A stretch of DNA of 64,000 bases, from positions 114,681-178,680 of the forward strand of contig JAZUEN010000020.1 of the NCBI GenBank assembly GCA_045640185.1, read 5' to 3'. The DNA comes from Bacteroidales bacterium (GTDB lineage Bacteria; Bacteroidota; Bacteroidia; Bacteroidales; SZUA-534). Made by a program: the position numbers and the translations under genes. This document shows positions 1-64,000 of the stretch, one piece after another. How positions within the stretch are numbered: the stretch's first letter is position 1; the number at the start of each line of letters is the position of its first letter. The notes under the pieces were generated by a model. That model saw nothing but the letters and a program-made list of their open reading frames with translations, did no database searches and was not told where the DNA came from.

Positions 1-2
1 TG

Positions 3-800
3 TTTGAGTTTGCGGCCGGCTTTTTTTCCAATTCGGCTGGCCTGCTTTCCGATGCGGGACACAACTTGAGCGATGTGGCAAGTCTGCTGCTCGCCTTGTT
101 CGCATTCCGTCTAGCGAAGGTCGGGAGCAACAAAACCTACACCTACGGCTACAAGAAAAGCACCATACTCATATCGCTGCTCAATGCACTTATCCTGCTT
201 GCAGCAGTAGCGGCAATCATTTATGAAAGCATCGAAAAGATAGTCAGGCCGGAGGATGTTGATGGTGCCACAATAGCGTGGGTTGCGGCAATCGGCGTTG
301 GCGTGAATGGGCTGACGGCATGGCTGTTTATGAAAGACAAGGACCGCGACCTGAACGTGAAGGGCGCCTACCTGCACATGGCCGCCGATGCACTGGTGTC
401 GATAGGTGTCGTCGTTTCGGGCATAATAATAAGATATTCAGGCATCACCATCATCGACCCCATAATCGGCCTGCTGATTGCCTGCGTAATCATATATTCA
501 ACCTGGGAACTATTGCATGACAGTGTCCGCCTGGCACTAGATGGCGTACCGTCGAACATTGATATTAAGGAACTTACAACCGAAATATCTTCAATTGACG
601 GCATTGTCGATATCCATCATCTGCACATTTGGGCCATAAGCACCACCGAGAACGCCGCCACGGCACACGTCGTCATAAACAACCTGGCCGACATGCAACG
701 CATCAAAATCGACATAAAGCACGAAATGGCAGAACACGGAATATGCCACGCCACACTCGAATTCGAGGAGGTTGGATGCGTCTGCACTGAACATTGCTGA
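3..800 (+). CDS. Cation diffusion facilitator family metal efflux protein (CzcD/ZitB-like), N-terminus cut by the window edge
   Basis: The reading frame stays open upstream of the ORF-track start back to nt 3 (FEFAAGFFSNSAGLLSDAGHNLSDV, which carries the CDF TM2 HxxxD metal-site motif). It has multiple hydrophobic helices and the C-terminal cytoplasmic signature IVDIHHLHIWAIS...AHVVI. Confidence 0.85.
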   Translation, partial: FEFAAGFFSNSAGLLSDAGHNLSDVASLLLALFAFRLAKVGSNKTYTYGYKKSTILISLLNALILLAAVAAIIYESIEKIVRPEDVDGATIAWVAAIGVGVNGLTAWLFMKDKDRDLNVKGAYLHMAADALVSIGVVVSGIIIRYSGITIIDPIIGLLIACVIIYSTWELLHDSVRLALDGVPSNIDIKELTTEISSIDGIVDIHHLHIWAISTTENAATAHVVINNLADMQRIKIDIKHEMAEHGICHATLEFEEVGCVCTEHC

Positions 801-905
801 CCCGCCTACACTATTTTTTTCATTTTGCCTGAACAATTTTGAGGCACGGTTGTTATAGCATCAGATTCAACAAGTATCATACCCATTGATGCTTCAATAT
901 TGGAA

Positions 906-1490
906 ATGATGAAAACAATAGACAGCCATCTGAAAGTGGGCGACAAAGTGTCGTCGTTCTTCGCCGTAGCGACGAAAGGCAGAATAAGCTTTCCGTACGA
1001 CTATAAAGGGCGCTGGATTGCACTGATGGTCAATCCAATGGATGTTGTGCGCACCGATGAGCAGAAGGCAGGCTTCGTCAAGGCGCTTGTGGCACTTGAA
1101 AGCAAGAACTGCCAAGTGGTATGCTTGTCGTCGCGAGGCATGACACGTGACCTTGAGTGGCAGCGCAGCCTTTGCGGTTTTGTGCACGACGCCACACAGC
1201 ATCCGATTATCGACAAGATGCCCGTCATCAACGACTCGGGACTGGCCATAGCGCGTCAAATCCACATAATCGGAATCGACGACAGCCAGCAGCCGAATCC
1301 GCTTGTCTATTACATCGACCCTGAATGTGTGCTGCGTTCAGTGAAGGAATATGTACCCAACGACATGACGTCTGCCTGCTCCGAAACGCTGGCCCACCTG
1401 CAGATTGACCACATGAACGGCATGCTCTCGCAACGCCGGCATATAAGCCTTGAACAGCCAATCGACAATATATGCTGCTGGTACTTTTAA
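906..1490 (+). CDS. Peroxiredoxin-fold (Prx6/1-Cys-like) protein lacking the peroxidatic cysteine
   Basis: It is colinear with 1-Cys peroxiredoxins (LKVGDKV..F.A.T..G.ISF.DY.G.W..L, ...IIDP...). The active-site block HPADFTPVCTTE is replaced by NPMDVVRTDEQ. ATG at 906 is preferred over the TTG at 900. Confidence 0.6.
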   Translation: MMKTIDSHLKVGDKVSSFFAVATKGRISFPYDYKGRWIALMVNPMDVVRTDEQKAGFVKALVALESKNCQVVCLSSRGMTRDLEWQRSLCGFVHDATQHPIIDKMPVINDSGLAIARQIHIIGIDDSQQPNPLVYYIDPECVLRSVKEYVPNDMTSACSETLAHLQIDHMNGMLSQRRHISLEQPIDNICCWYF

Positions 1491-1580
1491 CGGTAATAGT
1501 CCTACGATGGGTGGGGCATCTGTATTTTGAGAAGGGACGGCCGCTTTGACGCAGCCGGCAATTGATAATTTGTGTGTTTC

Positions 1581-1620
1581 GCAAGGGTGCGCATAGGTGC
1601 ACCCTTGCTGCTTTTATTGC
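1581..1620 (+). terminator. Rho-independent terminator downstream of the prx-like gene
   Basis: A perfect 10-bp stem, GCAAGGGTGC (1581-1590) / GCACCCTTGC (1599-1608), is followed by TGCTTTTATTG. Confidence 0.6.
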
Positions 1621-1685
1621 CATGATGCCGAACATTGGCCACTGCCGGAAACAATCTGCCTGACAAATTTCCAAAAACGCCACAA
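1581..1685 (-). repeat. Diverged copy D of the intergenic repeat family (see findings)
   Basis: The exact 16-mer CAATCTGCCTGACAAA (1652-1667) is the reverse complement of 20190-20205. There is flanking similarity and a GC hairpin plus T-run at the equivalent end. Confidence 0.45.
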
Positions 1686-1830
1686 GACAATTTATATAAA
1701 TCCACTATGAAACAGCCGATTATAAGGCAAATGACGGCAACAGGCTTAATTTTCGGTTTTCATTTGAAATAGTTGCGTCAAAAATCCGTATCATTGCAAA
1801 ATTTTTTTTATTCCGAAAAACGTATCAAAA

Positions 1831-3324
1831 ATGGCAAAGATTTTCAACGACGTGTCAAGAACATTTGGTGAGTATTTGCTCATTCCAGGGTTGACAACCA
1901 AACAATGCATTCCAAACAATGTATCGCTCCGCACACCACTTGTAAAATTCAAGAAAGGTGAAGAGTCTGCAATCAACCTCAACATTCCATTCGTTTCAGC
2001 AATCATGCAGTCGGTTTCCGATTCAGGATTGGCAATAGAACTTGCACGAAACGGAGGTCTTTCCTTCATTTTTGGTTCACAGCCTATCGAGTCACAAGCC
2101 GAAATGGTACGCAAAGTTAAGAAGTTCAAGGCAGGCTTTGTCATCAGCGACTCCAACGTTAAGCCTGACAGCACCCTCTACGATGTGCTCGACCTTATCC
2201 AAAAGACAGGCCACTCGACAATAGGCGTAACCGACGACGGGACATCAAACGGCAAGCTGCTGGGCATGATTACAAGCCGCGACTACCGCACCGACAAGGA
2301 CGACCTTAACGACAAGGTGGCTTCACACATGACCCCATTCGAAAAATTGACTGTGGGAAAGGTCGGCATCAGCCTGACTGACGCAAACCAGCTCATTTGG
2401 GACAACAAAATAAACGCATTGCCAATCATCGACGAAAACCAGAAGTTGATGTACTTCGTGTTCCGCAAAGACCACGACAGCCATCACGACAACCCGAACG
2501 AGCTGTCTGATTCCGACAAGAAACTGCTTGTAGGCGCAGGCATCAACACACGCGACTACGAAAAACGCGTTCCCGCCCTTGTCGAAGCTGGCGCCGACGT
2601 GCTTTGCATCGACTCGTCTGACGGCTACTCGGAATGGCAGCTTGAGACTCTGAAGTGGATTAAATCAAAATACGGCGACAAGGTGAAGGTAGGCGCAGGC
2701 AACATTGTGGACAAGGAAGGTTTCGACTACCTTGTAGCCGCAGGAGCCGATTTCATAAAGATTGGCATCGGTGGCGGTTCAATCTGCATCACACGTGAGC
2801 AAAAGGGCATTGGACGTGGCCAGGCCACAGCCGTCATGGACGTTGCAAAAGCCCGCGACGAATATTTCCAGAAGACTGGCATATATGTCCCTATCTGCTC
2901 TGACGGCGGCATTGTGCAAGACTATCACATGGTCTTGGCCCTTGCAATGGGTGCCGACTTCCTGATGATGGGCCGATACTTCGCCCGTTTCGACGAGTCG
3001 CCTACCAAAAAGCTGACTATCGGCAACCGCATTGTCAAGGAATACTGGGGCGAGGGCTCAAACCGCGCAAAGAACTGGCAACGCTACGATATGGGTGGCG
3101 CCGCCACTCTTAAGTTCGAGGAAGGCGTCGACAGCTACGTGCCATACGCAGGCAAGATGAAAGACAACCTGAATCTGACTTTAGGCAAGATCCGCGCCAC
3201 AATGTGCAGCTGCGGTTCGCTGACAATAAAGGAACTGCAGGACAACGCCAAGATAACCGTAGTGTCATCAACATCAATCATTGAGGGTGGCGCTCACGAT
3301 GTAATCCTGAAAGACCAGAACTAA
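1831..3324 (+). CDS. guaB: IMP dehydrogenase
   Basis: 497 aa. It has the catalytic loop [12 protein letters not shown], a central CBS-pair region and ...GEGS...RY..., with typical IMPDH length and order. Confidence 0.9.
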
Positions 3325-3346
3325 CATTGATCACTCATAGATACAG

Positions 3347-3379
3347 AAAAAGCGGTTGCTGTTGCAACCGCTTTTTTTG
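3347..3379. terminator. Bidirectional terminator between convergent guaB and the GNAT gene
   Basis: The stem AGCGGTTGC (3351-3359) / GCAACCGCT (3364-3372) is flanked by an A-run upstream and a T-run downstream. Confidence 0.75.
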
Positions 3380-3396
3380 TGATATAACCGGTTGTG

Positions 3397-3885
3397 CTAC
3401 AGCGCCACCTTCCGCAAATCGCACACCATAATGTACTCTTCAGCATTCTCGGAAATTGTGACGAAGCCGAATTTACGATACAGGCGGACGGCATAGTTCT
3501 GCTTCTGGACGGAAAGCGACACCTTGCCGTACCCGCGAGCCTTGAGCTGGCCGAGCATTGCCGACATTAGCGCTGTGCCTATGCCACAACTGCGGAACTC
3601 CTTGTAGAGCGAAATGGCAAGCGACGGCACAGTATCGTCAATGTGACCGTAGTCGTCCATTATGCGAACCCATACGGCACCTACTATCCTCCCCGAAACC
3701 TCGGCGACAAATGCAATATCGGCATCATGCGTGCCGAAACCCTCAATATACACCTGCAACTCAGGAAGTTTGATGATGTCGCGGCGAGGTGGCTCCACTC
3801 CTTCCGGAATGAAAATAGCCTCGTAAAGGAAATCTTCAAGACAAGCTGTCTCACCATCAGCCAATGGGCGCACACAGTATTCCAT
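3397..3885 (-). CDS. GNAT family N-acetyltransferase
   Basis: 162 aa. It has the acetyl-CoA binding motif RSCGIGTALM..L and a GNAT-like beta-alpha pattern (VGAVWVRIM..., VSLSVQKQNYAVRLYRKFGF). Confidence 0.75.
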   Translation of the reverse strand: MEYCVRPLADGETACLEDFLYEAIFIPEGVEPPRRDIIKLPELQVYIEGFGTHDADIAFVAEVSGRIVGAVWVRIMDDYGHIDDTVPSLAISLYKEFRSCGIGTALMSAMLGQLKARGYGKVSLSVQKQNYAVRLYRKFGFVTISENAEEYIMVCDLRKVAL

Positions 3886-3903
3886 AATGAAATATTTATC
3901 AGA

Positions 3904-4278
3904 TTAGCAATATTTTATTTCCTTCCCAAATGGCATTATGGATAAAACCATAAGCTTGAGATGCTGTTTGGCAAACGGAATGCCGATTATGGTGATGAAG
4001 CACGCAACGCACATAAACAGGTGGAAAATGGCCAACTCCCACCAGCCCAGCAAAATCCAGACTAGATTCATCACTATGGAAAGGCATCCGTCGGCATTGG
4101 GCTTGCTTACGGCCTCGCGCCCGAAAGGGCATAGCGCGAAACCGCCCAGCTTGAACAGTTGCAAGCCGAATGGAATGCCTATGATTGTCAGGCAAAACAA
4201 GAACCCATACACACAGTAGAACAGGCATATAACCAAGCCACCGAATATTATCCACAAAAGATTTCCGAGTGTATTCAT
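3904..4278 (-). CDS. yccF: YccF-domain inner membrane protein
   Basis: 124 aa with a duplicated YccF motif: GNLLWIIFGG...TIIGIPFG.Q.FKL, then LLGWW....H......TIIGIPFAKQHLKL. Confidence 0.8.
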   Translation of the reverse strand: MNTLGNLLWIIFGGLVICLFYCVYGFLFCLTIIGIPFGLQLFKLGGFALCPFGREAVSKPNADGCLSIVMNLVWILLGWWELAIFHLFMCVACFITIIGIPFAKQHLKLMVLSIMPFGKEIKYC

Positions 4279-4292
4279 CGCTGTTTTTTCTG

Positions 4293-4300
4293 CAAATATA
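4293..4300 (-). promoter_or_regulatory. Bacteroidota -7 promoter box (TATATTTG) for yccF
   Basis: The minus strand reads TATATTTG, matching the TAnnTTTG consensus, 15 nt upstream of the yccF ATG (4278). Confidence 0.5.
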
Positions 4301-4304
4301 TCTT

Positions 4305-4365
4305 GTTTCTAGTTACTGGTTACTAGTTTCTAGTTACTAGTTTCTGGTTGCAGGTTTCTTGTTTT
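4305..4365. repeat. Degenerate tandem repeats (GTTTCTAGTTACTrG units)
   Basis: GTTTCT recurs at 4305, 4326, 4340 and 4354. The 13-mer GTTTCTAGTTACT occurs twice (4305, 4326). Embedded ACTAG/CTAGT half-palindromes are present. Confidence 0.6.
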
Positions 4366-4380
4366 GCTACAAAAATAGGA

Positions 4381-6723
4381 CTAAAACTCGATGCGATAGG
4401 CGATGTTTGGGAAATTCATATTCATATAATAAGGCTCCATTTCGTGGGTCTTTACCGAATATGAATGGCCCTGGAATCCGTGAAGGTGCAGAAATTCAAT
4501 GACAAAATGGTGAGCCACCTTCTCCTTGTTCACTGTATATTTGATTGAAAAGGCATAGTTGAAGTTTGTTTCCATCTGTCCCTCGAACGGACGAGTCTCG
4601 TCGCAGGGCGCATCGTGGTCAGGACGGGCGACAATCTCCTCGTATGACACTCCTTCGATAAAAGGCGTGTATCGGTCGCCACCCTGGAAGGTGACACGGC
4701 CATTGATGCCAAACACATTCTTGTTGCCCTGACCTACCATCCACTCCTTTCCGCCCAAAATGTTCAATATATAGTTGCGGTTGAAGCAGGTGCCGTGCCA
4801 TTCGCCTTGGGCGTCCTTATAGTCGGACTTGTACAGCGTGGCCGTCAGCATTCCGTAGTAGCCGTCCTTCAGATAGCGCTCGAGCGTAAGGTCGATGCCA
4901 TAGTTTCGGCCTTTGCCATCGTTTGTCAGTTTCTTGTCGATATAGAAATTCTGGTTGTTTATAATCGAGAACGATGTGCCTTCCTCGACTGGAACGTCGT
5001 ACAGATACTGGAAGAACGGCTCCACCTTGAGCAGTGAGTTTTCGGTCAGACGGCAACTGTAGGTCAGCATAGCGTGATGCGACTTGGTCAGGCCCAGATT
5101 GCTGTTGACAAGTTCGCCATCGGCCTCGACAAAATAAGCCTCGTTGCGCTCCTTACGGCTATGCATACCGTATGCCACCGACAATGTGCCACGTTCCGAC
5201 GTCTTGTAGCTGAAACTCAGGCGTGGCTCTATGTTCCACTCCTTGTTTATGGAGAAATACATTGCGTTGACGCCTGCAATCATCGACAGTTTGCCACCGA
5301 ACGAAACCTTGTGGTTGGTGAACAGGCGCGTAATGCTCGCATCGCCATCGGCGTGATAAATCTGGCGCATTGGTCCGTAAGTCTCGATGCATCGGCTCAT
5401 ATGCGAGTCGAAATTGAAATGCTGATGGTTGGCGCCGTTCTGCATAGTGTACCTGGCACTGAACTTATGCTGATGGAAGATGTCGAAAATGATTACGGAA
5501 TTGCTACTGTTGCCTTCAAGATTAAGCGACTTGTTTGAGACGCTGTCGTAATCGTAACTGATGAGTTTGTCGTTGTTGTAACTGTAGGCGACTGACGTTT
5601 TCAGTTGTCCGCCATTGTTTATCAACATTTTATGGTTTGCGCCTATGACGCCCATATATTGGTCGGCTCGGGATGAGTTCATATCGAAAATCGATTCCCA
5701 ATCTTCGATATCGCACGTAGCGGAAGTGTACTTGTCAATCAGGCCAGTGCCCCACACCTGAAATGTTCCGATGTTGTCGGTAGGCATATTCAGCTTGAAG
5801 TTCAAATCCTGATAGTCCATCGTTTCGCCAGACAGATTCAGGAATTTAGCCTTGGTAGCCAGCCCCATCGTGCTGTATCGGTAATTGACAAGGTACGAAC
5901 CTTTCCCGCCCTTGCGGAACGGGCCTTCCGACGCGAAATCGAGGCCAAGCGTGCCGACCTGGAACGCGTGCTCATATTTGGTGTTGTTGCCGTTTCGCAT
6001 CTTCATGTCGAAAACGCCCGAAATGGCATTTCCGTACTCGGCAGGGCAAGCGCCAGTCATAAAATCGCTGTTGCCGAGCACCAGACCGCTCAACGACGAA
6101 AACACTCCACCGCCTGCGCCTGTTATTTCGGCAAAATGGTTCGGGTTCTGGACCTCGATTCCTTCAATGCGCCAAAGCATCATCTGTGGCGCGGCACCGT
6201 GAATGCTGATGCCGTTTGATGCGCCTGTCGTTGCCACGCCCGCGAATGAGGACGCCACACGCCCTGGGTCGCTGACGCCACCTGCGTATCGGCTCGACTC
6301 CTCGACGCTGAACATACGCGCACCTACTGGCGCCATCTGGTTCAAAGGCTCCTGCTTGTTGACTGTCGGCGTCACCACAACCTCGTCGAGTTGAGTCGTC
6401 ATTTCCGTCATTTCGATATTGATAACCAGTTCCTTGCCTGACGACACCAGCATCTCCTTTATGACAACTGGCTCATAGCCTATAAATGTGGCGCGAAGCG
6501 TATGGCGTCCTACCGGCACGCCCTTGATGATGAAATTTCCGTCGGCATCGGATGTTGTGCCGAGTTGCTTGTTGTCCTCGATGTATATGGTGGCGGTGGG
6601 GATTGTCTCGCCCGAAGCGACATCGGTAACCGTACCGCGAATTGTCTGGACTGTCTGCGCGTTGATAACGTTGATGAATGATGCAAATACTGTTGCAATT
6701 GCGAAAAATCTTTTGAAATACAT
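4381..6723 (-). CDS. TonB-dependent outer-membrane receptor with N-terminal carboxypeptidase-regulatory-like domain
   Basis: Signal peptide MYFKRFFAIATVFASFINVINAQ from the ATG at 6723. CarbopepD_reg-like block TVQTIRGTVTDVASGETIPTATIYI...DADGNFIIKGVPVGRHTLRATFIGYEP. About 780 aa, beta-rich, with terminal ...IAYRIEF. Confidence 0.8.
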   Translation of the reverse strand: MYFKRFFAIATVFASFINVINAQTVQTIRGTVTDVASGETIPTATIYIEDNKQLGTTSDADGNFIIKGVPVGRHTLRATFIGYEPVVIKEMLVSSGKELVINIEMTEMTTQLDEVVVTPTVNKQEPLNQMAPVGARMFSVEESSRYAGGVSDPGRVASSFAGVATTGASNGISIHGAAPQMMLWRIEGIEVQNPNHFAEITGAGGGVFSSLSGLVLGNSDFMTGACPAEYGNAISGVFDMKMRNGNNTKYEHAFQVGTLGLDFASEGPFRKGGKGSYLVNYRYSTMGLATKAKFLNLSGETMDYQDLNFKLNMPTDNIGTFQVWGTGLIDKYTSATCDIEDWESIFDMNSSRADQYMGVIGANHKMLINNGGQLKTSVAYSYNNDKLISYDYDSVSNKSLNLEGNSSNSVIIFDIFHQHKFSARYTMQNGANHQHFNFDSHMSRCIETYGPMRQIYHADGDASITRLFTNHKVSFGGKLSMIAGVNAMYFSINKEWNIEPRLSFSYKTSERGTLSVAYGMHSRKERNEAYFVEADGELVNSNLGLTKSHHAMLTYSCRLTENSLLKVEPFFQYLYDVPVEEGTSFSIINNQNFYIDKKLTNDGKGRNYGIDLTLERYLKDGYYGMLTATLYKSDYKDAQGEWHGTCFNRNYILNILGGKEWMVGQGNKNVFGINGRVTFQGGDRYTPFIEGVSYEEIVARPDHDAPCDETRPFEGQMETNFNYAFSIKYTVNKEKVAHHFVIEFLHLHGFQGHSYSVKTHEMEPYYMNMNFPNIAYRIEF

Positions 6724-6818
6724 TTCCTTACTTTTTTTGGTTTTCTCTTCACAATGATGCGTCATTGCAAAAAGGTTGCAGATAAAATTCCGCTTTCGAC
6801 CAAAAAAAAGTACAAATG

Positions 6819-7028
6819 CTATCTTATCTTATATATTTTCTTCAAGTTATATTTTTCTATCAATTTTTGCCGTTCCTCGTCGGTGAGCGAGCCCATATAT
6901 GTTGCCCAACCTGGGCAAAAACGTGTGTGCCAATGCCAAAAACGGGCGATCAGGCTCTTCGGATTAGTATCGTAGCGCGCACGCATCTTGCAAGTGGCGC
7001 AAGGAATTTGAGCAGGTTTGGTTTCCAT
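6819..7028 (-). CDS. Small conserved Cys/Trp-rich protein of unknown function
   Basis: 69 aa with CATC...RFWHWHTRFCPGW (CxxC plus a CPGW block). It sits between a terminator and the TBDR promoter region. The family is recalled from other Bacteroidales only from memory. Confidence 0.5.
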   Translation of the reverse strand: METKPAQIPCATCKMRARYDTNPKSLIARFWHWHTRFCPGWATYMGSLTDEERQKLIEKYNLKKIYKIR

Positions 7029-7114
7029 GGCTGTTTGGTTGAAAAATTACTGATTCACTATTGCAGACAATCCATAAACGATTCCATTTTTCCGAAAAAA
7101 TATACAAAAATTTG

Positions 7115-7147
7115 CACAGAAAACGAATAAATACTTCCTTTTCTGTG
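7115..7147 (-). terminator. Terminator of the Yip1-thioredoxin gene
   Basis: A 9-bp stem, CACAGAAAA (7115-7123) / TTTTCTGTG (7139-7147). On the minus strand it is followed by CAAATTTTTGTATATTTTTT. Confidence 0.55.
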
Positions 7148-7178
7148 TAGATTTTGATACTTCAGTATGTAACTCAAT

Positions 7179-8228
7179 CTATTCCTTTATAATCTCATCC
7201 ATTTTGGCGTAGCCTATGTGCTTGTTGCACAACTTGCCATTCTTGAAATACATTGTCGCTGGATGGGCATTTATCTGCAACGCCGAATGCCACACGTTTG
7301 CAGTATCATAGACAACATTCACATTTTTGAACTTCGAGAAATCATACTTCGCCAAAAATTCGTCGGTCATCTCCTTTGAATCGGTCGTGACCAAATCGAT
7401 AGCCAAATCCGGCATATCCATTTTTGAAAGAGACGCCAATTCGCCTGGGCAATAGACACACTGCTGATGATAAAAGACCATCAACAGTTTCTCGTTGTCG
7501 GCTATCTGCAATGTGGCTGAAATTGAATCGGTTTCGGAAGTGTAGACATACAGGTCGTCGAATTTACCCATATTCTCCTCAACCATTGTTTTTTCGGCTG
7601 ATGCCTTATTTACGTTGCCTGCCAAGACTGCCAAGCCCGTGCTTCCGGCAACATACAGCACTGTAACAAGAACATACGACAGCAACACAACCTTGAAAGA
7701 TTTGCCGAATGAACGGCCAAGCGACTTGCCAAGCAAGTATGTCAGGACAACGATGTACAGAACTTCAAAAACATTGACTGCGTTTAGTGGCACTATCTTC
7801 CACGCTTCAATGGCATTTGCATCGAAAAACGACATCAGCGAGAATGGTGTCAGCGTAGTGCTAATCTGCGATACAGGCGGATTGACAAATGCAAGGTTGA
7901 TGCTCTTTACCGCCCCACCTACGACATTGACAAATTCGGCACCAACCACTGCCTGAAAAATTGGAGCAAATTTCTGCTTGTCAAACAGACGATAGCCCAA
8001 GTAAACCACAAGCGAATAGAAAAGCACCTTGACAATCTGCAGGAAAACCGCACTGACCAAACTTACAATCCATAACTTATGAGTTGAATCATAAAGCGTC
8101 TTTGCCAAATCTTCATCGCCATAAATTACTGACATATTGTCCAATGTAAGGACAAAGTTCATATTGAACCAAGACAGAAATGCGTAAGCCACCAAAATGA
8201 CGGCAATAAGCAAAATCGATTTTTTCAT
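7179..8228 (-). CDS. Polytopic membrane (Yip1-like) domain fused to a C-terminal thioredoxin-fold domain (CVYC)
   Basis: About 5 predicted TM helices in the first 200 aa. The soluble C-terminal part has LLMVFYHQQCVYCPGE (CxxC) and a cis-Pro-type loop INAHPATMYFKNGK, typical of TlpA/thioredoxin-like proteins. Confidence 0.6.
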   Translation of the reverse strand: MKKSILLIAVILVAYAFLSWFNMNFVLTLDNMSVIYGDEDLAKTLYDSTHKLWIVSLVSAVFLQIVKVLFYSLVVYLGYRLFDKQKFAPIFQAVVGAEFVNVVGGAVKSINLAFVNPPVSQISTTLTPFSLMSFFDANAIEAWKIVPLNAVNVFEVLYIVVLTYLLGKSLGRSFGKSFKVVLLSYVLVTVLYVAGSTGLAVLAGNVNKASAEKTMVEENMGKFDDLYVYTSETDSISATLQIADNEKLLMVFYHQQCVYCPGELASLSKMDMPDLAIDLVTTDSKEMTDEFLAKYDFSKFKNVNVVYDTANVWHSALQINAHPATMYFKNGKLCNKHIGYAKMDEIIKE

Positions 8229-8294
8229 TGTTATAAGTATTTATAAATTAAACTATTGTGCGAAACGGCCGATGATATTGAAACGGTTTAGATA

Positions 8295-8666
8295 TCAAGC
8301 TTTGCCGTCGGGAGTCTTATCGCCCGATATTGCCATCACCTCTTCCCATGTTATGCCCAGCACCTTCATCTCCTGAACCACGCCGGGTATTGTCTGCTCA
8401 AGGAACACCTTTCGGCGGACAGCCTTAATGGACTCCAATGCATTGTCCGACACAAAGAAACCCAAGCCTCGCTTGTTGTAGATTATCTCGTTGAGCTGAA
8501 GATACTCCAGCGAACGGATTACAGTGTTGATGTTCACCTCCAGCTGTGCGCTGAACTCCCTCAAGGCGGGAATACGCTCGTTTGGCTTGTATTCGCCCGA
8601 AAGTATGCTCGTGCAGATGATGTCAACTATCTGCAAGTATATCGGCTTATCGTTGTTGAAAACCAT
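8295..8666 (-). CDS. GntR family transcriptional regulator, short YtrA-like subfamily
   Basis: 123 aa. Winged-HTH block PIYLQIVD.I...I..G.Y....RIPALREFSAQLEVNINTVIRSLEYLQ....IYNKRGLGFFV, with a very short C-terminal part as in YtrA-type regulators. It overlaps the upstream ORF by 20 nt. Confidence 0.85.
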   Translation of the reverse strand: MVFNNDKPIYLQIVDIICTSILSGEYKPNERIPALREFSAQLEVNINTVIRSLEYLQLNEIIYNKRGLGFFVSDNALESIKAVRRKVFLEQTIPGVVQEMKVLGITWEEVMAISGDKTPDGKA

Positions 8667-9252
8667 TAGTCCAATTTTTCAGTGTCACATTCTTCCTCTT
8701 GAAAATCACATATGCGACGGCAATTGACAAAACTGCAACAACCGCAACATACAATTGCATATAGTCACCCAAAAGCTCTGCCAAGGAATGCATGCCTTTA
8801 AATGCAAAAACAAATCCTCCCCACAGGAGTGCCGTAAAGCGACTCAATACCAAGCACAACAACCAATAAACGGAAAAGATAGCAATCAACATCGGAATAG
8901 GACATAATTGTTCAATGTCAAACATCATTCCAACGAAACACATCAAAACACAAGGAAAAATGCCGAAAGCCAGCAACCGGCTCAAATATTTCTCGAATAC
9001 CGACGCAGGAGTCACCATTTCAAACAAGCACTTGTTTTTTGTACAAAACATTGCAAGCCACCCCATAGTGCATGACATCAATACAGCAACAATAGCGCAA
9101 AGGCCGGGGAATTGCCAGATACCCGTCATTGCTCCAATTGCACAACCTACAGCCAGTAAGCCAAACAACAATATCAGAAGAATTCCCATCTCATATACGA
9201 CATGCTTCTGATACATCCAATATCTGCCAAAGTCAAAAAAATCGTTTTTCAT
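8647..9252 (-). CDS. Integral membrane protein (putative permease component 2 of the ABC system)
   Basis: 201 aa with about 6 hydrophobic helices. It shares the motif TPASVFEKYLSRLLAF with its neighbour (LPSSNLEKFLSRILVY), suggesting the two are paralogs. Confidence 0.55.
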   Translation of the reverse strand: MKNDFFDFGRYWMYQKHVVYEMGILLILLFGLLAVGCAIGAMTGIWQFPGLCAIVAVLMSCTMGWLAMFCTKNKCLFEMVTPASVFEKYLSRLLAFGIFPCVLMCFVGMMFDIEQLCPIPMLIAIFSVYWLLCLVLSRFTALLWGGFVFAFKGMHSLAELLGDYMQLYVAVVAVLSIAVAYVIFKRKNVTLKNWTNGFQQR

Positions 9253-9256
9253 AACA

Positions 9257-10084
9257 CTAACATATTACCATATTACAGAATATTCCATAGGCACGACGGA
9301 AGAAGTACAAGCCTATTGCGCCTATCGCCAAACTCACATAGAAGATGAAACTCTCGGTCGTGGCCACACTCATGCTACTGTAGAACACCTTGCCTATAGC
9401 CTCCTCAAAGCCCCATATCAAACCGCCCAGCAAAATGATTGATAAAGACGAGCCCGCCATTTTGTCGCGAAAGCTGAACGCTGAAAAGAAGAGAATGCCG
9501 ACAATGCCAACAAAGAACATGAAATCGCCAAAAGCACTCGAGCTTATGCCGACCCTAATGGAATCGACCGGATGCTTGCCAATAACCACATCATTGAATC
9601 GGCCATGCTGAATTTCGAACACAGAGTCGTCGCGATAAGTAATTGATAAATTGCTCAATGAATTGGTTACTTCGATATCTTCGGGATGAAACAGCTCCAT
9701 ATTCCCGGCACTTTTCGCCACACTGAATTGCTGAGCGAAAAACGTTCCATGAACAGGACTTGCAACAAGCTTCATGCAACATATCAGCATCAGTGGCAGG
9801 CAAATATAGACCAATATGCGAGAGAGAAACTTTTCAAGGTTTGATGAAGGCAACAGCAAATATTGGGCAAGAGCCTTATCGTAATTAAAAAAAAGACGAA
9901 AGCACCATATCACACAAAAAGCATACACAAAACCATAAATGAAGCCATCCATATCAAGCCGGAAGTAATTATCGGCCAGTGCAAAAGCGTTTGCCAAGAC
10001 AATAAAGCCAATTACTAAAGCAAGCATAAAACGACAATAGATGAACTCTCTGACAATATTCATCCATAATAATTTCCAATTCAT
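9257..10084 (-). CDS. Integral membrane protein (putative permease component 1 of the ABC system)
   Basis: 275 aa with hydrophobic helices at both ends and a central roughly 90-aa loop. It lies 3 nt after the ATPase gene. Confidence 0.55.
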   Translation of the reverse strand: MNWKLLWMNIVREFIYCRFMLALVIGFIVLANAFALADNYFRLDMDGFIYGFVYAFCVIWCFRLFFNYDKALAQYLLLPSSNLEKFLSRILVYICLPLMLICCMKLVASPVHGTFFAQQFSVAKSAGNMELFHPEDIEVTNSLSNLSITYRDDSVFEIQHGRFNDVVIGKHPVDSIRVGISSSAFGDFMFFVGIVGILFFSAFSFRDKMAGSSLSIILLGGLIWGFEEAIGKVFYSSMSVATTESFIFYVSLAIGAIGLYFFRRAYGIFCNMVIC

Positions 10085-10087
10085 AGC

Positions 10088-10879
10088 CTATAGGTTTTGC
10101 AGTGTTGACTGTTGAAAGGCATTCCTGACTACTTCATCGCCGGTCACAATAGCCTCAAACAGCGTTTCAATGTCGATATTGGTCTCCTCACCCGAATTGT
10201 CAACAGGCATCACCTGCCCATTTCTGAAAGCAAGCCTTTGGCTAATCTCAGTAGTGCCATGGTTGAAAATTATCTCTTTATTGTTGAGCACCATAATCTG
10301 GTCGATGAGGTTCTCCACATCACGCACCTGGTGAGTGGATATTATTACAGTCTTGTCGTCGGTCATGCACGATGCGACAACCTTGCGGAACTGCTTCTTC
10401 GAAGGAATGTCGAGGCCATTGGTTGGCTCGTCGAGCAACAATAGCGATGTGTTGGTGGCAAGGGCGAAACAAACGAAGACCTTCTTCTTGGTCCCCATCG
10501 ACAACTTTCTGAGGTCAAGGTCCATGTCGAGTTCAAAGCCTTTCAGGCAACTGTCCAGTATCTCATGGCTGAAGTTTGGGTAATAACCGGCATTGGCCTT
10601 TACAAACTTCATAAGCGAAACCGGAGGAAGGTCAAACTCCTCTGGCACAAGAAACATGTCCTCAAGAGCCGAAGGAAGGCGTTGCGACATATCCTTGCCC
10701 TTGAATGACACCGTACCATGCTTGGCACGTAGCAAACCGCTCATCAGATATAGAAGCGTCGATTTCCCCTCGCCGTTCTTGCCCAATAAGCCGTATATCT
10801 TGCCAGCCTCAAATTCAACGTTTAAGTTGCGGAACACCTCGTGTCTCCTATAACCAAACTGCAGATTCTGTATCTTCAT
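10088..10879 (-). CDS. ABC transporter ATP-binding protein
   Basis: Walker A GKNGEGKST, signature LSMGTKKK, Walker B LLLLDEPTNGLD and an H-loop STHQ. Confidence 0.9.
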   Translation of the reverse strand: MKIQNLQFGYRRHEVFRNLNVEFEAGKIYGLLGKNGEGKSTLLYLMSGLLRAKHGTVSFKGKDMSQRLPSALEDMFLVPEEFDLPPVSLMKFVKANAGYYPNFSHEILDSCLKGFELDMDLDLRKLSMGTKKKVFVCFALATNTSLLLLDEPTNGLDIPSKKQFRKVVASCMTDDKTVIISTHQVRDVENLIDQIMVLNNKEIIFNHGTTEISQRLAFRNGQVMPVDNSGEETNIDIETLFEAIVTGDEVVRNAFQQSTLQNL

Positions 10880-10905
10880 AACAATTGTATTTTTACATCG
10901 TTTTA

Positions 10906-10931
10906 TAGTGTTATAGATATATATAACACTA
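10906..10931. promoter_or_regulatory. 26-bp near-perfect palindrome, candidate operator of the ABC/GntR operon
   Basis: TAGTGTTATA-GATATA-TATAACACTA has perfect 10-bp arms. It lies 27 nt upstream of the ABC ATG (10879). On the minus strand it abuts a -7-like TAACATTTG (10932-10940). Confidence 0.5.
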
Positions 10932-11083
10932 CAAATGTTATGAATAATTATTACACCACCAAATGTTTTTTACAATTTTTAGCAAAGACAAACGTATCAT
11001 GCTAATATTATGCAAGATATAGTACCAAACACTTTATTTCCGCCCAAATTATACAACTCGGCTTGAAAACCCGCAATTGACAT

Positions 11084-11091
11084 TATCTTTG
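11084..11091 (+). promoter_or_regulatory. Bacteroidota -7 promoter box (TATCTTTG) for the LytTR gene
   Basis: It matches TAnnTTTG and lies 17 nt upstream of the ATG at 11108. Confidence 0.5.
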
Positions 11092-11107
11092 CGTGAACGA
11101 AAAAGAC

Positions 11108-11905
11108 ATGTCAATTAAAGGATTCTTCAATAATCGCATAGCATACCACGATGTGAACATGTGGGTAATGGGTGCCGCATACGGAGTGGCAGTGTACCTC
11201 ATACTCGTCATTCTGCAACCATTCGGCATATCGATGCATGGCGACGGCCGTTTCGTCAAAATGTTGCCATTCGCCTTTGTCACAATGGCCGGATGCATTG
11301 CTCCTTACTATATCCTGCCACTGGCAAAAAAGGACTTCTTCTATGTAGAAGACTGGACTCGAGGACGATACGCCATACTGCTGCTGGCCATAATTACAAT
11401 CATCTCGATAGGCAACATGGCGATATTCGTATTCGTGCTCGGAGCACCCGTGACGCTGAAAGTGGCTTGGGTTGCGACATGGCAGACATTGGCAATGTGG
11501 TGCATGATATTCGGCATTATAATGCTGCTTCCTGAAAAGAAGAAACAAGCATCTAAGATCCAAGAAGCGCCACAAGCGATTGTTGTCAGAGGCTCCGGCA
11601 AAAACGAGGAACTGACAATAAGAATGGATACCCTGCTATACGTGGAGTCGGCACGCAACTACTGCAACATAGTCACCACCGAAGGCGAGACACAGATTCG
11701 CTCCACAATGACAGCCATCGAAGAGCAGCTAGCTGAATGTAAGACGGTAAGAAAATGCCACAGAGCCTATCTGGCAAACACGGCAAACGTAATGACAATA
11801 AGCGGCAACAGCACTACAGGCCACAAGATGATAATGAAGGGCGGACTGCATTCAGTACCCATCTCCCGTCAGTACGTTAAAGAGATGATGGCCTTGTGCG
11901 AGTGA
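11108..11905 (+). CDS. Membrane-anchored LytTR-domain DNA-binding protein
   Basis: The N-terminal roughly 150 aa has 4 hydrophobic helices. The C-terminal LytTR block is IRMDTLLYVESARNYCNIVTTEGETQIRSTMTAIEEQL.....RKCHRAYLAN...V...SG..........GG..VPISRQY. There is no receiver domain. ATG 11108 is preferred over GTG 11093 because of the -7 box position. Confidence 0.8.
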   Translation: MSIKGFFNNRIAYHDVNMWVMGAAYGVAVYLILVILQPFGISMHGDGRFVKMLPFAFVTMAGCIAPYYILPLAKKDFFYVEDWTRGRYAILLLAIITIISIGNMAIFVFVLGAPVTLKVAWVATWQTLAMWCMIFGIIMLLPEKKKQASKIQEAPQAIVVRGSGKNEELTIRMDTLLYVESARNYCNIVTTEGETQIRSTMTAIEEQLAECKTVRKCHRAYLANTANVMTISGNSTTGHKMIMKGGLHSVPISRQYVKEMMALCE

Positions 11906-12053
11906 TGGAGCAACACGTCCACTTGCATCCTTCGGGAAACACAATATATGAAAATAGGATTCCTTGCTTTCCGAATCACCTCCCAATAAAACTGACAAGC
12001 GTGGCAACCCGTCAGCCGATAGAGGCCTTAGCGGACTATTTTTCGGTTGTGCA

Positions 12054-12170
12054 CCCATTTTGCCCAAAATGAATACTTGCACTCAGCGGCACTACAAACA
12101 GCAATACATAAGCCATTCGTCCCAAAATGGGGCTTGCCATTCGTCCCAAAAACCGCATTTCGGCACAAAA
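12054..12170 (+). repeat. Tract of direct repeats (CCATTyGnCCCAAAA) upstream of the redox-membrane operon
   Basis: The exact 16-mer GCCATTCGTCCCAAAA occurs at 12112-12127 and 12136-12151 (24-bp period). Degenerate copies are CCCATTTTGCCCAAAA (12054-12069) and GCATTTCGGCACAAAA (about 12154-12170). Confidence 0.7.
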
Positions 12171-12264
12171 TCGCAGACTCGTCTCCTGTATATCCCACAT
12201 GTTTTGCAGAGCGAAAAAAGCGAAGTTTCTTTGCCGACGTGATTCAAACAAAAATCGATAAAAA

Positions 12265-12870
12265 ATGATTGAAGGATTACTGATTGGATTGAGTGTTGGC
12301 GCATCGTGCTTAGCTTCATGTGGACCGCTTGTGGTATCGGTCATCATGAAAAACGCGCCTACCACAATGGGCGCATACGCATACCTGGGAAAGTTTCTGG
12401 GCGGACGGCTCATGGCATATATGACAATTGCGCTCGCCATTGGCTTGATGAACAACGTGGAGTGGCAGACGCGGAATTTCGTGGCCACAACCTCACTGCT
12501 GGCAGGTGCCTTGATGTTGGCAAACGCATTTGTGAAACTACCGACACGCTGCGCCAAAGGAAAAGGCATAAAGAACCTTGTGCGCCAGCACGCGCCACAT
12601 ATATATGTACCCACATTAGGATTCATCTCTGCAATAAACGCCTGCCCGCCAATCGTGGCTACGGCAACATCGGCAATAGGCGCGTCAACAATGTCCGAAG
12701 GCATGATGACTTTCGTCATGTTCTTCATCGGATCATCGGTGTACATGCTACCGCTCCCGCTCATATCAATGGCCAAGGACAAAGGAGCTCTGCAGACGAT
12801 AGGCAAATTCGCCTCGGCCATTGTAGGCATAGTGATGATTACAAAAGGTGTCTTAAGTTTTGACTTATAA
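12265..12870 (+). CDS. DsbD_2 / TauE-SafE-like polytopic membrane protein
   Basis: 201 aa. N-terminal helix GLLIGLSVGASCLASCGPLV (the CxxxCGP motif typical of the DsbD_2 / UreH-like transmembrane family) and about 6 TM helices. The 296-aa ORF on the opposite strand is judged spurious. Confidence 0.55.
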   Translation: MIEGLLIGLSVGASCLASCGPLVVSVIMKNAPTTMGAYAYLGKFLGGRLMAYMTIALAIGLMNNVEWQTRNFVATTSLLAGALMLANAFVKLPTRCAKGKGIKNLVRQHAPHIYVPTLGFISAINACPPIVATATSAIGASTMSEGMMTFVMFFIGSSVYMLPLPLISMAKDKGALQTIGKFASAIVGIVMITKGVLSFDL

Positions 12871-12931
12871 ACAGAAACATGGCGCACCGCGCCCAAATTA
12901 TAAAACAGCAAATAGTTAAAAATCAAAAAAA

Positions 12932-14056
12932 ATGAAAAACAAACTTTATTCTACAGGCAGCATATTGAGAAGCACACTGCTTACGCTGCCAATGGTACTG
13001 ATAAGCATGATGATGCTAAGCAAGGGTGGCGCGGCCCTGGCTACAAAAGCCGACGGTATCGCCTATCTGGCGACAACACTGTTCTACAGCGCAATGTTCT
13101 TCATGATGCTCTACAAGGGAGCGATAGACAAATGGAGGGCCATAGCATTCACCATTTCGGCAGTGCTGTTCTCGGTGTCGTTCATGCACAACCTCATCGG
13201 GCTGCGTGGCTCGGTAACCTACTCCAGCGAAGAGACCATGATGTGCGAGCTGCCATTTTGCCACATCGTCACAACAATGGTGGTGATCCCTGCGGCGATA
13301 AAGCAGACAATAATATTCCCGGGAAGCATACTGTCGGGCTTCGCATCAATATCGGCAATGTTCGTCATTGTGTTCGGCTCGTCAATAATCTTGGGCAGAG
13401 GATTCTGTTCATGGGGATGCTTCTACGGCGGATGGGACGACGGGTTCAGCCGTGTTGCCCGCAAGCCTGTCATAAAGGCCGTCAATGCAACATATCGCTG
13501 GTTCGCATTCGCAATGCTGATAGTGATGGCACTATGGTCGGCAGCCACACTCGTGCCCGAATACTGCAACTGGCTGTGCCCGTTCAAGCTCGTCACCGAA
13601 CGCGACGCAATTGTCGACACCGAGTCCCTTATCAAGAATATAATAATGATGACCCTCTTTGCCGCCCTAGTGGTAGTCTTGCCCATACTGACCAAAAAGA
13701 GAGTGCAATGCGCCACATTCTGCCCGATGGGTGCCTTTGTGTCGCTATTCAACAAAGTGAGCATCTTTCAGGTTAAAAACAACGAGAGCAAATGCATAGG
13801 ATGTGGCAAATGCCAGAAAATCTGCCCACTGCTTGCCATAAGCAAAGACAACAAGCCAATGCTAAACTGCACAAAATGCGGCAAATGCGTCGACCAATGC
13901 CCGACTGGCGCAATGCAGTTCCACATAAAAGGCACACCCATGGGAAGTAAGATGACTACAGCACGACTTTTGTTCCTCTATCCCGCCTACATACTGATGG
14001 TTACACTGCTTGGCGGAAGTGCAATGGATGCCATAAAATTAATTTTAGGTTATTAA
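12932..14056 (+). CDS. Membrane-bound 4Fe-4S polyferredoxin (NapH/NosR/MauN-like)
   Basis: TM helices with membrane-proximal Cys motifs CSWGCFYGG, CNWLCPF and CATFCPMG. Two C-terminal ferredoxin motifs: CIGCGKCQKICP and CTKCGKCVDQCP. Confidence 0.8.
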   Translation: MKNKLYSTGSILRSTLLTLPMVLISMMMLSKGGAALATKADGIAYLATTLFYSAMFFMMLYKGAIDKWRAIAFTISAVLFSVSFMHNLIGLRGSVTYSSEETMMCELPFCHIVTTMVVIPAAIKQTIIFPGSILSGFASISAMFVIVFGSSIILGRGFCSWGCFYGGWDDGFSRVARKPVIKAVNATYRWFAFAMLIVMALWSAATLVPEYCNWLCPFKLVTERDAIVDTESLIKNIIMMTLFAALVVVLPILTKKRVQCATFCPMGAFVSLFNKVSIFQVKNNESKCIGCGKCQKICPLLAISKDNKPMLNCTKCGKCVDQCPTGAMQFHIKGTPMGSKMTTARLLFLYPAYILMVTLLGGSAMDAIKLILGY

Positions 14057-14081
14057 GTTCTAAACAATAAGTTTTGAAATC

Positions 14082-14483
14082 ATGAAATACATATCAAAGA
14101 CAATAGCAGGATTTATGACAATAGCAATGATGCTGATTTTCATAAACATGGAAGGATGGATGCAGATGGCGGCAAAACTGCCATTCATGAAAATAGACCC
14201 TTGGATTTCGGGTGGCGAAGTGACCGACTCGATAGTTGGCGACAATTACAAGATAATGATACACGAGGCTGTATATCAGGGACTTTTTACCGAAGACAGG
14301 AATGGCTACGTGCAGCTTGACGTCAACGGCAGCTACAGCGACACCATTGCAATTGGCAATGTGCAATATAAGCTGGACGCCGACAGCACACAGATTACGT
14401 TGCAAGATGCCGGGACTGGCAATGACGTGCCCGTCAAGAAGTGCAAATCAGACGGCAAGTGGATTATACGCGTGAACATATAA
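14082..14483 (+). CDS. Small exported or membrane-anchored protein, unknown function
   Basis: 133 aa with an N-terminal hydrophobic helix (IAGFMTIAMMLIFI) and a beta-rich C-terminal part. It lies 25 nt after the polyferredoxin gene on the same strand. Confidence 0.5.
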   Translation: MKYISKTIAGFMTIAMMLIFINMEGWMQMAAKLPFMKIDPWISGGEVTDSIVGDNYKIMIHEAVYQGLFTEDRNGYVQLDVNGSYSDTIAIGNVQYKLDADSTQITLQDAGTGNDVPVKKCKSDGKWIIRVNI

Positions 14484-14581
14484 AAAGCACGCAATCGAAT
14501 TGATAATTAGACCTTTAACACACATACACGATAGCCAAAGCCACATCTGCCCACACTCGACCCTTAATTCACAATTAGCAT

Positions 14582-14589
14582 TATCTTTG
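14582..14589 (+). promoter_or_regulatory. Bacteroidota -7 promoter box (TATCTTTG)
   Basis: It matches TAnnTTTG and lies 25 nt upstream of the ATG at 14614. Confidence 0.5.
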
Positions 14590-14613
14590 CAGAAACAAAA
14601 AAACATCAGCCGT

Positions 14614-15294
14614 ATGGATATGCATTTCAAAAGAATATTCATTTTGGCCCTGACAATATCGGCTTCTGCAATGTCGTTTGCGCAAGAGGCATTGGGCGAA
14701 TTCAGCAAAATCAGGGTTCAGGGGCGCATCGAGCTAAGCATAAAATATGGACAGCCTAAAGGCATTTCGGTCAATGCCGACGACAACCTTAAACAGGCCG
14801 TTCAGTACAGCGTGGCCGACGGTTGCCTCGACATAAAGGCGCAGCAGGCGATACCACGAGGCACAATGGTAGTGGCAGTGGTCTCGTGCCCGACAATCAG
14901 CGAAATAGAGATTGGCGGTGGCGCAAGATGCTTCAACAGCGGAACCATCAAAGAGCCCACACTGACACTAATTGCAGGCGCCGCAACCGAATTCGACCTG
15001 CTTGTCGATATCGATTCAGCTTCAGTCAAGGTGATGCGAGGCGGATTTGCACGCCTGACAGGCAATGCACGCTCAGCCTACATCAAGACCTCGACAGGAG
15101 GCTCGTATGTGGCCGACGAAATGGACTGCAAGACACTTGTCGCCGACATGAACGGCGGAGGAATCGCACGTGTCAAGGTCAGCGAAACCATCAATGCCAA
15201 CCTGGCGCCAAAAGCGAGAATGATCTACGTCGGCTCGCCAAAAATCATCGAAACCGAAACATCAAAGGGAGAAATAACCAACGAAGAGGATTGA
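14614..15294 (+). CDS. DUF2807 / head GIN-domain (putative auto-transporter adhesin head) protein
   Basis: Signal peptide [24 protein letters not shown]. Repeated beta-solenoid-like rungs follow (...[13 protein letters not shown]..., ...[14 protein letters not shown]..., ...[11 protein letters not shown]...). The start was moved to 14614 on the basis of the signal peptide and promoter box. Confidence 0.6.
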
Positions 15295-15295
15295 C

Positions 15296-15907
15296 ATGGA
15301 AATAAATTCAGCAGACTTCGTCATCAGCAACACCGACTACAAGAAATGCCCCCAGCCGACATTGCCTGAATATGCCTTCATAGGCCGCTCAAACGTCGGC
15401 AAGAGTTCATTGATAAATATGCTGACAAACAACCAGAAACTGGCAAAGGTGTCGGGAAAGCCCGGCAAGACGCAGACCATCAACCACTTTCTCATAAACA
15501 AGAATTGGTATCTGGTCGACCTGCCTGGATACGGGTACGCGCAGACAGCAAAGAAGGACCGTCAAGTGTGGCAGACATTCATTGGCGAATACATCCGCAA
15601 CCGCGAGAACCTGTCGTGCCTGTTCATACTAATCGACTGCCGGCACGAGCCGCTTGCCATCGACCTGAACTTCATCCACTGGGCTGGCGAAAAAGGCATT
15701 CCGATAGCGCTCGTGTTCACCAAGGCCGACAAGCTGTCAAAATCAGCCTTGCAAAAAAACATCGAACTCTACAAGCAACGGCTATTGGAAGATTGGGAAG
15801 AACTTCCCCCCGTATTCTGTACATCGTCTGAAAAACAAATCGGCAAAGGCGAAATACTGGACTTCATTGAATCGGTAAACGATAGTATTTGTAATTCAGC
15901 AGGTTAA
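15296..15907 (+). CDS. engB: Ribosome biogenesis GTP-binding protein YihA/EngB
   Basis: G1 [13 protein letters not shown]3 DLPGYG and G4 TKADK, at about 200 aa. Confidence 0.9.
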
Positions 15908-15970
15908 AAAGGTTGTTAATTTTTTGAGCACAATGTTTCAAAAAAGCATAACTCCTATGCAAATAATTTA

Positions 15971-15978
15971 TAATTTTG
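15971..15978 (+). promoter_or_regulatory. Bacteroidota -7 promoter box (TAATTTTG) upstream of prs
   Basis: It matches TAnnTTTG and lies about 45 nt upstream of the prs ATG. Confidence 0.4.
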
Positions 15979-16022
15979 CTGATGTTGATATCTAAAAACA
16001 ACTATCAGAAAATCAATTGATT

Positions 16023-16958
16023 ATGTTATCTGCGCCAATTAAATTATTCTCAGGTACCGCAACACGTTATCTTGCTGAAAAAATTGCAGACAGCTATGGA
16101 TTGACATTAGGTCGCACTTTGGTGCAACATTTTGCCGACGGCGAATTTGCAACTTCATACGAAGAAACAGTGCGAGGCGCCAACGCCTTCATCATCCAAT
16201 CGACATTCCAGCCAAGCGACAACCTGCTTGAACTGCTAATGATGATTGATGCCGCAAAACGGGCATCGGCCTACAAGATTATTGCCGTAATGCCCTACTT
16301 CGGATTTGCCCGTCAAGACCGCAAAGACCGCCCAAGAGTTTCAATTGGCGCCAAACTGGTAGCCGACTTGCTTACAGCCGCCGGCGTTTCGCGCGTCATA
16401 ACAATGGACCTGCACGCCGACCAGATACAGGGCTTCTTCAACTTGCCAGTCGACCACTTGTACGCTTCTTCGATATTTGTGCCTTACTTGCGTAGCCAAA
16501 ACATCGAAAACCTGACAATCGCCGCCCCTGACATGGGTGGTTCAAAACGCGCAAACGCATACTCACAATACCTCAACGCACCAATGGTTATCGGACACAA
16601 GCATCGTGCAAAAGCCAACGTGGTTGACGAACTCCGCATCATTGGCGATGTAAAGGACCGCAACGTCGTAATTATCGACGACATGATTGACACTGCAGGC
16701 ACAATCACCAAGGCCGCACAAGTCATAATGGACCAAGGAGCAAGCAGCGTACGCGTCATGGCTACACACCCGATACTTTCGGGGCCAGCCTACGAACGTC
16801 TGATGGACTCTCCTATATGCGAAGTCATAACAACCGACACCATTCCTCTGAAGCAGGAATGCAACAAAATAACCGTGCTCTCGGTTGCCGACCTGTTCGC
16901 AAACACAATCAAAAGCGTATATCAGGAACGCTCAATAAGTTCGAACTTCATTTTCTAG
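16023..16958 (+). CDS. prs: Ribose-phosphate pyrophosphokinase
   Basis: IKLFSGTATRYLAEKIA, ...MPYFGFARQDRK..., DLHADQIQGFF and the PRPP-binding loop VVIIDDMIDTAGT. ATG 16023 is preferred to TTG 16017. Confidence 0.9.
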   Translation: MLSAPIKLFSGTATRYLAEKIADSYGLTLGRTLVQHFADGEFATSYEETVRGANAFIIQSTFQPSDNLLELLMMIDAAKRASAYKIIAVMPYFGFARQDRKDRPRVSIGAKLVADLLTAAGVSRVITMDLHADQIQGFFNLPVDHLYASSIFVPYLRSQNIENLTIAAPDMGGSKRANAYSQYLNAPMVIGHKHRAKANVVDELRIIGDVKDRNVVIIDDMIDTAGTITKAAQVIMDQGASSVRVMATHPILSGPAYERLMDSPICEVITTDTIPLKQECNKITVLSVADLFANTIKSVYQERSISSNFIF

Positions 16959-16980
16959 AAAAATAAATGCTTAAAGCCAG

Positions 16981-17017
16981 GCCCCGAATCAAAAAAGATT
17001 CGGGGCTTGTTGTTTTG
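16981..17017 (+). terminator. Rho-independent terminator of prs
   Basis: A perfect 10-bp stem, GCCCCGAATC (16981-16990) / GATTCGGGGC (16997-17006), followed by TTGTTGTTTTG. Confidence 0.8.
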
Positions 17018-17051
17018 TGCAGATATGACTATCTTACGGAACAAGTTATTA

Positions 17052-17843
17052 ATGATGGAAAACACTTATTATTTCTGCGATCAAAGCCTCATCCCGGTTA
17101 GGACCGAGCCGAGCGAAACCGCCGAAATGGAAACCCAAATCCTGTTTGGCGAGCTGTACACCATTCTGGAAACTACCGACAAATGGTGCCGAATCAGAAT
17201 CAAAAGCGACAATTCCGAAGGCTGGATAAACAGCAAACTGCTGACACCTGTTGAAGGGACACAGCTTGAGCGCCTCAAGTCAATGGAGCGCCACATCGCA
17301 AACCGGCCCCTCGACTTTGTCATAGTTGACGGAACCTGGCAAATGCCACTGCCGGCAGGTTCAATACTGTATGGCAAAGGGCCTAACTACAACTTCGAGA
17401 TTGGGCAGCACCTGTTTTCGCACTATTCCGACAGCTACGCATCAAGCCACAAATCGATTGCCATAACGTCACTGGCAGAATCGTTCATCGGCACGCCGTA
17501 CCTTTGGGGTGGCAAGACAATGCTGGGCATTGATTGCTCAGGATTTACGCAAGTGCTGTTCAGCACTGTCGGCATCCAGCTCCCACGCAACGCCTCCCGG
17601 CAGGCCCTCGTCGGCAGTCCTGTCCCGTTCATCGACAATGCACTGCCTTGCGACCTGGCGTTCTTCGATAACGACGAAGGATTGGTAACCCATGTCGGGC
17701 TGATTCTTGAAAACAGACAGATCATCCACGCGTCACGTGGCAGAGTGCGCATTGACAGCATTGACCATCAGGGTATTTTCAATCACGAGATAAACAGCTA
17801 CACTCACAAGCTCAGGCTAATCAACCGCATAATCGACTTCTAA
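17052..17843 (+). CDS. NlpC/P60 (C40) family peptidoglycan peptidase with N-terminal SH3-like domain
   Basis: Catalytic block GTPYLWGGKTMLGIDCSGFTQ and ...THVGLIL... His. The N-terminal SH3b-like segment is GELYTILETTDKWCRIRI..DNSEGWI. The ORF-track start at 17007 lies inside the prs terminator, so ATG 17052 was used. Confidence 0.8.
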   Translation: MMENTYYFCDQSLIPVRTEPSETAEMETQILFGELYTILETTDKWCRIRIKSDNSEGWINSKLLTPVEGTQLERLKSMERHIANRPLDFVIVDGTWQMPLPAGSILYGKGPNYNFEIGQHLFSHYSDSYASSHKSIAITSLAESFIGTPYLWGGKTMLGIDCSGFTQVLFSTVGIQLPRNASRQALVGSPVPFIDNALPCDLAFFDNDEGLVTHVGLILENRQIIHASRGRVRIDSIDHQGIFNHEINSYTHKLRLINRIIDF

Positions 17844-17846
17844 CCT

Positions 17847-18560
17847 ATGTCAATCGCAAAAAACGCATGGCTCATGTGGCACGACCTATGGTCGATGCTG
17901 TACCCGACAACCTGCTGCGCTTGCGACGCAACGCTGGTCAGAGGCGAGAAACTGCTATGCACCAAATGCCTGATGCGAATGCCGAAGACGAATTTTCATA
18001 AAGTACGGAACAACCTGATTGAAAAGAACTTCTGGGGTCGCATTCCTATCGAGCATGCTACATCGTATTTCTTCTTCGTTAAAAACAGCAGCTACCAGCA
18101 TCTTCTGCATAAGCTCAAGTACAAAGGAAGAAGCGACATTGGCGTATTCATGGGCAAGAAATTCGGCAGTGAGCTTATCAAGCAACCTGAATATTGCGAA
18201 TTTGACGAAATAATACCCGTACCGCTTCACCCGAACAAGATGAAGATTAGAGGCTACAACCAGAGCGAACGGATTGCCTTCGGCCTGTCGAAAGCGATGA
18301 AGATTCCTGTCGACACAAAATCGCTGAAAAGAAGGACATTCACCGAGACACAGACAAGAAAGACCAGAATGGAACGTTGGGAGAATGTCAGCAATGTTTT
18401 TGAGGCCGACCCGTCAGTCAACCTCAACAACAAGCATGTGCTTCTGGTTGATGACGTGCTGACCACAGGCGCCACAATTGAAGGCTGCGCCACCGCTCTG
18501 CTGGCAAAGAACCCGAGAATAAAGATAAGCGTCGCCACACTGGCGTTTGCACACACCTGA
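17847..18560 (+). CDS. comF: ComF family protein (phosphoribosyltransferase-like, ComFC)
   Basis: N-terminal zinc-finger-like CCAC...C.KC and the C-terminal PRTase loop VLLVDDVLTTGATIEGC. Confidence 0.8.
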   Translation: MSIAKNAWLMWHDLWSMLYPTTCCACDATLVRGEKLLCTKCLMRMPKTNFHKVRNNLIEKNFWGRIPIEHATSYFFFVKNSSYQHLLHKLKYKGRSDIGVFMGKKFGSELIKQPEYCEFDEIIPVPLHPNKMKIRGYNQSERIAFGLSKAMKIPVDTKSLKRRTFTETQTRKTRMERWENVSNVFEADPSVNLNNKHVLLVDDVLTTGATIEGCATALLAKNPRIKISVATLAFAHT

Positions 18561-18563
18561 TTG

Positions 18564-19667
18564 CTATACAATTGCGTACACCTTGCCTGGTAGGCTCCTA
18601 ACCACACCGTTCAGTTCCATAGCCAGCAGCAATGCTGATACGCGCGCCATGGTCATGCCCACATTTCGGCAAATGACGTCAATTGGCAATTCCGTGTCCT
18701 TCAGCGCGTCATATATCTTTTGGCTGTCAGCATCAAGCTCGACAAACAGCTGTTTCTGTATGACCTTAGGCTGGCTATCCCAACCCAAAAAGTATTCTAT
18801 GTCGGCAAACGACTCAATTAGATGAGCCTGATTGTTCTTTATCAGGTTGTTGCAGCCTGCCGAATATTTGTCGTTTATGCGGCCGGGCTGTGCAAACACG
18901 TCGCGGTTGTACGAATTGGCCAGCTCTGCCGTGATGAGGGCACCGCCCTTCACATCCGACTCCACTACAAGTGTGGCATCGCTCAGACCCGCTATTATTC
19001 GGTTTCTTCTGACAAAATTATTCTTGTCGGGGAATATTTTCGGAAAGAATTCGGTTACCAAAGCGCCGTTCTTTACCATTTCCGTAGCCACATCGCGGTG
19101 CTGAGGCGGGTAAATGGTGTCCAAGCCATGCGCCAAAACGCCAATTGTGGGTACGCCCAGCTCAACCGACGCCTTATGCGCCGCAATGTCGATCCCGTAG
19201 GCCAAACCACTGACTATGCACACATCTGACTGCTTGTCACGTATGTCCTCCACCAGCTCGCGACAAAATGCCTGGCCCCGTGGTGTGGCATTTCTGGTTC
19301 CCACCACTGCAAGATATTTGCGTTTGGGTTCTATCGGCTGGCCTTTGACAAACAGCACTAACGGGCTGTCTTCACATACCTTCAGCCGTTCTGGATACTC
19401 CTTGTCAAACCATGTGTATATGTTGATGTTGTACTTTTGGGCAAACTCAAGCATCTCGTCCGCCTTGCGGTAATAGTCCTCGCCGGCTATGGAGCTGGCA
19501 AGGCTATCGCCGACACCAGGAATCCGCATCAATTCTTCCTTCCTCTTGCTGAAAAGTTCAGGAACGGAACCGGCATAGGAAACCAGACGGCGCGACAACA
19601 TGCTTCCAACTCCAGGGACCGCCCAGAGTGCAAGGCAATCTCTTAAAACAGGTATTTCCTGACTCAT
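18564..19667 (-). CDS. dprA: DNA-processing protein DprA (Smf)
   Basis: Rossmann-like core VVGTRNATPRG......SGLAYGIDIAAHKASVELGVPTIGVLAHGLDTIYPPQHR and a C-terminal winged-helix-like tail. Confidence 0.9.
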   Translation of the reverse strand: MSQEIPVLRDCLALWAVPGVGSMLSRRLVSYAGSVPELFSKRKEELMRIPGVGDSLASSIAGEDYYRKADEMLEFAQKYNINIYTWFDKEYPERLKVCEDSPLVLFVKGQPIEPKRKYLAVVGTRNATPRGQAFCRELVEDIRDKQSDVCIVSGLAYGIDIAAHKASVELGVPTIGVLAHGLDTIYPPQHRDVATEMVKNGALVTEFFPKIFPDKNNFVRRNRIIAGLSDATLVVESDVKGGALITAELANSYNRDVFAQPGRINDKYSAGCNNLIKNNQAHLIESFADIEYFLGWDSQPKVIQKQLFVELDADSQKIYDALKDTELPIDVICRNVGMTMARVSALLLAMELNGVVRSLPGKVYAIV

Positions 19668-20131
19668 TATTTTTTGCGTTTTACTGTCTCCAGAATGGCA
19701 AACGAACGCTTTACCTTGTCAATTTGCTCATCGGCCAGTAAATTTATGCAAACATCTGGATATTTTGCCTTCCCGCCCACCGTGTTTTTATACAGCACCA
19801 AATTGGTGCGGAACGTAGTCTTCGTTATTTCGTACCCGGCAAAGTCTTCGGTATTTATTTCAATGGAATTGTTTTCGGTAACTATCGGCCACAAGGCCTT
19901 ATATCTTACAACAACCTTGTCCGGGCCGATAAAAATCAGCACATAGTTGTTATGAAGCACGATGGCGACAGCTACATACACGGCCAACGCGGCAATGCCG
20001 ACACCAGCCAAAAGCAGGCTGCGGGTCAAGCCTATCAAATAAAACGACGCCACCACCAACACTATTAGCGCCGGTATGAATGCGTATGCCATACGTACTT
20101 GTGAAGCTTTGTTTGCGTTATCTATTTTCAT
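19667..20131 (-). CDS. Small membrane protein (two TM helices plus a bPH-like soluble domain), unknown function
   Basis: 154 aa with two hydrophobic helices followed by a beta-rich domain. Its stop overlaps the dprA start (TAATG junction). Confidence 0.5.
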   Translation of the reverse strand: MKIDNANKASQVRMAYAFIPALIVLVVASFYLIGLTRSLLLAGVGIAALAVYVAVAIVLHNNYVLIFIGPDKVVVRYKALWPIVTENNSIEINTEDFAGYEITKTTFRTNLVLYKNTVGGKAKYPDVCINLLADEQIDKVKRSFAILETVKRKK

Positions 20132-20173
20132 GTCGAGCCGTTTGGTTTAAGGGGTGTTCAATAAATTGCTTTA

Positions 20174-20418
20174 TAGTGATTTTGAAGATTTTGTCAGGCA
20201 GATTGATTGGTTGAACGAAGGAGCAGTGCGGACACTGTAACTGAGTGCATTCTTTCGAAAATTGAGTGCAATGTCGAACTTGTTCGAACATTGCCGAACC
20301 CAAGAAAGGGATGCGAAGCAAATCGAGCAAGATGACGGCGAAAATTCAAAGGCACACAAAAGATTGAAGAATGACCCATATTTAAAAAAATAAAATCGGG
20401 GGATTTTCAGAAGCCCCC
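20174..20418 (+). repeat. Intergenic repeat family, copy A (longest, with a 78-bp central insertion)
   Basis: It shares long blocks with 21881-22027 and with the reverse complement of 31612-31778. The terminal hairpin GGGGG-N11-CCCCC is at 20398-20418. No ORF is conserved. Confidence 0.8.
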
Positions 20419-20508
20419 TTAATCTAAACTGACATAGCTAAATGCATAAAGCGTGCCAAACTTGGCGACTCCATCAAAGGAAACCGGCTGTTGGTCAAAG
20501 ATCATGGC

Positions 20509-21789
20509 CTAATATCCATAGCGTTTCTGCCACCACTGACGAAGGCGCGCTCGTATTCCTTCCTCCTGCGCATTGGGTTGCGGGTCGTAGAATTTCCTGC
20601 CCTTGAGCTCTTTTGGCAAGAAATCCTGATCGACAAAATGCCCTTCGTAATCGTGCGAATACTTATACTCGGCGCCATAGCCCATTTTTTCCATGAGTTT
20701 GGTCGGAGCATTGCGCAAATGCAATGGAACCGGCAAGCCACCCGTGCCTCTCACAGTTGCAAGTGCATCATTTATGGCCATATATCCCGAATTGCTCTTG
20801 GGGCTTGACGCCAGATATATGGCACATTCCGAAAGAATTATGCGCGACTCGGGCATGCCAATCTTATTGACGGCCTCGAAACACGTATTGGCCAAAAGCA
20901 ATGCATTTGGATTTGCAAGACCGATGTCCTCCGATGCCGAAATGAGCAGCCTGCGCGCTATGAACTTTATGTCCTCGCCACCATCAAGCATACGCGCGAG
21001 CCAATATACGGCCCCGTTAGGGTCACTGCCACGTATCGACTTTATGAATGCCGATATTATGTCATAGTGCATCTCGCCGTTCTTGTCGTAAATTGACAGA
21101 TTCTCCTGAAGGATGTCCTCAACTATCTTATTATTGATGACAATTGGCGACTTGCCCTCTTGTGCTCCAATCACTATATCGATGATATTTAGCAACTTGC
21201 GCGCATCACCGCCCGAAAATCGGAACATGGCCTCTTTCTCCTCGACCTTTATGTCGAGTTGTTTCAAGTCATAGTCGCAAGTTAGCGCACGGTTCATCAG
21301 TTCATCGAGATCGGCAGGCTCAAGCGAACGCAATACATACACTTGGCATCGCGACAGCAATGGCGATATCACCTCAAACGACGGGTTCTCGGTTGTGGCG
21401 CCGATTAGCGTCACCACGCCTTGCTCAACAGCTCCCAACAGCGAGTCTTGCTGCGCCTTGCTGAACCGGTGGATTTCATCGATGAAAAGAATTGGATTTG
21501 GCTGGTTGAAAAACTGCTGACGCTTGGCCAAGTCAATGGTGTCGCGCACATCCTTCACACCCGAACTGATAGCGCTCAACGAGTAGAACGCGCGGTTCTG
21601 CAAGTTGCTGATGATGTTTGCCAACGTAGTCTTGCCGACACCCGGAGGCCCCCAAAGTATCATGCTCGGAATACGCCCCGACTCTATGGCCTGACGCAAA
21701 ATGGCACCCTTCCCGACCAAATGCTTCTGACCGATATATTCATCTAAGTTCTTGGGACGCAAGCGTTCCGCTAATGGCATGTTTGGCAT
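20509..21789 (-). CDS. rarA: Replication-associated recombination protein A (RarA/MgsA AAA+ ATPase)
   Basis: LAERLRPKNLDEYIGQKHL, Walker A GPPGVGKTTLA, Walker [10 protein letters not shown], and C-terminal MgsA-type blocks (GAVYWLARML.GGED..FIARRL). The start is set at ATG 21789. The 59-aa extension in the ORF track reads through repeat copy B. Confidence 0.9.
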   Translation of the reverse strand: MPNMPLAERLRPKNLDEYIGQKHLVGKGAILRQAIESGRIPSMILWGPPGVGKTTLANIISNLQNRAFYSLSAISSGVKDVRDTIDLAKRQQFFNQPNPILFIDEIHRFSKAQQDSLLGAVEQGVVTLIGATTENPSFEVISPLLSRCQVYVLRSLEPADLDELMNRALTCDYDLKQLDIKVEEKEAMFRFSGGDARKLLNIIDIVIGAQEGKSPIVINNKIVEDILQENLSIYDKNGEMHYDIISAFIKSIRGSDPNGAVYWLARMLDGGEDIKFIARRLLISASEDIGLANPNALLLANTCFEAVNKIGMPESRIILSECAIYLASSPKSNSGYMAINDALATVRGTGGLPVPLHLRNAPTKLMEKMGYGAEYKYSHDYEGHFVDQDFLPKELKGRKFYDPQPNAQEEGIRARLRQWWQKRYGY

Positions 21790-21880
21790 ATTGTCAGTTT
21801 TGAAACAGTCGCTAATATAGCAAATAGGAACGAATGGAATGTCAACAAAAGAAGAATGACGATGCCTCAAAAAAAACATA

Positions 21881-22027
21881 GGTGAATTGACTGAGCAAAG
21901 AAGCAGTGCGGACACTGCGGCTGAGTAGAGGTCAGCTAGATGCCGACAAAATCCAAAGGCACACAAAAGATTGAAGAATAGGCTCTATTTGAGAATTTTA
22001 ATAATCGGGGATTTTACAGAAGTCCCC
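21881..22027 (+). repeat. Intergenic repeat family, copy B (5'-truncated)
   Basis: The 26-mer CAAAGGCACACAAAAGATTGAAGAAT is identical to copy A, and GCAGTGCGGACACTG is shared. The terminal hairpin GGGG-N13-CCCC is at 22007-22027. Confidence 0.8.
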
Positions 22028-22035
22028 TATATTTG
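22028..22035 (+). promoter_or_regulatory. Bacteroidota -7 promoter box (TATATTTG)
   Basis: It matches TAnnTTTG, lies directly after the copy-B hairpin, and is 19 nt upstream of the ATG at 22054. Confidence 0.5.
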
Positions 22036-22053
22036 CATAAACAAAAAAAGGAC

Positions 22054-22752
22054 ATGTTTGGACTACCTACAAGCCTTCAACAATCGGACGACACCGAGCT
22101 GAAGGAAATAATGAAAGAAACCATAATGTTCCAAAACGGCACAACCGCAAGCCAAATGGCCAAATCGGGAGTGCACGGGAACATGAATTATGGCGTATCG
22201 GTCACCGACATTCAGCGCATATCCGCCAAATACGGGAAGAACCACCAACTGGCCCAGAGGCTATGCCGGCTAAACATTCGTGAGGCAAAATTGCTCGCTT
22301 CTAGGCTATTTGTCGCATCCATGCTGACTGACAGCGACTTGCAAAACATCTTCGACTCAATTGCAAATATTGATTTGGCAGAGAACCTTGCGCGAAACAT
22401 TATTTGCGAAATAGACGACATCAAATTCATCGAGCAGCTAGCCAATGGCAATGTGTGGCAGACGGTATCGGCAATTCTCGCCATTGACTGGGCCATAATC
22501 AAAAAAATGCCTCACTCGAACCGTCTTGCCACTTGGTTCATTGAGCATCTCCAAAATCTGGCAGAAAAGGAACTGCCCGAAACCCGGCGACCAATACTTA
22601 TCGCCATGGAAGACTTTGCCAAATTGCCAAACGGATACGGCCCCCGGATTGCCGACTGCGCAAAACGGATGGCATCTTCTTCTTCCGATTTTTGCAAGGA
22701 AATTGGCGAACGGCACCTATGGATGCTGAACACTGACAATAATTCAATATAA
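22054..22752 (+). CDS. DNA alkylation repair protein-like (AlkD-type HEAT-repeat) protein
   Basis: All-helical repeats. The block ...MNYGVSVTDIQRISAKYGKNHQLAQRLCRLNIREAKLLASRL... resembles the DNA_alkylation family. This is called by eye only. Confidence 0.5.
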   Translation: MFGLPTSLQQSDDTELKEIMKETIMFQNGTTASQMAKSGVHGNMNYGVSVTDIQRISAKYGKNHQLAQRLCRLNIREAKLLASRLFVASMLTDSDLQNIFDSIANIDLAENLARNIICEIDDIKFIEQLANGNVWQTVSAILAIDWAIIKKMPHSNRLATWFIEHLQNLAEKELPETRRPILIAMEDFAKLPNGYGPRIADCAKRMASSSSDFCKEIGERHLWMLNTDNNSI

Positions 22753-22796
22753 TTTACGCAACTCGGATAATTTGTCACACACCGATTACGTTATCT

Positions 22797-22885
22797 GTGC
22801 AGCAGCGCAAACAGCGTATGGGACTCCGACACGTATGCCGAGCGCCTGAATACAAGTGACATGACGGCGGAAGCGCACAACATGA
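22797..22885 (+). repeat. Possible strongly diverged copy E of the intergenic repeat family
   Basis: GCAGCAGCGCAAACAGCG compares with GGAGCAGTGCGGACACTG. CCGAGC...ATGACGGCGGAAGCGCACAAC compares with TCGAGCAAGATGACGGCGAAAA..GGCACACAA. No terminal GC hairpin is present. Confidence 0.25.
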
Positions 22886-22991
22886 TATGGGTATGCACCA
22901 TGAATATTCATTGGGCGACGAACACAACTGCTATTGTGGCTTGATATTTGTAAGAAGATACACATAATTAACACAATTAAATTTTAGAGAT

Positions 22992-23753
22992 ATGAACTTT
23001 AACAAGACATCGAATCCAACACTTGGCGAAGGCATAATAAACCGTTACGCCTACGCCTCTGCCGACCGCACCATGACGGTGCAAGGTGCTGTAAACAAAG
23101 TTGCGCTGTTGCTTGCCCTTGTGGTGGCAGGCGCGCTATACACGTGGTCGAAAGTAATGACAGCCGTTGAAATGGGCGAAGGTTCTGTTCAAGGCTGGAT
23201 GATTGGCGGAAGCATTGCCGGCTTTATCCTTGCATTGGTCATCACATTCAAGAAGGATTGGGCACCGCTGCTGTCGCCTGTATATGCCATTTGTGAAGGT
23301 CTTTGCATTGGCGCTCTGTCAGCCTATTTCGAAGTAATGTTCCCCGGACTGGTATTGCGTGCCGTCCTACTGACATTCGGAGTGCTTTTTGCATTGCTTT
23401 TCATGTACAAGATACGCATAATCACAGTTACACAGCGGTTCCGCGCCATTGTGCTTGCCGCCACTGTCGGCATAGCATTTGCCTACCTTGTGACATTCAT
23501 CATTGGCCTATTTGGCGTGAATACATCATTTATGTATAACGGAGGAAGTATGAGCCTTATCATAAGTTTGGTAGTAGTTGCCGTAGCCGCACTCAATCTG
23601 GTGCTCGACTTCGACTTCATTGAGCAGGGCTCACAAGCCAACTTGCCTGCACACTTTGAGTGGTATGCCGCTTTCGGCCTTATGGTTACTCTAATCTGGC
23701 TTTACATTGAGATTCTACGCCTGTTGGCAATCGTTGCTGGCAGAAGGGATTAA
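22992..23753 (+). CDS. Bax inhibitor-1/YccA family membrane protein
   Basis: 253 aa. The N-terminal soluble part is SNPTLGE......MT..GAVNK, followed by 7 hydrophobic helices, as expected for this family. Confidence 0.7.
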   Translation: MNFNKTSNPTLGEGIINRYAYASADRTMTVQGAVNKVALLLALVVAGALYTWSKVMTAVEMGEGSVQGWMIGGSIAGFILALVITFKKDWAPLLSPVYAICEGLCIGALSAYFEVMFPGLVLRAVLLTFGVLFALLFMYKIRIITVTQRFRAIVLAATVGIAFAYLVTFIIGLFGVNTSFMYNGGSMSLIISLVVVAVAALNLVLDFDFIEQGSQANLPAHFEWYAAFGLMVTLIWLYIEILRLLAIVAGRRD

Positions 23754-23780
23754 CCCATTGGTCTTTATTATTGAAATAAG

Positions 23781-23813
23781 AAAGGCTTTCGAATTTCCGA
23801 AAGCCTTTTTTTT
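23781..23813. terminator. Terminator (bidirectional hairpin) after the Bax-inhibitor gene
   Basis: An 11-bp stem, AAAGGCTTTCG (23781-23791) / CGAAAGCCTTT (23798-23808), followed by a T8 run. Confidence 0.8.
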
Positions 23814-24021
23814 ACCATGCCAAAATGCAAATCGTTCGATAAGCATCGCCCTTTCTGCTCACAAGGCTTTGCTTTTGGATCTTCGTCAGGTAGCCCATCG
23901 CTATGGCGTAGAGTAGCTGATAGCCATCGGGTGGCTGTAGCCTGACAAGACCAATTGCTGCAAATCCAATGACAATACGTTTCAAGCAATAAATGTTGTT
24001 TTCCTGCAAACTAAAACGCAT
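23812..24021 (-). CDS. Hypothetical small ORF (69 aa) isolated between two terminators
   Basis: An open frame from ATG 24021 (TTG 30 nt... 9 nt upstream at 24030 in the ORF track). It has no recognisable motif. Its only support is its position between the hairpins at 24057-24089 and 23781-23813. Confidence 0.2.
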   Translation of the reverse strand: MRFSLQENNIYCLKRIVIGFAAIGLVRLQPPDGYQLLYAIAMGYLTKIQKQSLVSRKGDAYRTICILAW

Positions 24022-24056
24022 GACAAACAACTACATGCCTTATTCTAACCTTTCAA

Positions 24057-24089
24057 AATAAAAAAAGGCGTGTAAGAAACTTACACGCC
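24057..24089 (-). terminator. Terminator of the 24111-25316 gene
   Basis: A 10-bp stem, GGCGTGTAAG (24067-24076) / CTTACACGCC (24080-24089), preceded on the plus strand by an A-run, which is a T-run on the minus strand. Confidence 0.75.
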
Positions 24090-24110
24090 CTACATCATTG
24101 ACGGATGTTG

Positions 24111-25316
24111 CTATTTGTAATTTCCGTAAGCATCAGCTATTACTACCAATGTATTGTTTTGCTTTTCGGTACCGCCTGCCTGAGGCATTGTAACCTTGCC
24201 AACCATGACAATGCTGCCAGACTCCAACTCGACTGCTGATTGCAAGTCAGAACTGCTAGTTGAGTTGTATTTGAAATCAGAATCGGGCTTGTCGTTAACA
24301 CCGAGCGAATGGTTGCACAACTCATTAAGCTCGTTATCTATAATTACGTATGCGCCTTTGGTGACAACCTGCTTGTTGTCGGTATAGAATTTAGAGCCAT
24401 AAAGCAGAATCTTGCCAGAAGAAAGGCACAAGGAACCGTTGCCCGTGAACTCGTTGATGTTGACTGTACGCTTTGTATTGCCGTTTGCATCAAGTCTGAT
24501 GACTTTTGTCTGAAGTGCACCCGTACGTTGTGTCATTCCGCATGCGTAATAGATATCGCCTGTCTTGCTTATGGTAATTGTCTGCGAATAGAAATTGGAT
24601 GGCATGTCCACACCACTTTTCTTCCAAAGAAGGTTGCCATCCTTATCCAATTTGTACAAAATAGGAATATATTCGGTAGCATTATCGTTATACTTGCGAC
24701 CAAGAACCACTATGTTTCCTGCATTGTCGGCAACAATCGCATCAGCCGACTCGTTAGTTTCGCTTGAGACATCCTTTGTCCATTGTTTCTCACCAGAAGT
24801 GGCATCAAAACGGGTTAGTTGTATGTCGTATTTGTTCTTATCAGCAATATGCGTGGATATGACAAATACATTGCCGTCCAACGCTACGTCACTGACAAAC
24901 ATTTCATTTTGGTTGTCGACCAGCACATTTTGCTCCAAATCCTTGTATCCTGCCGAAACCATGATTTGCACAGGAGTCTTGCTTCCAGACTCCACATTGG
25001 CATACACTTGATAATTGCCATTTGCCAATTTTGCGAAACTGCTGACATTGCTAAGTTTTTCAACCTTAACTATGTTTTCAGAAGTCTTGATGAAGCTCTT
25101 GTTCAGTTCAATAAGCTGTATGGCCGGTTTCTCATATTTGGCATTTGAGCACTCATTCAGAATAACCATTCCGTTGTCGTTTAGAATGACATCCGTTGTT
25201 TTTGAATTTATGAAATCCTGATTTGTGTTTACGTAATAGAAAATGCCTTGTTGGGCGAATGTGCTGACTGTCAGCATTGTGGCAGACAACAGCATTAATG
25301 GTTTTACTCCTCTCAT
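24111..25316 (-). CDS. Secreted repeat protein (beta-propeller-like), unknown function
   Basis: Signal peptide MRGVKPLMLLSATMLTVSTFAQQ. It has recurrent D.(D/N)GN... strands (DNAGNIVVLG, DKDGNLLWKK, KTGDIYYACG, DANGNTKR, ADAYGNYK). Confidence 0.5.
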   Translation of the reverse strand: MRGVKPLMLLSATMLTVSTFAQQGIFYYVNTNQDFINSKTTDVILNDNGMVILNECSNAKYEKPAIQLIELNKSFIKTSENIVKVEKLSNVSSFAKLANGNYQVYANVESGSKTPVQIMVSAGYKDLEQNVLVDNQNEMFVSDVALDGNVFVISTHIADKNKYDIQLTRFDATSGEKQWTKDVSSETNESADAIVADNAGNIVVLGRKYNDNATEYIPILYKLDKDGNLLWKKSGVDMPSNFYSQTITISKTGDIYYACGMTQRTGALQTKVIRLDANGNTKRTVNINEFTGNGSLCLSSGKILLYGSKFYTDNKQVVTKGAYVIIDNELNELCNHSLGVNDKPDSDFKYNSTSSSDLQSAVELESGSIVMVGKVTMPQAGGTEKQNNTLVVIADAYGNYK

Positions 25317-25480
25317 AACTACATTTTATAAAAATCAAGTGCAAATATAAAAATTAATAACAAATAATGAACCATAACAACATGATAGTCAATCTACAAT
25401 GAAGGAAAAAACATTTAGCAAAAAAATCCGCCACTGCGATGTGCAATGACGGATTCCGTTTCATGCTGAAAATGTATAGA

Positions 25481-28195
25481 TTACCTCTTCAATGCCTTCA
25501 GTTGCTCGTCGATAGCCTTTATCTTGGCTTCGGCATCGGCCTGCTTCTTTCGTTCGTTCTCGACAACAGCCGCAGGTGCCCCGTTTACAAACTTTTCGTT
25601 GGAAAGTTTTTTCATTACAGAGGCAAGGAATCCTTCAAGATAGGTGCGGTCGGCAGTGAGTTTTGCCACTTCGGCCTCAACATCGATGTTGCTGCCGAAC
25701 GGAATGTAGAATTCGCTGGTTTGAACCATAAATGCGACTGTTTCCTCAACCTTCTGGCTTACAACTTCAATGCTCTCAATGTTGCCCATCTTTGTCAAGA
25801 CATCGTTGAATTCGGCATTGTAGCCTTTGTTTCCTGGATTGACATACAATTTTATCGACTCCTTGTTAGGAATATTCTTTTCCTTGCGGACAGTACGTAT
25901 TTCGGCAATTATCTGCTTTGCGTCCTCAAACCTGTCGAGATAATTCTCGTCGAACTTGCCTGTTTCTGGCCAACTTGCGACTATAAGGCTGTCTTCTGTC
26001 TTGCGTTCCTTCATTGTCTGCCAGATTTCCTCGGTTGTGAACGGCATAAACGGATGCAACAGTTTAAGCATTTTCTCAAACAGTTCGGTTACGGCATTGT
26101 AAGTTTTTGCGTCGCAAGCGGTCTGATATGCTGGCTTCACCATTTCAAGGAACCAGGCTGAGAATTCGTCCCAGAACAGGCGGTAAACAGTCATCAATGC
26201 CTCTGACAGGCGGAACTTGTCGAAGTGGTCGTTGAGCAGAGCGACAGTGCTGTTCAGTTTTTGGTTGAACCACTCGATTGCGATGCGAGCAGAGTCGGGC
26301 TGTGGCAGTTTGTCGTCAACATCCCAATTGTATACTAGGCGGAACGCGTTCCAAATCTTGTTTGCGAAATTGCGGCCTTGCTCTGGCAGAGAATCGTCGT
26401 AAAGCAAGTCGCCACCTGCAGGCGAACATAGCAACATTCCGACACGTACACCGTCTGAACCGTATTTTTTCATCAGTTCGATTGGGTCGGGCGAGTTGCC
26501 AAGCGTCTTGCTCATCTTGCGTCCCAACTTGTCTCGGACAATGCCTGTGAAATATACGTTGCGGAAAGGCACATCTTTCATATACTCCTCGCCTGCCATG
26601 ATCATTCGGGCAACCCAGAAGAATATGATATCAGGACCTGTAACCAAGTCGCACGTCGGATAGTAGTAGTTGATTTCCTCGTTGCCAGGAGTGTTGATAC
26701 CGTCAAATAGCGAGACTGGCCACAACCAAGAAGAGAACCACGTGTCGAGTGCATCCTCGTCGTGCTTCAACTGCTCGGCTGTAATATTCTCGTATCCCTT
26801 AATCTTCTTTGCTTCAGCCAATGCTTCGTCGGCATTCAGCGCCACAACAAACTTTTCTTCCTCGCCTTCGGCTGTTGGCAGGAAGTAGGCAGGAATGCGA
26901 TGTCCCCACCAAAGTTGACGGCTGATGCACCAATCCTGTATGTTCTCGAGCCAGTTACGGTATGTCGATACGTACTTGTTTGGATGGAACTTGATTTTGC
27001 CCTCAAGGACTGGTGGCAATGCTATGTCGGCGAAATGCTTCATACTTAGGAACCACTGCTTGCAAAGCCGAGGCTCGACGGCTGTGTCCTGATTGCGTTC
27101 GCTGTATCCCACCTTATTGTCGTAATCCTCAATCTTCTCCATCAGACCAGCATTCTGAAGGTCGATGGCAATCTGTGTGCGGACTTCCATACGGTCCTGA
27201 CCTACATACAAGACGCCTGCTTCGGCAATTGTTCCGTCAGGATTGAAAATGTCGATTGTCTCAAGTTTGTGAGCCTGACCCAAAGCATAGTCGTTTGCAT
27301 CGTGCGCAGGAGTGACTTTCAAGCAACCTGTACCAAATTCGATATCTACATAACGGTCCTCAATTACAGGAATCACACGCCCAACCAATGGGACAATGAC
27401 CTTGTGTCCACGCAACCATTGGTTTTTCGGGTCTTTAGGGTTGATGCACATTGCCGTATCGCCCATAATTGTCTCGGGACGTGTTGTTGCAACAACTGCG
27501 TAATATCCCTTTTCGTCCTTGTGCAATATTTCGCCTTCAGCGCCTGTCGGCTTTACCGGATTTTCAGCGGCATCGGCGACATAGTAGCGCAAGTAGAAAA
27601 GTTTGCTCTTCTCTTCACGGTAGATAACCTCCTCGGTACTTAATACGGTTTGCGCCTTTGGATCCCAGTTCACCATGCGCAAGCCACGGTAAATCAGGCC
27701 TTTCTTATACAAATCGACAAACACCTTCAGTACTGACTCGCTACGCAGTTCGTCCATAGTGAACGCCGTACGGTCCCAGTCGCACGAGGCGCCAAGTTTT
27801 TTCAGCTGCTCAAGGATTACACCTCCGTGCTCCTCTTTCCATTCCCAAGCGTATTTCAGGAATTGCTCGCGGGTGAGGTCACGTTTCTTGATGCCTTCCT
27901 TTGCAAGTTTGTTCACAACCTTTGCCTCGGTTGCTATTGATGCGTGGTCGGTGCCAGGCACCCAGCAGGCATTCATGCCCATCATACGGGCACGGCGCAC
28001 CAGAATATCTTGAATTGTATTGTTGAGCATATGGCCCATGTGCAACACGCCTGTCACATTTGGTGGCGGGATGACAATGGTATATGGCTTACGTTGGTCT
28101 GGAGTTGAATGGAAAAACTTGTTGTCCATCCAGAATTTGTACCACTTTTCTTCGGTGGCTGCAGGATTGTAGTGTGTGTCAAGTTCCTGTTTCAT
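25481..28195 (-). CDS. valS: Valine--tRNA ligase
   Basis: The class I motifs are present: HIGH-type [13 protein letters not shown] and KMSKS-type [10 protein letters not shown]-terminal coiled coil is also present. The start is at ATG 28195 ([11 protein letters not shown]...). Confidence 0.95.
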
Positions 28196-28228
28196 TTCTG
28201 TTTTGTTTAATTCCCTTAAAAAGAATTG

Positions 28229-28236
28229 CAAAAATA
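28229..28236 (-). promoter_or_regulatory. Bacteroidota -7 promoter box (TATTTTTG) for valS
   Basis: The minus strand reads TATTTTTG, 34 nt upstream of the valS ATG. Confidence 0.45.
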
Positions 28237-28427
28237 GCAATTGCCATTAGCCGACAAGCAAATAATTTGAAAATGTTGTGTTAATTGATGAATAACGGCT
28301 AGTGGCGCAGCCCTAAAATCGACATTTTTGGCGCGAATCACATTTTTATGAAAAAAAATCCGTTTAATAGTGCAACCTTTATGTCGAAGGTGCATCTATA
28401 GAATGTGAAATTTAAATATTTGAGAAT

Positions 28428-28871
28428 ATGAAAAGAAAACTTTTATGGGCATTTGCCGCATTGCTTTCAGTTGGCGCACTTACATCGTGCGAAGACGACT
28501 CGCATACCTTACGCGACGAAATGTCGGAAGACATTGACTGGTACTCGAAAAAAATCACCGTTAAATCGGACGACTGGGTGTTGCACAGCAACCGCGACAA
28601 TGACAACATTTACTATTATGCCGACATTAAGGTTTCTGAACTGACTGGCTCAATCTGCAAAGGTGGCATAATTTGCTGCTACCTGTACGAGGACAATGCA
28701 CAAACACAATTGCCTTGCACACGGTACTATCAAGACTCGGACCAGAACTACTGGTCAAAGACCATCGACTACGACTTCTACAAGGGTGGAATAACCATTT
28801 ACGTCACCGACAGCGAGTTCTACGATGAAAATCCCGGCGACATGGAATTCCGGCTGGCCTTCATCTATTGA
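28428..28871 (+). CDS. Lipoprotein, unknown function
   Basis: Lipobox signal MKRKLLWAFAALLSVGALTSC followed by EDD. 147 aa. Confidence 0.55.
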   Translation: MKRKLLWAFAALLSVGALTSCEDDSHTLRDEMSEDIDWYSKKITVKSDDWVLHSNRDNDNIYYYADIKVSELTGSICKGGIICCYLYEDNAQTQLPCTRYYQDSDQNYWSKTIDYDFYKGGITIYVTDSEFYDENPGDMEFRLAFIY

Positions 28872-28878
28872 TGAATTG

Positions 28879-29982
28879 TCATTTTGCAAACCTATGTACT
28901 ACAAAGTCGGGATGCAAGACCATCACGAAGGCGTAGGTGTAGTCAAATGCCGAATTGCGGATGTCGTAAAAGCCTTGAGCGCATAGCGTCATCGAGAAAT
29001 AATCATTGAAACGCTTGGTCAAGTTCAGTTCTGATGTCAAGACCGAGCGTTTCTTTTGGTAATTGCCCTCCTCGTACGATTGGCACTGATACATCGGATT
29101 GCCAAATCTCGACAGGAACCCGTCGGCATACCAATAGCCAACACCAAGACTGCCATAGCCAAACATTGCCTTTATCTCCGACAAAGAGCCCCATCCACCT
29201 TCATAAAGAGATTCGGGGGTTGGCGAGAAATCCTTGAATCCAAGCACTTGCGAGCTGATGCTTATCCGGTTCACGAAGCCTGTCCGTAATACGGAGAAAC
29301 GCAAACCGCCTGACACATTGTAAAGCAGTTTCATGTTTGATGTGTCAATGTCAATCTGTCCGCCCTGATGGTAAATGCTCCAACTTGCAGGCGCTGCCAA
29401 TTCGACGTTGTCGCCTTTGATTATTTCACCTTCAACTGAAATTCCGCCAAAAATCTTTTCCTTCTTGTTGTCGCCGGCAAAGATGAAATCCTGCCAATCG
29501 ACCCACACGTCGGCGAACAGCTTGTCGGCATTGTACACAACCTGCATTCCGTTTTCATAGTTGTCGGTCAGCTGACGTTCGCTGTGCAAGATGGGCTCAG
29601 GCAACCGGTGGAACGAAGCACCGTTGATATTGCCCATGGTCACGGCCAGCTTTTCGTTGTGCCAAGTGACTGAATATACTGGCAAGCAGTCGGTATATTT
29701 ATCGAGACCGGAATATTTTGTCAGGCGGACACCCGCCTTCGCCTTTATGTTCTTCGTAAAATGGTACTCAAGAGCAGGCTGCAAATTGTAGCCAATCAAC
29801 GTGTAACCTTCAACAATGGGTCCAAAGAACTCATTGTTCCATAAAAAGTTATAGTTGTCAATGCTAAGATGCAGTGATGCGGAATCGGAAGCGAACAAAT
29901 GATTCACTTCATCAGTGTCACTGTAATATTGCGCATTGACAAACAATGGCAGAAGAAGGAGAAATGACGTGAAACGGCGCAT
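28879..29982 (-). CDS. Putative outer-membrane beta-barrel protein, unknown function
   Basis: Signal peptide MRRFTSFLLLLPLFVNAQ and an alternating amphipathic beta-strand pattern rich in aromatics and Gly. No family assignment is possible by eye. Confidence 0.45.
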   Translation of the reverse strand: MRRFTSFLLLLPLFVNAQYYSDTDEVNHLFASDSASLHLSIDNYNFLWNNEFFGPIVEGYTLIGYNLQPALEYHFTKNIKAKAGVRLTKYSGLDKYTDCLPVYSVTWHNEKLAVTMGNINGASFHRLPEPILHSERQLTDNYENGMQVVYNADKLFADVWVDWQDFIFAGDNKKEKIFGGISVEGEIIKGDNVELAAPASWSIYHQGGQIDIDTSNMKLLYNVSGGLRFSVLRTGFVNRISISSQVLGFKDFSPTPESLYEGGWGSLSEIKAMFGYGSLGVGYWYADGFLSRFGNPMYQCQSYEEGNYQKKRSVLTSELNLTKRFNDYFSMTLCAQGFYDIRNSAFDYTYAFVMVLHPDFVVHRFAK

Positions 29983-30026
29983 TGGATTGTATGTTTGTTA
30001 TTCTGTGTTCAACCTGTCAGACATTT

Positions 30027-31055
30027 CTAGAACAGCGAGCCTTGTTGCGCATCTTCCTGACGGAAACGGCCAAGATGGCGGTATGCCTTCTCTGTCGCCT
30101 CACGGCCACGCGGGGTGCGCTTTATGAATCCTTCCTGAATTAGGAACGGCTCATACACTTCCTCAACTGTGCCAGCATCCTCGCCTACTGCGGTTGCAAT
30201 GGTTGTAATGCCGACCGGCCCGCCCTTAAACTTGTCGATAATTGTAGTAAGTATGCGGTTATCCATCTCGTCGAGTCCGTACTTGTCGATATTCAGGGCC
30301 TGAAGCGAGAATTGTGCGATTTCTAGGTCGATGCTGCCGTTGCCCTTGACTTGCGCAAAATCGCGGACACGGCGCAACAGTGCATTGGCGATACGTGGCG
30401 TTCCACGGCTACGCGACGATATCTCAAGTGCGGCATCCTCGCTTATGGGCACCTGCAGAATACCTGCCGAACGCTTCACAATCTTTTTCAGCGTTTCGGC
30501 ATCGTAATATTCAAAATGCAGATTGATTCCAAAACGGGCTCGCAACGGGCTTGTGAGCAAACCCGCCCTTGTTGTGGCGCCTACAAGCGTAAACGGATTC
30601 AGCGACAATTGGACCGAACGCGCGGCTGGCCCCTTGTCAATCATAATGTCGATGCGGAAATCCTCCATTGCCGAATAGAGATACTCCTCGACAACGGGAT
30701 TCAGGCGATGGATTTCATCGATAAAAAGCACATCATTTGGCTCTAGGCCGGTAAGTATTCCTGCAAGGTCGCCCGGCTTGTCCAAAACCGGCCCGGAAGT
30801 CACCTTGAAACCTACCCCAAGCTCATTGGCGACAATGTTTGCAAGTGTAGTCTTTCCTAATCCCGGAGGACCATTAAGCAGCAAATGGTCAAGCGGTTCG
30901 CCACGCATCTTGGCGGCGGCCACAAATATCTTCAGATTCTCAAGTATACGGGCTTGTCCGTTGAAATCGCTGAAAGTCAGCGGGCGCAACTTGTTCTCGT
31001 ACTCCTTGTCGGATATTATATTGGCGTTTTCGCGTATGTCAAAACTTTCGTCCAT
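30027..31055 (-). CDS. ruvB: Holliday junction branch migration DNA helicase RuvB
   Basis: [12 protein letters not shown], Walker [12 protein letters not shown], Walker [10 protein letters not shown], sensor ...GATTR.G.L..PLR.RFG, and C-terminal [15 protein letters not shown]. Confidence 0.95.
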
Positions 31056-31110
31056 AGATGGGCAAGATAATGGAAAAATGGGAATACCTGTCGGTAACTG
31101 ATGACGTTTT

Positions 31111-31524
31111 TTATCGCTTTTTATCCTTGCTGTTCTTTTGTGGCTTTGTCAAGGCACCATCCTCAATGCTTTCTTTTGTCGAAATGGCGCTTTCGCTTTC
31201 GACTTCCATCTTTGTCAACTTCTCGATGACACTGTTGTATATGTTTTCGTAATCCGATACATGGTTGCTGTAATACTTCATGGTATTTAGGAACTGCTTT
31301 GGCGTAATGCCGTATTTGTCCAGCACGTACCCATATGCACCTTCTATCTTTTCGCGGTCACGGTCAATTCGATATCCGGTTATCGACAGGTAACCATCGG
31401 TAAGATGTATGTCGACAAGCACGTCGACAAGCTTGTCTTTTTTGATTTCTGGGCGGTCGCCTTCTTCGCGCGTGCAGCATTGCAATGATAAAGCCAACAC
31501 TATGAGTATGAAAAATCGGTTCAT
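31111..31524 (-). CDS. DUF4296-like lipoprotein
   Basis: Signal/lipobox [17 protein letters not shown]. The block [18 protein letters not shown]...[20 protein letters not shown] is typical of DUF4296. The start is at ATG 31524. Confidence 0.55.
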
Positions 31525-31611
31525 CAAAAGTCTTTTTTCGGAATAAAATACAAACGCTATTATATGGCAATTGTTGCCAAGATGCAAGAGTGCCATGCCA
31601 AAAAAAATAAA

Positions 31612-31778
31612 GGGGGTAACCTATAAATTCCCCCGATTAATGATTTTTTTCAGAAGAGCCTATTCTGCAATCTTTTGCGGGCTTAAAATTTTGCCGTCAT
31701 CTTGCTCGGTCGCAATGTCCGTACAGCTACTTCGTCCAAGCCATCAGTCTGCCTGATAAAAAATCTTCAAAATCACTA
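31612..31778 (-). repeat. Intergenic repeat family, copy C (inverted orientation, compact core)
   Basis: Its reverse complement aligns end-to-end with copy A except for the 78-bp insertion. The hairpin GGGGG (31612-31616) / CCCCC (31630-31634) is flanked by an A-run and a T-run. Confidence 0.8.
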
Positions 31779-31841
31779 CATGGCGATTAATAGAAGTTCA
31801 TTAAACAACGGCCACCTTTTTTCGAGGTGGCCGCCGTTTGC

Positions 31842-32795
31842 TTATCTAATCTTTCTCTTCGATTTCGATTTTCTGATGTCCTCAAACTTGACCCCCAACA
31901 TTATTTCGTGGGAGCCATTGCTTGCCGAGCTCAATTTCGATATTGTAACATCGTATGAGTAGCCGATGTTAATCATGTCGTTATAGTTGTAGCCGACAAA
32001 CGCGATGATTGCTTCAGGATTCTTGAAATTATAGCGGAATCCGAGACCACCCCAAACCATTTTCTGGTATATCACACGGCAGTTGATATCGGTCATAAAG
32101 TCGTAATGAGGCACCGTCTTGATTAAGATGGATGGCTCAAGGTCGAAATTACGGTCGATGTTATACTTGTAGCCACCTTGAATATAGAAGTGCGGCTTGA
32201 CACGCGCATCCTTTACGATATAATCGTCGTCGTACTTGTCGAGCAACGACATGTTGTTGAAGAACAAGTGGTTGAAGGATATGCCTGCATAATACTGCGA
32301 AGTGTAGAGGTAAACACCCAATGACCCGTCGGGATACACCTTCTTGTAAACGGTATTTTGGAAGCCGTCTTCACCTTCGTTGAGCTCAACGTTGATATCT
32401 GTCAAGTCGACTTTCTGTTGGACAACACCTACAAACAAACCTGCAGAAATGCGGATGTCGCCGCTTATACGCAAGTTGTAGCTGTAAGAGCCGTAAGCTC
32501 CCATATTCCCGATTGGACCGGTAACATCGTTAAAGATGTAGCCACCATAGCCCATAGGCAACACCTTATGCGGACCATATCCACCTAGCATGTATGTCTG
32601 TGGAGCGTCTTTAACGCCAGCAAACTGATAACGGTAGTTTGTCTTAATCTGCCAATAGTCGTTTGTACCGCCAATTGCAGGGTTTAACACATACTCGTTA
32701 AACATGTACTGCGAGAACTGAGGCAGCAATTGTGCTTTGGCACTTGGAGCTATAAGTAAAGCTCCTGCAAACAAGGTTAAAATAATCCTCTTCAT
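31842..32795 (-). CDS. sprF: Type IX secretion system membrane protein PorP/SprF family
   Basis: Signal peptide, then the family-defining N-terminus QLLPQFSQYMFNEYVLNPAIGG. It is a roughly 317-aa beta-barrel-like protein lying 7 nt downstream of the type-B CTD cargo gene. Confidence 0.8.
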   Translation of the reverse strand: MKRIILTLFAGALLIAPSAKAQLLPQFSQYMFNEYVLNPAIGGTNDYWQIKTNYRYQFAGVKDAPQTYMLGGYGPHKVLPMGYGGYIFNDVTGPIGNMGAYGSYSYNLRISGDIRISAGLFVGVVQQKVDLTDINVELNEGEDGFQNTVYKKVYPDGSLGVYLYTSQYYAGISFNHLFFNNMSLLDKYDDDYIVKDARVKPHFYIQGGYKYNIDRNFDLEPSILIKTVPHYDFMTDINCRVIYQKMVWGGLGFRYNFKNPEAIIAFVGYNYNDMINIGYSYDVTISKLSSASNGSHEIMLGVKFEDIRKSKSKRKIR

Positions 32796-32802
32796 AGCTG
32801 TA

Positions 32803-33085
32803 TTACCTTAAAATTGTAACGGGTCCTGTAGTCTTCTTTCCACCTAGCACATCATCGCTACACTGGATGACGTAGTAATATGTGCCTGACGGAACCGGTT
32901 TGTCCTTTTCGTTTCTGCCATCCCATTGGTTTGCCGAGTAGTCGCGGCCACTTCCTGAGTACTGCCATACACGGCCACCCCAACGGTTGAATACATAGAT
33001 TGTAACTTTATCGTAAGATGACAAACCTTCAATTCTCCAGATATCGTTATGCCCATCGGCGTTAGGAGTGAACACCTCTGCCGGC
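32803..33085 (-). other. T9SS type-B (gliding-motility-associated) C-terminal sorting domain of the giant adhesin
   Basis: The last roughly 93 aa are EVFTPNADGHNDIWRIEGLSSYDKVTIYVFNRWGGRVWQYSG....ANQWDGRNEKDKPVPSGTYYYVIQ. Confidence 0.8.
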
Positions 33086-36000
33086 CTTATGCCGTTAAGA
33101 GAGTTGAGTCTGACGCTATCGTAGTAGTAGCATACCAATGTGGTATCGATGCTATATACGTTGAATGCCACGCTGTCGCGAACCTTAATCATCAGGTTGC
33201 CGTAAGGCTGTACTGCGATTGGATTGTCATTGAGTGTGCTCTCTGGCTTGATGCCTGCATTTGACGATTTGTCGTCAACTGGAGCGGCACCCCAAGTCCA
33301 ACCATTTTCAACATATATTGTCTCATTGAAATCAAATTCCAAATCATTGGCGTCAAGCTGTATCCTTGCGCCTTCAGCCACTTCGTAAACTCCATCTATC
33401 AGCAAGTCGCCAGGCCCTGCATCATCCATGGAGATGGTAGCCCTCAACTTGTAAACAGGGTTCATTGCAGTTGCCTTGATAGAATCGATATCCATACAAA
33501 TTCCATCTTTAGCCATGAAGTAGTAGTATGTTTCTGTTCCGTATGGCAAGAAGTTGTCAACCCAGCCTTTTTGTCCAGCACTTACGTTGTCACCCTCGCC
33601 AAACACTACATAAACTACGCCTCCAACTGTATCGAGCTTGTATTTAGGCGTTTCAACAACAGGGACAATCACTGTCGTGTCAACGCTGGCGGAATCGCCA
33701 GATATCGAATCGGCCGCATAGCGTATAGTCCTGAACCTGTTGATGTAAGCTAATGTCGAATCGGCAAATGTCGAATCAATGACAGTAGTGTCGGCAGGAG
33801 CAGGAGCTGTATCTACCGGTGAAACTATTGGCAATTCGGCTGGTTCTGCATTTTCGTCGTAAGCGGCATAGAACCTATAGCTGAATGGGGTGCTTGCTGT
33901 TACAAAAGCCGACAGCTCATTGTCAGGACAAGTGTAAACTGAAGTCTGGTTGTTGCCATTCATGTAGAATGCCGCTTCAGTGATACTAAAGTTGCTCTTG
34001 CTTGCAACTGTAGCTGTAAACTCTTGTGGACAAACCATGTCCTCGCCATAACCGACAGTTACTGTATATGTACCTGCCTCCAATCCCTTAAATACACCGG
34101 AATTATTAGGCTTCGATTCGCCGATTTTGTACCACAAATCATCAAGAGTTGTAGACTCCGAAGATGTAGAAAGAACTGTTTCCGATACTTGAGAGAATAC
34201 AAACGGATTAATCATGGCTTCCAGTATTATACCTCCATCAAGTGCCAACGTTCCATCTGCCTTCATGTTCAAGCAAGATGCATCAACAATTGAATCGCTA
34301 ACGGCAAAGCTTGGATAACGTGAACCTACAACAATATCAATAGGATCACTTTGGCAACCACCGTTATTCTCTTCAACTATGACTGAATACTTGCCCGAAG
34401 CAATGCCACTCAATGTTATTGGTGAAGCCTTGCCTTTAATGTCGAATATGCTGTCACCTACAAGGCAACTCTCAATATCTCTGCCTCCACATATAGAATC
34501 CAATGTTATAGTTGCTTCATTAGATGCCGAGCACATTGCACTTACAATATCTGTTATTTCAAATGTTATTTTATCTGGTTGAGTTACAACGAAAGTATCC
34601 ATCCTGACGCATGACGAGTCATCGACTACCTTGACAGAATATGTTCCGGCTTGCAACCCTGATATGCTGTTTGTCGAATCCCCAGTGCTCCACAAATACT
34701 TGAAATTAGTGCCATTCTTGCTTGTTGGACTCAAAGCAATTCCACCTTCTGGAACCTCAAAGCACCTCAAATCTGTAACCCCTGCATTTAAGACGAAATT
34801 CGAATTGTCAGGTATGCTGAAAATGCTATCCTGAACACACCCCTTATCATCTACAATGCGTAATTTATAGTTGCCAACTCCAATTCCTGATAGAGTGACA
34901 CCATTGTCAGAGTTCTTCACGGAGTCGGCAGTCCAAGATTCATTAGAGAAATTATATGTGAATGGCGCTTTGCCACCAATAGTTTTCAGGATTCGGATTG
35001 ATCCATTTGCAACATGGCAGTCTGAACCATCTGTAACAAACATTGTAGATATTCTATCTGATGGCTGTTCAACAAACAACGAATCAGTTATGCTTGCCCT
35101 TCCTTGGCGTTGCGATATGGTAAACACATACCATCCACCTTGAAGGTTTTCGATAGAGGCTGTCGTTGCTACAAAATCAGCAGGCCAATTGGCACTTGTC
35201 CACTTATATTGATAACCTTCGTAGTAGCCACCGACACCAACCACCTCAAGTGCGCCATTATTGCCACCGAAGCAAATGTTAGGCACGTTTTTGACAACTT
35301 GATATAGCAAAGGACGATGTTCAACGGCAATTGTCGTATCTACAGAGCAACCTGACAGATTTTCGTCTTCAATATGCAATGTATAGTAGCCTTCACAAAG
35401 CTTATTTATGGAAGTGGTTGTTTCTGTGTCATCACTCTCGATAGCGTTGCCATAGACATCACTCCATGCATATGAATAGTTGCCGATTCCGCCTGCAACC
35501 GAGACTACAAGCTCACCGTTGCAATTTGAATCTCCTCCATTTAGGTCAGGATAGTTTGCTACATTAGCGACACGCAATGCAAGCTCGTCAGTAATTACAA
35601 CTTCTTTAACCTTGCGACAACCATCCTGGTTTATTACAGTTACTGTATTTGTACCCAAGCACAAGCTGTTGGTGAAGCGACCATTATCGTTAGGATCGTT
35701 ATTCCAAATGAATTGCAAATTCGAGTCGTCGTCGTAAACATTGCCCGCGTCATCAAAGACATAACCTATGGTTGCCGAACCGGTGCAATAAGAAGCGCAT
35801 GGCACTGGAATAATATTCTTGATTTGGAAATCAAGTGTGCCATTATCATTAATCTCAATAGTATCGGCCACCGAGCATCCAAGTGCATCGATTATTTCCA
35901 ACCGATATATGTCGACACCCAAGTTGCTTGGATTAGCTTCATATGACACAATGTCATCACCAGTAAGTGTGCGCCAATAGTATGAATACTGCCCTACACC

Positions 36001-39000
36001 ACCTTCGACTGTTACTGATGCAGTACCCGTAGCGTCACCACAATCAGACTCGGTAGTTTTGACTTCTACAATCTTCAATGTGTCAGGGTTGACAATTGTC
36101 ACAGTGTCGAATGCTGAACATCCGTTTGCATCGACCACCATAACGTTGTATATGCCCTCGCCAACATTGGAAACGATAGAATCGTTTGAAACTACATAGC
36201 CTTCGCTATACCAAGTATAGACTAAGCTTCCTGAACCTCCGGTTGCCGTAGCATAGAATGATGCTTCAGTGTCACCAGCGCACCGGATTGGTTTGCTGAA
36301 TACTATAGATGGAACAATTGCGTCAGGCTGTTCAATTGTAAATGTCTCTGCTATCTGGCAATTTGATGTCAGGTCGGTAACGGTTACGGAATAATCGCCA
36401 GCCTGCAAGTTTGTTGCCGTGCTTTCGGTAGCTCCATTTGACCAAGCAAATGCGTAGTTGCCTGAACCACCATTTACTGCAAGAGCGACGCTACCTGAAT
36501 TGTCGTTATAGCATTCAAGGTTGTTTACCGTAGCTGTTACGTCCAAGTTAGATTCATCAACCATGGTAACATCATATGCTTCACTCTCGCATTCATTGCG
36601 ATCGACAATGACAGCCTTGTAGTTGCCGGCACCTACTTCTTCGAATGGGTTGTCCATACTTATATATACCAATGTTGAACTTACAGACTCAAACCACATA
36701 ACATCGTATGGCGCATTGCCTCCCTTAATATTAACAGCCTCTAACACACCAGTGTTGACTGAACACCCAGAAGGTGTCATAATGAAATCTGCAGTGATAG
36801 GCGCAGGTTCGCCAACTGTTCCACTAATTGTAGATTCGCAACCATTAGCATCGTAAACGGTAACCGTATATGTTCCTGCAGCAAGACCTGTGGCCTTTGC
36901 ATCCGTGCTTCCGTCGTGAGCCCATGAATAAGTGTATGGCGCAACACCGCCACAATCGGTAAGGTCAGGTTCCAAAGTGCCATCGGCTGAACCAGGGCAC
37001 TTGGCATCCACTGGAATCATTCTCTTAACCTCGAACTTGTCGACACCACCCACAATGGCGGTCTCATTGATAGCGCAATTGTGCTCGTCTTCCACCTTGA
37101 CATAGTATGTACCCTTTGGCAAATTAGTCGGGTCTTCGGCAGTTGATACTTCCTCGCCTGCTTCGTTTGTCCAATAGAATGATGGCGTCCCGTAAGCGCC
37201 TGTCACTGTAATGTCGATTGCACCATCGAAATTGCATCCGTTGGTGACATTTGTTATGCCATCGACACTGACAGCCAATTCAGAATCGTTGTTGACAGTA
37301 ATTGTATCATAAGCCTCACACATATTGGCGTCAGTTACAATCACGCTATATACGCCCTCTGTCAATCCACTAACGGTAGCGGTTGTTGCACCATTGCTCC
37401 ACAAGTATGAATATGGCTCAACACCGCCGCTTACTGTCAATTCTATTGAGCCGTCGGATCCACCGCAAGATGCTTTTGTTACATCATCTGTAACCACCAG
37501 TTTTTGTGGTTCATCAAGAACAAGGCTATAGTCGGATGCCTGACATCCGTTGGCATCAACAACTAACAGACCATAAGAACCGGCCTTAAGGTTTTCAGCA
37601 GAAGACTCCTCTGAAATAACGATGTTTTCTGCATCGACCCAAGAATAAGTGAAGTCTGCCATGCCACCCTCAACAACTACTGATAATGATCCGTTGTCGC
37701 CACCATTGCAAAGGATATCTTTTTTAGTTATGGTAAGAACCATTCCTGCTGGCTTGGTTGATACCAATGTATCGATTGAACATCCATTGGCGTCTTCAAT
37801 ATGGACCATATAGTCATCAGATGCAAGACCGGTAGCTGCTCCGTCAACAAATAAAGCAGTCGGGCAAGTAACATAATAAGGCTCAACACCGCCACTCAAC
37901 GCGAATGTTATAGAACCATCTACACCGGTACAGCTTGATATTGTAACATCGATATTGTCAATATTCAAAGCAGATGCGGGTTGAGAGATCTCAACTGTAT
38001 CCATAGACCAGCATGAATTTTCGTCTGTTACTTTTACGATATATGTGCCAGCAACCAAATTATCAATATCCTTTGTATTTAAAGTATCTACTTCATTCCA
38101 TTCATAACTGTATTCACCAACACCTTGTGTAGCAACAACTGATGCAGAACCATCGTTGCCACCGTAGCACATTACGTCGGTACCAGTAGCGTTAAGCACG
38201 ATTGGATCTGGAGAAAGGACTGTTATTGAACCTGACGCTGTGCAACCATAACTATCAGTAACGGTTACTGTGAAATCGCCGGCGCAAAGGTCAACAGTAT
38301 CTGTTCCCATTATTGAAGGATCGCTCCAAACGAATGAGTTAAACTCGCCTGAACCACCAATAACATTGACAACGGCGCGTGCATCACAAGTGCCGTAGCA
38401 ACTTGTGCGCAAACCCATAGGAACTATATAACGTGTTTCTCTGTGTGCCAAAATAGGATTACTTATTGTCTTCGAGTCAAACATTATTGTCTGCATTACG
38501 CCCTGACGGTTAATGTCGGTAAATGATATTGTCGCTCTTGTAAGAGTACCTACCGCATCGCCAAATACACTCTTTGCCACAACAGACCATCCGCCCTCAG
38601 CAGGATCCTTGCCATATATGTTTGTCCATTTAGCGGCATCAGTAATGTCAAATGTCCCTGTATAAGGTGCGGTCAAGGCTCTTAAGTCAAGTGCGGTTTC
38701 CGATTCGGTGGAGAATTTCAAGCCATCCATCGTCTTGTTTCTCATTACCGGACTAGCTGAGCCAGCAATGTCTTCACGATGGTTATACAGTTTCACCTCA
38801 GTTCCGTCTGGAGATACCAGATAAAAACCTACATAACCAAAATGTTCGTGAGTTAGCCACAATGAGACTTCAATCTTTGTGGATTCAGAAATAAGGAATG
38901 GAGTGATACTGCCTATTGCAACGCCCATTTCCGGATTGATTGTCAATACAACATCGTCGAATGCCGAACCGCAAGACATGCTTTGGGCTTCCATCGTAAG

Positions 39001-42000
39001 AGTTGCTGTTCCATTTGTAAGGTCATTAGCACCCGGAGTGTATGTAGGATTCAGTGCGTATTTGTCGTCAAATTCACCATCACCACTCGTGCTCCAAACT
39101 ATCGAGCTGTAGTTTTCTGCAGTTGCATCGGCCAATGTGTAATCAGAAGCATAGCAGACTACAGCATCGGCACCGGCAAATGCGCTTGGTCCCTGAATGT
39201 TTTCCACTGTTATGTCTTTAGTTGCTACACAGCCATTAGCATCGGTAACTGTATAAGTAAAGCTGTAAGTTCCTGCAATTGTACTTTCAAAAATCGGGTC
39301 GATGACATCGGTAGCCGAAAGGTTTGCAACGTCGCCTGTCCATGCATGAACATAAGGTGTCGCACCGCTTGTTACATTGCCGTAAAGCACGACGTTGCTG
39401 TTAGTGCAGCTGTTCATGTCGGCCAAGCCGATATTTGGCAAAGTGTTCACCATTACTACGTAGTCAGTAGCAGTGGCGGCCGAGCAACCATTGTCATTGG
39501 CATAGCTTACGCTGATGGTTTGGCTTCCTGCTGAAGTCCACTCAACAGTTACTGATGCAGTTTCTTCGCCACTGATAATGTTACCACCAGCTATTGTCCA
39601 CATGTAGCCTGTCATTCCAGTTTCAGTAGTGTAAGTCTGAACTGAATTCAAGCATACAGAATTTTCACCAGCTACAGTTGGAACTGGCAATGGGTTGATT
39701 GTTATTGTTTTAGTGCTAGTGACAGGAGTTGTGCAAGGTGCATTTGGATAGGCCGTCAAAGTAAGAGTCACACTGCCTGCCGCAATGTCTGCACTTCCAA
39801 TATTGTAAGTCGGGTTAAGTACACTTGCATCTGCAAAAGAACCATTCCCGTTTGATGTCCAAAGCAACGATGAATAGTTGACCGCACTAGCGTCATCAAC
39901 TGTATATGATGCCTGATCGGCGCAAATCGCGTCAGTGGCACCAGCGTCAACTATAGGCTCCTCAACAAATGTAATAGAAGCCTCGGCGTAATCATTGCAA
40001 CTGCCAGATTTTTCGGTCAAACGGACTGTGTAAGTGCCACCAGCCGTAGCTATAATGTCAGTGGTTGGTTTGTCTGGGTCAGAGAATGTGACAGCGTCGT
40101 TGCTGCTCCAATGCATTTCTGAACCCGAAACAGTTTGTACGGCAGTTGCATTGTATGTGAGTCCGCAAGCAGTTGCATCTGCAATTGCTGGTGCAGGAGT
40201 ACCATTAACTGTTAGCACCATCGACTTGGCACCATTTGTATTGCAACCTCCAACAGGAGTTGCCGTCAGAGTAACATTATATGGAGTTGTCTGATTAACT
40301 GAAGTATAGGTAACTGTAGAAGTTGTTCCAGCCAAACTTGCAGTTCCAAGAGAACCGAGAGAACCCGACATTGACCATGATACATTGGTGCAATGTGCAA
40401 TATCGGCGCTAATAGTGTAAGAATCGCCAGCACAAATTTCATCAGCCAACGAACTTAGCGTAATGGAAGGCTCTGCATTGAACTTTATGTCAATTGTTGT
40501 TGAACCTTCGCAACCATTTGCAACTTCAATGAGTTTAAATGAATAGACACCCTCTTGAGGTACAGTCACATTTGTGTGGCTTCCAGTTTTTGGGCTTATA
40601 GTTGCAGTACTTGGACCGCCAATCTGTTCCCAACTCAATGTGCCACCATACGATGCATTTCCAGTCAATGCATTTGTGAATCCGCATACATCGGCACCTC
40701 CTGCCGAGATGATTTCAGGAACAGGAGTTGGAGTAATAGTGAGCACCATTTCATCTGTTGCGTCACCACAATATTGATGATGAGTAGTTACTATAAGAGT
40801 TACAGTTCCTGCAGCAATTTCTGTTGCACTAGGAACATAAACTGGCTGTTCCATGGAATTCGTATAGAACGAGCCAGAGCCTGTAGATGATACCCAAGTG
40901 GTCGGATTTACTGCAATTGGTTCATCATTATGAATAGACGCATCAGACAAGATATATTCGCCATCACTTGCACAGATAGTTGCATCTGCACCTGCAAAAG
41001 CAGATGGAACTTCATAGAAAATCATCGTCTTCTCCGTATAATTTGAACAACCATTGAATTCTTCAGTGAAACGTATTGTATATGAGCCTTTGGCTGTTAC
41101 AATGATATTTGTGTTTGCATCGTTTGCATTGCTGAACGATGCGCTACCACCTGTTGGAGTACTTACTACCGACCAAGTACGAGTAGAACCAGCAAGAACA
41201 TTGCTTGCCGATATTGACTGAGTAAATCCGCAATTGGTTTCATCTGCAACTATTCCAGGATTTGGAGTACGCGTTACGGTGAGTAACATTTCATCAACTA
41301 CAGCGCCACAAACTGGCGAAGATGGAGTGCCTGTCACCAAAATCTTATAATCCTTTGAATCAATGCCATCTGGCAATACTGGAGTGAATTTCACATTTGC
41401 GCCAGTTGATGGAACAAATGTTCCTTCCCCCATTGACACTGCCCATGAAATTGCCTTGCAGTTATTTGCAGTAGCCTTTAGCTGATATGGATCGGCACTG
41501 CAAGTGACATCATTTTCTATTCCAAGTTCAATGCTTGGGGCTTCATTGAATGTTATTGCCACAAACGCGGGTAATGCGTTGGTGCAACCATTGCTGGTTT
41601 CTACCAATTGGAAAGCATAACTGCCTGCCTGGTTCACCTCAACTTTTACGGAAGTCTGAGTCAGTTCACTGAATGTCGCGTTCCCTGGACCTGTTTTCTT
41701 GCTAAAGAATAGGTCAGAACCTAATAACGCATTATCAATGGTAATTGTAGTTTCGAGTCCGCAAACCGATGAAAGCGCGCTCAACGATGGATTTGGAACT
41801 TGACTTACCGTAAGATTATATGTGTCGGATGGATGTTCGCTTGCACAAGCTCCGCTTCCGTGTGCTGTAGCTGTAAGGACTATTGTTTTGCCCTGGTCGC
41901 TTGGTGCAGGAGTATATGTTGTAGATGTGCCTGTTGCAGGGCTAAATGTACCATTGCCACCTGTCCACGTAATGTCAACAACATTGCTGGATGCAGTCAG

Positions 42001-44661
42001 ACTTATTTTTTCACTACCACATATTGTCTTGTCAGCGGTAATAATGTCGATTGTCGGCTCATCGTAGAAATCCAGTGTCAAATCACCAGACTCTGTTGAA
42101 CAACCAGCACCTGTTGTCTCTATAAAATAGAACTTGTATTCACCTGCTTGAGTTGCTGTGACATCGGTTGTTGCCGAAGTTGCATCTGCAAATGTAGCAG
42201 AACCACCACTGCGGGTGTACCATTTAATTGTATTGCCAGTTGCCACATTTGCGCTAATGGCTTTAGTCATGCCACAAACATCGCCGTCAGCTGTTACCAA
42301 AACTGGAGTTGGTGCGGCGTCGACTGTTACGTTCAGTGTCTTAACGTCTGGCGAGCATACTCCATTTCCGTTTGCAGTCAATGTTATTACTGCCGTGCCA
42401 GAGAATCCTGCATTTGGCGTGAATGTAGGAGCTAACGAAGTTGCGTTGCCCAATGTGCCATTTGTGCAGCTCCATGCGAAAGAACTGTAATATTCAACAT
42501 TTCCTGATAAATTAAGAGTTGCATTGTTGCATAAAGTAGTGGCACCTGTGTTTATTGTAGCCACCGGACTATGATATAGCGATACATTCACATTCGAGCT
42601 GTAACCTTCACATCCGTTGGCATTGGTTTCCTTTACTCTAAAGGTGTATGTTCCATCGGCATATACAGTGACATTAGAGCCTGAAAAATCAGCTCTACCT
42701 GGTCCGCTTACAAGCTCCCAAACCATTGTTCCGTCTTGCGATGCTGTTGCCTCAAGGGTTGTTGACCAGCCACAAACTTTACTGTTATCGGCTGTAGTTA
42801 CAGTTGGAGCAGGTGTGGTATAGAATGTCAATACCATTTCATCATCAACCGGATCGCAACCCGCAAGTCCTTCAGCAGTGAGTTTCAATGTTACGAAACC
42901 TTGTGTACGGTCAGCGCTAGATGGATTATATGTTGCATTCAGCGCGTTGCCGTTGGAGAAGGTTCCTGTACCGTCTGTTGTAGTCCATTCTACTGATTGA
43001 TAATTGCTGGCCGAACCATTTAATGTATATGAAATTTCAGTTTCGCACATTCCGCCATCAGCTCCTGCGTTTGCAACAGGCGCCGGATTAACCTCGATTG
43101 TCTCCGTATTTGCTATGGAAGGGCATCCCTTGCTGTCTTTTACGACAACTGTATAATAGCCCTCAGGCAAATTTTCTATGACATTTGTTTCACTGTTGTA
43201 TTGAATACCCGAAGTTGTATGTGTTGCAATATATGATGTATATATGCCAGTGCCACCTGTAGGAGTTACTGTGATTACGCCACTTGCCTCACCTTCGCAA
43301 GTCTCTGTCGATGCAAGCGTTGTGGTAATTTGTTCAAATGGGTAAACGTAATTAGAGTATTCTGGGAACTCGGACCAGTACTGAAATTCTATGGAGTTTT
43401 TACATCCATTTGCATCAGTTGCATAAATATCGACTTGTGAACCATCAATGAGATTTTCAAGATAGTCATCAGTGCCAAGTTCACCTTGCTCATACTCATC
43501 CCAAAAATAAGTATACGGACCAGTACCGCCAGTGGCACTTGCCTGCATTTTCTTTATAGGCTCACCAAAGCAATCCGGTTCATCTACTACTATAGCCTCA
43601 ACTTTAATAGGACCAGGCTCCAACACTGTTATTTCCTTTACGTCGCTTAATTGCGATGGCTTTCCATTAGGGCACCAAGCAACTCTATACTTACCTGCTG
43701 TACGGTTTCCTATTGTGTATGTTTTCTGTGAAGGAGCGATGCCTTGGCCGACTGGATTGGCAATTAGGTTCATGCCGTCTTGCCTGTACAGATATACATC
43801 GTAATATTCCGTCATGCCAGAAAAAGTTATTATGATTTCACCGTCATCATGAGTACCGCTGTCATTGGTATTACAAGAGACAGGTTCTTGACTTACAACG
43901 AAATCTGGACTCTCTCCAACCTTGCTTGCCGAGCGACCTTGCCTGATTACATCACCCAACTTGACATTTCCGTATATCGACAAATTGCCAGAGACTCCGT
44001 CCAGCATTGTCAGATCGGCATTGCTGGCATCGACTATTGATGCGCTGTTGTTCAGCAGTGTCTGCCATTTATCGTTGACATCAATTTTCGAGGTGCCGAA
44101 ATCAACCTCGACAACATTGTCACTATTGCTTATCAAATTCTCGCAAGCGATTGAGTTGCCGTTTGACTTGAAAGTTCCGTTATTGATTGTCAAGTTGCCA
44201 GTTGTGGTCAAATCCGACAACAATGTCCAATTGCCACCATCAATAATAATGTCGGCATCGAGTGGCGCCGCAAGGTTTATCGTCTGGTCGCCATCGGTAG
44301 CCAGAACCAAATCGCCACGCAACTTGCCGAAATCGACATTGGCATCGACGTTGACTGAGCCTGCAACCGTTATGTCCTTTTTGCCAGACACCGTGAATGT
44401 GGCATCCTGCGCATCAAGGCTATTGACATACGCCGGCTGGTTAACTTTGACCGTATTCTGACTGTCACTGAACGAATTTTGGTCGAACACGACATTAGTG
44501 TTCTGGTCTGGGACAGTTGCACCTGGAGTGCCACCTGACACTGTTGACCAGTGACTTTGGTCGGACCAATTGCCGCTACCATTCACCCAAAATCTCGACT
44601 CTTGACCAAATAGCTGTGATACAGCTAACAAAATCGATAAGGTTAAAATTTGTCTCTTCAT
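32803..44661 (-). CDS. Giant (3,952 aa) SprB-like cell-surface adhesin, T9SS type-B cargo
   Basis: Signal peptide MKRQILTLSILLAVSQLFGQ. It has about 20 SprB-type repeats (C.GG.(D/N)GS......GG..PY.Y.W ... V.D.NGC) and the C-terminal type-B sorting domain VFTPNADGHNDIWRIEGL...VTIYVFNRWGGRVW......WDGR.....PVPSGTYYYVI. A single uninterrupted ORF. Confidence 0.9.
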   Translation of the reverse strand: MKRQILTLSILLAVSQLFGQESRFWVNGSGNWSDQSHWSTVSGGTPGATVPDQNTNVVFDQNSFSDSQNTVKVNQPAYVNSLDAQDATFTVSGKKDITVAGSVNVDANVDFGKLRGDLVLATDGDQTINLAAPLDADIIIDGGNWTLLSDLTTTGNLTINNGTFKSNGNSIACENLISNSDNVVEVDFGTSKIDVNDKWQTLLNNSASIVDASNADLTMLDGVSGNLSIYGNVKLGDVIRQGRSASKVGESPDFVVSQEPVSCNTNDSGTHDDGEIIITFSGMTEYYDVYLYRQDGMNLIANPVGQGIAPSQKTYTIGNRTAGKYRVAWCPNGKPSQLSDVKEITVLEPGPIKVEAIVVDEPDCFGEPIKKMQASATGGTGPYTYFWDEYEQGELGTDDYLENLIDGSQVDIYATDANGCKNSIEFQYWSEFPEYSNYVYPFEQITTTLASTETCEGEASGVITVTPTGGTGIYTSYIATHTTSGIQYNSETNVIENLPEGYYTVVVKDSKGCPSIANTETIEVNPAPVANAGADGGMCETEISYTLNGSASNYQSVEWTTTDGTGTFSNGNALNATYNPSSADRTQGFVTLKLTAEGLAGCDPVDDEMVLTFYTTPAPTVTTADNSKVCGWSTTLEATASQDGTMVWELVSGPGRADFSGSNVTVYADGTYTFRVKETNANGCEGYSSNVNVSLYHSPVATINTGATTLCNNATLNLSGNVEYYSSFAWSCTNGTLGNATSLAPTFTPNAGFSGTAVITLTANGNGVCSPDVKTLNVTVDAAPTPVLVTADGDVCGMTKAISANVATGNTIKWYTRSGGSATFADATSATTDVTATQAGEYKFYFIETTGAGCSTESGDLTLDFYDEPTIDIITADKTICGSEKISLTASSNVVDITWTGGNGTFSPATGTSTTYTPAPSDQGKTIVLTATAHGSGACASEHPSDTYNLTVSQVPNPSLSALSSVCGLETTITIDNALLGSDLFFSKKTGPGNATFSELTQTSVKVEVNQAGSYAFQLVETSNGCTNALPAFVAITFNEAPSIELGIENDVTCSADPYQLKATANNCKAISWAVSMGEGTFVPSTGANVKFTPVLPDGIDSKDYKILVTGTPSSPVCGAVVDEMLLTVTRTPNPGIVADETNCGFTQSISASNVLAGSTRTWSVVSTPTGGSASFSNANDANTNIIVTAKGSYTIRFTEEFNGCSNYTEKTMIFYEVPSAFAGADATICASDGEYILSDASIHNDEPIAVNPTTWVSSTGSGSFYTNSMEQPVYVPSATEIAAGTVTLIVTTHHQYCGDATDEMVLTITPTPVPEIISAGGADVCGFTNALTGNASYGGTLSWEQIGGPSTATISPKTGSHTNVTVPQEGVYSFKLIEVANGCEGSTTIDIKFNAEPSITLSSLADEICAGDSYTISADIAHCTNVSWSMSGSLGSLGTASLAGTTSTVTYTSVNQTTPYNVTLTATPVGGCNTNGAKSMVLTVNGTPAPAIADATACGLTYNATAVQTVSGSEMHWSSNDAVTFSDPDKPTTDIIATAGGTYTVRLTEKSGSCNDYAEASITFVEEPIVDAGATDAICADQASYTVDDASAVNYSSLLWTSNGNGSFADASVLNPTYNIGSADIAAGSVTLTLTAYPNAPCTTPVTSTKTITINPLPVPTVAGENSVCLNSVQTYTTETGMTGYMWTIAGGNIISGEETASVTVEWTSAGSQTISVSYANDNGCSAATATDYVVMVNTLPNIGLADMNSCTNSNVVLYGNVTSGATPYVHAWTGDVANLSATDVIDPIFESTIAGTYSFTYTVTDANGCVATKDITVENIQGPSAFAGADAVVCYASDYTLADATAENYSSIVWSTSGDGEFDDKYALNPTYTPGANDLTNGTATLTMEAQSMSCGSAFDDVVLTINPEMGVAIGSITPFLISESTKIEVSLWLTHEHFGYVGFYLVSPDGTEVKLYNHREDIAGSASPVMRNKTMDGLKFSTESETALDLRALTAPYTGTFDITDAAKWTNIYGKDPAEGGWSVVAKSVFGDAVGTLTRATISFTDINRQGVMQTIMFDSKTISNPILAHRETRYIVPMGLRTSCYGTCDARAVVNVIGGSGEFNSFVWSDPSIMGTDTVDLCAGDFTVTVTDSYGCTASGSITVLSPDPIVLNATGTDVMCYGGNDGSASVVATQGVGEYSYEWNEVDTLNTKDIDNLVAGTYIVKVTDENSCWSMDTVEISQPASALNIDNIDVTISSCTGVDGSITFALSGGVEPYYVTCPTALFVDGAATGLASDDYMVHIEDANGCSIDTLVSTKPAGMVLTITKKDILCNGGDNGSLSVVVEGGMADFTYSWVDAENIVISEESSAENLKAGSYGLLVVDANGCQASDYSLVLDEPQKLVVTDDVTKASCGGSDGSIELTVSGGVEPYSYLWSNGATTATVSGLTEGVYSVIVTDANMCEAYDTITVNNDSELAVSVDGITNVTNGCNFDGAIDITVTGAYGTPSFYWTNEAGEEVSTAEDPTNLPKGTYYVKVEDEHNCAINETAIVGGVDKFEVKRMIPVDAKCPGSADGTLEPDLTDCGGVAPYTYSWAHDGSTDAKATGLAAGTYTVTVYDANGCESTISGTVGEPAPITADFIMTPSGCSVNTGVLEAVNIKGGNAPYDVMWFESVSSTLVYISMDNPFEEVGAGNYKAVIVDRNECESEAYDVTMVDESNLDVTATVNNLECYNDNSGSVALAVNGGSGNYAFAWSNGATESTATNLQAGDYSVTVTDLTSNCQIAETFTIEQPDAIVPSIVFSKPIRCAGDTEASFYATATGGSGSLVYTWYSEGYVVSNDSIVSNVGEGIYNVMVVDANGCSAFDTVTIVNPDTLKIVEVKTTESDCGDATGTASVTVEGGVGQYSYYWRTLTGDDIVSYEANPSNLGVDIYRLEIIDALGCSVADTIEINDNGTLDFQIKNIIPVPCASYCTGSATIGYVFDDAGNVYDDDSNLQFIWNNDPNDNGRFTNSLCLGTNTVTVINQDGCRKVKEVVITDELALRVANVANYPDLNGGDSNCNGELVVSVAGGIGNYSYAWSDVYGNAIESDDTETTTSINKLCEGYYTLHIEDENLSGCSVDTTIAVEHRPLLYQVVKNVPNICFGGNNGALEVVGVGGYYEGYQYKWTSANWPADFVATTASIENLQGGWYVFTISQRQGRASITDSLFVEQPSDRISTMFVTDGSDCHVANGSIRILKTIGGKAPFTYNFSNESWTADSVKNSDNGVTLSGIGVGNYKLRIVDDKGCVQDSIFSIPDNSNFVLNAGVTDLRCFEVPEGGIALSPTSKNGTNFKYLWSTGDSTNSISGLQAGTYSVKVVDDSSCVRMDTFVVTQPDKITFEITDIVSAMCSASNEATITLDSICGGRDIESCLVGDSIFDIKGKASPITLSGIASGKYSVIVEENNGGCQSDPIDIVVGSRYPSFAVSDSIVDASCLNMKADGTLALDGGIILEAMINPFVFSQVSETVLSTSSESTTLDDLWYKIGESKPNNSGVFKGLEAGTYTVTVGYGEDMVCPQEFTATVASKSNFSITEAAFYMNGNNQTSVYTCPDNELSAFVTASTPFSYRFYAAYDENAEPAELPIVSPVDTAPAPADTTVIDSTFADSTLAYINRFRTIRYAADSISGDSASVDTTVIVPVVETPKYKLDTVGGVVYVVFGEGDNVSAGQKGWVDNFLPYGTETYYYFMAKDGICMDIDSIKATAMNPVYKLRATISMDDAGPGDLLIDGVYEVAEGARIQLDANDLEFDFNETIYVENGWTWGAAPVDDKSSNAGIKPESTLNDNPIAVQPYGNLMIKVRDSVAFNVYSIDTTLVCYYYDSVRLNSLNGIRPAEVFTPNADGHNDIWRIEGLSSYDKVTIYVFNRWGGRVWQYSGSGRDYSANQWDGRNEKDKPVPSGTYYYVIQCSDDVLGGKKTTGPVTILR
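34250..38405 (-). repeat. Array of about 18 SprB-type repeats (protein-level tandem repeats)
   Basis: Each recurrent unit of about 75-85 aa starts with a Cys-Gly-rich strand (CYGGNDGSASV, CNGGDNGSLSV, CGGSDGSIEL and others) and ends with V.D.NGC. Two further units lie near the N-terminus (about 43100-43600). Confidence 0.75.
38515..38885 (-). other. Proprotein-convertase P-domain-like module embedded in the adhesin
   Basis: KIEVSLWLTHEHFGYVGFYLVSPDGTEVKLYNH...KWTNIYGKDPAEGGWSVVAKSVFGDAVGTLTRATISF follows the P-domain pattern (H.y.gDL...L.SP.GT...L ... G..p.G.W.L.v.D......G.L..w.L.F). Confidence 0.55.
38925..43090 (-). repeat. Strictly alternating two-module (type I / type II) Ig-like array, about 7-8 dyads
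   Basis: Type I is A(G)AD..IC....Y.L...A.NYSS..W...G.G.F......LNPTY.P...D...G.VTLTLTA.....C.....D...LTI.P.P. Type II is ......VCG....L.A.......W....GPG.A.FS.........V......G.Y.F...E....GC........V.F...P. The two types alternate without exception over roughly 1,380 aa. Confidence 0.7.
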
Positions 44662-44986
44662 AACTTTATATTATTGAAGTGTTGCTATTTCAAACTTTTC
44701 CCAAGCCACTACGCTCGGATACTAAAAGTGCATAAAAGTAAAATTTTTATATACTCACACATTTTTGTTTTGATAATCTACCGATAAAGTCGGTTAAACT
44801 ACCAAAAACCGTTGTCTAAATAATTTTTCGGGAAGAAATCGGGGCTCTTCGCACCTCACAAGATGGCACTTTCCCTATCAGAAAACACCTGTGAAAGCGT
44901 CGCCAACCCTTGGCCATACCCACACAAGCGACAAAATGGCCTGAGAAAAGTTCTGGCTGACAATGGGTAGCTCGGCTGATATGGTC

Positions 44987-47269
44987 CTAGATTTTTATGC
45001 CGACAAGTACAATGTCGTCAGTTTGCTGAGTCTCGGTTCCTTGTTCGTTCTCGTGGCGCCACTTGTCAATGATATCCGTGAAAATGGCCTTCTGTTCGGC
45101 AAATGGCTTTTGGCAATTCGCGAGCAACATGTCGAAAAGTCGCTGACGCCCGAACTTGTGGTACTCTTCATCGCCGCAGAACTGGTCCGTTATTCCGTCG
45201 GAATAGGCGTAGAAACAATCGCCCGACGTGATTGACATATCGTGATTTGTGAAGCGTTTTGTGCTGCCGGAATAAATGCCAATCGGCATCCGGTCGGCTC
45301 CAATCACATTGAGTTCGCCATCGTGAATCATCACCAAAGGCCTGAATGCGCCGGCGTACCGCATCAGCTGGCGTTCCTCGTCAATTAGCATAAGAGCCAT
45401 GTCGATTCCATCAAGGCTGCTTTCGTTGTCGTTTTGGCGAAGTGCCATTTTCACATTGTCGCGCAGCAAATCGAGGATTTCGCTTGCCAGCAAGTCCTTA
45501 TTGTTCATGTCGATGTTGGCCACAATGTCGTTAAGCATGGATATTCCCAACATGCTCATCAGTGCGCCTGGCACTCCGTGACCTGTGCAATCGGCTACCG
45601 CCAAAGCCTTGTAGCGCCCTACCTGTATTGCCCAATAGAAATCGCCACTGACAATGTTGCAAGGTCTGAACAGCACCATGCAGTCGCCAAATATCTGCTG
45701 CATTATCTTGTCGGTTGGCATTACCGCTTCCTGAATGTGCTTTGCATAGACAATGCTGTCGGTTATGTTCTTATTGGCAATGTTCAGCAAGTCGTTTTGC
45801 GCCGACAGCTCCTCCTTGGCAGAAACCAGCTGGATGTTCTTCTCGTCGAGCATTTCGTTCTTTTTCGACAGCAGCAGGTTGAGTTTCTTACGGCGTAGAT
45901 TGGATATCAGGATTACCACAGATATAGCCAATAGGCTTAGCACGATTGCGGAAAGCATCAGCCGCTGACGATCGACCTTGGCTTTATATTGCTGTTCGGC
46001 TTCGTACTCTTCAATTTTGTGTTTGCGCATCTGTTCCCTGAACTCGGCCTGCGAACTTGACTGCACAAACGAGGCAATCTTTTCGTCGCTGTCACTTTCC
46101 ATCAGGGCGTAGTTCAATTGTGTGGCGTACTCGTCGGCCTTTTTGTAATCGCCTCGCATCTCATAGAAAAGCCTGCATACACTGTAGAAATCTATCTTCG
46201 TCTCACGTCTGTGCGTTCCTACCGACATGTCGGCGTCGGCTTCCTTGATCAATTCCAGCGCCTTGCCGTAACAGCCACGCAGAAGTTGCGATTTGGCCTG
46301 TATGGACAAAACGCCTGCCCTATGGAATTTCATTCTGTACTTCTCCCTCAATTCAAAAAGGAGACGGCAATGCATATCGCATGAATCGAGATGGCTGATG
46401 CGCCTTGCACCTTTGCACCACATTGCCTCTTCAACGTGTATCATGGCGAGATACATGTGGAGTTGCTGCATCTCCATAATGTTCGGAACTGTCTGCGCCA
46501 TCACAAAAGCCGTATCGAAGTGGAATTTTGCCGAAGCAAGCATCTTGGCTGTCAATGAATCGTACGGCTGAGTCTTGTACCTGTTCAGGAACACCCTGCC
46601 CAAACCGACATTGTCGGCAATGAGGCCATACACATTGTTGATGGCAGAATCGATGGAATTCGCACTTGAATAATAATCCTCGGCATGTGAGTACGAATTG
46701 ACACTGATGTTGATTTCGCCAAGGTACTGAAGCACCTGCGTTATATGTGCCGAATCGTTCAGCTCGCGGAATGCCGTCAAGCTGGTGTAGAAGTTTTCGG
46801 CGGCTGGTGAGTAGCGACTTTGCCTATAATAAATGAATGCCAGATTCATGTAGGCGAGCGCCAGCTGGTTCTTGTCGCCAATCTCGTCCCATATATATAT
46901 GGATTCCATATTGGCGGACTCGGCTTTTTCGAAATCCTCAATCCATATATAATATCTCGACAGATAATAATATGCATAGGCCAAACTCTTTCGCTCGTTA
47001 AGGCGCTGAGCCAAATCGACCATGATGGCGCAATACTTGCCTGCTGAATCCACATTATATATGAATTCGCAAATATATTTCAGGTTGGACAATTTTGCCG
47101 TGTCGTCAGGCATTGTGTTGACCGCCCTCCTGAGGCTATCCAGCTTGTCTTGCGCAAATGACTGCGACATCGCGATCTGAAGAACAATGCAGACAAGCAA
47201 TAATCCAATATGTTTCATGCCTTTCATAACCAAAATATTGGCGCAAAATGCGAAAAAATCTGCTTTCAT
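44987..47269 (-). CDS. TPR-repeat sensor fused to a SpoIIE/PP2C-type protein phosphatase
   Basis: N-terminal signal/TM (MKHIGLLLVCIVLQIAMSQSFAQ, so the start may be 47218), about 350 aa of TPR-like helices, one TM (LSAIVLSLLAISVVILISNL), a coiled coil, and a C-terminal PP2C block (SGDFYW......ALAVADCTGHGVPGALMS...YSDGITDQF...). Confidence 0.8.
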   Translation of the reverse strand: MKADFFAFCANILVMKGMKHIGLLLVCIVLQIAMSQSFAQDKLDSLRRAVNTMPDDTAKLSNLKYICEFIYNVDSAGKYCAIMVDLAQRLNERKSLAYAYYYLSRYYIWIEDFEKAESANMESIYIWDEIGDKNQLALAYMNLAFIYYRQSRYSPAAENFYTSLTAFRELNDSAHITQVLQYLGEINISVNSYSHAEDYYSSANSIDSAINNVYGLIADNVGLGRVFLNRYKTQPYDSLTAKMLASAKFHFDTAFVMAQTVPNIMEMQQLHMYLAMIHVEEAMWCKGARRISHLDSCDMHCRLLFELREKYRMKFHRAGVLSIQAKSQLLRGCYGKALELIKEADADMSVGTHRRETKIDFYSVCRLFYEMRGDYKKADEYATQLNYALMESDSDEKIASFVQSSSQAEFREQMRKHKIEEYEAEQQYKAKVDRQRLMLSAIVLSLLAISVVILISNLRRKKLNLLLSKKNEMLDEKNIQLVSAKEELSAQNDLLNIANKNITDSIVYAKHIQEAVMPTDKIMQQIFGDCMVLFRPCNIVSGDFYWAIQVGRYKALAVADCTGHGVPGALMSMLGISMLNDIVANIDMNNKDLLASEILDLLRDNVKMALRQNDNESSLDGIDMALMLIDEERQLMRYAGAFRPLVMIHDGELNVIGADRMPIGIYSGSTKRFTNHDMSITSGDCFYAYSDGITDQFCGDEEYHKFGRQRLFDMLLANCQKPFAEQKAIFTDIIDKWRHENEQGTETQQTDDIVLVGIKI

Positions 47270-47464
47270 GTTGCATTTGATGAACCTAATCGCACTAAAT
47301 GCCTTATTAATTACATCATATCAAATGATGACGCGCAACATTTTTGAAATGAATTCTCAAACTGACGCCACTAACAGCAATCTATCGCGTCCAAATAAAA
47401 GGTCATTCAAAATAAATTATACTTTTGCACCGATTTCGAAATTGCTAACAAAACAATTTAAATA

Positions 47465-49333
47465 ATGGATAAAAGTTCTTGGATAGGCATTTTGCTTATA
47501 ATGGCCTTGTTGTTCGGATGGAGCTACTTCACCCGTCCATCGGCAGAAGAAATGCAACGCTACCGCGAAAAGCAGGATTCAATTGCCCGCGTTGAACGCC
47601 AACGCCAGCTTGACCTTGAAATAGAAAAGGCACAGGCTTCTGAGCAGGCACAATTCGCATCACCTGAAGAAAACGATTCTGTGGCAAACGCCATGCTTCG
47701 CAACCAATATGGAGATTTTGCTCCATTTGCCACTGGCGAGCGTGAATTCTACACTGTGGAAAACAACCTGATGAAGATTAAGTTCACCAACCTTGGCGGA
47801 CGGATAGCATCTGTGGAACTGAAAAATTACGACACATACGACTCGCTGCCTGTTGTGCTTTTCGACGGCGACTCCACAATTTTCAGCCTCGGGTTCTTTG
47901 CACAGAACCGTCGCATAGAGACTGGCAAGCTGTTCTTCACCCCTTCTGAGAACATCAGCACCGCAGAAGTGACTGACGACTCGCTGGTCGTATCCTTCAG
48001 CATCAGCCTCGACAACGACCGCACAATGGACTATGTATATACCATCTACCCTGACAGTTACGTTGTTGGGTTCAATGTCAGAATGCACAACATGAACAAA
48101 CTGGTGCCTGCCAACTCGGGCTACCTGACACTGAACTGGGAATCGTACATAACAGGATTTGAGAAAGGCCGCAAGTGGGAAACAATGAACTCAACCATCG
48201 CCTACCGCTACTTTAACGACGATGTTGAGCAGCTTAACGAGACCAGCGACTCTGACGATGAGACTATAAACAGCCGCTTGCAATGGATATCGTTCAAGCA
48301 ACACTTTTTCAATGCGACTCTGATATCTAAAGACGGCTTTGTAAACGCATCGCTCAAGCAACGCAAGGAAACTGTCAACCCGAAATATGTGAAACTGTTC
48401 ACTTCGGAGATTTCGTTGCCATACGATGGAAAATCTGAAGAAGACATTGAGATGCAGATGTTCTTCGGTCCGAACCACTTCAAGACACTTAAGGCTCTGG
48501 ACATCGACCTGCAGAACATCATTCCACTTGGCCGAAGCATCTTCCGCTGGGTAAATGTAGGCATCGTAATACCGACATTCAACTTCCTTGGACGCTTTAT
48601 CGACAATTTTGGCGTCATAATATTGATAATGACCATATTGATCAAGCTAGTGCTGTTCCCGTTCACCTACAAGTCGTATATGTCGACTGCAAAGATGGGC
48701 GCACTGAAACCTGAAATGGACAAGCTCAACGAAAAGTATCCGAAGCAGGAGGACGCCATGAAGAAGCAGCAAGCCATGATGGACCTTTACAAAAAGGCTG
48801 GAGTGAACCCAATGGGCGGATGTCTGCCAATGTTGCTACAGATGCCTTTGCTCATCGCCATGTTCCGCTTCTTCCCTGCATCAATCGAACTGCGCCACGA
48901 GAGTTTCCTTTGGGTTGAAGACCTCTCGACCTACGACTCGGTGCTCAACCTGCCATTCAGCATTCCGTTCTATGGCGACCACGTGAGCCTGTTCTGCCTG
49001 CTGATGACAATAGTGAACATCATCTACATAAAAACAAGCGGTTCAACACAAAGTGGAGGCCAGCAAATGCCTGGCATGAAGCTGATGATGTATATGATGC
49101 CTGTGATGATGCTGTTCTGGTTCAACGACTACGCAGCCGCATTGAGCTACTACTACTTCATATCGCTGCTGATAACAATTGTGCAGACCTACATCATGCG
49201 CCGCTCGGTAAATGCCGAGGAACTGCTTGCCAAGGTTAAAGCCGCACAACTGAAAAAGACTCCGACCAAATCGCGTTTCCAACAGCGTATGGAAGCCGCA
49301 GCAAAGCAACGCGGAATAAAGTTGCCTAAATAA
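47465..49333 (+). CDS. yidC: Membrane protein insertase YidC (long Bacteroidota form)
   Basis: 622 aa. An N-terminal TM is followed by a large periplasmic domain. The C-terminal 60-kDa IMP core is ...GVIILIMTILIKLVLFPFTYKSYMSTAKM..L.PEM..L..KY......KQQAMMDLYKKAGVNPMGGCLPMLLQMPLLIAMF. Confidence 0.95.
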   Translation: MDKSSWIGILLIMALLFGWSYFTRPSAEEMQRYREKQDSIARVERQRQLDLEIEKAQASEQAQFASPEENDSVANAMLRNQYGDFAPFATGEREFYTVENNLMKIKFTNLGGRIASVELKNYDTYDSLPVVLFDGDSTIFSLGFFAQNRRIETGKLFFTPSENISTAEVTDDSLVVSFSISLDNDRTMDYVYTIYPDSYVVGFNVRMHNMNKLVPANSGYLTLNWESYITGFEKGRKWETMNSTIAYRYFNDDVEQLNETSDSDDETINSRLQWISFKQHFFNATLISKDGFVNASLKQRKETVNPKYVKLFTSEISLPYDGKSEEDIEMQMFFGPNHFKTLKALDIDLQNIIPLGRSIFRWVNVGIVIPTFNFLGRFIDNFGVIILIMTILIKLVLFPFTYKSYMSTAKMGALKPEMDKLNEKYPKQEDAMKKQQAMMDLYKKAGVNPMGGCLPMLLQMPLLIAMFRFFPASIELRHESFLWVEDLSTYDSVLNLPFSIPFYGDHVSLFCLLMTIVNIIYIKTSGSTQSGGQQMPGMKLMMYMMPVMMLFWFNDYAAALSYYYFISLLITIVQTYIMRRSVNAEELLAKVKAAQLKKTPTKSRFQQRMEAAAKQRGIKLPK

Positions 49334-49354
49334 TCAGACAATAACATATTTATA

Positions 49355-49391
49355 ACAGAAGAGCCTTCCGCTATGCGAAAGGCTCTTCTGT
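49355..49391. terminator. Bidirectional terminator between yidC and the convergent TPR gene
   Basis: A 13-bp stem, ACAGAAGAGCCTT (49355-49367) / AAGGCTCTTCTGT (49379-49391). Confidence 0.7.
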
Positions 49392-49431
49392 TTAATAATA
49401 GTCTTCTGAATTATAAATCATACTATATTGA

Positions 49432-50589
49432 TTATTTCTTAATGTCTTTGTCTTCTGTTCCATTCCTGAAGAAATTCTCTTCCTTGACGGCAGTCATCCA
49501 TTCCCTTGCAGAATTGATGACCTTCTTATTTGCCTTGGTCGCCTCCCATTCCGAATCAATAATGGACTGAAGCCAATGCAATGTCTTTTCGGTATCATGG
49601 ATATGATAGTATGCCAATGCCAACGAAAACTGGACTTTTATGTCATTGTTGTACTGGAGGCTTGTCATCAACGTCTTAATCTGCTGTTTCACACACGATT
49701 CGGCCTTGACAGTATCGCCGCCAGCCTCATATTTGAGAGAATAGGCTTCATAAAAATCGGCACGAATGGAATACACTTCAGCCATTGAAACAGAATCGGC
49801 CTGACATATTGCCAAAGCCTCATCAGTGAATGACAAGGCCTCATCGCGATGGTCTGTACGAATGGCAACCCTACTCAAGGCCTTCAGAATTGAAAGTTGA
49901 GGCGTTAAAGATTGCATATTTGCCATATTCAAGTAGTAGAAAGCCTTGTCAGGAATGTTGCAGCGGTCGTAGAGTATGCCTATGTAGTAAAGTGTCGCAA
50001 GATTATAGTCACCATTGTTGTATAGTTCAAGAAACAAGTCGAGAGCCCTGTGGTAATCCTTCTTTAGGTACAACGAAGTAGCCAATTGCGCGTTTACTTG
50101 CTGATTGGTTGAGTCTATCTTGTAATAAGCCTCGGCATAAAGCAATGCCGAATCCACTTCTTCATGTGCGATGTAGAATGCCGCCATTGAAGCGACTACG
50201 GTTGCATCAAGAGGGTTGACTACTACTATCTGCTTGGCACACTCGTTTGCCAAAGTGTCTTTCCCCATTTTCCTAAAGCAATTGAACCTCAATCGCAAAT
50301 CCTGGTAAATGGCCGTATCGGCCAAAAGCGTATCAGTAAGACTGATGCAGTTTTTGTATTGACCACGAACATAGTAGCATTGTGCCAACTTGCGGACAAT
50401 GGTATCGTTGCAGCTGTCGATTGCATAAGCCTTCTGATACCACAGCATTGAATTGTAAGTATCATTAATATGTGAACAAGAATCGCCACGATTGACGTAC
50501 AACGCCGATTCGGAATTTATTGCAGAAACACTGCCGCAAAATACTGACAACAGTATAATTGTACTGAATGTAAAAATTGCTCTTTTCAT
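49432..50589 (-). CDS. Tetratricopeptide-repeat protein (secreted)
   Basis: Signal peptide MKRAIFTFSTIILLSVFCGSVSA from ATG 50589, followed by repeated 34-aa A..Y...A........A TPR-like helices. Confidence 0.65.
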   Translation of the reverse strand: MKRAIFTFSTIILLSVFCGSVSAINSESALYVNRGDSCSHINDTYNSMLWYQKAYAIDSCNDTIVRKLAQCYYVRGQYKNCISLTDTLLADTAIYQDLRLRFNCFRKMGKDTLANECAKQIVVVNPLDATVVASMAAFYIAHEEVDSALLYAEAYYKIDSTNQQVNAQLATSLYLKKDYHRALDLFLELYNNGDYNLATLYYIGILYDRCNIPDKAFYYLNMANMQSLTPQLSILKALSRVAIRTDHRDEALSFTDEALAICQADSVSMAEVYSIRADFYEAYSLKYEAGGDTVKAESCVKQQIKTLMTSLQYNNDIKVQFSLALAYYHIHDTEKTLHWLQSIIDSEWEATKANKKVINSAREWMTAVKEENFFRNGTEDKDIKK

Positions 50590-50662
50590 AAAATATGGGT
50601 GAAATATTAGTAAACAAGGCCCGCCAAAAGCGAGCCTTGGCATAATGCAAAACTTTGATTTA

Positions 50663-52003
50663 TTACAACTTAAAAATGATGGGAATAGTATATGAAACAT
50701 TTACGGCCTTGCCACCTTGCATGCCTGGCTTCCATTTTGGCAATAACGAAACGACTCGCAAAGCCTCGTTGTCAATACTCTCGAATCCAGTACCTCGGGC
50801 TAATTTCACATTCGTGACATTGCCTTCATTGTCAATAACAAACGAAACATATGCCCTGCCTTGAATTCCCTTTTCTTTCGCGTCCTCAGGATATTTGACA
50901 TTCTCAGCAATATACTTGCGCAATGCCAATTCGCCTCCTGGAAATTCTGGCATATTTTCCACAATTATAAATATAGGGGCTTCCGGTTCTTCTAGCGTTT
51001 CTTCATTATCATCAATCTCTAGTACCGTAATTTCCTCGTTTTCATTATAAGCGGCAATGCCTGACGCAGAATCATTTTCGATAAATTCAAAATTTGTCTT
51101 ACCTTCGGCCATTGAATAAGACGAGTTAGCAAATGCAATCATAGCAAATGCGGCGACTGGAAGGATGTAAAGCGCCTTGGCCTTCATCCAACCTGATGAT
51201 TTTTTACGTGACATCATAGTTATTCGATATTTAAGTTTACTGTGATTGAAGCTGTTGGCAATAGAATACCACTTCCCGCCAGCAGCTTTCTTAATTAATA
51301 ATATTTGATATTGTTTTGCATTAATGCCTGAATCAAGAACAGCCTCGTCGGCCTCGTACTCGTGAATGGCGCACAGTTCGCGACGCATCAGCCACATTGC
51401 GGGATTAAACCACTGCAAGCAGCAAAGCACATCGCACACCATAATATCTATTGAATGGCGATAGCGGATATGAGCCTGCTCGTGGGTAAGAATCTCATGC
51501 CGGCTCTCTTCGTAGTCAGTCCGATTCATAATGATGTACCTAACCCAGCTGAACGGCGCCTGCTTGCCTTCAACTATTACCAAGACGTTGCCATTTGGCA
51601 ATTCGTGGCGTTCACCACTGCCGATGAGCCTCAACACACTGACGATTGACAGCAACATCCGCATCAGGCACACAACAATGCCCGACACATACAGCAATTC
51701 AGCCAAATAACGCCAATTGACCGTCGATTCGGCAACCGTATCGCCACCAACAATTACTTCCTGCAACATCACCACCGATTGTGCAATGGCGAAATTGCCG
51801 CTTGCGGAAGAAGACACACTAAATGTCAATCCGCAGAAAGGCAGGACAAACGACAATGCTATGGTACCCAAAACCACCACTCGGTTGGCGCGATGAAACG
51901 TCTCGCGACTCATAAAAGATTTGTACAATAGATAAAATGCTATCAGAACGACTGACACCTTTAAACTATATGCTATTGTTTCCATAATTCTACTTTTCTT
52001 CAA
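50663..52003 (-). CDS. BlaR1/M56 family peptidase-sensor fused to a TonB C-terminal domain
   Basis: 4 TM helices, the zinc motif ILTHEQAHIRYRHS (HExxH), and the C-terminal TonB-C block PEFPGGELALRKYIAENVKYPEDAKEKGIQGRAYVSFVIDNEGNV.NVKLARG......DNEALRVV...PKWKPG...GKAV.V.YTIPI.F. Confidence 0.85.
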   Translation of the reverse strand: MKKSRIMETIAYSLKVSVVLIAFYLLYKSFMSRETFHRANRVVVLGTIALSFVLPFCGLTFSVSSSASGNFAIAQSVVMLQEVIVGGDTVAESTVNWRYLAELLYVSGIVVCLMRMLLSIVSVLRLIGSGERHELPNGNVLVIVEGKQAPFSWVRYIIMNRTDYEESRHEILTHEQAHIRYRHSIDIMVCDVLCCLQWFNPAMWLMRRELCAIHEYEADEAVLDSGINAKQYQILLIKKAAGGKWYSIANSFNHSKLKYRITMMSRKKSSGWMKAKALYILPVAAFAMIAFANSSYSMAEGKTNFEFIENDSASGIAAYNENEEITVLEIDDNEETLEEPEAPIFIIVENMPEFPGGELALRKYIAENVKYPEDAKEKGIQGRAYVSFVIDNEGNVTNVKLARGTGFESIDNEALRVVSLLPKWKPGMQGGKAVNVSYTIPIIFKL

Positions 52004-52346
52004 TTTGACGGATTAAATCTTTCAGTTCCTCGACCGACAGGTCATCCTCGCTGACCAATGCCGAGACTGCATTCTGGTACGAGTTGTGGAAATACTTGCC
52101 AATGATGCCCTTTAGCGTCTGCTTACCGAACTCGTTTCGGCTCACATTGGCATAATATTGGTAGGTTGGCCCGTATGCCTTGTGAGCAACGTACCCTTTT
52201 GCCTCCAACGCGCGCACCATTGTAGATATGGTGTTGAAATGCGGTTTTGGTTCATCGTACAGTTCAACCAAATCGCGCACGAACATCGGACCTTTCTCCC
52301 AAAAGAAACCCATGAGTTCCTCTTCCTTTTTTGTCAACTTTTCCAT
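51990..52346 (-). CDS. BlaI/MecI/CopY family transcriptional repressor
   Basis: 118 aa. The winged helix is LTKKEEELMGFFWEKGPMFVRDLVELY..PKPHFNTISTMVRALE.KGYV. It overlaps the start of the BlaR1-like gene. Confidence 0.85.
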   Translation of the reverse strand: MEKLTKKEEELMGFFWEKGPMFVRDLVELYDEPKPHFNTISTMVRALEAKGYVAHKAYGPTYQYYANVSRNEFGKQTLKGIIGKYFHNSYQNAVSALVSEDDLSVEELKDLIRQIEEK

Positions 52347-52475
52347 AAACCTATCTTGTTTTTTGTATTACAACGCTAAGGTAACTAAAAAAACATTTCA
52401 TGCAACTATAGATTATAGTTATGTATGATATTTTTTTAGTTTTATATTATATACAACTGAATATCAAATATAAAA

Positions 52476-52503
52476 AAGCAAGATAATGGATATTATCTTG
52501 CTT
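52476..52503 (-). terminator. Terminator of the DUF2975/HTH operon
   Basis: A 12-bp stem, AAGCAAGATAAT (52476-52487) / ATTATCTTGCTT (52492-52503). The A-run on the plus strand is a T-run on the minus strand. Confidence 0.7.
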
Positions 52504-52557
52504 AAGAATATACAGCTGTAAATTAATGTATCTTATATAAAGGCGCCCATAATATTA

Positions 52558-52794
52558 TCATTCACTCTGCATTGAGCTTTCTTCGCCAGGTTCCTCCCTA
52601 TATTCAAGCAAATCGCCAGGCTGACATCCCAATACCCTGCAAATGGAATCTATTGTGGAGAAACGTACTGCTCTTACCTTGCCAGTCTTCAACAACGACA
52701 GATTCGCTTGTGTTATGCCGATTTTCTCCGCCAACTCCTGCGACGAAATTTTACGTTTCGCCATAACTACGTCTAAATTCACTATAATACTCAT
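52558..52794 (-). CDS. XRE-family helix-turn-helix transcriptional regulator (YozG-like)
   Basis: 78 aa with IIVNLDVVMAKRKISSQELAEKIGITQANLSLLKTGKVRAVRFSTIDSICRVLGCQPGDLLEY. Confidence 0.8.
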   Translation of the reverse strand: MSIIVNLDVVMAKRKISSQELAEKIGITQANLSLLKTGKVRAVRFSTIDSICRVLGCQPGDLLEYREEPGEESSMQSE

Positions 52795-52806
52795 ATTCAG
52801 TAATGT

Positions 52807-53598
52807 TTAAACGGTCAAGTCATTATCTTCCTTCAAATCCTTTCCCATTCTGAACACCTCGGAGAGAAACATCAGGCCTGTGCCAGCAAGCAACCACGAC
52901 CTGTGCTCGATAGGGCCCAAAACAACTTCGTAATTTACAAAAGCCACCACTTGGCACGCACTAAAATACGCCAATAACTGACCTACAAAAAGAATCAAAA
53001 AGCCAACCGACATCAGAATACCTAAGCGTTCAATATCGCGGGCGACACCCGAAACAAATATGTTGCCACGGTATATATTGCGTAATATCCTAAAAATCAG
53101 AATTATAAACCAAACAAGAATGGCAACCGAAACTACAAATACTGGAATTACAAAAATCCAAATCCACTTGGGGCACTCTTCAACCTGAAATTCCACTTTT
53201 GCCCGCTGTATTTCGAGCTCACCATAACTCAAATTTCCGCTTACACGTCCTCGTTCAAGTCCAATTACTTCTGCACGGTTATTTCTGCATCGCAGATTAA
53301 CTGTGTAACTCCGTGAAGCCCAACTATTATTGGAATATGTACTTGTACCAACGGTATCAATGTTCCCCATACTATCCGTCACAACCTGATAAACAGTGTC
53401 TATTTTCGCTTTTTTGTTGAATTTTGGAGCATTGTGCCAAATATCCATATGTAATGTTTTATCGCTCATTACTGTATAAGTGGACCTGGTTTTATTAAAA
53501 TAAACGGGACCGTCACCTGGCGTGTTTACAGAAAAAACCACACATAACAAGACTGAAGCCACAAATAATCCGAAGTAGAGTTTTAATTTTTTATTCAT
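52807..53598 (-). CDS. DUF2975-like membrane protein
   Basis: Signal/TM, an extracytoplasmic roughly 130-aa domain, then 4 TM helices. It is paired with a downstream YozG-like HTH gene, the usual DUF2975 arrangement. Confidence 0.5.
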   Translation of the reverse strand: MNKKLKLYFGLFVASVLLCVVFSVNTPGDGPVYFNKTRSTYTVMSDKTLHMDIWHNAPKFNKKAKIDTVYQVVTDSMGNIDTVGTSTYSNNSWASRSYTVNLRCRNNRAEVIGLERGRVSGNLSYGELEIQRAKVEFQVEECPKWIWIFVIPVFVVSVAILVWFIILIFRILRNIYRGNIFVSGVARDIERLGILMSVGFLILFVGQLLAYFSACQVVAFVNYEVVLGPIEHRSWLLAGTGLMFLSEVFRMGKDLKEDNDLTV

Positions 53599-53815
53599 AA
53601 TGATAATTATTTATTGTTATACGATAATAAATTATTGGGCAAAGATATATTAGAAAATTGCATTTGCAATACAAAAACAATAATAATTTATCGACAAACA
53701 ATAATTTTAATCAAAAAAACAGCCTGCAAGACCCATTGACGGCGTATATGACTAAAAAAATGGGCAAAAAAAAGACGCATTACGCGTCATCAAAAGAAAC
53801 GCTGGGAGCAGGAAA

Positions 53816-54379
53816 CTACTTGCAGTTGAACTGGTTCATGATGCCCACAACTCCGACAAACGGCATTTGCAACACGGCTTGGCAACAAAGGTCGATGCGT
53901 TCGTCAATTGTGGCTTTCTCCTCGTCGGTCCAATGGCCGAGCACATAGTCAACCTGCTGACCACGCGAGAATTCGTTGCCGATGCCGAAACGCAGGCGTG
54001 CGAAATCGGATGTAGATATTGACGCTGCAATGTTTTTCAGTCCGTTATGGCCACCGTCGCTGCCTTTTTGTCGGATGCGTATCTTACCGAACGGCAAAGC
54101 CAAATCGTCACAGATGACAAGCAGGTGGTCGAGCGGGATTTTTTCTTGCTGTATCCAATATGCAACAGCCTTTCCGCTCAGATTCATATATGTTGTTGGC
54201 TTGATGAGAATGAAGGTGCGGCCACGCGACTTCAATTCAGCACGAAACGCATGACGGCCCTCGCTAAAAGAAATATTGGACGCCTTAGCCAAGGCATCCA
54301 ATACTTTAAATCCTATGTTGTGGCGGGTTTCGGCATACTCATCGCCGATATTTCCCAACCCTACAATCAGATATTTCAC
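53816..54379 (-). CDS. pth: Peptidyl-tRNA hydrolase
   Basis: MKYLIVGLGNIGDEYAETRHNIGF..., ...KPTTYMNLSG..., ...GHNGLKNI. Confidence 0.95.
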   Translation of the reverse strand: MKYLIVGLGNIGDEYAETRHNIGFKVLDALAKASNISFSEGRHAFRAELKSRGRTFILIKPTTYMNLSGKAVAYWIQQEKIPLDHLLVICDDLALPFGKIRIRQKGSDGGHNGLKNIAASISTSDFARLRFGIGNEFSRGQQVDYVLGHWTDEEKATIDERIDLCCQAVLQMPFVGVVGIMNQFNCK

Positions 54380-54389
54380 GTGTCAAGAA

Positions 54390-54959
54390 TTAAGCTTCAG
54401 CTGCCGCATTAGCTGCCGCACGTGTCATTTTAACTGTTGCTACAACAATGTTCTTAGCTTCAAGGATCTCAATACCTTCAAACTTCAAGTCCTGAATCCT
54501 GATTGCCTTTCCAATGCCAATGTTTGTAACATCAACTTCAAGAACGTCAGGAAGAGCTGAGATTAAACCGCTGACGCGAAGCTTACGCATCTTCAAGACC
54601 AACTTACCACCTTGCTTTACACCTTCAGCCAAACCATTAAGCTTAACTGGCAAAGACATTGTAACTGGCTTGTTGTCGCTTATCTCAAGGAAATCGACAT
54701 GCTCGATGGCATCAGATACGCAATTGTATTGAACGTCTTTCAACACTGCCTTGCTTGCCTTGCCATCAATGTTAAGGTCAACAATGTAGATGTTAGGTGT
54801 GTAGATCAATCCACGCAAGCCTTCAACAGTAACTGTGAAATGCTTAACTTCCTTACCACCGTAAACTACACAAGGAACTTGTCCGTTAGCGCGAAGTTCG
54901 CGAGTTGCCTTCTTTCCTAGCTCTGAACGAACAGAACCCTTAATTTCAATAGTTTTCAT
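54390..54959 (-). CDS. rplY: 50S ribosomal protein L25 / general stress protein Ctc
   Basis: MKTIEIKGSVRSELGKKATRELRANGQVPCVVYGG... with a C-terminal Ala-rich tail. The start is at ATG 54959, and the 78-aa ORF-track extension is discarded. Confidence 0.9.
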   Translation of the reverse strand: MKTIEIKGSVRSELGKKATRELRANGQVPCVVYGGKEVKHFTVTVEGLRGLIYTPNIYIVDLNIDGKASKAVLKDVQYNCVSDAIEHVDFLEISDNKPVTMSLPVKLNGLAEGVKQGGKLVLKMRKLRVSGLISALPDVLEVDVTNIGIGKAIRIQDLKFEGIEILEAKNIVVATVKMTRAAANAAAEA

Positions 54960-55110
54960 TCTAATAAATTTATGTGCTACTTGTGACTGCGTCACCCATT
55001 GCACGTTAGACAATAAAAATTTTTGCGGTGCAAAAGTAGAAAAATAAAGGTTGCAAACAAGTGTTTTTACATCACTCATCTTTATTAATTTTGGCATCAA
55101 ACGCACAACA

Positions 55111-55884
55111 ATGAACGATACTGAATTAAAGCAGTTTCTTGACGAGCAGGCCTCGCGTTTCGATTGCGCCGATTTCATAAGTGCCGACCCCATTCAGATT
55201 CCACACCGTTTTGGCAATCCAGACGACATTGCCATTGCCGGGTTTCTGGCTTCGACAATTGCGTGGGGGCAACGTAAAAGCATAGTCAAGTCGGCTCATA
55301 GGTTGATTGACTGGATGGACGGCTCGCCATACGATTTCATAGCAAATTGCACCGATGCCGACTTGGCTCCATTCAATAATTTCGTTTACCGCACTTTCAA
55401 CGGCACCGATTGTGTGACATTCCTTAAGTCGCTTCGCAACATCTATAAAAATCACGGCGGTTTGGAACAGGTGGTGGCAAAAGGCTATGAATCGGCAGGT
55501 GACATCAAGGGGGCACTCACCTATTTATATAATGTGTTTTTCGAAATTGATCATCAGCACCGAACCGAAAAGCATCTGGCCAATCCTGAGAAAGGCTCGG
55601 CGTCGAAGCGGATGAATATGTTTCTGCGTTGGATGGTTCGCCAAAGCAATACTGGCGTCGATTTCGGAATCTGGAAGAGTATTCCGCAGTCGGCATTGTG
55701 CATTCCGCTCGATGTGCACGTCGGCAATGTGGCGCGCCAACTCGGCCTGCTCAAACGCAAGCAAAACGACTGGCAGGCGGTGGATGAACTGACTGCGCGC
55801 TTGCGCCAATTCTGCCCCGACGATCCCGTGAAATACGATTTTGCGCTGTTCAGTTTAGGCGTGAATGGTGAAACAATTATTTGA
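55111..55884 (+). CDS. TIGR02757 (DUF2400) family protein
   Basis: ADPIQIPHRF...IAGFLASTIAWGQRK.I......L...MD..PYDF and ...PLDVHV..VARQLGLL.RK..DW. The start is at ATG 55111. Confidence 0.6.
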   Translation: MNDTELKQFLDEQASRFDCADFISADPIQIPHRFGNPDDIAIAGFLASTIAWGQRKSIVKSAHRLIDWMDGSPYDFIANCTDADLAPFNNFVYRTFNGTDCVTFLKSLRNIYKNHGGLEQVVAKGYESAGDIKGALTYLYNVFFEIDHQHRTEKHLANPEKGSASKRMNMFLRWMVRQSNTGVDFGIWKSIPQSALCIPLDVHVGNVARQLGLLKRKQNDWQAVDELTARLRQFCPDDPVKYDFALFSLGVNGETII

Positions 55885-56012
55885 ACACAGATGACACGGT
55901 TCACATCAGATATACGCAAATTTTGGATTGCCGATCAAGGGCGCACGCGATGCCTAGTCACACTTATGCCTTATAAACTTATGCCTTTTGAACTTAATAC
56001 ACTCCACCCACT

Positions 56013-56726
56013 ATGAGTAACAACTATTTCTGTTTCAAGCAATTTGCAGTAGTCCAAGACAATGCGTCGATGAAAGTGGGCACCGATGGCGTCCTGCTGG
56101 GCGCTTGGTGCAACTGCAGTCAGTCAAGGCGCGTGCTCGATATTGGCACAGGCACTGGTCTGCTTGCACTTATGGTCGCCCAACGCTCCGAAGCAAGAAT
56201 AACGGCCGTGGAGATTGAGCCGAATGCTTGCCTTGACGCAATGGAGAATTTCGGCAACAGCCCGTGGCCAAAACGCATCGAACTATACAACCTGCCTATT
56301 CAGGAATATGCCGAAGACTGCGCTGAACAGTTCGACCTTATTGTGAGCAACCCGCCGTTCTTCAGCAACTCGCTCAAGGCGCCTGAAGCAGGTCGTTCGC
56401 TTGCACGGCATACCGACAGCCTTTCGGCAGAGGATCTTATGCACTGCGCTAGCAAGTTGCTCGCTGACAACGGAATACTGTCGGTGATAATACCTTGCGA
56501 CAATCTGGACGACTATGTCGAAAAGGCGGAGAAGCACAACCTGAAAGTCGTTCGCAAGACCTACGTAAGGCCAAACGACGAACTAGCCTGCAACCGCGTA
56601 TTGGTGGAATTTGGCTATCAGGCCGAAATAGTATCGGAAGAGACCATTGTGATAGAACAAGGCGGACGCCATTGCTACAGCCCTGAATACATTGCACTTA
56701 CACGCGATTTCTATCTCAAATTCTGA
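56013..56726 (+). CDS. trmN6: tRNA1(Val) (adenine37-N6)-methyltransferase-like SAM methyltransferase
   Basis: FKQF.V.QD...MKVGTDGVLLGAW, SAM motif I VLDIGTGTGLLALMVAQR, and catalytic IVSNPPFF. Confidence 0.75.
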   Translation: MSNNYFCFKQFAVVQDNASMKVGTDGVLLGAWCNCSQSRRVLDIGTGTGLLALMVAQRSEARITAVEIEPNACLDAMENFGNSPWPKRIELYNLPIQEYAEDCAEQFDLIVSNPPFFSNSLKAPEAGRSLARHTDSLSAEDLMHCASKLLADNGILSVIIPCDNLDDYVEKAEKHNLKVVRKTYVRPNDELACNRVLVEFGYQAEIVSEETIVIEQGGRHCYSPEYIALTRDFYLKF

Positions 56727-56758
56727 CGAATTTCTGCAAGAAGTCTCGCACAAAAAAA

Positions 56759-56781
56759 AGCCACACCTGAAAGATGTGGCT
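56759..56781. terminator. Bidirectional terminator between trmN6 and manC
   Basis: A 7-bp stem, AGCCACA (56759-56765) / TGTGGCT (56775-56781), preceded by an A8 run. Confidence 0.55.
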
Positions 56782-56804
56782 CAATTTCCATTTTGGGGCA
56801 TACA

Positions 56805-57896
56805 CTAAATGTACTTGTTTCCTGTTTTGGTCTTTATGTCGTTTACAATGACTTTCACAGTCTGTTCCTCGTCCTTGTCACAGATGAGCAAGGCGTCTGG
56901 GGTGTCGACCACAATATAGTTGTCAAGTCCCTGAACTACAACCAATTTATCTTTAGGCGCATAGATGATTGAACGATGGGTGCTGTAAAGAAGGACATTC
57001 TCGCCGTCAACGACATTTTGGTCGTCGTTTTTTGGCTGATTTTCATACAGCGACGTCCAAGTGCCTAAATCGGACCATCCGAAATGAGAGCCGAGCACTG
57101 CCACATTGTTGGCCTTTTCCATCACGCCGTAGTCGATAGATATGTTTGGGCAGACAGGATATATCTGCTGGATGGCATCGTCCTCGTCGGCAGTGTTGAA
57201 CAATTCCGACTTGCTGTTGAAAAGGTTGTACACTTCGGCCAAATGGTTCTTGAAAGCTTCCTGAATGGATTTCAGCGACCACAAGAAAATTCCTGAATTC
57301 CAATAGAATTCGCCACTCTCGACAAAGAACTTGGCAAACTCAAGGTTAGGCTTCTCTGTGAAAGCCTTCACTTTGCGCAAATCGGCAATGTTGTGGAAAT
57401 CAATCGACTCGTCGAACTGGATATAGCCATAGCCGGTGTCAGGCCTAGTCGGCTGGATGCCGAGTGTCAACAGGTTGTCGTTGTTGCTGACAAAGTCGAA
57501 CCCCTTGCTGATTGTGTCGATGAACATCTGGTCGTTCAGAATCAGGTGGTCGGAAGGTGCCACTACAATGCTCGCATCCGGATTCATTTGCTGAATGCGG
57601 AAGTTGGCATAGGCAATGCAAGGCGCCGTATTGCGACGCGCTGGCTCAAGCAATATCTGCGATGCGTTGATTTGAGGCAGTTGCTTAAGTGTCAGGTCCT
57701 TGTACTCGGCGCTTGTGACGATAAGCACGTTTTCTGGCGGGACAATCTTTGTGAAGCGTTCGAATGTGAGCTGCAGCAATGACTTGCCTATTCCCAGTAT
57801 GTCAATGAATTGCTTCGGATAAGTGGAACGGCTGACAGGCCAAAAACGAGTGCCTGCGCCCCCCGCCATTATTACACAATATAGATTTTGGTTCAT
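56805..57896 (-). CDS. manC: Mannose-1-phosphate guanylyltransferase
   Basis: The N-terminal nucleotidyl-transferase motif is VIMAGGAGTRFWPVSR...PKQF, followed by ...LLEPARRNTAPCIA.... About 360 aa. Confidence 0.85.
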   Translation of the reverse strand: MNQNLYCVIMAGGAGTRFWPVSRSTYPKQFIDILGIGKSLLQLTFERFTKIVPPENVLIVTSAEYKDLTLKQLPQINASQILLEPARRNTAPCIAYANFRIQQMNPDASIVVAPSDHLILNDQMFIDTISKGFDFVSNNDNLLTLGIQPTRPDTGYGYIQFDESIDFHNIADLRKVKAFTEKPNLEFAKFFVESGEFYWNSGIFLWSLKSIQEAFKNHLAEVYNLFNSKSELFNTADEDDAIQQIYPVCPNISIDYGVMEKANNVAVLGSHFGWSDLGTWTSLYENQPKNDDQNVVDGENVLLYSTHRSIIYAPKDKLVVVQGLDNYIVVDTPDALLICDKDEEQTVKVIVNDIKTKTGNKYI

Positions 57897-58103
57897 AGCA
57901 TTTTGTAAATTACCCTACAAAGATATACGTCTGCCGAAAAAAGACTAATTGCATTTGACATTTGCCGTGTATTTTTGGCGAACGTCATGTTTTGTTACGG
58001 CATTGGACGTGTTTTAGCCATTAAGCTGATTTGGCAATTCCGCAATTCGGAAAAAACACGTTTTTCACATATATTTCGGGGCACAATTTTCTTCGACACC
58101 GAC

Positions 58104-58973
58104 ATGAAGCAATTACCACTACTTATAGCTGTGCCACTTCTATTTATGGCCTGCACAAAAAACGCACCGAACACCTTTGCCGGTGGCAGTTATCGCATTG
58201 CCAACGACTACATCGCCCCCTGCGAAGCGGAAATGATTCCGGAAGCGGCAAACTTCCGGCCATCGCTGAAGTACGGCATGACTGCAAATGCAAGCCAGGC
58301 ATCGGAACAGAAAATCATAAAGGAAGGCTCGATGGAAATAGAAGTGTCCCAACTGGATACGGCAAAAACGCAAGTGGACAACCTGCTGAAAAAGAGCAAC
58401 GGCTACTATTCGCACGAGAACTACAGAAAATATGAATTCTCGACCGAATACTCGCTAGGGATAAGAATTCCTGCAGACAGCCTGGAAATTTTCGTCAGCA
58501 AAATTGAAGGGCTAGGCTACAACGTAACATCAAAAGACATACACGCACGCGATGTCACAGAGCACTACATCGATTTGGAAACACGCCTCAACAACAAGAA
58601 AAACTACCTGGCACAATACAATGAGCTGCTGAAAAAGGCAAAAACCATAACCGAAATTTCAGACATAGAAGACAAGATACGCGTGATTGAAGAGGAAGTG
58701 GAAAGCACAACCAACCAACTGGAATACCTACAAGGCCAGATAGACTACAGCTCGCTGGAAATGAGCATAACAAAACGCACACGGTACTACGACGCTGACG
58801 GCAATCTGATAAACAAGGACTCGGTCTGGAAACGGATTGCCGACTCGGTGAAGACAAGCATCCATATCTTCGTCGAATTCATATACTTCCTGATAAAGAT
58901 ATGGCCGTTCATTGCAATAGCGGCAATCGTATATGCCAGAATACACAAGCGTAGGAAAAGAGACAAAAAATGA
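58104..58973 (+). CDS. DUF4349-like lipoprotein with C-terminal membrane anchor
   Basis: Lipobox MKQLPLLIAVPLLFMAC from ATG 58104, a central coiled-coil block (HYIDLETRLNNKKNYLAQYNELLKKA.TI.EI..IE.KI..IE.E.E....QL.YL..QIDYS.L), and a terminal TM helix. Confidence 0.6.
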   Translation: MKQLPLLIAVPLLFMACTKNAPNTFAGGSYRIANDYIAPCEAEMIPEAANFRPSLKYGMTANASQASEQKIIKEGSMEIEVSQLDTAKTQVDNLLKKSNGYYSHENYRKYEFSTEYSLGIRIPADSLEIFVSKIEGLGYNVTSKDIHARDVTEHYIDLETRLNNKKNYLAQYNELLKKAKTITEISDIEDKIRVIEEEVESTTNQLEYLQGQIDYSSLEMSITKRTRYYDADGNLINKDSVWKRIADSVKTSIHIFVEFIYFLIKIWPFIAIAAIVYARIHKRRKRDKK

Positions 58974-59010
58974 AAAGGCCGCAAGCAATTTGCAGAGCTC
59001 CACTTTTCGA

Positions 59011-59060
59011 CACTAAAGCCCTGAAAGCCTCAAAAAACTTTCAGGGCTTTAGTGTTTTTA
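59011..59060 (+). terminator. Strong rho-independent terminator
   Basis: A perfect 17-bp stem, CACTAAAGCCCTGAAAG (59011-59027) / CTTTCAGGGCTTTAGTG (59038-59054), followed by TTTTTA. Confidence 0.85.
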
Positions 59061-59180
59061 GCCACAACCCGATACAAAACGCAACAACGCAAAAATCCGA
59101 ATAGAAAAGATTTTTCCGTTCGTCACAAAGAAATTAACAATCGTCCCCAAAAACGGGAAGTTATCAACAATGGTGTAAAA

Positions 59181-59207
59181 AAGTGGCTAAAAATGGAAAG
59201 AAGTGGG
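59181..59207 (+). promoter_or_regulatory. Three AARTGG direct repeats at exact 10-bp spacing, candidate MraZ operator
   Basis: AAGTGGC (59181), AAATGGA (59191) and AAGTGGG (59201). They lie 12 nt upstream of the -7 box of the dcw promoter. Confidence 0.5.
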
Positions 59208-59218
59208 AATTTATAGCT

Positions 59219-59226
59219 TATTTTTG
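59219..59226 (+). promoter_or_regulatory. Bacteroidota -7 promoter box (TATTTTTG) of the mraZ/dcw operon
   Basis: It matches TAnnTTTG and lies 22 nt upstream of the mraZ ATG (59248). Confidence 0.5.
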
Positions 59227-59247
59227 AGCCTTGATTAAGTGTCTGAT

Positions 59248-59706
59248 ATGGCAAACTTTATAGGTGACTATCGTTGTAAGGTCGATGCAAAAGGCCGAAT
59301 ACTGTTCCCTGCCGGGCTCAAAAAGCAGTTGGAAAGCGGCAATTGCTTTGTCATAAAGAAAGACCTGTTCGAGCAATGCCTTGTAATGTACACATCGGCA
59401 GAGTGGGAACGCCAGAACGAGATTATCAGAAGCCAAATCAATCCATTCAACAAGGAGCACAACCGTTTCCTGCGCGGTTTCTACCGCGGGACAGCCGAGA
59501 TTGAACTCGACAACAACGGACGCCTGCTGCTGCCAAAGCGACTGCTCGACGAGGCAGGCATCGACAAGGACATTGTGCTGTCGGGACAAGACACAAAAAT
59601 TGAACTCTGGGCCGAAAGCAAATACGACGCCATGGAAGAAGACGAAGACGAATTTGCAACACTTGCCGAGAAGATAATGAAGGGCTCGTCAAATGCGGAG
59701 GTGTAA
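59248..59706 (+). CDS. mraZ: Transcriptional regulator MraZ
   Basis: Duplicated SpoVT-AbrB/MraZ motif: FIGDYRCKVDAKGRILFPAGLKKQL and ELDNNGRLLLPKRLLDEAGI. ATG 59248 is preferred to GTG 59239. Confidence 0.9.
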   Translation: MANFIGDYRCKVDAKGRILFPAGLKKQLESGNCFVIKKDLFEQCLVMYTSAEWERQNEIIRSQINPFNKEHNRFLRGFYRGTAEIELDNNGRLLLPKRLLDEAGIDKDIVLSGQDTKIELWAESKYDAMEEDEDEFATLAEKIMKGSSNAEV

Positions 59707-60609
59707 ATGGAAGCATATCACACACCTGTCCTTCTGCAAGAGAGCGTTGACGGACTGAACATCAACCCAGCAGGAACCTATGTCGATTGCACCTTCGGAG
59801 GCGGAGGTCATTCACGCGAGATACTATCGAGACTGAACAGCAACGGACATCTGGTGGCATTCGACCAAGACGAAGACGCTTTGGCGAACCGCCCCGATGA
59901 CAACCGGCTGACACTCGTGCACGGAAACTTCAAATACCTGCGCAACTACCTGCGGTTTGAAGGCTACCCGATGGTTGACGGCATTTTGGCCGATTTGGGC
60001 GTTTCAGGACACCACTTCGACAGCCAGACACGAGGATTCTCGTTCCGATTCGACAGCCCGCTCGACATGAGGATGAACCAACAGGCCGACTTTTCGGCCC
60101 AGAACATAGTGAACGAATATTCGGTCGACCAACTGGCATCGATGTTCAGGATGTATGGCGAACTCGACAACGCCGGACGCGTGGCATGGCTCATCGACGG
60201 ATACCGCAAAGGCAACCGCATCGACACCGTAGGCCAGCTGAAGGACGCCATTGCGCAAGTGACTCCGCAAAAGGCCGCGACAAAATTCCTGGCCAAGGTG
60301 TTCCAGGCTTTGCGCATCGAGGTAAACCACGAGATGGACGCCCTGAAGGAGATGCTGGAACAGACATCGGAAGTGATAAAGCCAGGTGGCAAACTGGTGG
60401 TCATAACATATCACTCGCTTGAAGACAGACTGGTGAAAAACTATATGAAGAACGGCAAATTCGATGGCCAGGCTGAAAGGGATTTGTTTGGAAACGTGGA
60501 CGTTCCGTTCAAAATGGAGAACCACAAGGTCATTATTCCCGACAGTCAGGAGCTGGACGAAAACAGCCGTTCGCGCAGCGCAAAACTGAGAATTGCAGAA
60601 AAACAGTAG
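59707..60609 (+). CDS. rsmH: 16S rRNA (cytosine1402-N4)-methyltransferase RsmH
   Basis: YHTPVLLQESVDGLNI...GTYVDCTFGGGGHS, ...DLGVSGHHFD...RGFSF, and ...ITYHSLEDRLVK. Confidence 0.95.
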   Translation: MEAYHTPVLLQESVDGLNINPAGTYVDCTFGGGGHSREILSRLNSNGHLVAFDQDEDALANRPDDNRLTLVHGNFKYLRNYLRFEGYPMVDGILADLGVSGHHFDSQTRGFSFRFDSPLDMRMNQQADFSAQNIVNEYSVDQLASMFRMYGELDNAGRVAWLIDGYRKGNRIDTVGQLKDAIAQVTPQKAATKFLAKVFQALRIEVNHEMDALKEMLEQTSEVIKPGGKLVVITYHSLEDRLVKNYMKNGKFDGQAERDLFGNVDVPFKMENHKVIIPDSQELDENSRSRSAKLRIAEKQ

Positions 60610-60613
60610 GCAA

Positions 60614-60946
60614 ATGGCAAAGTCGGAGAAAAAAATATCGATGAAAAACCTGATAAGTGGCCAATTCCTGAGTCGCGAGGGATTCTTGAACCAACTGCCA
60701 TTCATCGCCTTCCTGTTCGGACTGGGGCTGGTTTACATAACCAACCACTTCAATGCTGAAAAGGTATTGCGCGAGACGCAAAAACTGGAAAAGGAACTGC
60801 ACGAACTTCGAGCCGAATCAATTACGCGCGCATCGAACTTAATGTACATAAGCAAGCAGTCGCAAGTGTCGAAGCTTGTAAAAGACAGAAATTTAGGACT
60901 TGAGGAGGCCGTAACGCCGCCCCGTCAGATAATTGTTGACCGATAA
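60614..60946 (+). CDS. ftsL: FtsL-like cell division protein
   Basis: It sits between rsmH and ftsI. It has a single TM (LPFIAFLFGLGLVYI) followed by a coiled coil. Its stop overlaps the ftsI ATG (TAATG). Confidence 0.65.
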   Translation: MAKSEKKISMKNLISGQFLSREGFLNQLPFIAFLFGLGLVYITNHFNAEKVLRETQKLEKELHELRAESITRASNLMYISKQSQVSKLVKDRNLGLEEAVTPPRQIIVDR

Positions 60947-63063
60947 TGTCAGGAGAGAACATAAAAAAGGGTATTGAGAAGCGATTCGCGGTGGTGTACA
61001 TCTGCACCATCATATTCGCCTTTTTCATTGTCGGGCGCATAGTGTTCCTCAACATTTGGCAGCACGACAAATGGATTGGCCGCATAAACGAGTCGCAAAA
61101 GGAGATAGAGATAGAACCGACACGAGGCGACATCTGCGCCTCAGACGGGCACAGCATTCTCGCCACATCAATCCCGTACTACGAGGTGAGGCTTGACACT
61201 CGCGCCACCAATTCCGACGTGTTCACGAAAAATGTCGATTCGCTTGCCCTTAGGCTGTCACGCCTGTTCAAGGACAAAACCGAATATGAATACAAGCGGG
61301 CGTTAATATCGGCGCGCAACCGTGGCGAACGCTACTATCTGGTCCACCGCAGAGTCAACTTTGTGGAGCTCAAGGAGCTGAAGACTTTTCCGCTATTCAG
61401 GATGGGCCGCTACAAAGGCGGTGTGATATACGTTCAGGAAAACAGGCGCGTACGCCCGTTCGGCACGCTTGCCGCCCGTACAATAGGCTACGAGGGTCAA
61501 GGCGGAATAAAAGTCGGGCTTGAGGGCGCATACGACAAGGATCTGTCGGGCGAAAAAGGCTACTTCATTGGCCAACGCATACCTGGAGGCTACTATGTGC
61601 CTATCAGCGACGAGAATCAGGTTGACCCGAAAGACGGCTACGACATAATAACAACCATCGACATAAACCTGCAAGACGTTGCACACAGCGCACTTGAGAA
61701 CCAACTCAAAAAACATGGCGCCAAATACGGCACAGCAATACTCATGGAAGTTGCCACCGGCGACATAAAGGCCATTGTGAACCTTACGAAAGACGATTTG
61801 GCCGACCGCTACGTGGAGTCGCTCAACTACGCCGTGGGCACACGCACCGAACCTGGCTCGACCATGAAGCTGCCCTCGCTAATGGCTGGCTTGGAAGACG
61901 GATGCTTCGACCTTGACGATTCCGTCGACACTGGAAACGGTAAATGGAAAATATACGACCTTACCATTTCAGACACCAAAAAGGAAGGCCACGGAGTGAT
62001 ATCGGTAAAGCATGTGTTTGAAGTCTCGTCGAACATTGGCGTTGCAAAGCTCATAACCGAAAGCTACGGCAAGGACCCGATGAAATTTGTAAACCGCTTG
62101 CGCAACATGTCGCTCGACGCACCTCTGGAGCTTGAGATTCAAGGCGGACGCGACGGTTACGTGAAAGACCCAACCGACAAGCTGTGGTCTGGCGTGTCGC
62201 TGGCGCAAATGGCCTACGGATATGAGACGGAATTCACACCTCTCAACATACTGACATTCTACAACGCTGTCGCCAACAACGGGAAAATGATGCGTCCGCG
62301 GTTCGTTAAGTCGATAGTGAACCACGGGCAGGTGGTGCGCGAAATACCCACCGACGTCATAAATCCCTCAATCTGCTCGCGCGAGACAATACGCAAGGCC
62401 CAGGAAATGCTTTGCGGCGTAGTGGAGAACGGCACGGCAAAGAACATGCGCAACGACACATACAAGATTGCCGGCAAGACCGGAACTGCACAGCTGAACC
62501 AGAACGGAACATACCGCTATCAAGGGCGCATCGCCTACCAAGCATCGTTCTGCGGATACTTCCCCGCCGACGACCCGAAATACTCGTGCATCGTAGTAGT
62601 CAACGCTCCCACAAGCGGAGTATATACGGGCAACTGGGCGGCAGGTCCGGTATTCAAGGAAATAGCCGACAAGGTCTACTCGACACACATTGAGTTGCAC
62701 AAAGACCGCCAGCAAGACATGGCAACAGAGCAAAAGGAACTTATACCCGTGTCGAAAAGCGGCTACTACATTGAGACAAGATACGTGGCCGACAAGCTCG
62801 ATATCCCCATTGAATTCGGCGGGAACAAGAGCGAATGGGTAAGCACGAACAAGACCGATTCGACAATAAAGATATCTAGCCGCACAATCACAAGCAATAC
62901 TGTCCCCTACGTCATCGGAATGGGTGCAAAAGATGCCATCTTCATTCTTGAAAACGCAGGGATGTCGGTGTCGGTGGTAGGGCGCGGAATGGTTACACAG
63001 CAATCGTTGCGCGCAGGCGACGTATTTAGAAAAGGTGACAAAATAACCATAACACTATCGTAA
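60946..63063 (+). CDS. ftsI: Penicillin-binding protein (class B transpeptidase, FtsI/PBP3-like)
   Basis: N-terminal TM, a dimerisation domain, and the transpeptidase motifs STMK (GSTMKLPS), SSN (VSSNIG) and KTGT (AGKTGTAQ). Confidence 0.9.
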   Translation: MSGENIKKGIEKRFAVVYICTIIFAFFIVGRIVFLNIWQHDKWIGRINESQKEIEIEPTRGDICASDGHSILATSIPYYEVRLDTRATNSDVFTKNVDSLALRLSRLFKDKTEYEYKRALISARNRGERYYLVHRRVNFVELKELKTFPLFRMGRYKGGVIYVQENRRVRPFGTLAARTIGYEGQGGIKVGLEGAYDKDLSGEKGYFIGQRIPGGYYVPISDENQVDPKDGYDIITTIDINLQDVAHSALENQLKKHGAKYGTAILMEVATGDIKAIVNLTKDDLADRYVESLNYAVGTRTEPGSTMKLPSLMAGLEDGCFDLDDSVDTGNGKWKIYDLTISDTKKEGHGVISVKHVFEVSSNIGVAKLITESYGKDPMKFVNRLRNMSLDAPLELEIQGGRDGYVKDPTDKLWSGVSLAQMAYGYETEFTPLNILTFYNAVANNGKMMRPRFVKSIVNHGQVVREIPTDVINPSICSRETIRKAQEMLCGVVENGTAKNMRNDTYKIAGKTGTAQLNQNGTYRYQGRIAYQASFCGYFPADDPKYSCIVVVNAPTSGVYTGNWAAGPVFKEIADKVYSTHIELHKDRQQDMATEQKELIPVSKSGYYIETRYVADKLDIPIEFGGNKSEWVSTNKTDSTIKISSRTITSNTVPYVIGMGAKDAIFILENAGMSVSVVGRGMVTQQSLRAGDVFRKGDKITITLS

Positions 63064-64000
63064 TGGACATCAACAAGTTATTCGAAGACATAAAAATAAA
63101 GGGATGGATTGGCGACATGAACGCCACCATAGCCGGCATAACCAGCGACTCGCGCAAGGTTGCCAAGGATTGGCTATTCATTGCCGTACGTGGCGTAAAT
63201 GTTGACGGACATAAATTCATTCCTCAAGTAATAGAGGCTGGGGCATCGGTGATTGTATGCGAAGAAGCGCCAGCCAACCGTCCTGACAATGTACTGTTCG
63301 CAGTTGTCGAAGATTCCGCCACCGCACTCGGACAGCTGGCATCGAACTGGTACGGGCGCCCGTCGGAAAGCCTGAAGCTGGTTGGCATAACGGGCACCAA
63401 CGGCAAAACCACTACCGTGACGCTTCTGCACAGAATGGCCACAAAGCTAGGCTACAAGGCTGGCCTGCTGTCGACTGTGCGCAACATAATAGGCACACGC
63501 GAGGTTGAAGCAACCCAGACAACCCCCGACCCGCTGCAGCTGCACCGCCTGATGGCGGAAATGGTTGAAATAGGCTGCGACTACTGTTTTATGGAAGTCA
63601 GCTCGCACGCCGCACACCAACGCCGCATTGCCGGACTGAAGTTTGCCGGAGCCATATTCTCGAACCTGACTCAAGACCACCTCGACTACCACAAGACATT
63701 TGCCGACTACAGGGATGCGAAGAAGTTGTTCTTCGACGGGCTTAAATCAGATGCGTTCGCAGTCGTCAACATCGATGACCGAAACGGAATGGTGATGCTG
63801 CAGAATTGCAAAGCTCACAAATACACCTACGCGCTTCAGTCGATGGCCGACTTCAAGTGCAAGGTAATGGAATCGAGCTTCGAGGGAATGCAGCTCAACA
63901 TCGACGGAGTTGAAGTCTGGACAAGCTTTGTAGGCAAGTTCAACGCATACAACCTGCTGGCCGTCTATTCGGCATCGGTGCTGCTCGGATTCGACAAGAC
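63063..64000 (+). CDS. murE: UDP-N-acetylmuramoyl-L-alanyl-D-glutamate--2,6-diaminopimelate ligase, 3' end cut by the window edge
   Basis: It is not in the ORF track because no stop falls inside the window. My own translation from ATG 63063 gives MDINKLFEDIK...ITSDSRKV......FIAVRG..VDGHKFI...IEAGA...V......LKLVGITGTNGKTTT...L...LG.K.GL.ST..........T.TTPD...L...M...V..G......EVSSHA. The start overlaps the ftsI stop (TAATG). Confidence 0.85.
   Translation, partial: MDINKLFEDIKIKGWIGDMNATIAGITSDSRKVAKDWLFIAVRGVNVDGHKFIPQVIEAGASVIVCEEAPANRPDNVLFAVVEDSATALGQLASNWYGRPSESLKLVGITGTNGKTTTVTLLHRMATKLGYKAGLLSTVRNIIGTREVEATQTTPDPLQLHRLMAEMVEIGCDYCFMEVSSHAAHQRRIAGLKFAGAIFSNLTQDHLDYHKTFADYRDAKKLFFDGLKSDAFAVVNIDDRNGMVMLQNCKAHKYTYALQSMADFKCKVMESSFEGMQLNIDGVEVWTSFVGKFNAYNLLAVYSASVLLGFDK

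Follow-up and report, generated by a model that had tools for sequence, protein, structure and literature searches.

A conserved array of four direct repeats as the predicted operator of a membrane-anchored LytTR regulator beside a redox operon in Bacteroidales

INTRODUCTION

Gut Bacteroidota have many membrane-anchored transcription factors, yet to our knowledge the binding site, target or signal has been established for almost none of them. The locus described here lies in a 64-kb window (the whole stretch of DNA that was analysed) of a Bacteroidales genome, in which a gene for a LytTR protein with transmembrane (TM) helices is followed by direct repeats and by an operon for DsbD_2- and NapH-like membrane proteins. 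It raises the question of whether the repeats are the operator through which the membrane protein controls the operon, as the first-pass annotation of this DNA had proposed.

Direct repeats immediately before the -35 element are the characteristic binding sites of LytTR activators (PMC6193735, PMC11347149). In the literature searched, the only characterised membrane-bound LytTR regulator was CoxC of Afipia carboxidovorans, a single-component regulator of the MHYT-LytTR type (PMC11347149); a different, unannotated sensor domain would broaden this class. The signal and regulon of such proteins in Bacteroidota had been taken to be undescribed, a statement that has to be refined, as Zou et al. (2018) had already noted TM segments before the LytTR domain in Bacteroides LRS-like operons in silico, although in a different operon type (PMC6193735).

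RESULTS AND DISCUSSION

The regulator combines a four-helix membrane domain with a LytTR domain

The regulator gene occupies positions 11108 to 11905 on the forward strand and encodes 265 amino acids plus a stop codon, not the 266 residues first counted; the membrane-anchored one-component architecture described with that count, four TM helices and a LytTR domain with no receiver, was confirmed by the Pfam and AlphaFold2 (AF2) analyses. The LytTR domain spans residues 170 to 263 (Pfam PF04397, E of 4.8e-16, 59.2 bits against a cutoff of 22.6), and the match covers positions 5 to 96 of the 98 positions of the profile. In the AF2 model (pLDDT of 78), four long helices (residues 18-36, 41-73, 85-109 and 117-140) are followed by a disordered linker and a beta-rich C-terminal domain with approximately ten strands. 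The TM part comprises approximately residues 17 to 140 with very short outside loops, the flexible linker lies at residues 142 to 154, and an LQPFG motif after TM1 is conserved among the relatives of the regulator (alignment A1). We searched the PDB with the model using Foldseek, and the matches to the LytTR part were ComE (4cbv), 3d6w and AgrA (3bs1, 4g4k and 4xqj), with E values of 3e-7 to 2e-4 and target TM-scores of 0.75 to 0.83. The domain has the all-beta LytTR fold of AgrA and ComE.

No receiver (Response_reg) domain was found, and residues 1 to 146 matched no Pfam family. The TM part also gave no PDB match in Foldseek, and no match to MHYT (PF03707), the sensor domain of the CoxC type, was obtained with Pfam at E <= 0.01. 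The four-helix TM domain is of an unannotated type. The NCBIfam matches to BtsR and LytR were confined to the LytTR part, with scores far under the cutoffs. An assignment as a response regulator of the LytR/AgrA/AlgR type was rejected because the protein has four modelled TM helices in place of a receiver domain.

The ATG start codon at 11108 is supported by alignment A1. A putative regulator promoter could be read from the sequence at 11063-11091 on the forward strand, with TTGA at 11063-11066, 17 nt, and the -7 box TATCTTTG at 11084-11091, which fits TAnnTTTG, the -7 consensus that PMC6193735 gives for Bacteroides. Because of the position of this -7 box, a GTG at 11093 is an unlikely start codon. 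No second member of the regulator family was found within the 64-kb window.

The downstream operon encodes a DsbD_2 protein and a NapH-like polyferredoxin

The first cargo gene (12265-12870, forward strand) encodes a DsbD_2-family membrane protein of 201 amino acids (Pfam DsbD_2, E of 1.7e-13) with the Cys motifs SCLASCGP and NACPP; its sequence gave no usable match among PDB chains. A DsbD_2 gene follows the regulator in every orthologous locus that extends far enough. The second gene (12932-14056, forward strand) encodes a membrane polyferredoxin of 374 amino acids similar to NapH/MauN, with matches to Pfam Fer4 families and Fer4_5. It is the conserved second gene of the operon, and more than 2000 homologues of it were found. 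Both genes agree with the first description of the operon. The match of the second protein to NapH (TIGR02163 and PRK09477) reached an E value of 1e-18 and 67 bits, far under the cutoffs of 213 and 234, and no nap genes were found nearby, hence we call the protein NapH-like only. The third gene (14082-14483, forward strand) encodes a small protein of 133 amino acids with an N-terminal hydrophobic anchor and no match in Pfam, NCBIfam or the PDB, and a gene of 116 to 155 amino acids occupies the same position in every related operon. The operon ends here, because the next gene varies between loci.

A putative Bacteroidetes-type cargo promoter at 12203-12233 on the forward strand was read from the conserved TTTG-N19-TnnnTTTG pattern. 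It consists of the -33 element TTTG (12203-12206), a 19-nt spacer and the -7 box TTTCTTTG (12226-12233). Alignment A2 shows invariant TTT and TT..TTTGC and no conservation of the spacer between them, and the layout is the same family-wide. Scans for E. coli-type sigma-70 promoters and intrinsic terminators gave nothing useful, as expected for Bacteroidetes.

Four same-strand repeats precede the cargo promoter

The exact 16-mer GCCATTCGTCCCAAAA is present twice as first reported, at 12112-12127 and 12136-12151, 24 bp apart from start to start. These were its only matches at up to three mismatches on both strands of the whole window, and the chance expectation of a second exact copy within the 359-bp spacer was approximately 1e-7. 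Both degenerate copies described with it, each of 75% identity, were also recovered, at 12054-12069 and at 12155-12170 (first placed at about 12154). The operator had been thought to be of the pair type known for LytTR proteins. Comparison with related loci supported the operator reading, but with four predicted sites, the last of which had been missed.

All four sites lie on the forward strand. R1 (12112-12127) and R2 (12136-12151) are the two exact copies and score 17.9 bits each, the joint best in the 64-kb window. The TCCCAAA of R1 is invariant in seven orthologous sequences, and R2 is the best-conserved site, with G..TTCGTCCCAAA invariant among orthologues. R3 (12155-12170, GCATTTCGGCACAAAA, 9.5 bits) begins 19 bp after R2, and both its CACA and the 19-bp offset are kept in all orthologues. 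R4 (12185-12199, CCTGTATATCCCACA) begins 30 bp after R3 and ends 5 nt before the -33 element; its core is TCCCA at 12193-12197, and T..TCCCA is invariant in orthologues. In this clade, R4 (TATCCCA) is devoid of the CGTC core and gets a poor score with the family-wide matrix; its counterpart in paralogues is GTGTGTCCC or GCTGTCTGTCAC.

The degenerate copy at 12054-12069 on the forward strand (CCCATTTTGCCCAAAA) was rejected as a fifth site, as it has no counterpart in orthologous spacers and its core is mismatched. Its score with the family matrix is -3.1 bits, since its four mismatches sit on the informative CGTC core, and a role as an operator site is improbable. The copy overlaps CATTTTG-CC-CAAAATG, a perfect palindrome at 12056-12071.

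Using a matrix trained only on distant paralogues with TonB-like cargo, we obtained 29.8 bits for the pair R1 and R2, compared to 14.7 +/- 2.5 bits (maximum 25.7) for the null, and none of 200 Markov-shuffled windows reached this value. With the same matrix, R1 and R2 ranked third and fourth in 128 kb and formed the best pair in the window. The core of the repeat, CCATTCGTC, agrees at 8 of 9 positions with the box of AlgR from Pseudomonas aeruginosa, CCGTTCGTC, which was derived from ChIP-seq and footprints (PMC4787818).

The identity of R1 and R2 at 16 of 16 positions would also be expected after a recent duplication, and the repeats could have arisen by duplication or slippage, or be a mobile-element remnant or a structured RNA leader instead of an operator. 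The spacer before them (11906-12111, 206 bp) is unique to this genome, with no similarity to any related locus, and its uniqueness suggests that it was probably inserted. Such an origin is nevertheless extremely improbable for the array itself. The site positions are kept beside regulators of 23 to 73% identity whereas the intervening DNA is not, the predicted promoter lies downstream of the sites, and no second site cluster exists in the 64-kb window, where the 14- to 15-bit matches at 15420 and 47795 are isolated. An RNA element was rejected, with no Rfam match over 10800-12400 at a permissive threshold and an ordinary folding energy for 12100-12210 (z of -0.35).

The repeats are kept in register in orthologous loci

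Orthologues were gathered by exact-protein look-ups, as a scan of the collection with the single regulator protein gave one locus only. Six independent orthologous loci with regulators of 48 to 73% identity share R1 to R4 in a fixed register with the promoter TTTG-N19-TTTCTTTG. In the footprint alignment of seven orthologous promoter sequences, almost all invariant columns fell within R1, R2, R3, R4, the -33 element and the -7 box. The distance from R2 to R4 was exactly 49 bp in all six loci. A homologue of 35% identity also keeps repeats upstream of a DsbD_2 gene, again in a fixed register with the promoter. The first-pass annotation would have been refuted by orthologous loci that have both genes and no repeats; the six loci and the more distant homologue instead bore it out.

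The four-gene module is kept while both flanks are different in every locus. The gene upstream of the regulator is, depending on the locus, one for an ABC ATPase, IPPT, a formyltransferase, PrmA, EI24 or DUF1846, and no other conserved DNA-binding protein was found in the neighbourhood of these loci. Among the related loci, L001/L005 has an unrelated DUF3592 gene between the regulator and the repeats, and the repeats remain with the promoter. We compared this inserted gene with the spacer at 11906-12111; there was no similarity, and the spacer was rejected as a remnant of it.

The array follows the regulator and not the cargo

We surveyed 65 non-redundant loci of relatives with 23 to 73% identity to the regulator. 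The same array was present beside distant paralogues (23 to 35% identity) whatever the downstream cargo, with the family consensus GYYATYCGTCM on one strand only and about four sites. In the 210 bp after the regulator stop, matrix matches on the coding strand reached 16.1 per kb, compared to 1.0 per kb per strand elsewhere; this matrix was trained on the very regions counted, and the independent test is the one with the matrix trained on TonB-like cargo. The number of sites per locus had a mode of 4, with at least three sites in 51 of the 65 loci, and the first site overlapped the regulator stop codon in 39. The downstream gene was a CarboxypepD_reg/Plug outer-membrane gene in 41 loci and a DsbD_2 gene in 13. 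A few more loci count as the DsbD_2 type, where gene calling failed or the contig is cut off.

The spacing of the sites differs between this clade and its relatives. The mode in the family was 20 bp (100 of 158 spacings), and paralogues showed a regular 20 to 22 bp, as opposed to 24, 19 and 30 bp here. The 24-bp period noted at first is thus real at this locus but specific to its clade. As a consequence of the irregular spacing, R2 is out of helical phase with R1, R3 and R4.

The region upstream of the regulator genes (300 bp) gave 0.82 matches per kb, which is background, with two or more sites in only 2 loci. Autoregulation through the same motif was rejected for want of such enrichment.

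These comparisons support the view that the array follows the regulator rather than the cargo. Three observations tie it to the LytTR protein: the same motif follows TM-LytTR paralogues with unrelated TonB-like cargo, the repeats are missing from two operons that have no LytTR gene beside them, and the core resembles the footprinted AlgR box, AlgR being a LytTR protein. The two operons come from a separate search with the NapH-like protein, used to find operons that have no LytTR neighbour since a DsbD_2 search gave close orthologues only. In these two independent cases (L098/L099 and L100), no adjacent LytTR gene was present and no site of at least 4 bits was found in the 300 bp upstream.

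One further operon points in the other direction. L101/L102 has four repeats before the operon and no LytTR gene in 3.2 kb upstream, the two upstream genes being of the GmrSD type, and L101 carries the exact AlgR box CCGTTCGTC. This array indicates that the operator can exist with no regulator gene adjacent to it. It would also be compatible with a role of the repeats as binding sites for another regulator of the DsbD_2/NapH-like operon, of which the LytTR gene would merely be a frequent neighbour, as would the repeats of L001/L005 that stayed with the promoter when a gene intervened. We consider such a regulator very unlikely. Motif, strand, site number and spacing are the same after TM-LytTR genes with TonB-like cargo, and the regulator is the sole element that all these loci have in common; the site-free operons, the likeness to a proven LytTR box and the lack of another conserved DNA-binding protein nearby all count against it as well.

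The array probably serves activation of the redox operon

We regard R1 to R4 as likely to be the operator of the adjacent membrane LytTR regulator, which would drive the redox operon, most probably as an activator. The link between regulator and operon proposed at first is supported by the arrays beside TM-LytTR paralogues, the fixed register with the promoter and the pair score that no shuffled window reached. In the proposed mechanism, the LytTR domains of several protomers would bind the same-strand direct repeats R1 to R4 (unit of about GYYATYCGTC(C/A)), each repeat probably being taken by a single LytTR domain, as is the case for AgrA. Once the TM domain receives its signal, which is probably intramembrane or envelope-related, the bound regulator would recruit or stabilise RNA polymerase, and the promoter at 12203-12233 would drive a three-gene envelope redox module of the DsbD_2 protein, the NapH-like polyferredoxin and the small anchored protein. 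Activation is the most likely mode because 5 nt separate the array from the -33 element and the promoter is not overlapped.

The same regulator and operator could also act in repression, or as a switch that, like CoxC, sits on the DNA at rest and leaves it upon the signal. Four tethered protomers would then cover the DNA as far as the -33 element and get in the way of RNA polymerase or UP-element contacts, and the 5-nt distance of R4 is short enough to be consistent with this. CoxC, which binds three direct repeats, is a repressor (PMC11347149); its operator, however, overlaps the -35 box, whereas no site overlapped the -33 element, the -7 box or the start region in more than 50 loci. The promoters themselves argue in both directions. 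Those of the paralogues with TonB-like cargo are near consensus (TTTG-N19-TATCTTTG) and might need no activator, being less typical of activator-dependent promoters, whereas the -7 boxes of this clade (TTTCTTTG, TTACTTTG and TTCATTTG) do not have the consensus A, a typical trait of weaker promoters that are assisted by an activator. Where LytTR proteins have repeats immediately before -35, most of them are activators (PMC6193735), and we consider repression unlikely.

A more speculative extension of the activator model, which we put forward as possible though doubtful, is that this regulator is the first example of a Bacteroidales class in which transertion holds the gene and its adjacent promoter at the membrane and LQPFG marks a new intramembrane sensor switching the cargo. 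The operator begins on the stop codon of the regulator, and thus transertion would keep the target promoter at the membrane. With approximately two helical turns per site, the four tethered LytTR domains might all dock on the same DNA face, and the clade of the window would have gained one whole extra turn. The LQPFG domain could read the redox or quinone state of the membrane or a lipid-soluble compound, and the thiol/ferredoxin redox module and the TonB-like uptake genes would be interchangeable cargo.

The locus and its relatives provide a testable wiring diagram derived from sequence, which runs from the regulator through an operator of four sites, with their bases defined, and a promoter to three target genes. 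It would assign a dedicated regulator to the widespread, uncharacterised DsbD_2/NapH-like polyferredoxin module, and the inducing conditions of the regulator would hint at the function of this module. Once the signal is known, the cassette of regulator, operator and promoter (approximately 900 bp plus 120 bp) could be a tool for Bacteroides synthetic biology.

Comparison with known LytTR and membrane-bound regulators

The resemblance to CoxC is functional only. In both proteins a disordered linker joins an N-terminal TM sensor to a C-terminal LytTR domain, no receiver is present, and in both systems more than two direct repeats lie at the promoter of the controlled operon, here as a four-repeat array at the adjacent promoter. 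However, the sensor of CoxC is a seven-helix copper-binding MHYT domain with three MHYT motifs, as opposed to four helices with LQPFG and no Pfam family here. CoxC uses three 8-bp repeats (TTNNNGCN) over the -35 box as a repressor, whereas the four GYYATYCGTCM repeats here stop before the -33 element is reached. The two systems also belong to different phyla and have different cargo.

AlgR shares the LytTR domain and a nearly identical core with the present system, but it is a soluble protein with a receiver and a partner kinase and often acts at single or widely scattered sites. The regulator here is membrane-anchored with no receiver and has a tight four-site array beside its own gene. AgrA, ComE and PlnC recognise imperfect direct repeats with a period of approximately two turns (9-bp repeats with 12- to 13-bp spacers) just upstream of -35, and the predicted C-terminal domain superposes on the AgrA and ComE structures. 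These regulators are controlled by phosphorylation and bind a repeat pair, in contrast to the four repeats, the missing receiver and the Bacteroidetes -33/-7 promoter of this locus.

The LRS systems (HdrRM/BrsRM) resemble it in having a LytTR protein with no receiver and direct repeats just upstream of the promoter. In LRS, however, a membrane inhibitor is co-transcribed (DUF2154/NfeD in Bacteroides). No such partner gene is present here, as the upstream genes vary per locus and the downstream cargo has its own promoter. The LRS repeats, which differ in sequence from those described here, are autoregulatory and lie upstream of their own operon, whereas the region upstream of the regulator gene gives background matches only in this family.

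The target promoter of CadC adjoins cadC's own gene. Regulators of the ToxR/CadC type likewise stay anchored in the cytoplasmic membrane when they bind DNA (PMC10269533), through an N-terminal winged-helix domain of the OmpR type that is connected by a single TM helix to a large periplasmic sensor. The regulator described here instead carries a C-terminal LytTR domain after a bundle of four helices that is hardly exposed to the periplasm.

A membrane-anchored LytTR regulator

The regulator gene (11108-11905) encodes 265 residues, not 266 as given in the first-pass annotation. The Pfam LytTR family was matched at residues 170-263 with E 4.8e-16 and a score of 59 bits (cutoff, 22.6), and no Pfam family was matched in residues 1-146. 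An AlphaFold2 model calculated with 20 homologues (mean pLDDT 78) showed four long helices (18-36, 41-73, 85-109 and 117-140), with residues 142-154 forming a disordered linker to a β-rich domain, in agreement with the four N-terminal transmembrane helices, C-terminal LytTR domain and lack of a receiver domain noted in the first pass. The β-rich domain could be superposed by Foldseek with the LytTR structures of ComE and AgrA (target TM-scores of 0.75-0.83 at E 3e-7 to 2e-4), and the helical part gave no Foldseek match in the PDB. The protein is a one-component LytTR regulator anchored in the membrane, and its four-helix sensor domain had not been annotated before; its identity as a response regulator was rejected.

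When 1.84 billion proteins were searched with the transmembrane domain alone, 41 cluster representatives were returned. Because nearly all of them are 265-306 aa long, the domain appears essentially confined to this architecture. The regulator belongs to a sizeable uncharacterised Bacteroidales family. The outside loops of the transmembrane domain comprise only ~5-7 residues and the conserved residues (LQPFG, W83, N103 and T127) lie at helix ends or inside helices, which suggests that sensing is intramembrane or occurs via a protein partner.

Repeats and promoter ahead of the cargo operon

The first-pass annotation read direct repeats downstream of this gene as a LytTR operator for the DsbD_2/NapH-like (cargo) operon. 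Its exact 16-mer GCCATTCGTCCCAAAA was confirmed at 12112-12127 (R1, +) and 12136-12151 (R2, +), 24 bp start to start, and these are the only copies in the 64-kb window on both strands with up to three mismatches allowed. Two 75%-identical copies, likewise reported earlier, lie at 12054-12069 and 12155-12170. The latter is R3 (12155, +), conserved in the orthologues, whereas the former had a counterpart in none of them, scored -3.1 bits because its four mismatches all fall on the most informative matrix positions, and was rejected as an operator site. The repeats were correctly described as direct, but the set was incomplete, as R4 (12185-12199, +; core TCCCA at 12193-12197) had been overlooked. 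The array ends 5 nt ahead of a -33 element, TTTG (12203-12206, +), followed after 19 nt by a -7 box, TTTCTTTG (12226-12233, +), and by the start codon of the DsbD_2 gene, the ATG at 12265 (+). This putative cargo promoter (12203-12233), never overlapped by the array, has the Bacteroides layout TTTG / TAnnTTTG quoted by Zou et al. (PMC6193735), with the consensus A of the -7 box missing in the window's clade. That the repeats form an RNA element was rejected, since they had no Rfam match and the folding of the region was ordinary.

The ~206 bp from the regulator stop codon to R1 (11906-12111) showed no similarity to any related locus, and R1 begins on the stop codon in the orthologous loci L004 and L009; this segment is probably an insertion. 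A perfect 7-bp palindrome, CATTTTG-CC-CAAAATG (12056-12071), overlaps the 12054 copy.

Conservation in orthologous loci

Orthologous loci were gathered by exact-protein look-ups and one genome scan, giving six independent loci with regulators 48-73% identical (L001/L005, L002, L003, L004, L008 and L009) and an additional locus, L010, at 35%. Every locus extending far enough had the gene order regulator, DsbD_2, polyferredoxin and a 116-155-aa protein. Because this order is kept while the flanking genes on both sides vary, the regulator and the three cargo genes travel as a module. In an alignment of the DNA ahead of the DsbD_2 gene, the invariant columns fell almost wholly into six short blocks, namely R1 (TCCCAAA), R2 (G...TTCGTCCCAAA), R3 (CACA), R4 (T..TCCCA), the -33 element (TTT) and the -7 box (TT..TTTGC), and the DNA separating them showed no conservation. 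The spacings were 23-24 bp (R1-R2), 19 bp (R2-R3) and 30 bp (R3-R4), with R2-to-R4 exactly 49 bp in 6/6 loci. The repeats are kept at fixed spacings in six loci, the comparison by which the first-pass annotation had proposed to check its operator.

In L001/L005 an unrelated DUF3592 gene lies between the regulator and the repeats, which remain with the promoter, and in L003 a terminator-like hairpin lies between the regulator stop codon and R1. Because these elements intervene, the cargo operon would have its own promoter. The DUF3592 gene encodes 144 aa on the opposite strand (L001 5785-6219, -; L005 5332-5766, -), and operator and promoter are intact.

The array tracks the regulator in paralogues

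Scanning metagenomes with the family alignment yielded 440 confirmed relatives, of which 80 loci were kept (23-33% identity); two further paralogues were added from look-ups. In ~50 of 56 distinct downstream sequences, four same-strand repeats directly follow the regulator stop codon, with a -33/-7 promoter after them and then another gene. This gene encodes a CarboxypepD_reg/Plug outer-membrane protein, followed by a DUF2141 or a 180-aa protein, in 41 loci, and begins a DsbD_2 operon in 13, plus a few with a contig end or failed gene call. Because the array is kept across these two unrelated cargo classes, the element shared by all these loci is the regulator rather than the cargo, and the repeats most probably belong to it. 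A different, operon-specific regulator acting on the repeats was rejected, as the association is independent of cargo. So was an origin by random duplication or as a mobile remnant, given positions conserved across loci with regulators only 23-73% identical. The regulator appears to be paired with a stereotyped four-repeat operator.

A 14-nt position weight matrix was built from the paralogue downstream regions (consensus G[TC][CT]AT[TC]CGTC[AC]). In a count on these same training regions, the coding strand of the 210 bp behind the stop codon held 16.1 matches of at least 6 bits per kb, against 1.0 per kb per strand elsewhere in the loci; four was the commonest site count (31/65 loci, with at least three in 51/65) and 20 bp the commonest spacing (100/158, with 131/158 within 19-23 bp). 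In 39 loci the stop codon's final one or two bases form the start of the first site. Since the counts came from training regions, the matrix was rebuilt from TonB-like-cargo loci alone and run on the window. R1 and R2 ranked third and fourth of all positions on both strands, and as a pair (18-25 bp spacing) scored 29.8 bits, compared with 14.7 ± 2.5 (maximum 25.7) in 200 Markov-shuffled windows. Lone family-matrix matches of 14-15 bits at 15420-15433 (-) and 47795-47808 (-), within coding regions and without a partner at ~20 bp, are probably due to chance.

In the TonB-like-cargo paralogues L016, L033, L038 and most others (e.g. L033 1871-1990), the cargo ATG lies 4 nt past the -7 box (TATCTTTG-CGGC-ATG), so that the transcript would be leaderless or nearly so; the regulator stop codon is exactly 77 nt from the -33 element in most such loci. 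In paralogue L030 (4298-4440) a duplicated ATTCGTCCC unit, with a 21-bp period, raises the number of repeats from four to five, and an extra ATCCCAAA lies upstream in L029 and L030. A few members have no array after the stop codon (L024, 2779-3558; L026, L031, L083 and L089) and may be disrupted or orphan regulators; an apparent zinc-finger, transposase-like ORF lies downstream in L024, and neither array nor cargo-class gene was found downstream in L031, L083 and L089. In L016/L017 (1-3770, -) a type IX secretion cluster, porP-gldK-gldL-gldM, runs divergently from the paralogue, an arrangement that may be coincidental.

Operons without an adjacent LytTR gene

From more than 2000 polyferredoxin homologues, three operons (51-55% identical) formed a control set. 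An unrelated 183-aa protein is encoded upstream of DsbD_2 in L098/L099, and a GH9 gene abuts DsbD_2 upstream in L100; 300 bp held no matrix match of at least 4 bits in either, as the operator hypothesis predicts. L101/L102 had all four repeats (TCCATTCGTCCC, GCCGTTCGTCCC, GTGTTTGTCCC and TTTACGTCCC, at 21/19/22 bp), with no LytTR gene in 3.2 kb upstream and two GmrSD-type genes instead. Because this operon keeps the array without a neighbouring LytTR gene, adjacency is not obligatory. The pair (GmrSD_N/GmrSD_C, modification-dependent restriction; L101 1-3237, L102 1-3237), in the expected LytTR place directly ahead of the intact array, has the look of inserted defence genes by which the regulator was displaced or replaced; the regulator may lie beyond this defence island or elsewhere in that genome.

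Comparison with known LytTR systems and sign of regulation

The AlgR box CCGTTCGTC, defined by ChIP-seq and footprinting (PMC4787818), equals the repeat core CCATTCGTC at 8/9 positions, and the exact nine-base box was found in L101. LytTR activators, HdrR and BrsR for example, bind 9-bp direct repeats that are 12 bp apart and lie 4-11 bp ahead of the -35 element (PMC6193735). CoxC, a CO-released repressor with a seven-helix MHYT domain, has three repeats overlapping the -35 box, and its authors regarded attachment to the membrane as without precedent among described regulators of the LytTR type (PMC11347149). Transmembrane segments in Bacteroides LytTR proteins were noted in silico by Zou et al., the genes of these proteins lying behind an NfeD/DUF2154 membrane-protein gene and having different, autoregulatory repeats (PMC6193735). 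In contrast, no such partner gene occurs in the window's family, and matrix matches upstream of its own regulator genes were at background (0.82 per kb); a LytTR regulatory system of the HdrRM/BrsRM kind was rejected. The window regulator is not homologous to CoxC in the sensor half; by analogy, its mode of action would be that of a CoxC-type one-component membrane regulator.

As in AgrA-DNA structures, one LytTR domain would occupy each repeat, and four membrane-tethered protomers could approach the DNA from one side because the sites are same-strand and about two helical turns apart. R1-to-R4 spans 60-63 bp in paralogues versus 72-73 bp in the window's clade; the extra length is about one helical turn and would keep R1 and R4 in phase. 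If the operator assignment is right, we lean slightly towards activation, because the array ends before the -33 element without overlapping the promoter and the -7 box lacks the consensus A. Repression is possible, and the near-consensus promoters of the paralogues speak for it. The conserved sites, their register to the promoter and their association with the regulator support and sharpen the first-pass reading on sequence grounds. The main value is that regulator, putative operator bases, promoter and target are specified enough for direct experiments.

The cargo operon and neighbouring genes

The first gene of the operon (12265-12870, +) encodes a DsbD_2 protein and the second (12932-14056, +) a NapH/MauN-like polyferredoxin that scores well under the NapH cutoffs; the third (14082-14483, +) encodes a protein of 133 aa and no family. 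Together, this DsbD-like protein, the small anchored protein and the membrane polyferredoxin are predicted to make up an envelope thiol/electron-transfer module. The DsbD-like protein has CxxxC and CPP motifs, compatible with a thiol-disulfide relay across the membrane. CxxxC lies in the first helix (SCLASCGP in the window; GIACISICLPG in class B cargo genes, e.g. paralogue L018 from ~2280), and the window protein additionally has CPP (NACPP) in a later helix. One orthologue is named 'sulfite exporter TauE/SafE family protein' at NCBI.

Divergent from the regulator lies a cluster (8295-10879, -) not kept beside the LytTR gene at other loci. It comprises a GntR-family regulator (8295-8666), unannotated multi-pass membrane proteins (8647-9252 and 9257-10084) and an ABC ATPase (10088-10879, -), and resembles a YtrA-type GntR/ABC module.

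Follow-up and report, generated by a model that had tools for sequence, protein, structure and literature searches.

Look-alike spacers around rarA in an uncultured Bacteroidales lineage are very probably copies of a non-autonomous IS5-type MITE family

The window, that is, the whole 64-kb stretch of Bacteroidales DNA analysed here, contains rarA flanked by two direct repeats, copies A and B. Copy A separates a conserved promoter-like block from the ATG of orf154-dprA, and copy B precedes a DNA-alkylation-repair-like gene. A third copy, C, neighbours a porP/sprF gene, and a short fragment, D, is divergent from guaB and lies 126 nt ahead of it. The initial annotation had listed sequence blocks shared by A, B and C, and both the alignment and a profile HMM built from the copies bore these out. 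When the window was searched with this HMM (nhmmer), A, C and B were the only strong matches (E of 1e-54 to 1e-35), and nothing comparable was found elsewhere in the window. The features are as follows.

20147..20150, no strand: left TTAA target-site duplication of copy A, identical to 20419-20422
20151..20418, plus strand: copy A, intact long form of the candidate MITE, 268 nt, with both inverted repeats (nhmmer E=1.4e-54)
20151..20167, plus strand: 5' terminal inverted repeat of copy A, GGGGTGTTCAATAAATT, 15/17 versus the consensus GGGGAGTTCTATAAATT
20247..20328, plus strand: internal palindromic module of ~80 nt that defines the long form, not in the 190-nt copies
20402..20418, minus strand: 3' terminal inverted repeat of copy A, reading inward GGGGGCTTCTGAAAATC, pairs with CGGGGG at 20397-20402
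20419..20422, no strand: right TTAA target-site duplication of copy A, perfect
21881..22027, plus strand: copy B, 5'-truncated candidate MITE, 147 nt (nhmmer model positions 51-198, E=5.2e-35)
22028..22035, plus strand: TATATTTG, perfect match to TAnnTTTG, abutting the 3' end of copy B
31612..31801, minus strand: copy C, decayed short form of the candidate MITE, 190 nt (nhmmer E=3.5e-42)
1649..1705, minus strand: fragment D, 5' module only, GTGGATTTATATAAATTG...GTCAGGCAGATTG (nhmmer model positions 3-58, E=9.4e-06)

The 3' ends proposed initially (20418, 22027 and 31612) proved exact. The 5' ends of A and C had been placed 23 nt too short, the true extents being 20151-20418 for A and 31612-31801 (minus strand) for C. 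Because the 5' terminal inverted repeat falls within these 23 nt, the identifying feature of the element had been missed. An alignment of 14 copies showed conserved ends: the element starts with GGGGAGTTCTATAAATT and finishes in the inverse AATTTATAGAAGTCCCC, giving 17-nt terminal inverted repeats, and the 17-nt ends GGGGAGTTCTATAAATT and GGGGACTTCTATAAATT were found on 10 complete copies. Within the window, three sites match the 17-mer end with no more than 3 mismatches, where chance would give 0.09. In copy C the 5' inverted repeat has degenerated to ATGAACTTCTATTAATC, and the inverted-repeat match of fragment D has 3 mismatches. Copy B lacks the 5' inverted repeat together with about the first 50 nt and retains the 3' one at 22011-22027. 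The terminal hairpin described initially does pair, but it is in fact formed by an internal CGGGG and the end of the 3' inverted repeat.

Complete copies measure 86 to 268 nt, with ~190 nt the commonest length and 268 nt the long form. They carry no transposase gene and fall within the size range expected of a MITE (about 50-1000 bp). The ~80-nt module of copy A folds as a separate hairpin. We rejected the idea that it is a nested foreign element, since it is also present in a second, decayed long-form copy of the same family on the same contig outside the window (L062 7750-7999) and nowhere else in the DNA examined. At the other extreme, deletion derivatives of 139 nt (L009b) and 86 nt (L010) as well as the truncated copy B (winB) are consistent with MITE decay. 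Two further pieces lie just beyond the window, and the source contig holds 6 copies or fragments within about 72 kb.

As had been claimed, no reading frame is conserved. Among the 60 frame-by-copy combinations of 10 copies, 59 contain a stop codon, and the single stop-free one is frame r1 of the deletion derivative L009b. The 59-aa N-terminal extension of the rarA open reading frame (20509-21966) was likewise correctly called spurious, the gene call on the source contig giving a RarA of 426 aa. Several spurious open reading frames and this false extension can be removed from the annotation.

We then examined the flanks of 11 complete copies, drawn from the window and from two MAGs, one of an uncultured Bacteroidetes and the other of a member of the Paludibacteraceae. 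In 10 of them the 4-bp AT-rich target-site duplication is perfect, and the eleventh matches at 3 of 4 positions. At control offsets, a 4-bp match occurred in only 5 of 1584 cases (0.3%), giving a binomial P of about 1e-24 for 10/11. The duplicated targets were TTAA, TAAA, TATA, TTTA, TTGA, ATAA and TTAC; that of copy C, TTTA in element orientation, reads TAAA at 31608-31611 and 31802-31805. Furthermore, once copy A and one TTAA were removed, the remaining sequence aligned without gaps to the rarA-orf154 spacer of a related species (L061, whose RarA is 92% identical to that of the window) and to the region upstream of orf156 in another (L041). In this between-species comparison, both relatives therefore have an uninterrupted site in place of copy A. 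The orthologous promoter of the alkylation-repair-like gene in L041 is also uninterrupted (TTTG-N18-TATCTTTG).

Within the species, we found no presence/absence polymorphism: A and C were present in every assembly that had the flanking genes, copy C in 7/7 assemblies with the neighbouring porP/sprF gene. Since all sampled populations carry A and C, the window copies are probably immobile now, and we infer that they are old. Logan contigs from 8 samples all stop some 54 nt into copy A, which is what a repeat would produce, and the family accounts for short-read assembly breaks at these spacers in this lineage. Nor is the element confined to the loci noticed initially, as the MAG CALCFP01 carries at least 10 copies, on separate contigs, and the Paludibacteraceae MAG one 86-nt mini form. 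When the MAG loci were compared with the window by blastn, the elements alone aligned and no empty sites were seen. Two further hits were discarded as chance matches, namely L031, the one match of the 3'-module pattern in a metagenome scan, which has no inverted repeat, and the "Treponema" match L004.

Insertions are intergenic and often lie within or adjoin promoters. The Bacteroidetes -7 promoter consensus is TAnnTTTG, and copies B and L011 are both positioned right at the TATA of such a box, TATATTTG; the junction CCCC/TATATTTG of copy B recurs at L011. At copy B this box (22028..22035) lies 18 nt upstream of the ATG (22054) of the alkylation-repair-like gene. All orientations relative to neighbouring genes were seen. 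Of the 13 copies with an ORF on their 3' side, 9 are followed there by a co-directional gene, and in 6 of these 9 the 3' end of the element lies 15-27 nt ahead of the ATG of that gene. Landing at or beside -7 boxes makes the family a plausible source of promoter rewiring.

The ends of the element agree with those of full IS5-family elements (IS1168, IS1169 and two more distant elements) in 13-17 of the 17 positions. In IS1168 the left end equals the 3' end of the element, GGGGACTTCTATAAATT, at 17/17 positions, and the left end of IS1169 matches its 5' end at 16/17. The full elements sharing these ends encode transposases with DUF772 and DDE_Tnp_1 domains that match NCBIfam NF033581 "IS5 family" at 269-314 bits (cut-off, 140); one is 99.4% identical to the annotated IS1168 transposase and another 78% identical to that of IS1169. 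These full elements duplicate 4 bp (TTAA, ATTA, TTTA, TTTA and ATAA). Hallmarks of the IS5 group, according to ISfinder, are a 4-bp target duplication, ends beginning GG or GA and a DDE_Tnp_1 transposase. The present element fits them with its 4-bp duplications, its ends beginning GGGG and its DDE_Tnp_1-bearing relatives.

Beyond the 17-nt ends, subterminal similarity to IS1168 and IS1169 was no better than in shuffles, so that each is at most a possible parent, and the element may have nothing but its ends in common with this group. For the same reason we dropped two proposals, that the conserved 26-mer is a remnant of a transposase -7 box and that the left and right ends can be firmly assigned. 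A tblastn search with the IS1168 transposase found no IS5-type transposase in the 64-kb window or in 11 MAG loci, and a search of viral contigs with two patterns of element-specific 21-22-mers gave 0 matches, hence no parent there.

Taken together, the 17-nt terminal inverted repeats, the 4-bp duplications, the deletion derivatives and the empty orthologous sites identify the look-alike spacers, with high confidence, as a non-autonomous IS5-type MITE family. Of the three options offered by the initial annotation, it is the mobile or ex-mobile miniature element that the inverted repeats, duplications and empty sites support, whereas an sRNA gene family received no direct support. We propose that both ends of the MITE would have been bound by a DDE transposase encoded by an IS1168/IS1169-like element and acting in trans, which would have excised the MITE and inserted it where the target had been cut with a 4-bp stagger. 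The long fold-back, the A/T runs and the G-C hairpin at the end would then be structural baggage. If rarA, orf154-dprA or the alkylation-repair gene is subject to a terminator or leader effect, this would be a by-product of the landing site and not the reason why the family exists.

Other readings of these spacers were weighed against the MITE. Being intergenic, palindromic and multi-copy, they might be taken for REP/BIME-type repeats moved by a RAYT (Y1) transposase. A REP unit is a palindrome of about 20-40 nt associated with such a transposase, and to our knowledge REPs have neither terminal inverted repeats nor target-site duplications. The 4-bp duplications and the 17-nt ends identical to IS5-family ends refute this identity, the unit of about 190 nt compares poorly with the about 35 nt of a REP, and the chance that we are dealing with REPs is virtually nil. 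It is hardly credible, either, that A and B brought rarA into the locus as a composite transposon. Their direct-repeat arrangement around rarA would suit such an origin, as would the outer ends (A 5', B 3'), which face each other as inverted repeats, and the L041 locus, in which the alkylation-repair gene directly adjoins orf156-dprA with no rarA between them. However, the outer 4 bp differ (TTAA versus TATA), copy A has a perfect TTAA/TTAA duplication of its own and thus inserted independently, and rarA adjoins orf154 without a MITE in L061, so that this adjacency is older than copy A; we rejected the composite on these grounds. A domesticated terminator/promoter cassette, whose hairpin and T-run would end upstream transcripts such as that of rarA while its interior restarts transcription into the next gene, is improbable, although several observations would fit it. 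The minus strand reads GATTTTATTTTTTT after the hairpin of copy A, at a distance of 91 nt from the rarA stop, the stretch between that stop and the hairpin shows by eye no further hairpin ending in a T-run, the 38-nt segment that follows rarA in L061 (a small hairpin with a T-run) is absent from the window, and T-runs flank the hairpin of copy C on both strands. The stem, however, has only 5 G-C pairs around a loop of 11-13 nt, with energies like those of shuffles (z of +0.6 to -1.3). In copy A (11-nt loop) these amount to -8.8 to -9.7 kcal/mol. Considered as a rarA terminator, its hairpin has an energy of -8.8 kcal/mol (z=+0.6) and a T-run that begins after GA, and a terminator scan left it unflagged on the minus strand. 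That this hairpin also terminates rarA, as proposed initially, is thus plausible only. In addition, the T-run of copy B is poor, the copies lie in every orientation relative to their neighbours, and the target-site duplications show that their location is the outcome of transposition rather than of design. The sigma-70 promoter scan is inapplicable to Bacteroidetes. By eye, TAnnTTTG was found on neither strand of the consensus, which also speaks against the cassette.

The lack of this motif likewise argues against a structured RNA, either an sRNA gene family or a cis-acting leader, in which the forward-strand hairpin would be under selection and the transposon-like ends secondary. We consider this very unlikely, even though the DNA of the entire MITE forms a fold-back (z=-5.3), 92% of cells pair on 7 copies, compared to about 47% with slid partners, and 13 double-sided pair changes were counted versus 3.3 ± 1.6 in shuffles and 1-5 with slid partners. 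Moreover, forward-strand RNA was more stable than reverse-strand RNA in 12/12 copies tested, and the placement of copies shortly before co-directional genes described above would suit a leader. On the other hand, the structure was predicted from the very alignment that was then scored, the double changes stem mostly from the divergent copy L009a (52-62% identical) and a swapped central palindrome, and the RNAalifold covariation term was only -0.19 kcal/mol. The forward-strand terminal hairpin has no T-run in copies A and B, truncated and internally deleted copies persist, Rfam gave no match, and MITEs are well established to fold back commonly without any RNA function. Nevertheless, the double-sided pair changes exceed the controls, and pure parasitism does not need them. 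There is a small chance that, at the promoters of genes for DNA maintenance (rarA, orf154-dprA and the alkylation-repair-like gene), some copies now serve the host as cis-acting modules of RNA or DNA, in view of a fold-back whose pairing is kept by double-sided changes across copies down to 52-62% identity and which is consistently more stable on one strand, and of copies clustering 15-27 nt before co-directional starts or exactly at -7 boxes. If true, selection would be acting on a 5' leader with a conserved fold, or on an element that rewires promoters, instead of neutral parasitic decay.

The non-autonomous MITE thus remains the preferred reading, and the family is apparently undescribed so far. 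The comparison with Rfam suggested initially returned no family, with zero matches at gathering score over the whole window and zero at E up to 1 over 20100-22100 and three MAG loci, and our full-text literature search retrieved no description of a MITE with these ends. The earlier label "unrecognised family" therefore holds in a narrow sense; the repeat had not been recognised as a MITE at that stage. Such a family is an ordinary type of genome parasite and leaves our understanding of how MITEs work unchanged. Its value is that four stretches of the window, and probably many more genome-wide, become a named repeat class.

The closest known elements, IS1169 and IS1168, the latter very similar to IS1186, are insertion sequences of Bacteroides. 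They belong to the IS5 family and activate nimA/nimB, nimD and cfiA (PMC9330008). This group, known in the clinic because its members turn on the nim and cfiA resistance genes, would be extended by a non-autonomous relative from an uncultured lineage of Bacteroidales. The MITE resembles both in its 4-bp AT-rich target duplications and its Bacteroidales hosts, and in IS1168 an internal CCCT of the left end is able to pair with the terminal GGGG, recalling the hairpin of the MITE. However, both are 1314-1320 bp long and encode a transposase, unlike the 86-268 nt, transposase-free MITE, and IS1169 ends 8 nt before nimD with a TAAATTTG box near that end, whereas no outward promoter was seen by eye in the MITE.

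Among fold-back MITEs of other bacteria, Correia (Neisseria), RUP (pneumococcal) and ERIC (enterobacterial) elements are co-transcribed with neighbouring genes, often lie in 5' or 3' untranslated regions, and can alter transcript stability, termination and promoters. Like the present MITE, they are small and intergenic, with inverted repeats and a long hairpin, but their ends and target sites differ, Correia elements duplicating TA. In Porphyromonas gingivalis, the MITEs BrickBuilt, MITE239, MITEPgRS/MITE464 and MITE700 share ends with ISPg1, ISPg3, ISPg4 and ISPg9 (PMC4596501). They are likewise short, non-coding and multi-copy and occur in the same order as the present MITE, with inverted repeats identical to or within 1 nt of those of resident IS5-family elements and no transposase remnant (PMC4596501). 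Their ends (GAGACC... and ACGTCAGTTCGA) are nevertheless unrelated to those found here, so that they form a different IS5 subgroup. In addition, BrickBuilt contains an internal minisatellite and has variable or absent duplications, in contrast to the regular 4 bp flanking 10 of 11 copies of the present MITE.

The repeat is a real, multicopy, noncoding family of IS5-type MITEs, that is, of short mobile elements with terminal inverted repeats and no transposase. The initial annotation had described three spacers with long common blocks, and a three-way alignment bore this out. A profile built from the copies matched the following regions of the 64-kb window:

20151-20418, + strand: copy A (E = 1.4e-54)
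21881-22027, + strand: copy B, truncated (E = 5.2e-35)
31612-31801, - strand: copy C (E = 3.5e-42)
1649-1705, - strand: fragment D, a weaker fourth match with the 5' module only, 126 nt upstream of guaB

Nothing else in the 64 kb scored close to A, B or C. The 3' ends had been placed exactly (20418, 22027 and 31612), while the 5' ends of A and C had been set 23 nt too short; with these ends corrected, the shared-spacer observation holds. Just outside fragment D, the stretch 1706-1790 (- strand), undetected by the profile search, holds TTGCCGTCATTTGCC, which is similar to the MITE block AAGATGACGGCAAAA in reverse complement and may be a second, inverted remnant.

When the pattern CAAAAGATTGNAGAATN{15,30}AATCGGGG was scanned against one genome per species, 11 loci were recovered. 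Nine were on separate contigs of a single MAG, CALCFP01 (uncultured Bacteroidetes, SRR6425797_bin.19), and one was in a horse-faeces MAG of the Paludibacteraceae; the remaining one, in a "Treponema" MAG, was rejected as a chance match. A profile search of these loci gave ten more copies, full or partial. Alignment of 14 copies yielded a consensus of ~190 nt that starts with GGGGAGTTCTATAAATT and ends with AATTTATAGAAGTCCCC, forming 17-nt terminal inverted repeats. What had been described as a terminal hairpin is an internal CGGGG that pairs with CCCC in the 3' inverted repeat. Internally deleted forms (L009b, 139 nt; L010, 86 nt) and truncated copies (copy B and L008) were also found, as was a longer form that contains an additional ~80-nt palindromic module. 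The latter is represented by copy A and by a decayed copy on the contig that contains the window (ENA ERZ27247192, k141_1057584, 480,521 bp), though beyond the window itself. A 5' fragment whose end is intact and this decayed copy occupy positions 7546-7600 and 7750-7999, respectively, of locus L062, about 0.2-0.6 kb before the window start, both in a 510-nt spacer between a ksgA-like gene (RrnaAD domain) and a cation-efflux gene. Identity between copy pairs ranged from 52 to 94%; copy A was 88-89% identical to the MAG copies but only 73-75% identical to B or C. As initially proposed, no reading frame is conserved: 59 of the 60 frame-by-copy combinations in ten copies were interrupted by a stop, the sole exception being frame r1 of the 139-nt L009b.

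Directly outside the ends, the same 4 bp was present on both sides in 10 of the 11 complete copies, compared to 5 of 1584 4-mer matches at control offsets (P ~1e-24).

Target-site duplications of the complete copies, in element orientation (L-numbers are loci outside the window)
Copy A: TTAA
Copy C: TTTA
L001: TAAA
L003: TAAA
L005: TTGA
L006: TTAA
L007: ATAA
L009b: TTAC
L010: TATA
L011: TATA
L009a (old copy): TTTG / TTTA, 3 of 4 positions matching

Contigs of related species were reached via homologues of the 154-aa protein (orf154) adjoining copy A. On one of them, L061 (RarA 92% identical over the last 191 aa, orf154 76% identical), 147 nt separate rarA from orf154 and the MITE is absent. 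The window minus copy A and one TTAA gave gap-free alignments with L061 and with the region upstream of orf156 in a further related species, L041. Within-species polymorphism of A or C was not found in the assemblies examined. Copy C was present in 7/7 assemblies with the neighbouring porP/sprF gene, and contigs from 8 samples all broke off ~54 nt into copy A, as is characteristic of a repeat in the genome.

Several further features were observed. In L041 (positions 1-800, compared to window 19667-22752), whose orf154 orthologue is 78% identical, only a 204-nt spacer without rarA separates orf156-dprA from the divergent alkylation-repair-like gene. Since rarA adjoins orf154 in the window and in L061, it was gained or lost at this position among close relatives. 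Beside porP/sprF lies a 3952-aa ORF (32803-44661, - strand; length varying between assemblies, 3940-3950 aa) with SprB, PKD-like and CHU_C domain matches, which contains numerous direct repeats (families D2, D5, D7 and D11). A weak MITE profile match within this giant SprB-like gene (33256-33403, - strand; E = 0.009, model positions 48-132) is probably due to chance. A short tandem-like repeat of three overlapping units (CTAGTTTCTAGTTAC...) is located at 4302-4357.

A block, CTTTGGCAyGCTTTrTGC, followed by a TAnnTTTA-like box is conserved upstream of orf154-dprA in three species (window 20440-20470, - strand; L061, ~650-700; L041, ~700-750) and is probably the promoter or operator of this operon. 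Copy A is inserted just downstream of the block, thus between the likely promoter and the ATG, and puts 272 nt between block and ATG. The -7 promoter consensus of Bacteroidetes is TAnnTTTG. Directly adjoining copy B is TATATTTG, which fits this consensus perfectly and is located 18 nt ahead of the ATG of the alkylation-repair-like gene; an identical junction was found at the MAG copy L011, and the orthologous promoter of L041 (TTTG-N18-TATCTTTG) is intact. The gene on the 3' side was co-directional in 9 of the 13 copies with an ORF there, and in 6 of these 9 the 3' end lay 15-27 nt before the ATG; this pattern was not statistically significant, and overall orientation to neighbours was mixed. 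The D8 repeat "family" (TATCTTTGCAGAAACAAAAAAA and related sequences; 11084-11105, 14582-14603 and 22028-22049) looks like -7 boxes followed by A-rich leaders, i.e., ordinary promoters and not a mobile repeat.

Three explanations had been offered for the repeat: an sRNA gene family, a miniature mobile element, or a terminator/promoter cassette. The mobile element proved right, and the other two were unsupported by any test run here. Over its full length, the element forms a long, imperfect palindrome: its 5' arm (three TTTTG motifs) pairs with its 3' arm (three CAAAA motifs), and the central palindrome between them comes in two versions of unrelated sequence. In seven copies, 92% of the cells were paired compared to ~47% with slid partners, and 13 pairs had changed on both sides compared to 3.3 ± 1.6 in shuffles; additionally, the forward-strand RNA was more stable than the reverse in 12/12 copies tested. 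These results are suggestive but weak, because the structure was scored on the alignment from which it was derived, most double changes traced to one divergent copy, and the RNAalifold covariation term was only -0.19 kcal/mol. Read from the end inward, each arm contains three TTTTG motifs spaced by ~10 nt (positions 20-45 and 110-140 of the consensus); these could serve as subterminal sites to which a transposase or host factor binds, or be no more than the two palindrome halves. As for the cassette, the terminal hairpin (5 G-C pairs, loop of 11-13 nt, -8 to -10 kcal/mol) was no better than shuffles, and a scan for terminators gave no call for copy A on the rarA strand; a role of this modest hairpin as the rarA terminator is therefore only possible.

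Neither the window nor the MAG loci searched contained an IS5-type transposase. A scan of viral contigs for the MITE inverted repeat recovered full-length elements with the same ends, among them a 1.32-kb element in L015, flanked on both sides by TTAA, with the ends GGGGACTTCTATAAATT and GGTGGGTTCTATCAATT and a 355-aa ORF with DUF772 and DDE_Tnp_1 domains (Pfam). The ORF scored 314 bits against NCBIfam NF033581, "IS5 family transposase" (cut-off, 140), and was 99.4% identical to an annotated "IS5-like element IS1168 family transposase" of a Bacteroides plasmid. Relatives with 78% identity are annotated as IS1169, one of them directly upstream of nimD. The ends of four more full elements (L026, L052, L053 and L054) differed from the MITE consensus by 0-3 mismatches; three had 4-bp duplications (TTTA, TTTA and ATAA), and L054 had no matching one (TAAA/TTCA). 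At L015 9000-9270, the IS1168 left end appears twice, 138 nt apart with N at the joint, which suggests a misassembly at a repeat; the viral contigs L014, L020 and L025 terminate within ~60 nt of an IS1168 left end.

IS1168, IS1169 and IS1186 belong to the IS5 family and activate nimA/B, nimD and cfiA (PMC9330008, review table). The ends of IS1168/IS1169 are identical to the MITE ends at 13-17 of 17 positions, whereas similarity interior to the ends was at the level of shuffled sequences. We thus regard them as relatives of the MITE's partner and do not claim parentage. A full-text literature search found no description of a MITE whose ends are of the IS1168/IS1169 type. Within the Bacteroidales, the closest analogues of the family are the MITEs of Porphyromonas gingivalis, whose ends match IS5-family ISPg elements but are unrelated in sequence to those of the present family (PMC4596501). 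Overall, this kind of element is already well known, and the family described here is a new representative of it.

Follow-up and report, generated by a model that had tools for sequence, protein, structure and literature searches.

A two-gene unit for a giant, probably carrier-anchored surface fibre in a ruminant-gut Bacteroidales bacterium

Introduction

Giant fibres exported by the T9SS are among the main ways in which Bacteroidota touch surfaces, prey and partners, and nearly all that is known of their mechanisms was learned in one oral pathogen and a handful of aerobic gliders. What, then, does a fibre locus of a gut bacterium encode, which end of its product faces outward, and is that product held still or moved? 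We examined such a locus in a 64-kb stretch of DNA (hereafter, the window) whose host is an uncultured ruminant-gut, Salinivirgaceae-like Bacteroidales bacterium. A preliminary description had presented the product as a SprB-like T9SS cargo paired with its own PorP/SprF protein. In this report, we conclude that the locus is probably a two-gene unit for a giant, carrier-anchored cell-surface fibre. The unit belongs to a well-known kind of secretion pair, departs in nothing from how type-B cargoes and their carriers are known to work, and is no new system.

Results and Discussion

A fibre gene and its carrier

The unit consists of an ORF for a 3,952-aa fibre protein and, after a 7-nt gap (32796-32802), the gene of a 317-aa PorP/SprF-family carrier (Table 1). 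As first described, the fibre ORF is single and uninterrupted, beginning with ATG and free of internal stops. The type-B assignment and the family of the carrier had been named beforehand among the points at which the interpretation could fail; the C-terminal domain scores above the curated cut-offs of both PF13585 (CHU_C; 74 bits against 27, aa 3861-3937) and TIGR04131 (57.6 bits against 35, aa 3862-3951). The carrier likewise passes both curated cut-offs of its family (PF11751 PorP_SprF, 221 bits against 22.3; TIGR03519, 234.3 bits against 90.55, aa 1-304), a family with matches (E<=1e-3) in 9,051 cluster representatives. The proposed pairing of a type-B cargo with its own adjacent porP/sprF gene thus fits the known rule. 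SprB repeats are also recognized by Pfam (PF13573, 175.5 bits against a cut-off of 28, in 8 stretches), and the domain order given in the preliminary description was essentially borne out by the repeat, array and Pfam analyses. Two further matches on the fibre protein were treated as spurious: a 53-BP1 Tudor match with zero qualifying stretches and a sub-threshold internal match to the type-A sorting model PF18962 (Por_Secre_tail).

Table 1. Positions of the features of the locus in the window
Feature	Residues	Position	Strand	Basis
Fibre-protein gene (T9SS type-B cargo)	3,952 aa	32803..44661	-	uninterrupted ORF, ATG start, no internal stop
Sec signal peptide, MKRQILTLSILLAVSQLFG then Q(E)	aa 1-20	44602..44661	-	read from sequence; cleavage predicted
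All-beta N-terminal cap, solenoid-like; proposed distal end	aa 21-180	44122..44601	-	AF2, conservation
Hypervariable tip-adjacent region	aa 181-338	43648..44121	-	orthologue comparison
Two SprB-type repeats	aa 339-526	43084..43647	-	in-house repeat HMM
Ig-like array (A-B)x6-A-X-Y-A, GhpA-stem homologue	aa 527-1911	38929..43083	-	identity matrix, phmmer
P-domain-like junction module	aa 1912-2063	38473..38928	-	PF01483
SprB-type repeat array, 16-18 repeats, last ones degenerate	aa 2064-3584	33910..38472	-	HMM matches
Lineage-specific unique region, membrane-proximal (proposed)	aa 3585-3860	33082..33909	-	orthologue comparison
Pro/Ala/Thr linker, O-glycosylation sequon-rich	~aa 3617-3680	33622..33813	-	sequon count vs shuffles
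Type-B (CHU_C / TIGR04131) T9SS C-terminal sorting domain	aa 3861-3952	32806..33081	-	profile matches
PorP/SprF-family outer-membrane carrier gene	317 aa	31842..32795	-	PF11751, TIGR03519
Cys-free polybasic periplasmic C-tail of carrier, EDIRKSKSKRKIR		31845..31883	-	orthologue comparison
Terminator-like hairpin, 8 nt past carrier stop codon		31809..31833	.	10-bp stem, 7 G-C pairs

The locus is vertically inherited in uncultured ruminant-gut Salinivirgaceae-like bacteria. In all 23 related genomes, the carrier gene is preceded at 7-84 nt by the end of a very large ORF, and the orthologous architecture is kept in more than 20 Salinivirgaceae-like genomes as N-S-(AB)n-AXYA-P-Sm-U-C, in which n and m vary such that repeat counts differ among species. 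Where searches of a word-index protein database retrieved anything, they retrieved only fragments; giant orthologues were seemingly not returned by it, and its failures to match are therefore weak evidence. A 480-kb contig (ENA ERZ27247192, k141_1057584) is about 99% identical to the window.

Over the last 3,330 codons, the window and one co-specific metagenome contig differ at 27 of 9,990 nt, with 19 synonymous and 8 non-synonymous changes, and the fibre gene is thus under purifying selection within the species. Strain-level hypervariability was rejected on the same comparison; the divergence of the fibre is between species, not strains. We also rejected a recent expansion of the repeats: Tandem Repeats Finder returned no DNA-level repeats, and repeat identity at the protein level is 6-42%. 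These observations bear on the idea that the locus yields no stable surface structure, i.e., that the protein is secreted or shed or that the gene is no longer expressed. The Bacteroidota -33/-7 promoter motif was indeed not found upstream of the unit, but the persistence of an uninterrupted 11.9-kb ORF, under purifying selection, in different strains and species, a cognate carrier conserved at 91-96%, and the behavior of type-B C-terminal domains as retention signals in the tested cases make this idea highly improbable.

Orientation and anchoring of the fibre

Type-B C-terminal domains stay bound to an outer-membrane PorP-like carrier (PMC9143113; PMC12635249), and the homologous stalk protein GhpA has its hook at the distal end, in the N-terminal module, and its C-terminus at the outer membrane (bioRxiv 10.1101/2024.01.29.577165). 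Because of these two precedents, we place the N-terminus of the fibre distally and the unique region next to the sorting domain close to the membrane. This reverses the preliminary description, which had placed that region far from the membrane and favored it as the ligand-binding tip. The N-terminal 340 aa are instead likely to form the ligand-contacting tip.

Under this interpretation, Sec would move the 3,952-aa protein into the periplasm, the T9SS would recognize its type-B C-terminal domain, and the protein would be passed to its own PorP/SprF-family barrel, the gene of which lies 7 nt 3' of the fibre gene. The C-terminal domain would remain on the barrel, anchoring the fibre in the outer membrane. 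From the membrane outward, the fibre would then comprise the sorting domain, the lineage-specific region with its linker rich in O-glycosylation sequons, some 16-18 SprB-type repeats, the P-domain junction, the 16-domain GhpA-type Ig array, two SprB-type repeats, the hypervariable segment and the all-beta N-terminal cap. Scaling from GhpA, its extended length would be roughly 150-180 nm.

The pattern of conservation accords with such a layout. Among species, identity is 91-96% for the carrier (comparable to 92-95% for RuvB and 89% for ValS) and 74-83% across rumen species for the sorting domain, versus 28-40% for the stalk (72% in the nearest species), 39-57% for the unique region and 53-62% for the cap. 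The locus is thus modular: the anchor is conserved, and the exposed fibre and its tip diverge fast. Provided that it is expressed, the fibre may well serve to attach the cell to plant particles or to other rumen microbes.

The genes of the T9SS core (SprA/Sov, PorK/L/M/N, PorV) were not found in the 64-kb window or in some 8-10 kb on each side. The strong conservation of the carrier suggests that the core is encoded elsewhere in the host genome.

The N-terminal region

The signal peptide reported at the outset has a hydrophobic core followed by Gln at +1, as read by eye. The motif LFGQE(S/T)RFWV is kept in orthologues, and the Gln agrees with the Bacteroidetes Q-rule (PMC5837995).

The cap that follows was modeled by AF2 as an all-beta domain of short strands (pLDDT ~80). 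Its identity, where it is detected in rumen species, exceeds that of the stalk, and is 38% in a more distant orthologue (L024); no Pfam family matches it. As to the beta-helix-like rungs initially ascribed to the N-terminus, the search of the model against the PDB with Foldseek gave nothing significant (best E = 2), leaving a beta-helix fold plausible but unproven. The top-ranked of these non-significant matches were mostly beta-helix proteins. Beyond about aa 160 the orthologue alignment breaks down, and for aa 181-338, modeled by AF2 at low confidence, similarity was detected in only one of 16 orthologues.

The distal half of the stalk

The two SprB-type repeats expected ahead of the long array were recovered with an in-house HMM, and the array itself, put at roughly 1,380 aa of two alternating modules, measures 1,385 aa and contains 16 domains: six A-B pairs, an A, then X (PKD_6), Y and a last A. 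The eight A domains are 18-42% identical to one another and the six B domains 24-41%, versus 6-27% between A and B. Pfam finds no match for module A and weak Ig_7 and PKD matches for B. Cysteines are regularly spaced in the array, about two per domain, and O-glycosylation sequons are absent from it.

A phmmer search of PDB sequences identified 9flp_A, the GhpA protein, at E = 1.5e-73. All 16 stalk stretches of this match fall within aa 492-1860, and there is a weak match to the C-terminal domain besides. GhpA, of the GhpA/GhpB/GhpC system of Aureispira sp. CCB-QB1 (PDB 9FLP and related entries), is the only solved sequence homologue of the fibre protein. The GhpA assembly is heptameric and has a T6SS partner.

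This homology raises the possibility that the fibre is a multimeric "grappling hook" of the GhpA kind, in which several protomers would lie in parallel as a rigid stalk and capture other cells or particles, whether to prey on them, to scavenge or to build consortia. The two proteins share a common plan, namely an N-terminal non-repeat module, a long Ig stem and a T9SS C-terminal domain, with a PorP homologue encoded downstream; the spaced cysteines of the array also recall the inter-domain disulfides of GhpA. However, only generic Ig repeats take part in the homology. Between the N-terminal module and the hook, no relationship was detected: no alignment was reported between aa 1-490 and GhpA residues 26-1040 in a comparison of sequences. 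Toward the C-terminus, half of the stalk is of the SprB type, which the GhpA authors suggested to be monomeric and flexible. Furthermore, the repeat period is two domains here and about three (roughly 249 aa) in GhpA, whose stem domains are glycosylated, unlike the sequon-free array. Finally, a PorP-like gene is present, the gene after it encodes a DUF4296 lipoprotein rather than a PorE/OmpA-like protein, and no counterpart of ghpC (PorE) is linked. We regard a GhpA-like hook as very unlikely, and retain the carrier-anchored fibre as the preferred reading.

A P-domain-like module had been proposed between the array and the SprB-type repeats. PF01483 (P_proprotein) indeed scores above its cut-off of 21 (24.1 bits in the whole protein, 27.2 in the excised piece), in a partial match (aa 1929-1964) that spans 37 of 86 profile positions. 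Fifteen orthologue sequences extend as far as this junction, and the module is present there in every one of them.

The proximal half of the stalk

Beyond the P-domain, 16 SprB-type repeats were counted at a domain E-value of 1e-4 and 18 when partial matches were included, in agreement with the "about 18" of the preliminary description. This part holds 17 D-(S/T)-(A/I/L/V/M/T) sequons versus 9.0 expected. The non-repetitive region that follows had been given as roughly 390 aa; it measures about 276 aa, since the longer span had taken in degenerate SprB-like repeats (aa 3423-3584). The region has no match in Pfam, PDB sequences or the word-index protein database, and AF2 gave no usable model (pLDDT ~23). 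Its conservation within the rumen clade drops to 30% over a partial match in a horse-gut orthologue, and the region is absent in more distant orthologues. Its linker is markedly enriched in sequons: aa 3620-3700 contain seven, versus 0.7 expected, and none of 1,000 shuffles reached seven. In orthologues, the linker likewise carries D-S/D-T motifs, with variable length. From the sequons, aa 2064-3860 are predicted to be glycosylated and aa 1-2063 not. No PDB sequence relatives were found for the C-terminal region of the fibre protein or for the carrier.

Is the fibre held still or moved?

In F. johnsoniae, the operon order is sprC-sprD-sprB-sprF. Like SprB, the fibre protein is giant and repetitive, with Pfam SprB repeats and a type-B C-terminal domain; a PorP/SprF-family gene lies immediately downstream, and Sec followed by the T9SS is the expected export route. 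Yet it has 3,952 aa versus 6,497 aa in SprB, the N-terminal half of its stalk is GhpA-type, a P-domain module sits in mid-fibre, and its host is an anaerobic ruminant-gut lineage. The sprC-sprD-sprB-sprF context is not present: the gene 5' of the fibre gene, at a distance of 325 nt, encodes a TPR/SpoIIE phosphatase (an exact look-up of its product gave no match). As the preliminary description had noted for the window, no gld or spr family matches were found there or in some 8-10 kb past each end, using libraries that, as far as we know, contain no dedicated SprC or SprD model.

The carrier differs from SprF as well. Its tail is polybasic and lacks the Cys-X-Cys that disulfide-links SprF to GldK. 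The single cysteine of the carrier (residue 239) lies in the barrel-domain region, and the tail of all 22 orthologues is similarly Cys-free. The tail follows the pattern DIR[KRQ]S[KG]S[KR]RKIR, near-invariant in these 22 orthologues, whose overall identity is as low as 59%, the sole exception being the carrier of L028 (40% identity), whose tail differs. This type of tail is common only to the closest representatives. Because Cys-X-Cys occurs in only one of the 150 nearest carrier representatives, the carrier is not a close relative of SprF. The lack of cysteine has little weight by itself, since most neighbors in the PorP family have no tail cysteine (25 of 141 scorable representatives do). 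Given the GhpA-type half of the stalk, the tail without Cys-X-Cys and the lack of linked sprC/sprD, the fibre protein should not be classed as a SprB orthologue; "SprB-like" holds for the repeats in part of the protein, but not for the N-terminal half of its stalk or for its carrier.

In SprF, the Cys-X-Cys is invariant among close homologues and forms a disulfide with Cys343 of GldK; it is needed for sustained helical movement, but not for export (PMC12635249). The Cys-free tail therefore has a bearing on whether the fibre could be the lineage's own equivalent of SprB, i.e., a gliding adhesin. Its carrier would then engage the moving GldK/GldJ/GldN track by other means than a disulfide, such as the polybasic tail, and the fibre would drive the cell across mucus or plant fibre. 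Consistent with gliding are the combination of SprB-type repeats, type-B C-terminal domain and adjoining SprF-family gene, the published observation that SprF keeps a weak, disulfide-independent contact with the track, and the invariance of the tail, which implies a specific periplasmic partner. [quoted passage not shown] On balance, we consider a gliding adhesin unlikely.

Static type-B adhesins exist as precedents. In the units Fjoh_3952/3951/3950 of F. johnsoniae and PG1035/PorP/PorE of P. gingivalis, a type-B cargo is held at the surface by its cognate PorP-like barrel, off the gliding track, and this behavior is somewhat more likely here. These units include or make use of a PorE-like peptidoglycan-binding partner, whereas no OmpA-like or PorE-like gene was found in our unit or elsewhere in the window. 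In F. johnsoniae, the operons of static type-B substrates contain a PorE-like gene and those of mobile substrates do not, so that its absence here points to a mobile fibre, counter to the static reading. Thus, with a tail that lacks cysteine and no linked PorE-like gene, static anchoring (for adhesion or capture) is only mildly favored, and track-driven movement is less likely. With its cysteine-free carrier tail, the locus lends itself to testing the recently proposed rule by which a disulfide link to the track determines if a type-B adhesin is mobile.

The invariance of the polybasic tail implies that it makes a specific contact of some kind within the periplasm. It is conceivable, but improbable, that the locus represents a third configuration of type-B T9SS fibres in gut and anaerobic Bacteroidales, having neither Cys-X-Cys nor PorE, held by the polybasic tail and built on a two-part stalk. 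The tail (DIRKSKSKRKIR) would in that case make a specific non-covalent contact in the periplasm, and an unglycosylated, GhpA-type distal half with a variable tip would stand on a glycosylated, SprB-type proximal half.

The end of the unit

A DUF4296 lipoprotein gene lies 3' of the carrier gene in 23 of 23 related genomes and was considered as a third component of the unit. In three intestinal Bacteroidales, DUF4296 is an essential lipoprotein with a housekeeping role, and its gene adjoins lspA (bioRxiv 10.1101/2025.10.10.681549). At the nearest more distant carrier locus, another gene lies downstream. To our knowledge, the three intestinal Bacteroidales have no T9SS. We rejected a functional link because of this housekeeping role, the different downstream gene at the distant locus and the strong hairpin that intervenes here. 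A search of the window against Rfam was negative. The hairpin, a putative terminator, is the strongest between positions 31000 and 45100.

A probable type-B adhesin and its carrier

The giant uninterrupted reading frame with a PorP/SprF gene 7 nt downstream on the same strand, as reported in the preliminary description, is real, and the profile searches proposed there support both of its family assignments. The large protein matches the Pfam SprB repeat at 175.5 bits (cut-off 28), and its C-terminus is a type-B sorting domain (CHU_C, 74 bits, aa 3861-3937, cut-off 27; NCBIfam TIGR04131 “T9SS type B sorting domain”, 57.6 bits, aa 3862-3951, cut-off 35). A proprotein-convertase P-domain is also found (24-27 bits; cut-off 21), although only partially, over 37 of the 86 positions in the profile. 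The adjoining protein, here termed the carrier, scores 221 bits against PF11751 (PorP_SprF) and 234 bits against TIGR03519 (cut-off 90.55). The unit has the sequence features that define both families and would work in the manner of a type-B T9SS adhesin paired with its cognate carrier. The carrier stop codon is followed after 8 nt by a GC-rich hairpin with a 10-bp stem, and the large gene is set 325 nt apart from the TPR/SpoIIE phosphatase gene upstream of it; this arrangement suggests that the two genes form a unit of their own. No motif of a Bacteroidota promoter was recognised upstream.

Features of the gene pair, with protein identities to the orthologues in rumen species
Feature	Position	Strand	Identity	Remark
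Large-protein ORF, 3,952 aa	32803..44661	minus		ORF list and translation
Signal peptide	aa 1-20			predicted cleavage leaves Gln at the new N-terminus, in line with the Bacteroidetes Q-rule (PMC5837995)
Non-repeat N-terminal region	aa 21-338
N-terminal cap	aa 21-180		53-62%
Remainder of N-terminal region	aa 181-338			similarity detectable in one orthologue only
Two SprB-type repeats	aa 339-526
Array of 16 Ig-like domains	aa 527-1911
P-domain-like module (P)	aa 1912-2063		31-61%
16-18 SprB-type repeats	aa 2064-3584			last ones degenerate
Repeat stalk			28-40%	72% in nearest species (L007)
Non-repetitive region (U), ~276 aa	aa 3585-3860		39-57%
C-terminal sorting domain (CTD)	aa 3861-3952		74-83%
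Carrier ORF, 317 aa	31842..32795	minus	91-96%	ORF list and translation
Carrier polybasic C-tail EDIRKSKSKRKIR, 13 residues	31845-31883			Cys-free
RuvB			92-95%
ValS			89%	one locus

A composite stalk

Iterated profile searches inside the large protein, and then a matrix of pairwise identities, gave the module order. The Ig-like array runs (A-B)x6-A-X-Y-A, in which X matches PKD_6 and module A has no Pfam match at all. Identities of 18-42% among the eight A-type domains and 24-41% among the six B-type, versus 6-27% between A and B, confirm the alternating two-module array that had been described, and Cys recurs about twice per Ig-like domain. No DNA-level tandem repeats were found in the large gene; thus, the repeats are old. 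The unique region U ahead of the CTD is likewise present, but the 390 aa first assigned to it take in two degenerate SprB-like repeats.

A PDB sequence search with the whole large protein returned a single match (E = 1.5e-73), to GhpA (9flp_A; “grappling hook protein A”, 5,898 aa), a T9SS substrate from Aureispira sp. CCB-QB1 (bioRxiv 10.1101/2024.01.29.577165). Sixteen stretches match, all in aa 492-1860, i.e. in the A/B array, together with one weak match in the CTD; in this search, the SprB-type array and the N-terminus had no match to GhpA. The likeness is confined to generic stem repeats and gene order. We find the fibre best described as a conserved addition to the type-B cargo class, its stalk being a composite of GhpA-type and SprB-type parts.

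GhpA has its distal hook at the N-terminus, in the form of an adhesin-like module; its stem is built of 52 Ig-like repeats, and its C-terminal sorting domain lies at the outer membrane, above the PorP-like GhpB and PorE-like GhpC (bioRxiv 10.1101/2024.01.29.577165). Given this orientation, and because type-B cargo remains on its PorP-like carrier (PMC9143113; PMC12635249), we infer that the CTD-adjacent region is membrane-proximal and the N-terminus distal. This layout reverses the earlier proposal that U is a “membrane-distal ligand-binding tip”. The best candidate for a tip is the N-terminal 340 aa, comprising a conserved all-beta cap and the hypervariable aa 181-338. An AF2 model of aa 21-180 has many short strands (pLDDT ~80). 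A Foldseek search with the N-terminal model gave no significant match (best E = 2), and beta-helix proteins (tapirin, EspC, an antifreeze protein, phage tailspikes) were prominent among the non-significant ones. On the scale of GhpA (240 nm for 5,898 aa), the fibre would be roughly 150-180 nm long if extended.

The two halves of the fibre differ in sequons of the Bacteroidota O-glycosylation motif, D-(S/T)-(A/I/L/V/M/T) (PMC8550257). There are none in aa 1-2063, where 12.4 ± 3.3 are expected and 2,000 of 2,000 shuffles had at least one; this stretch has 125 Asp and only 7 D-S or D-T dipeptides. Aa 2064-3860 hold 29 versus 10.8 ± 3.1 expected, an almost three-fold enrichment. Seven lie in the Pro/Ala/Thr linker (aa 3620-3700), and in the SprB-type repeats many fall, by eye, in a recurring D-T-hydrophobic motif near the repeat end. 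The N-to-C gradient is also present in most orthologues (L007-L026). If the system acts as in other Bacteroidota, the proximal half would be glycosylated and the distal, GhpA-type half would not, whereas the homologous stem domains of GhpA itself bear glycans (bioRxiv 10.1101/2024.01.29.577165).

Conservation of the locus

Seven metagenome contigs encode the identical carrier protein with unchanged neighbours around it, and a conservation scan limited to one genome for each species gave 23 loci. Of these, the nearest (carrier 91-96% identical) are from ruminant and other metagenome-assembled genomes, those labelled to family being “Salinivirgaceae” from buffalo, yak and sheep; the more distant (carrier 59-74%) are from horse faeces, groundwater and other metagenome-assembled genomes. 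At every locus of the scan, a very large ORF ends 7-84 nt ahead of the carrier gene. A word-index protein search gave short fragments only, never the ~3,900-aa orthologues present in the same collection; for giant proteins, a blank result from such a search does not equal absence.

By module profiles, the orthologues keep one plan, N-S-(A-B)n-A-X-Y-A-P-Sm-U-CTD (S, SprB-type repeat), in complete proteins of ~3,057 to 3,952 aa. About 2 to 6 A-B pairs were detected, and 10 to 17 SprB-type repeats follow P (up to ~27 in the most distant loci). P is always at the junction among the orthologues profiled, and U is found only in the rumen clade and, as a partial match, in a horse-gut genome. In a more distant groundwater locus (L026), a tandem run of ~12 X-type (PKD_6-like) modules stands in place of the A/B array, ahead of the P-domain.

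Non-essential neighbour genes are 42-66% identical; by that standard, the fibre diverges rather fast and constraint on the carrier is unusually strong. Because this strongly constrained protein has its only known role in the T9SS, we infer that the genome has a T9SS core. The conservation of the carrier is about equal to that of RuvB and ValS, an unusual level for an outer-membrane barrel.

Compared with a co-specific contig (~99% identical overall), the last 9,990 nt of the large gene differ at 27 sites, 19 of them synonymous, which indicates purifying selection within the species, free of strain-level hypervariability. Co-specific divergence is 2-3% in parts of valS versus 0.27% in the giant gene, and ~9% in a DNA-alkylation-repair-like gene (window 21842-22795 versus 20001-20954 of the co-specific contig L001); this unevenness suggests local recombination imports. 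The locus, which sits among housekeeping genes (valS, ruvB, yidC and the dcw cluster) and has no visible composition break, is a stable chromosomal site and not an island.

Static anchoring or movement

[quoted passage not shown] The sole Cys of the present carrier, residue 239, is in the barrel-domain region and not in the tail, whose motif, DIR[KRQ]S[KG]S[KR]RKIR, hardly varies across 22 orthologues, including those with an overall identity of only 59-68%. An exhaustive HMMER search yielded 9,051 family members, and tails were classed in the 150 nearest cluster representatives: 1 has Cys-X-Cys, 24 a single Cys (mostly CPxxFW), 23 a Cys-free PxxFW type, 14 a short basic DIK/DIR tail (including the closest relatives of the carrier), 8 long extensions and 71 other Cys-free tails, while 9 are truncated. 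Given these classes and its own Cys-free tail, the carrier is, by sequence, not a close relative of SprF and cannot form an SprF-type disulfide. Cys-free tails are common in the family, however, and the tail argument against movement is therefore only modest. The invariant polybasic tail would imply a specific periplasmic contact.

Three family representatives (P0013, P0052 and P0084) have long periplasmic C-terminal extensions, which in P0052 and P0084 include Asp-rich, Cys-containing repeats, thrombospondin type-3-like by appearance. That some members carry such extensions suggests that the tail may be the site at which differing periplasmic attachments are encoded.

In F. johnsoniae, a gene for a PorE-like wall anchor accompanies that of the static substrate Fjoh_3952 but not those of mobile substrates (PMC12618676). 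No PorE/OmpA-like gene follows the carrier at this locus. Thus, the two published criteria disagree: the Cys-free tail points to a static fibre, the lack of a linked PorE-like gene to a mobile one. Because of this conflict, we lean only slightly toward static anchoring and regard track-coupled movement as rather doubtful. The locus departs from the SprB/SprF system both in the missing tail Cys-X-Cys and in the missing sprC/sprD context; as had been noted for sprC/sprD-like and gld genes, no gld/spr family match was found among the window's ORFs, nor among genes ~8-10 kb past each end on co-specific contigs. The locus is a clean natural test of what makes type-B adhesins move or not.

Neighbouring genes

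In 23 of 23 related genomes, the gene after that of the carrier, 0-365 nt away, encodes a DUF4296 lipoprotein (here at window 31111-31596, minus strand). We considered this lipoprotein as a T9SS partner, but in intestinal Bacteroidales DUF4296 is described as essential and as having a housekeeping role (bioRxiv 10.1101/2025.10.10.681549), and the linkage therefore looks like conserved synteny instead. The true start of this gene is probably 24 codons inside the listed 161-aa ORF, at MNRFF, with a lipobox-like LSLQC after it.

A 264-aa protein (window 14500-15294, plus strand) matches DUF2807, “putative auto-transporter adhesin head GIN”, at 107 bits, and may be another small surface protein. 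A 794-aa protein (window 4381-6765, minus strand) carries a CarboxypepD_reg domain at its N-terminus and probably resides in the outer membrane; it also has a weak match, far under the model cut-off, to an anammox S-layer glycoprotein model. Finally, at window 50663-52003 (minus strand) and adjacent genes (L035, 859-2641), a BlaR1-like M56 peptidase is fused to a TonB C-terminal domain, and on co-specific contigs a Penicillinase_R (BlaI-like) repressor gene adjoins the fusion gene.
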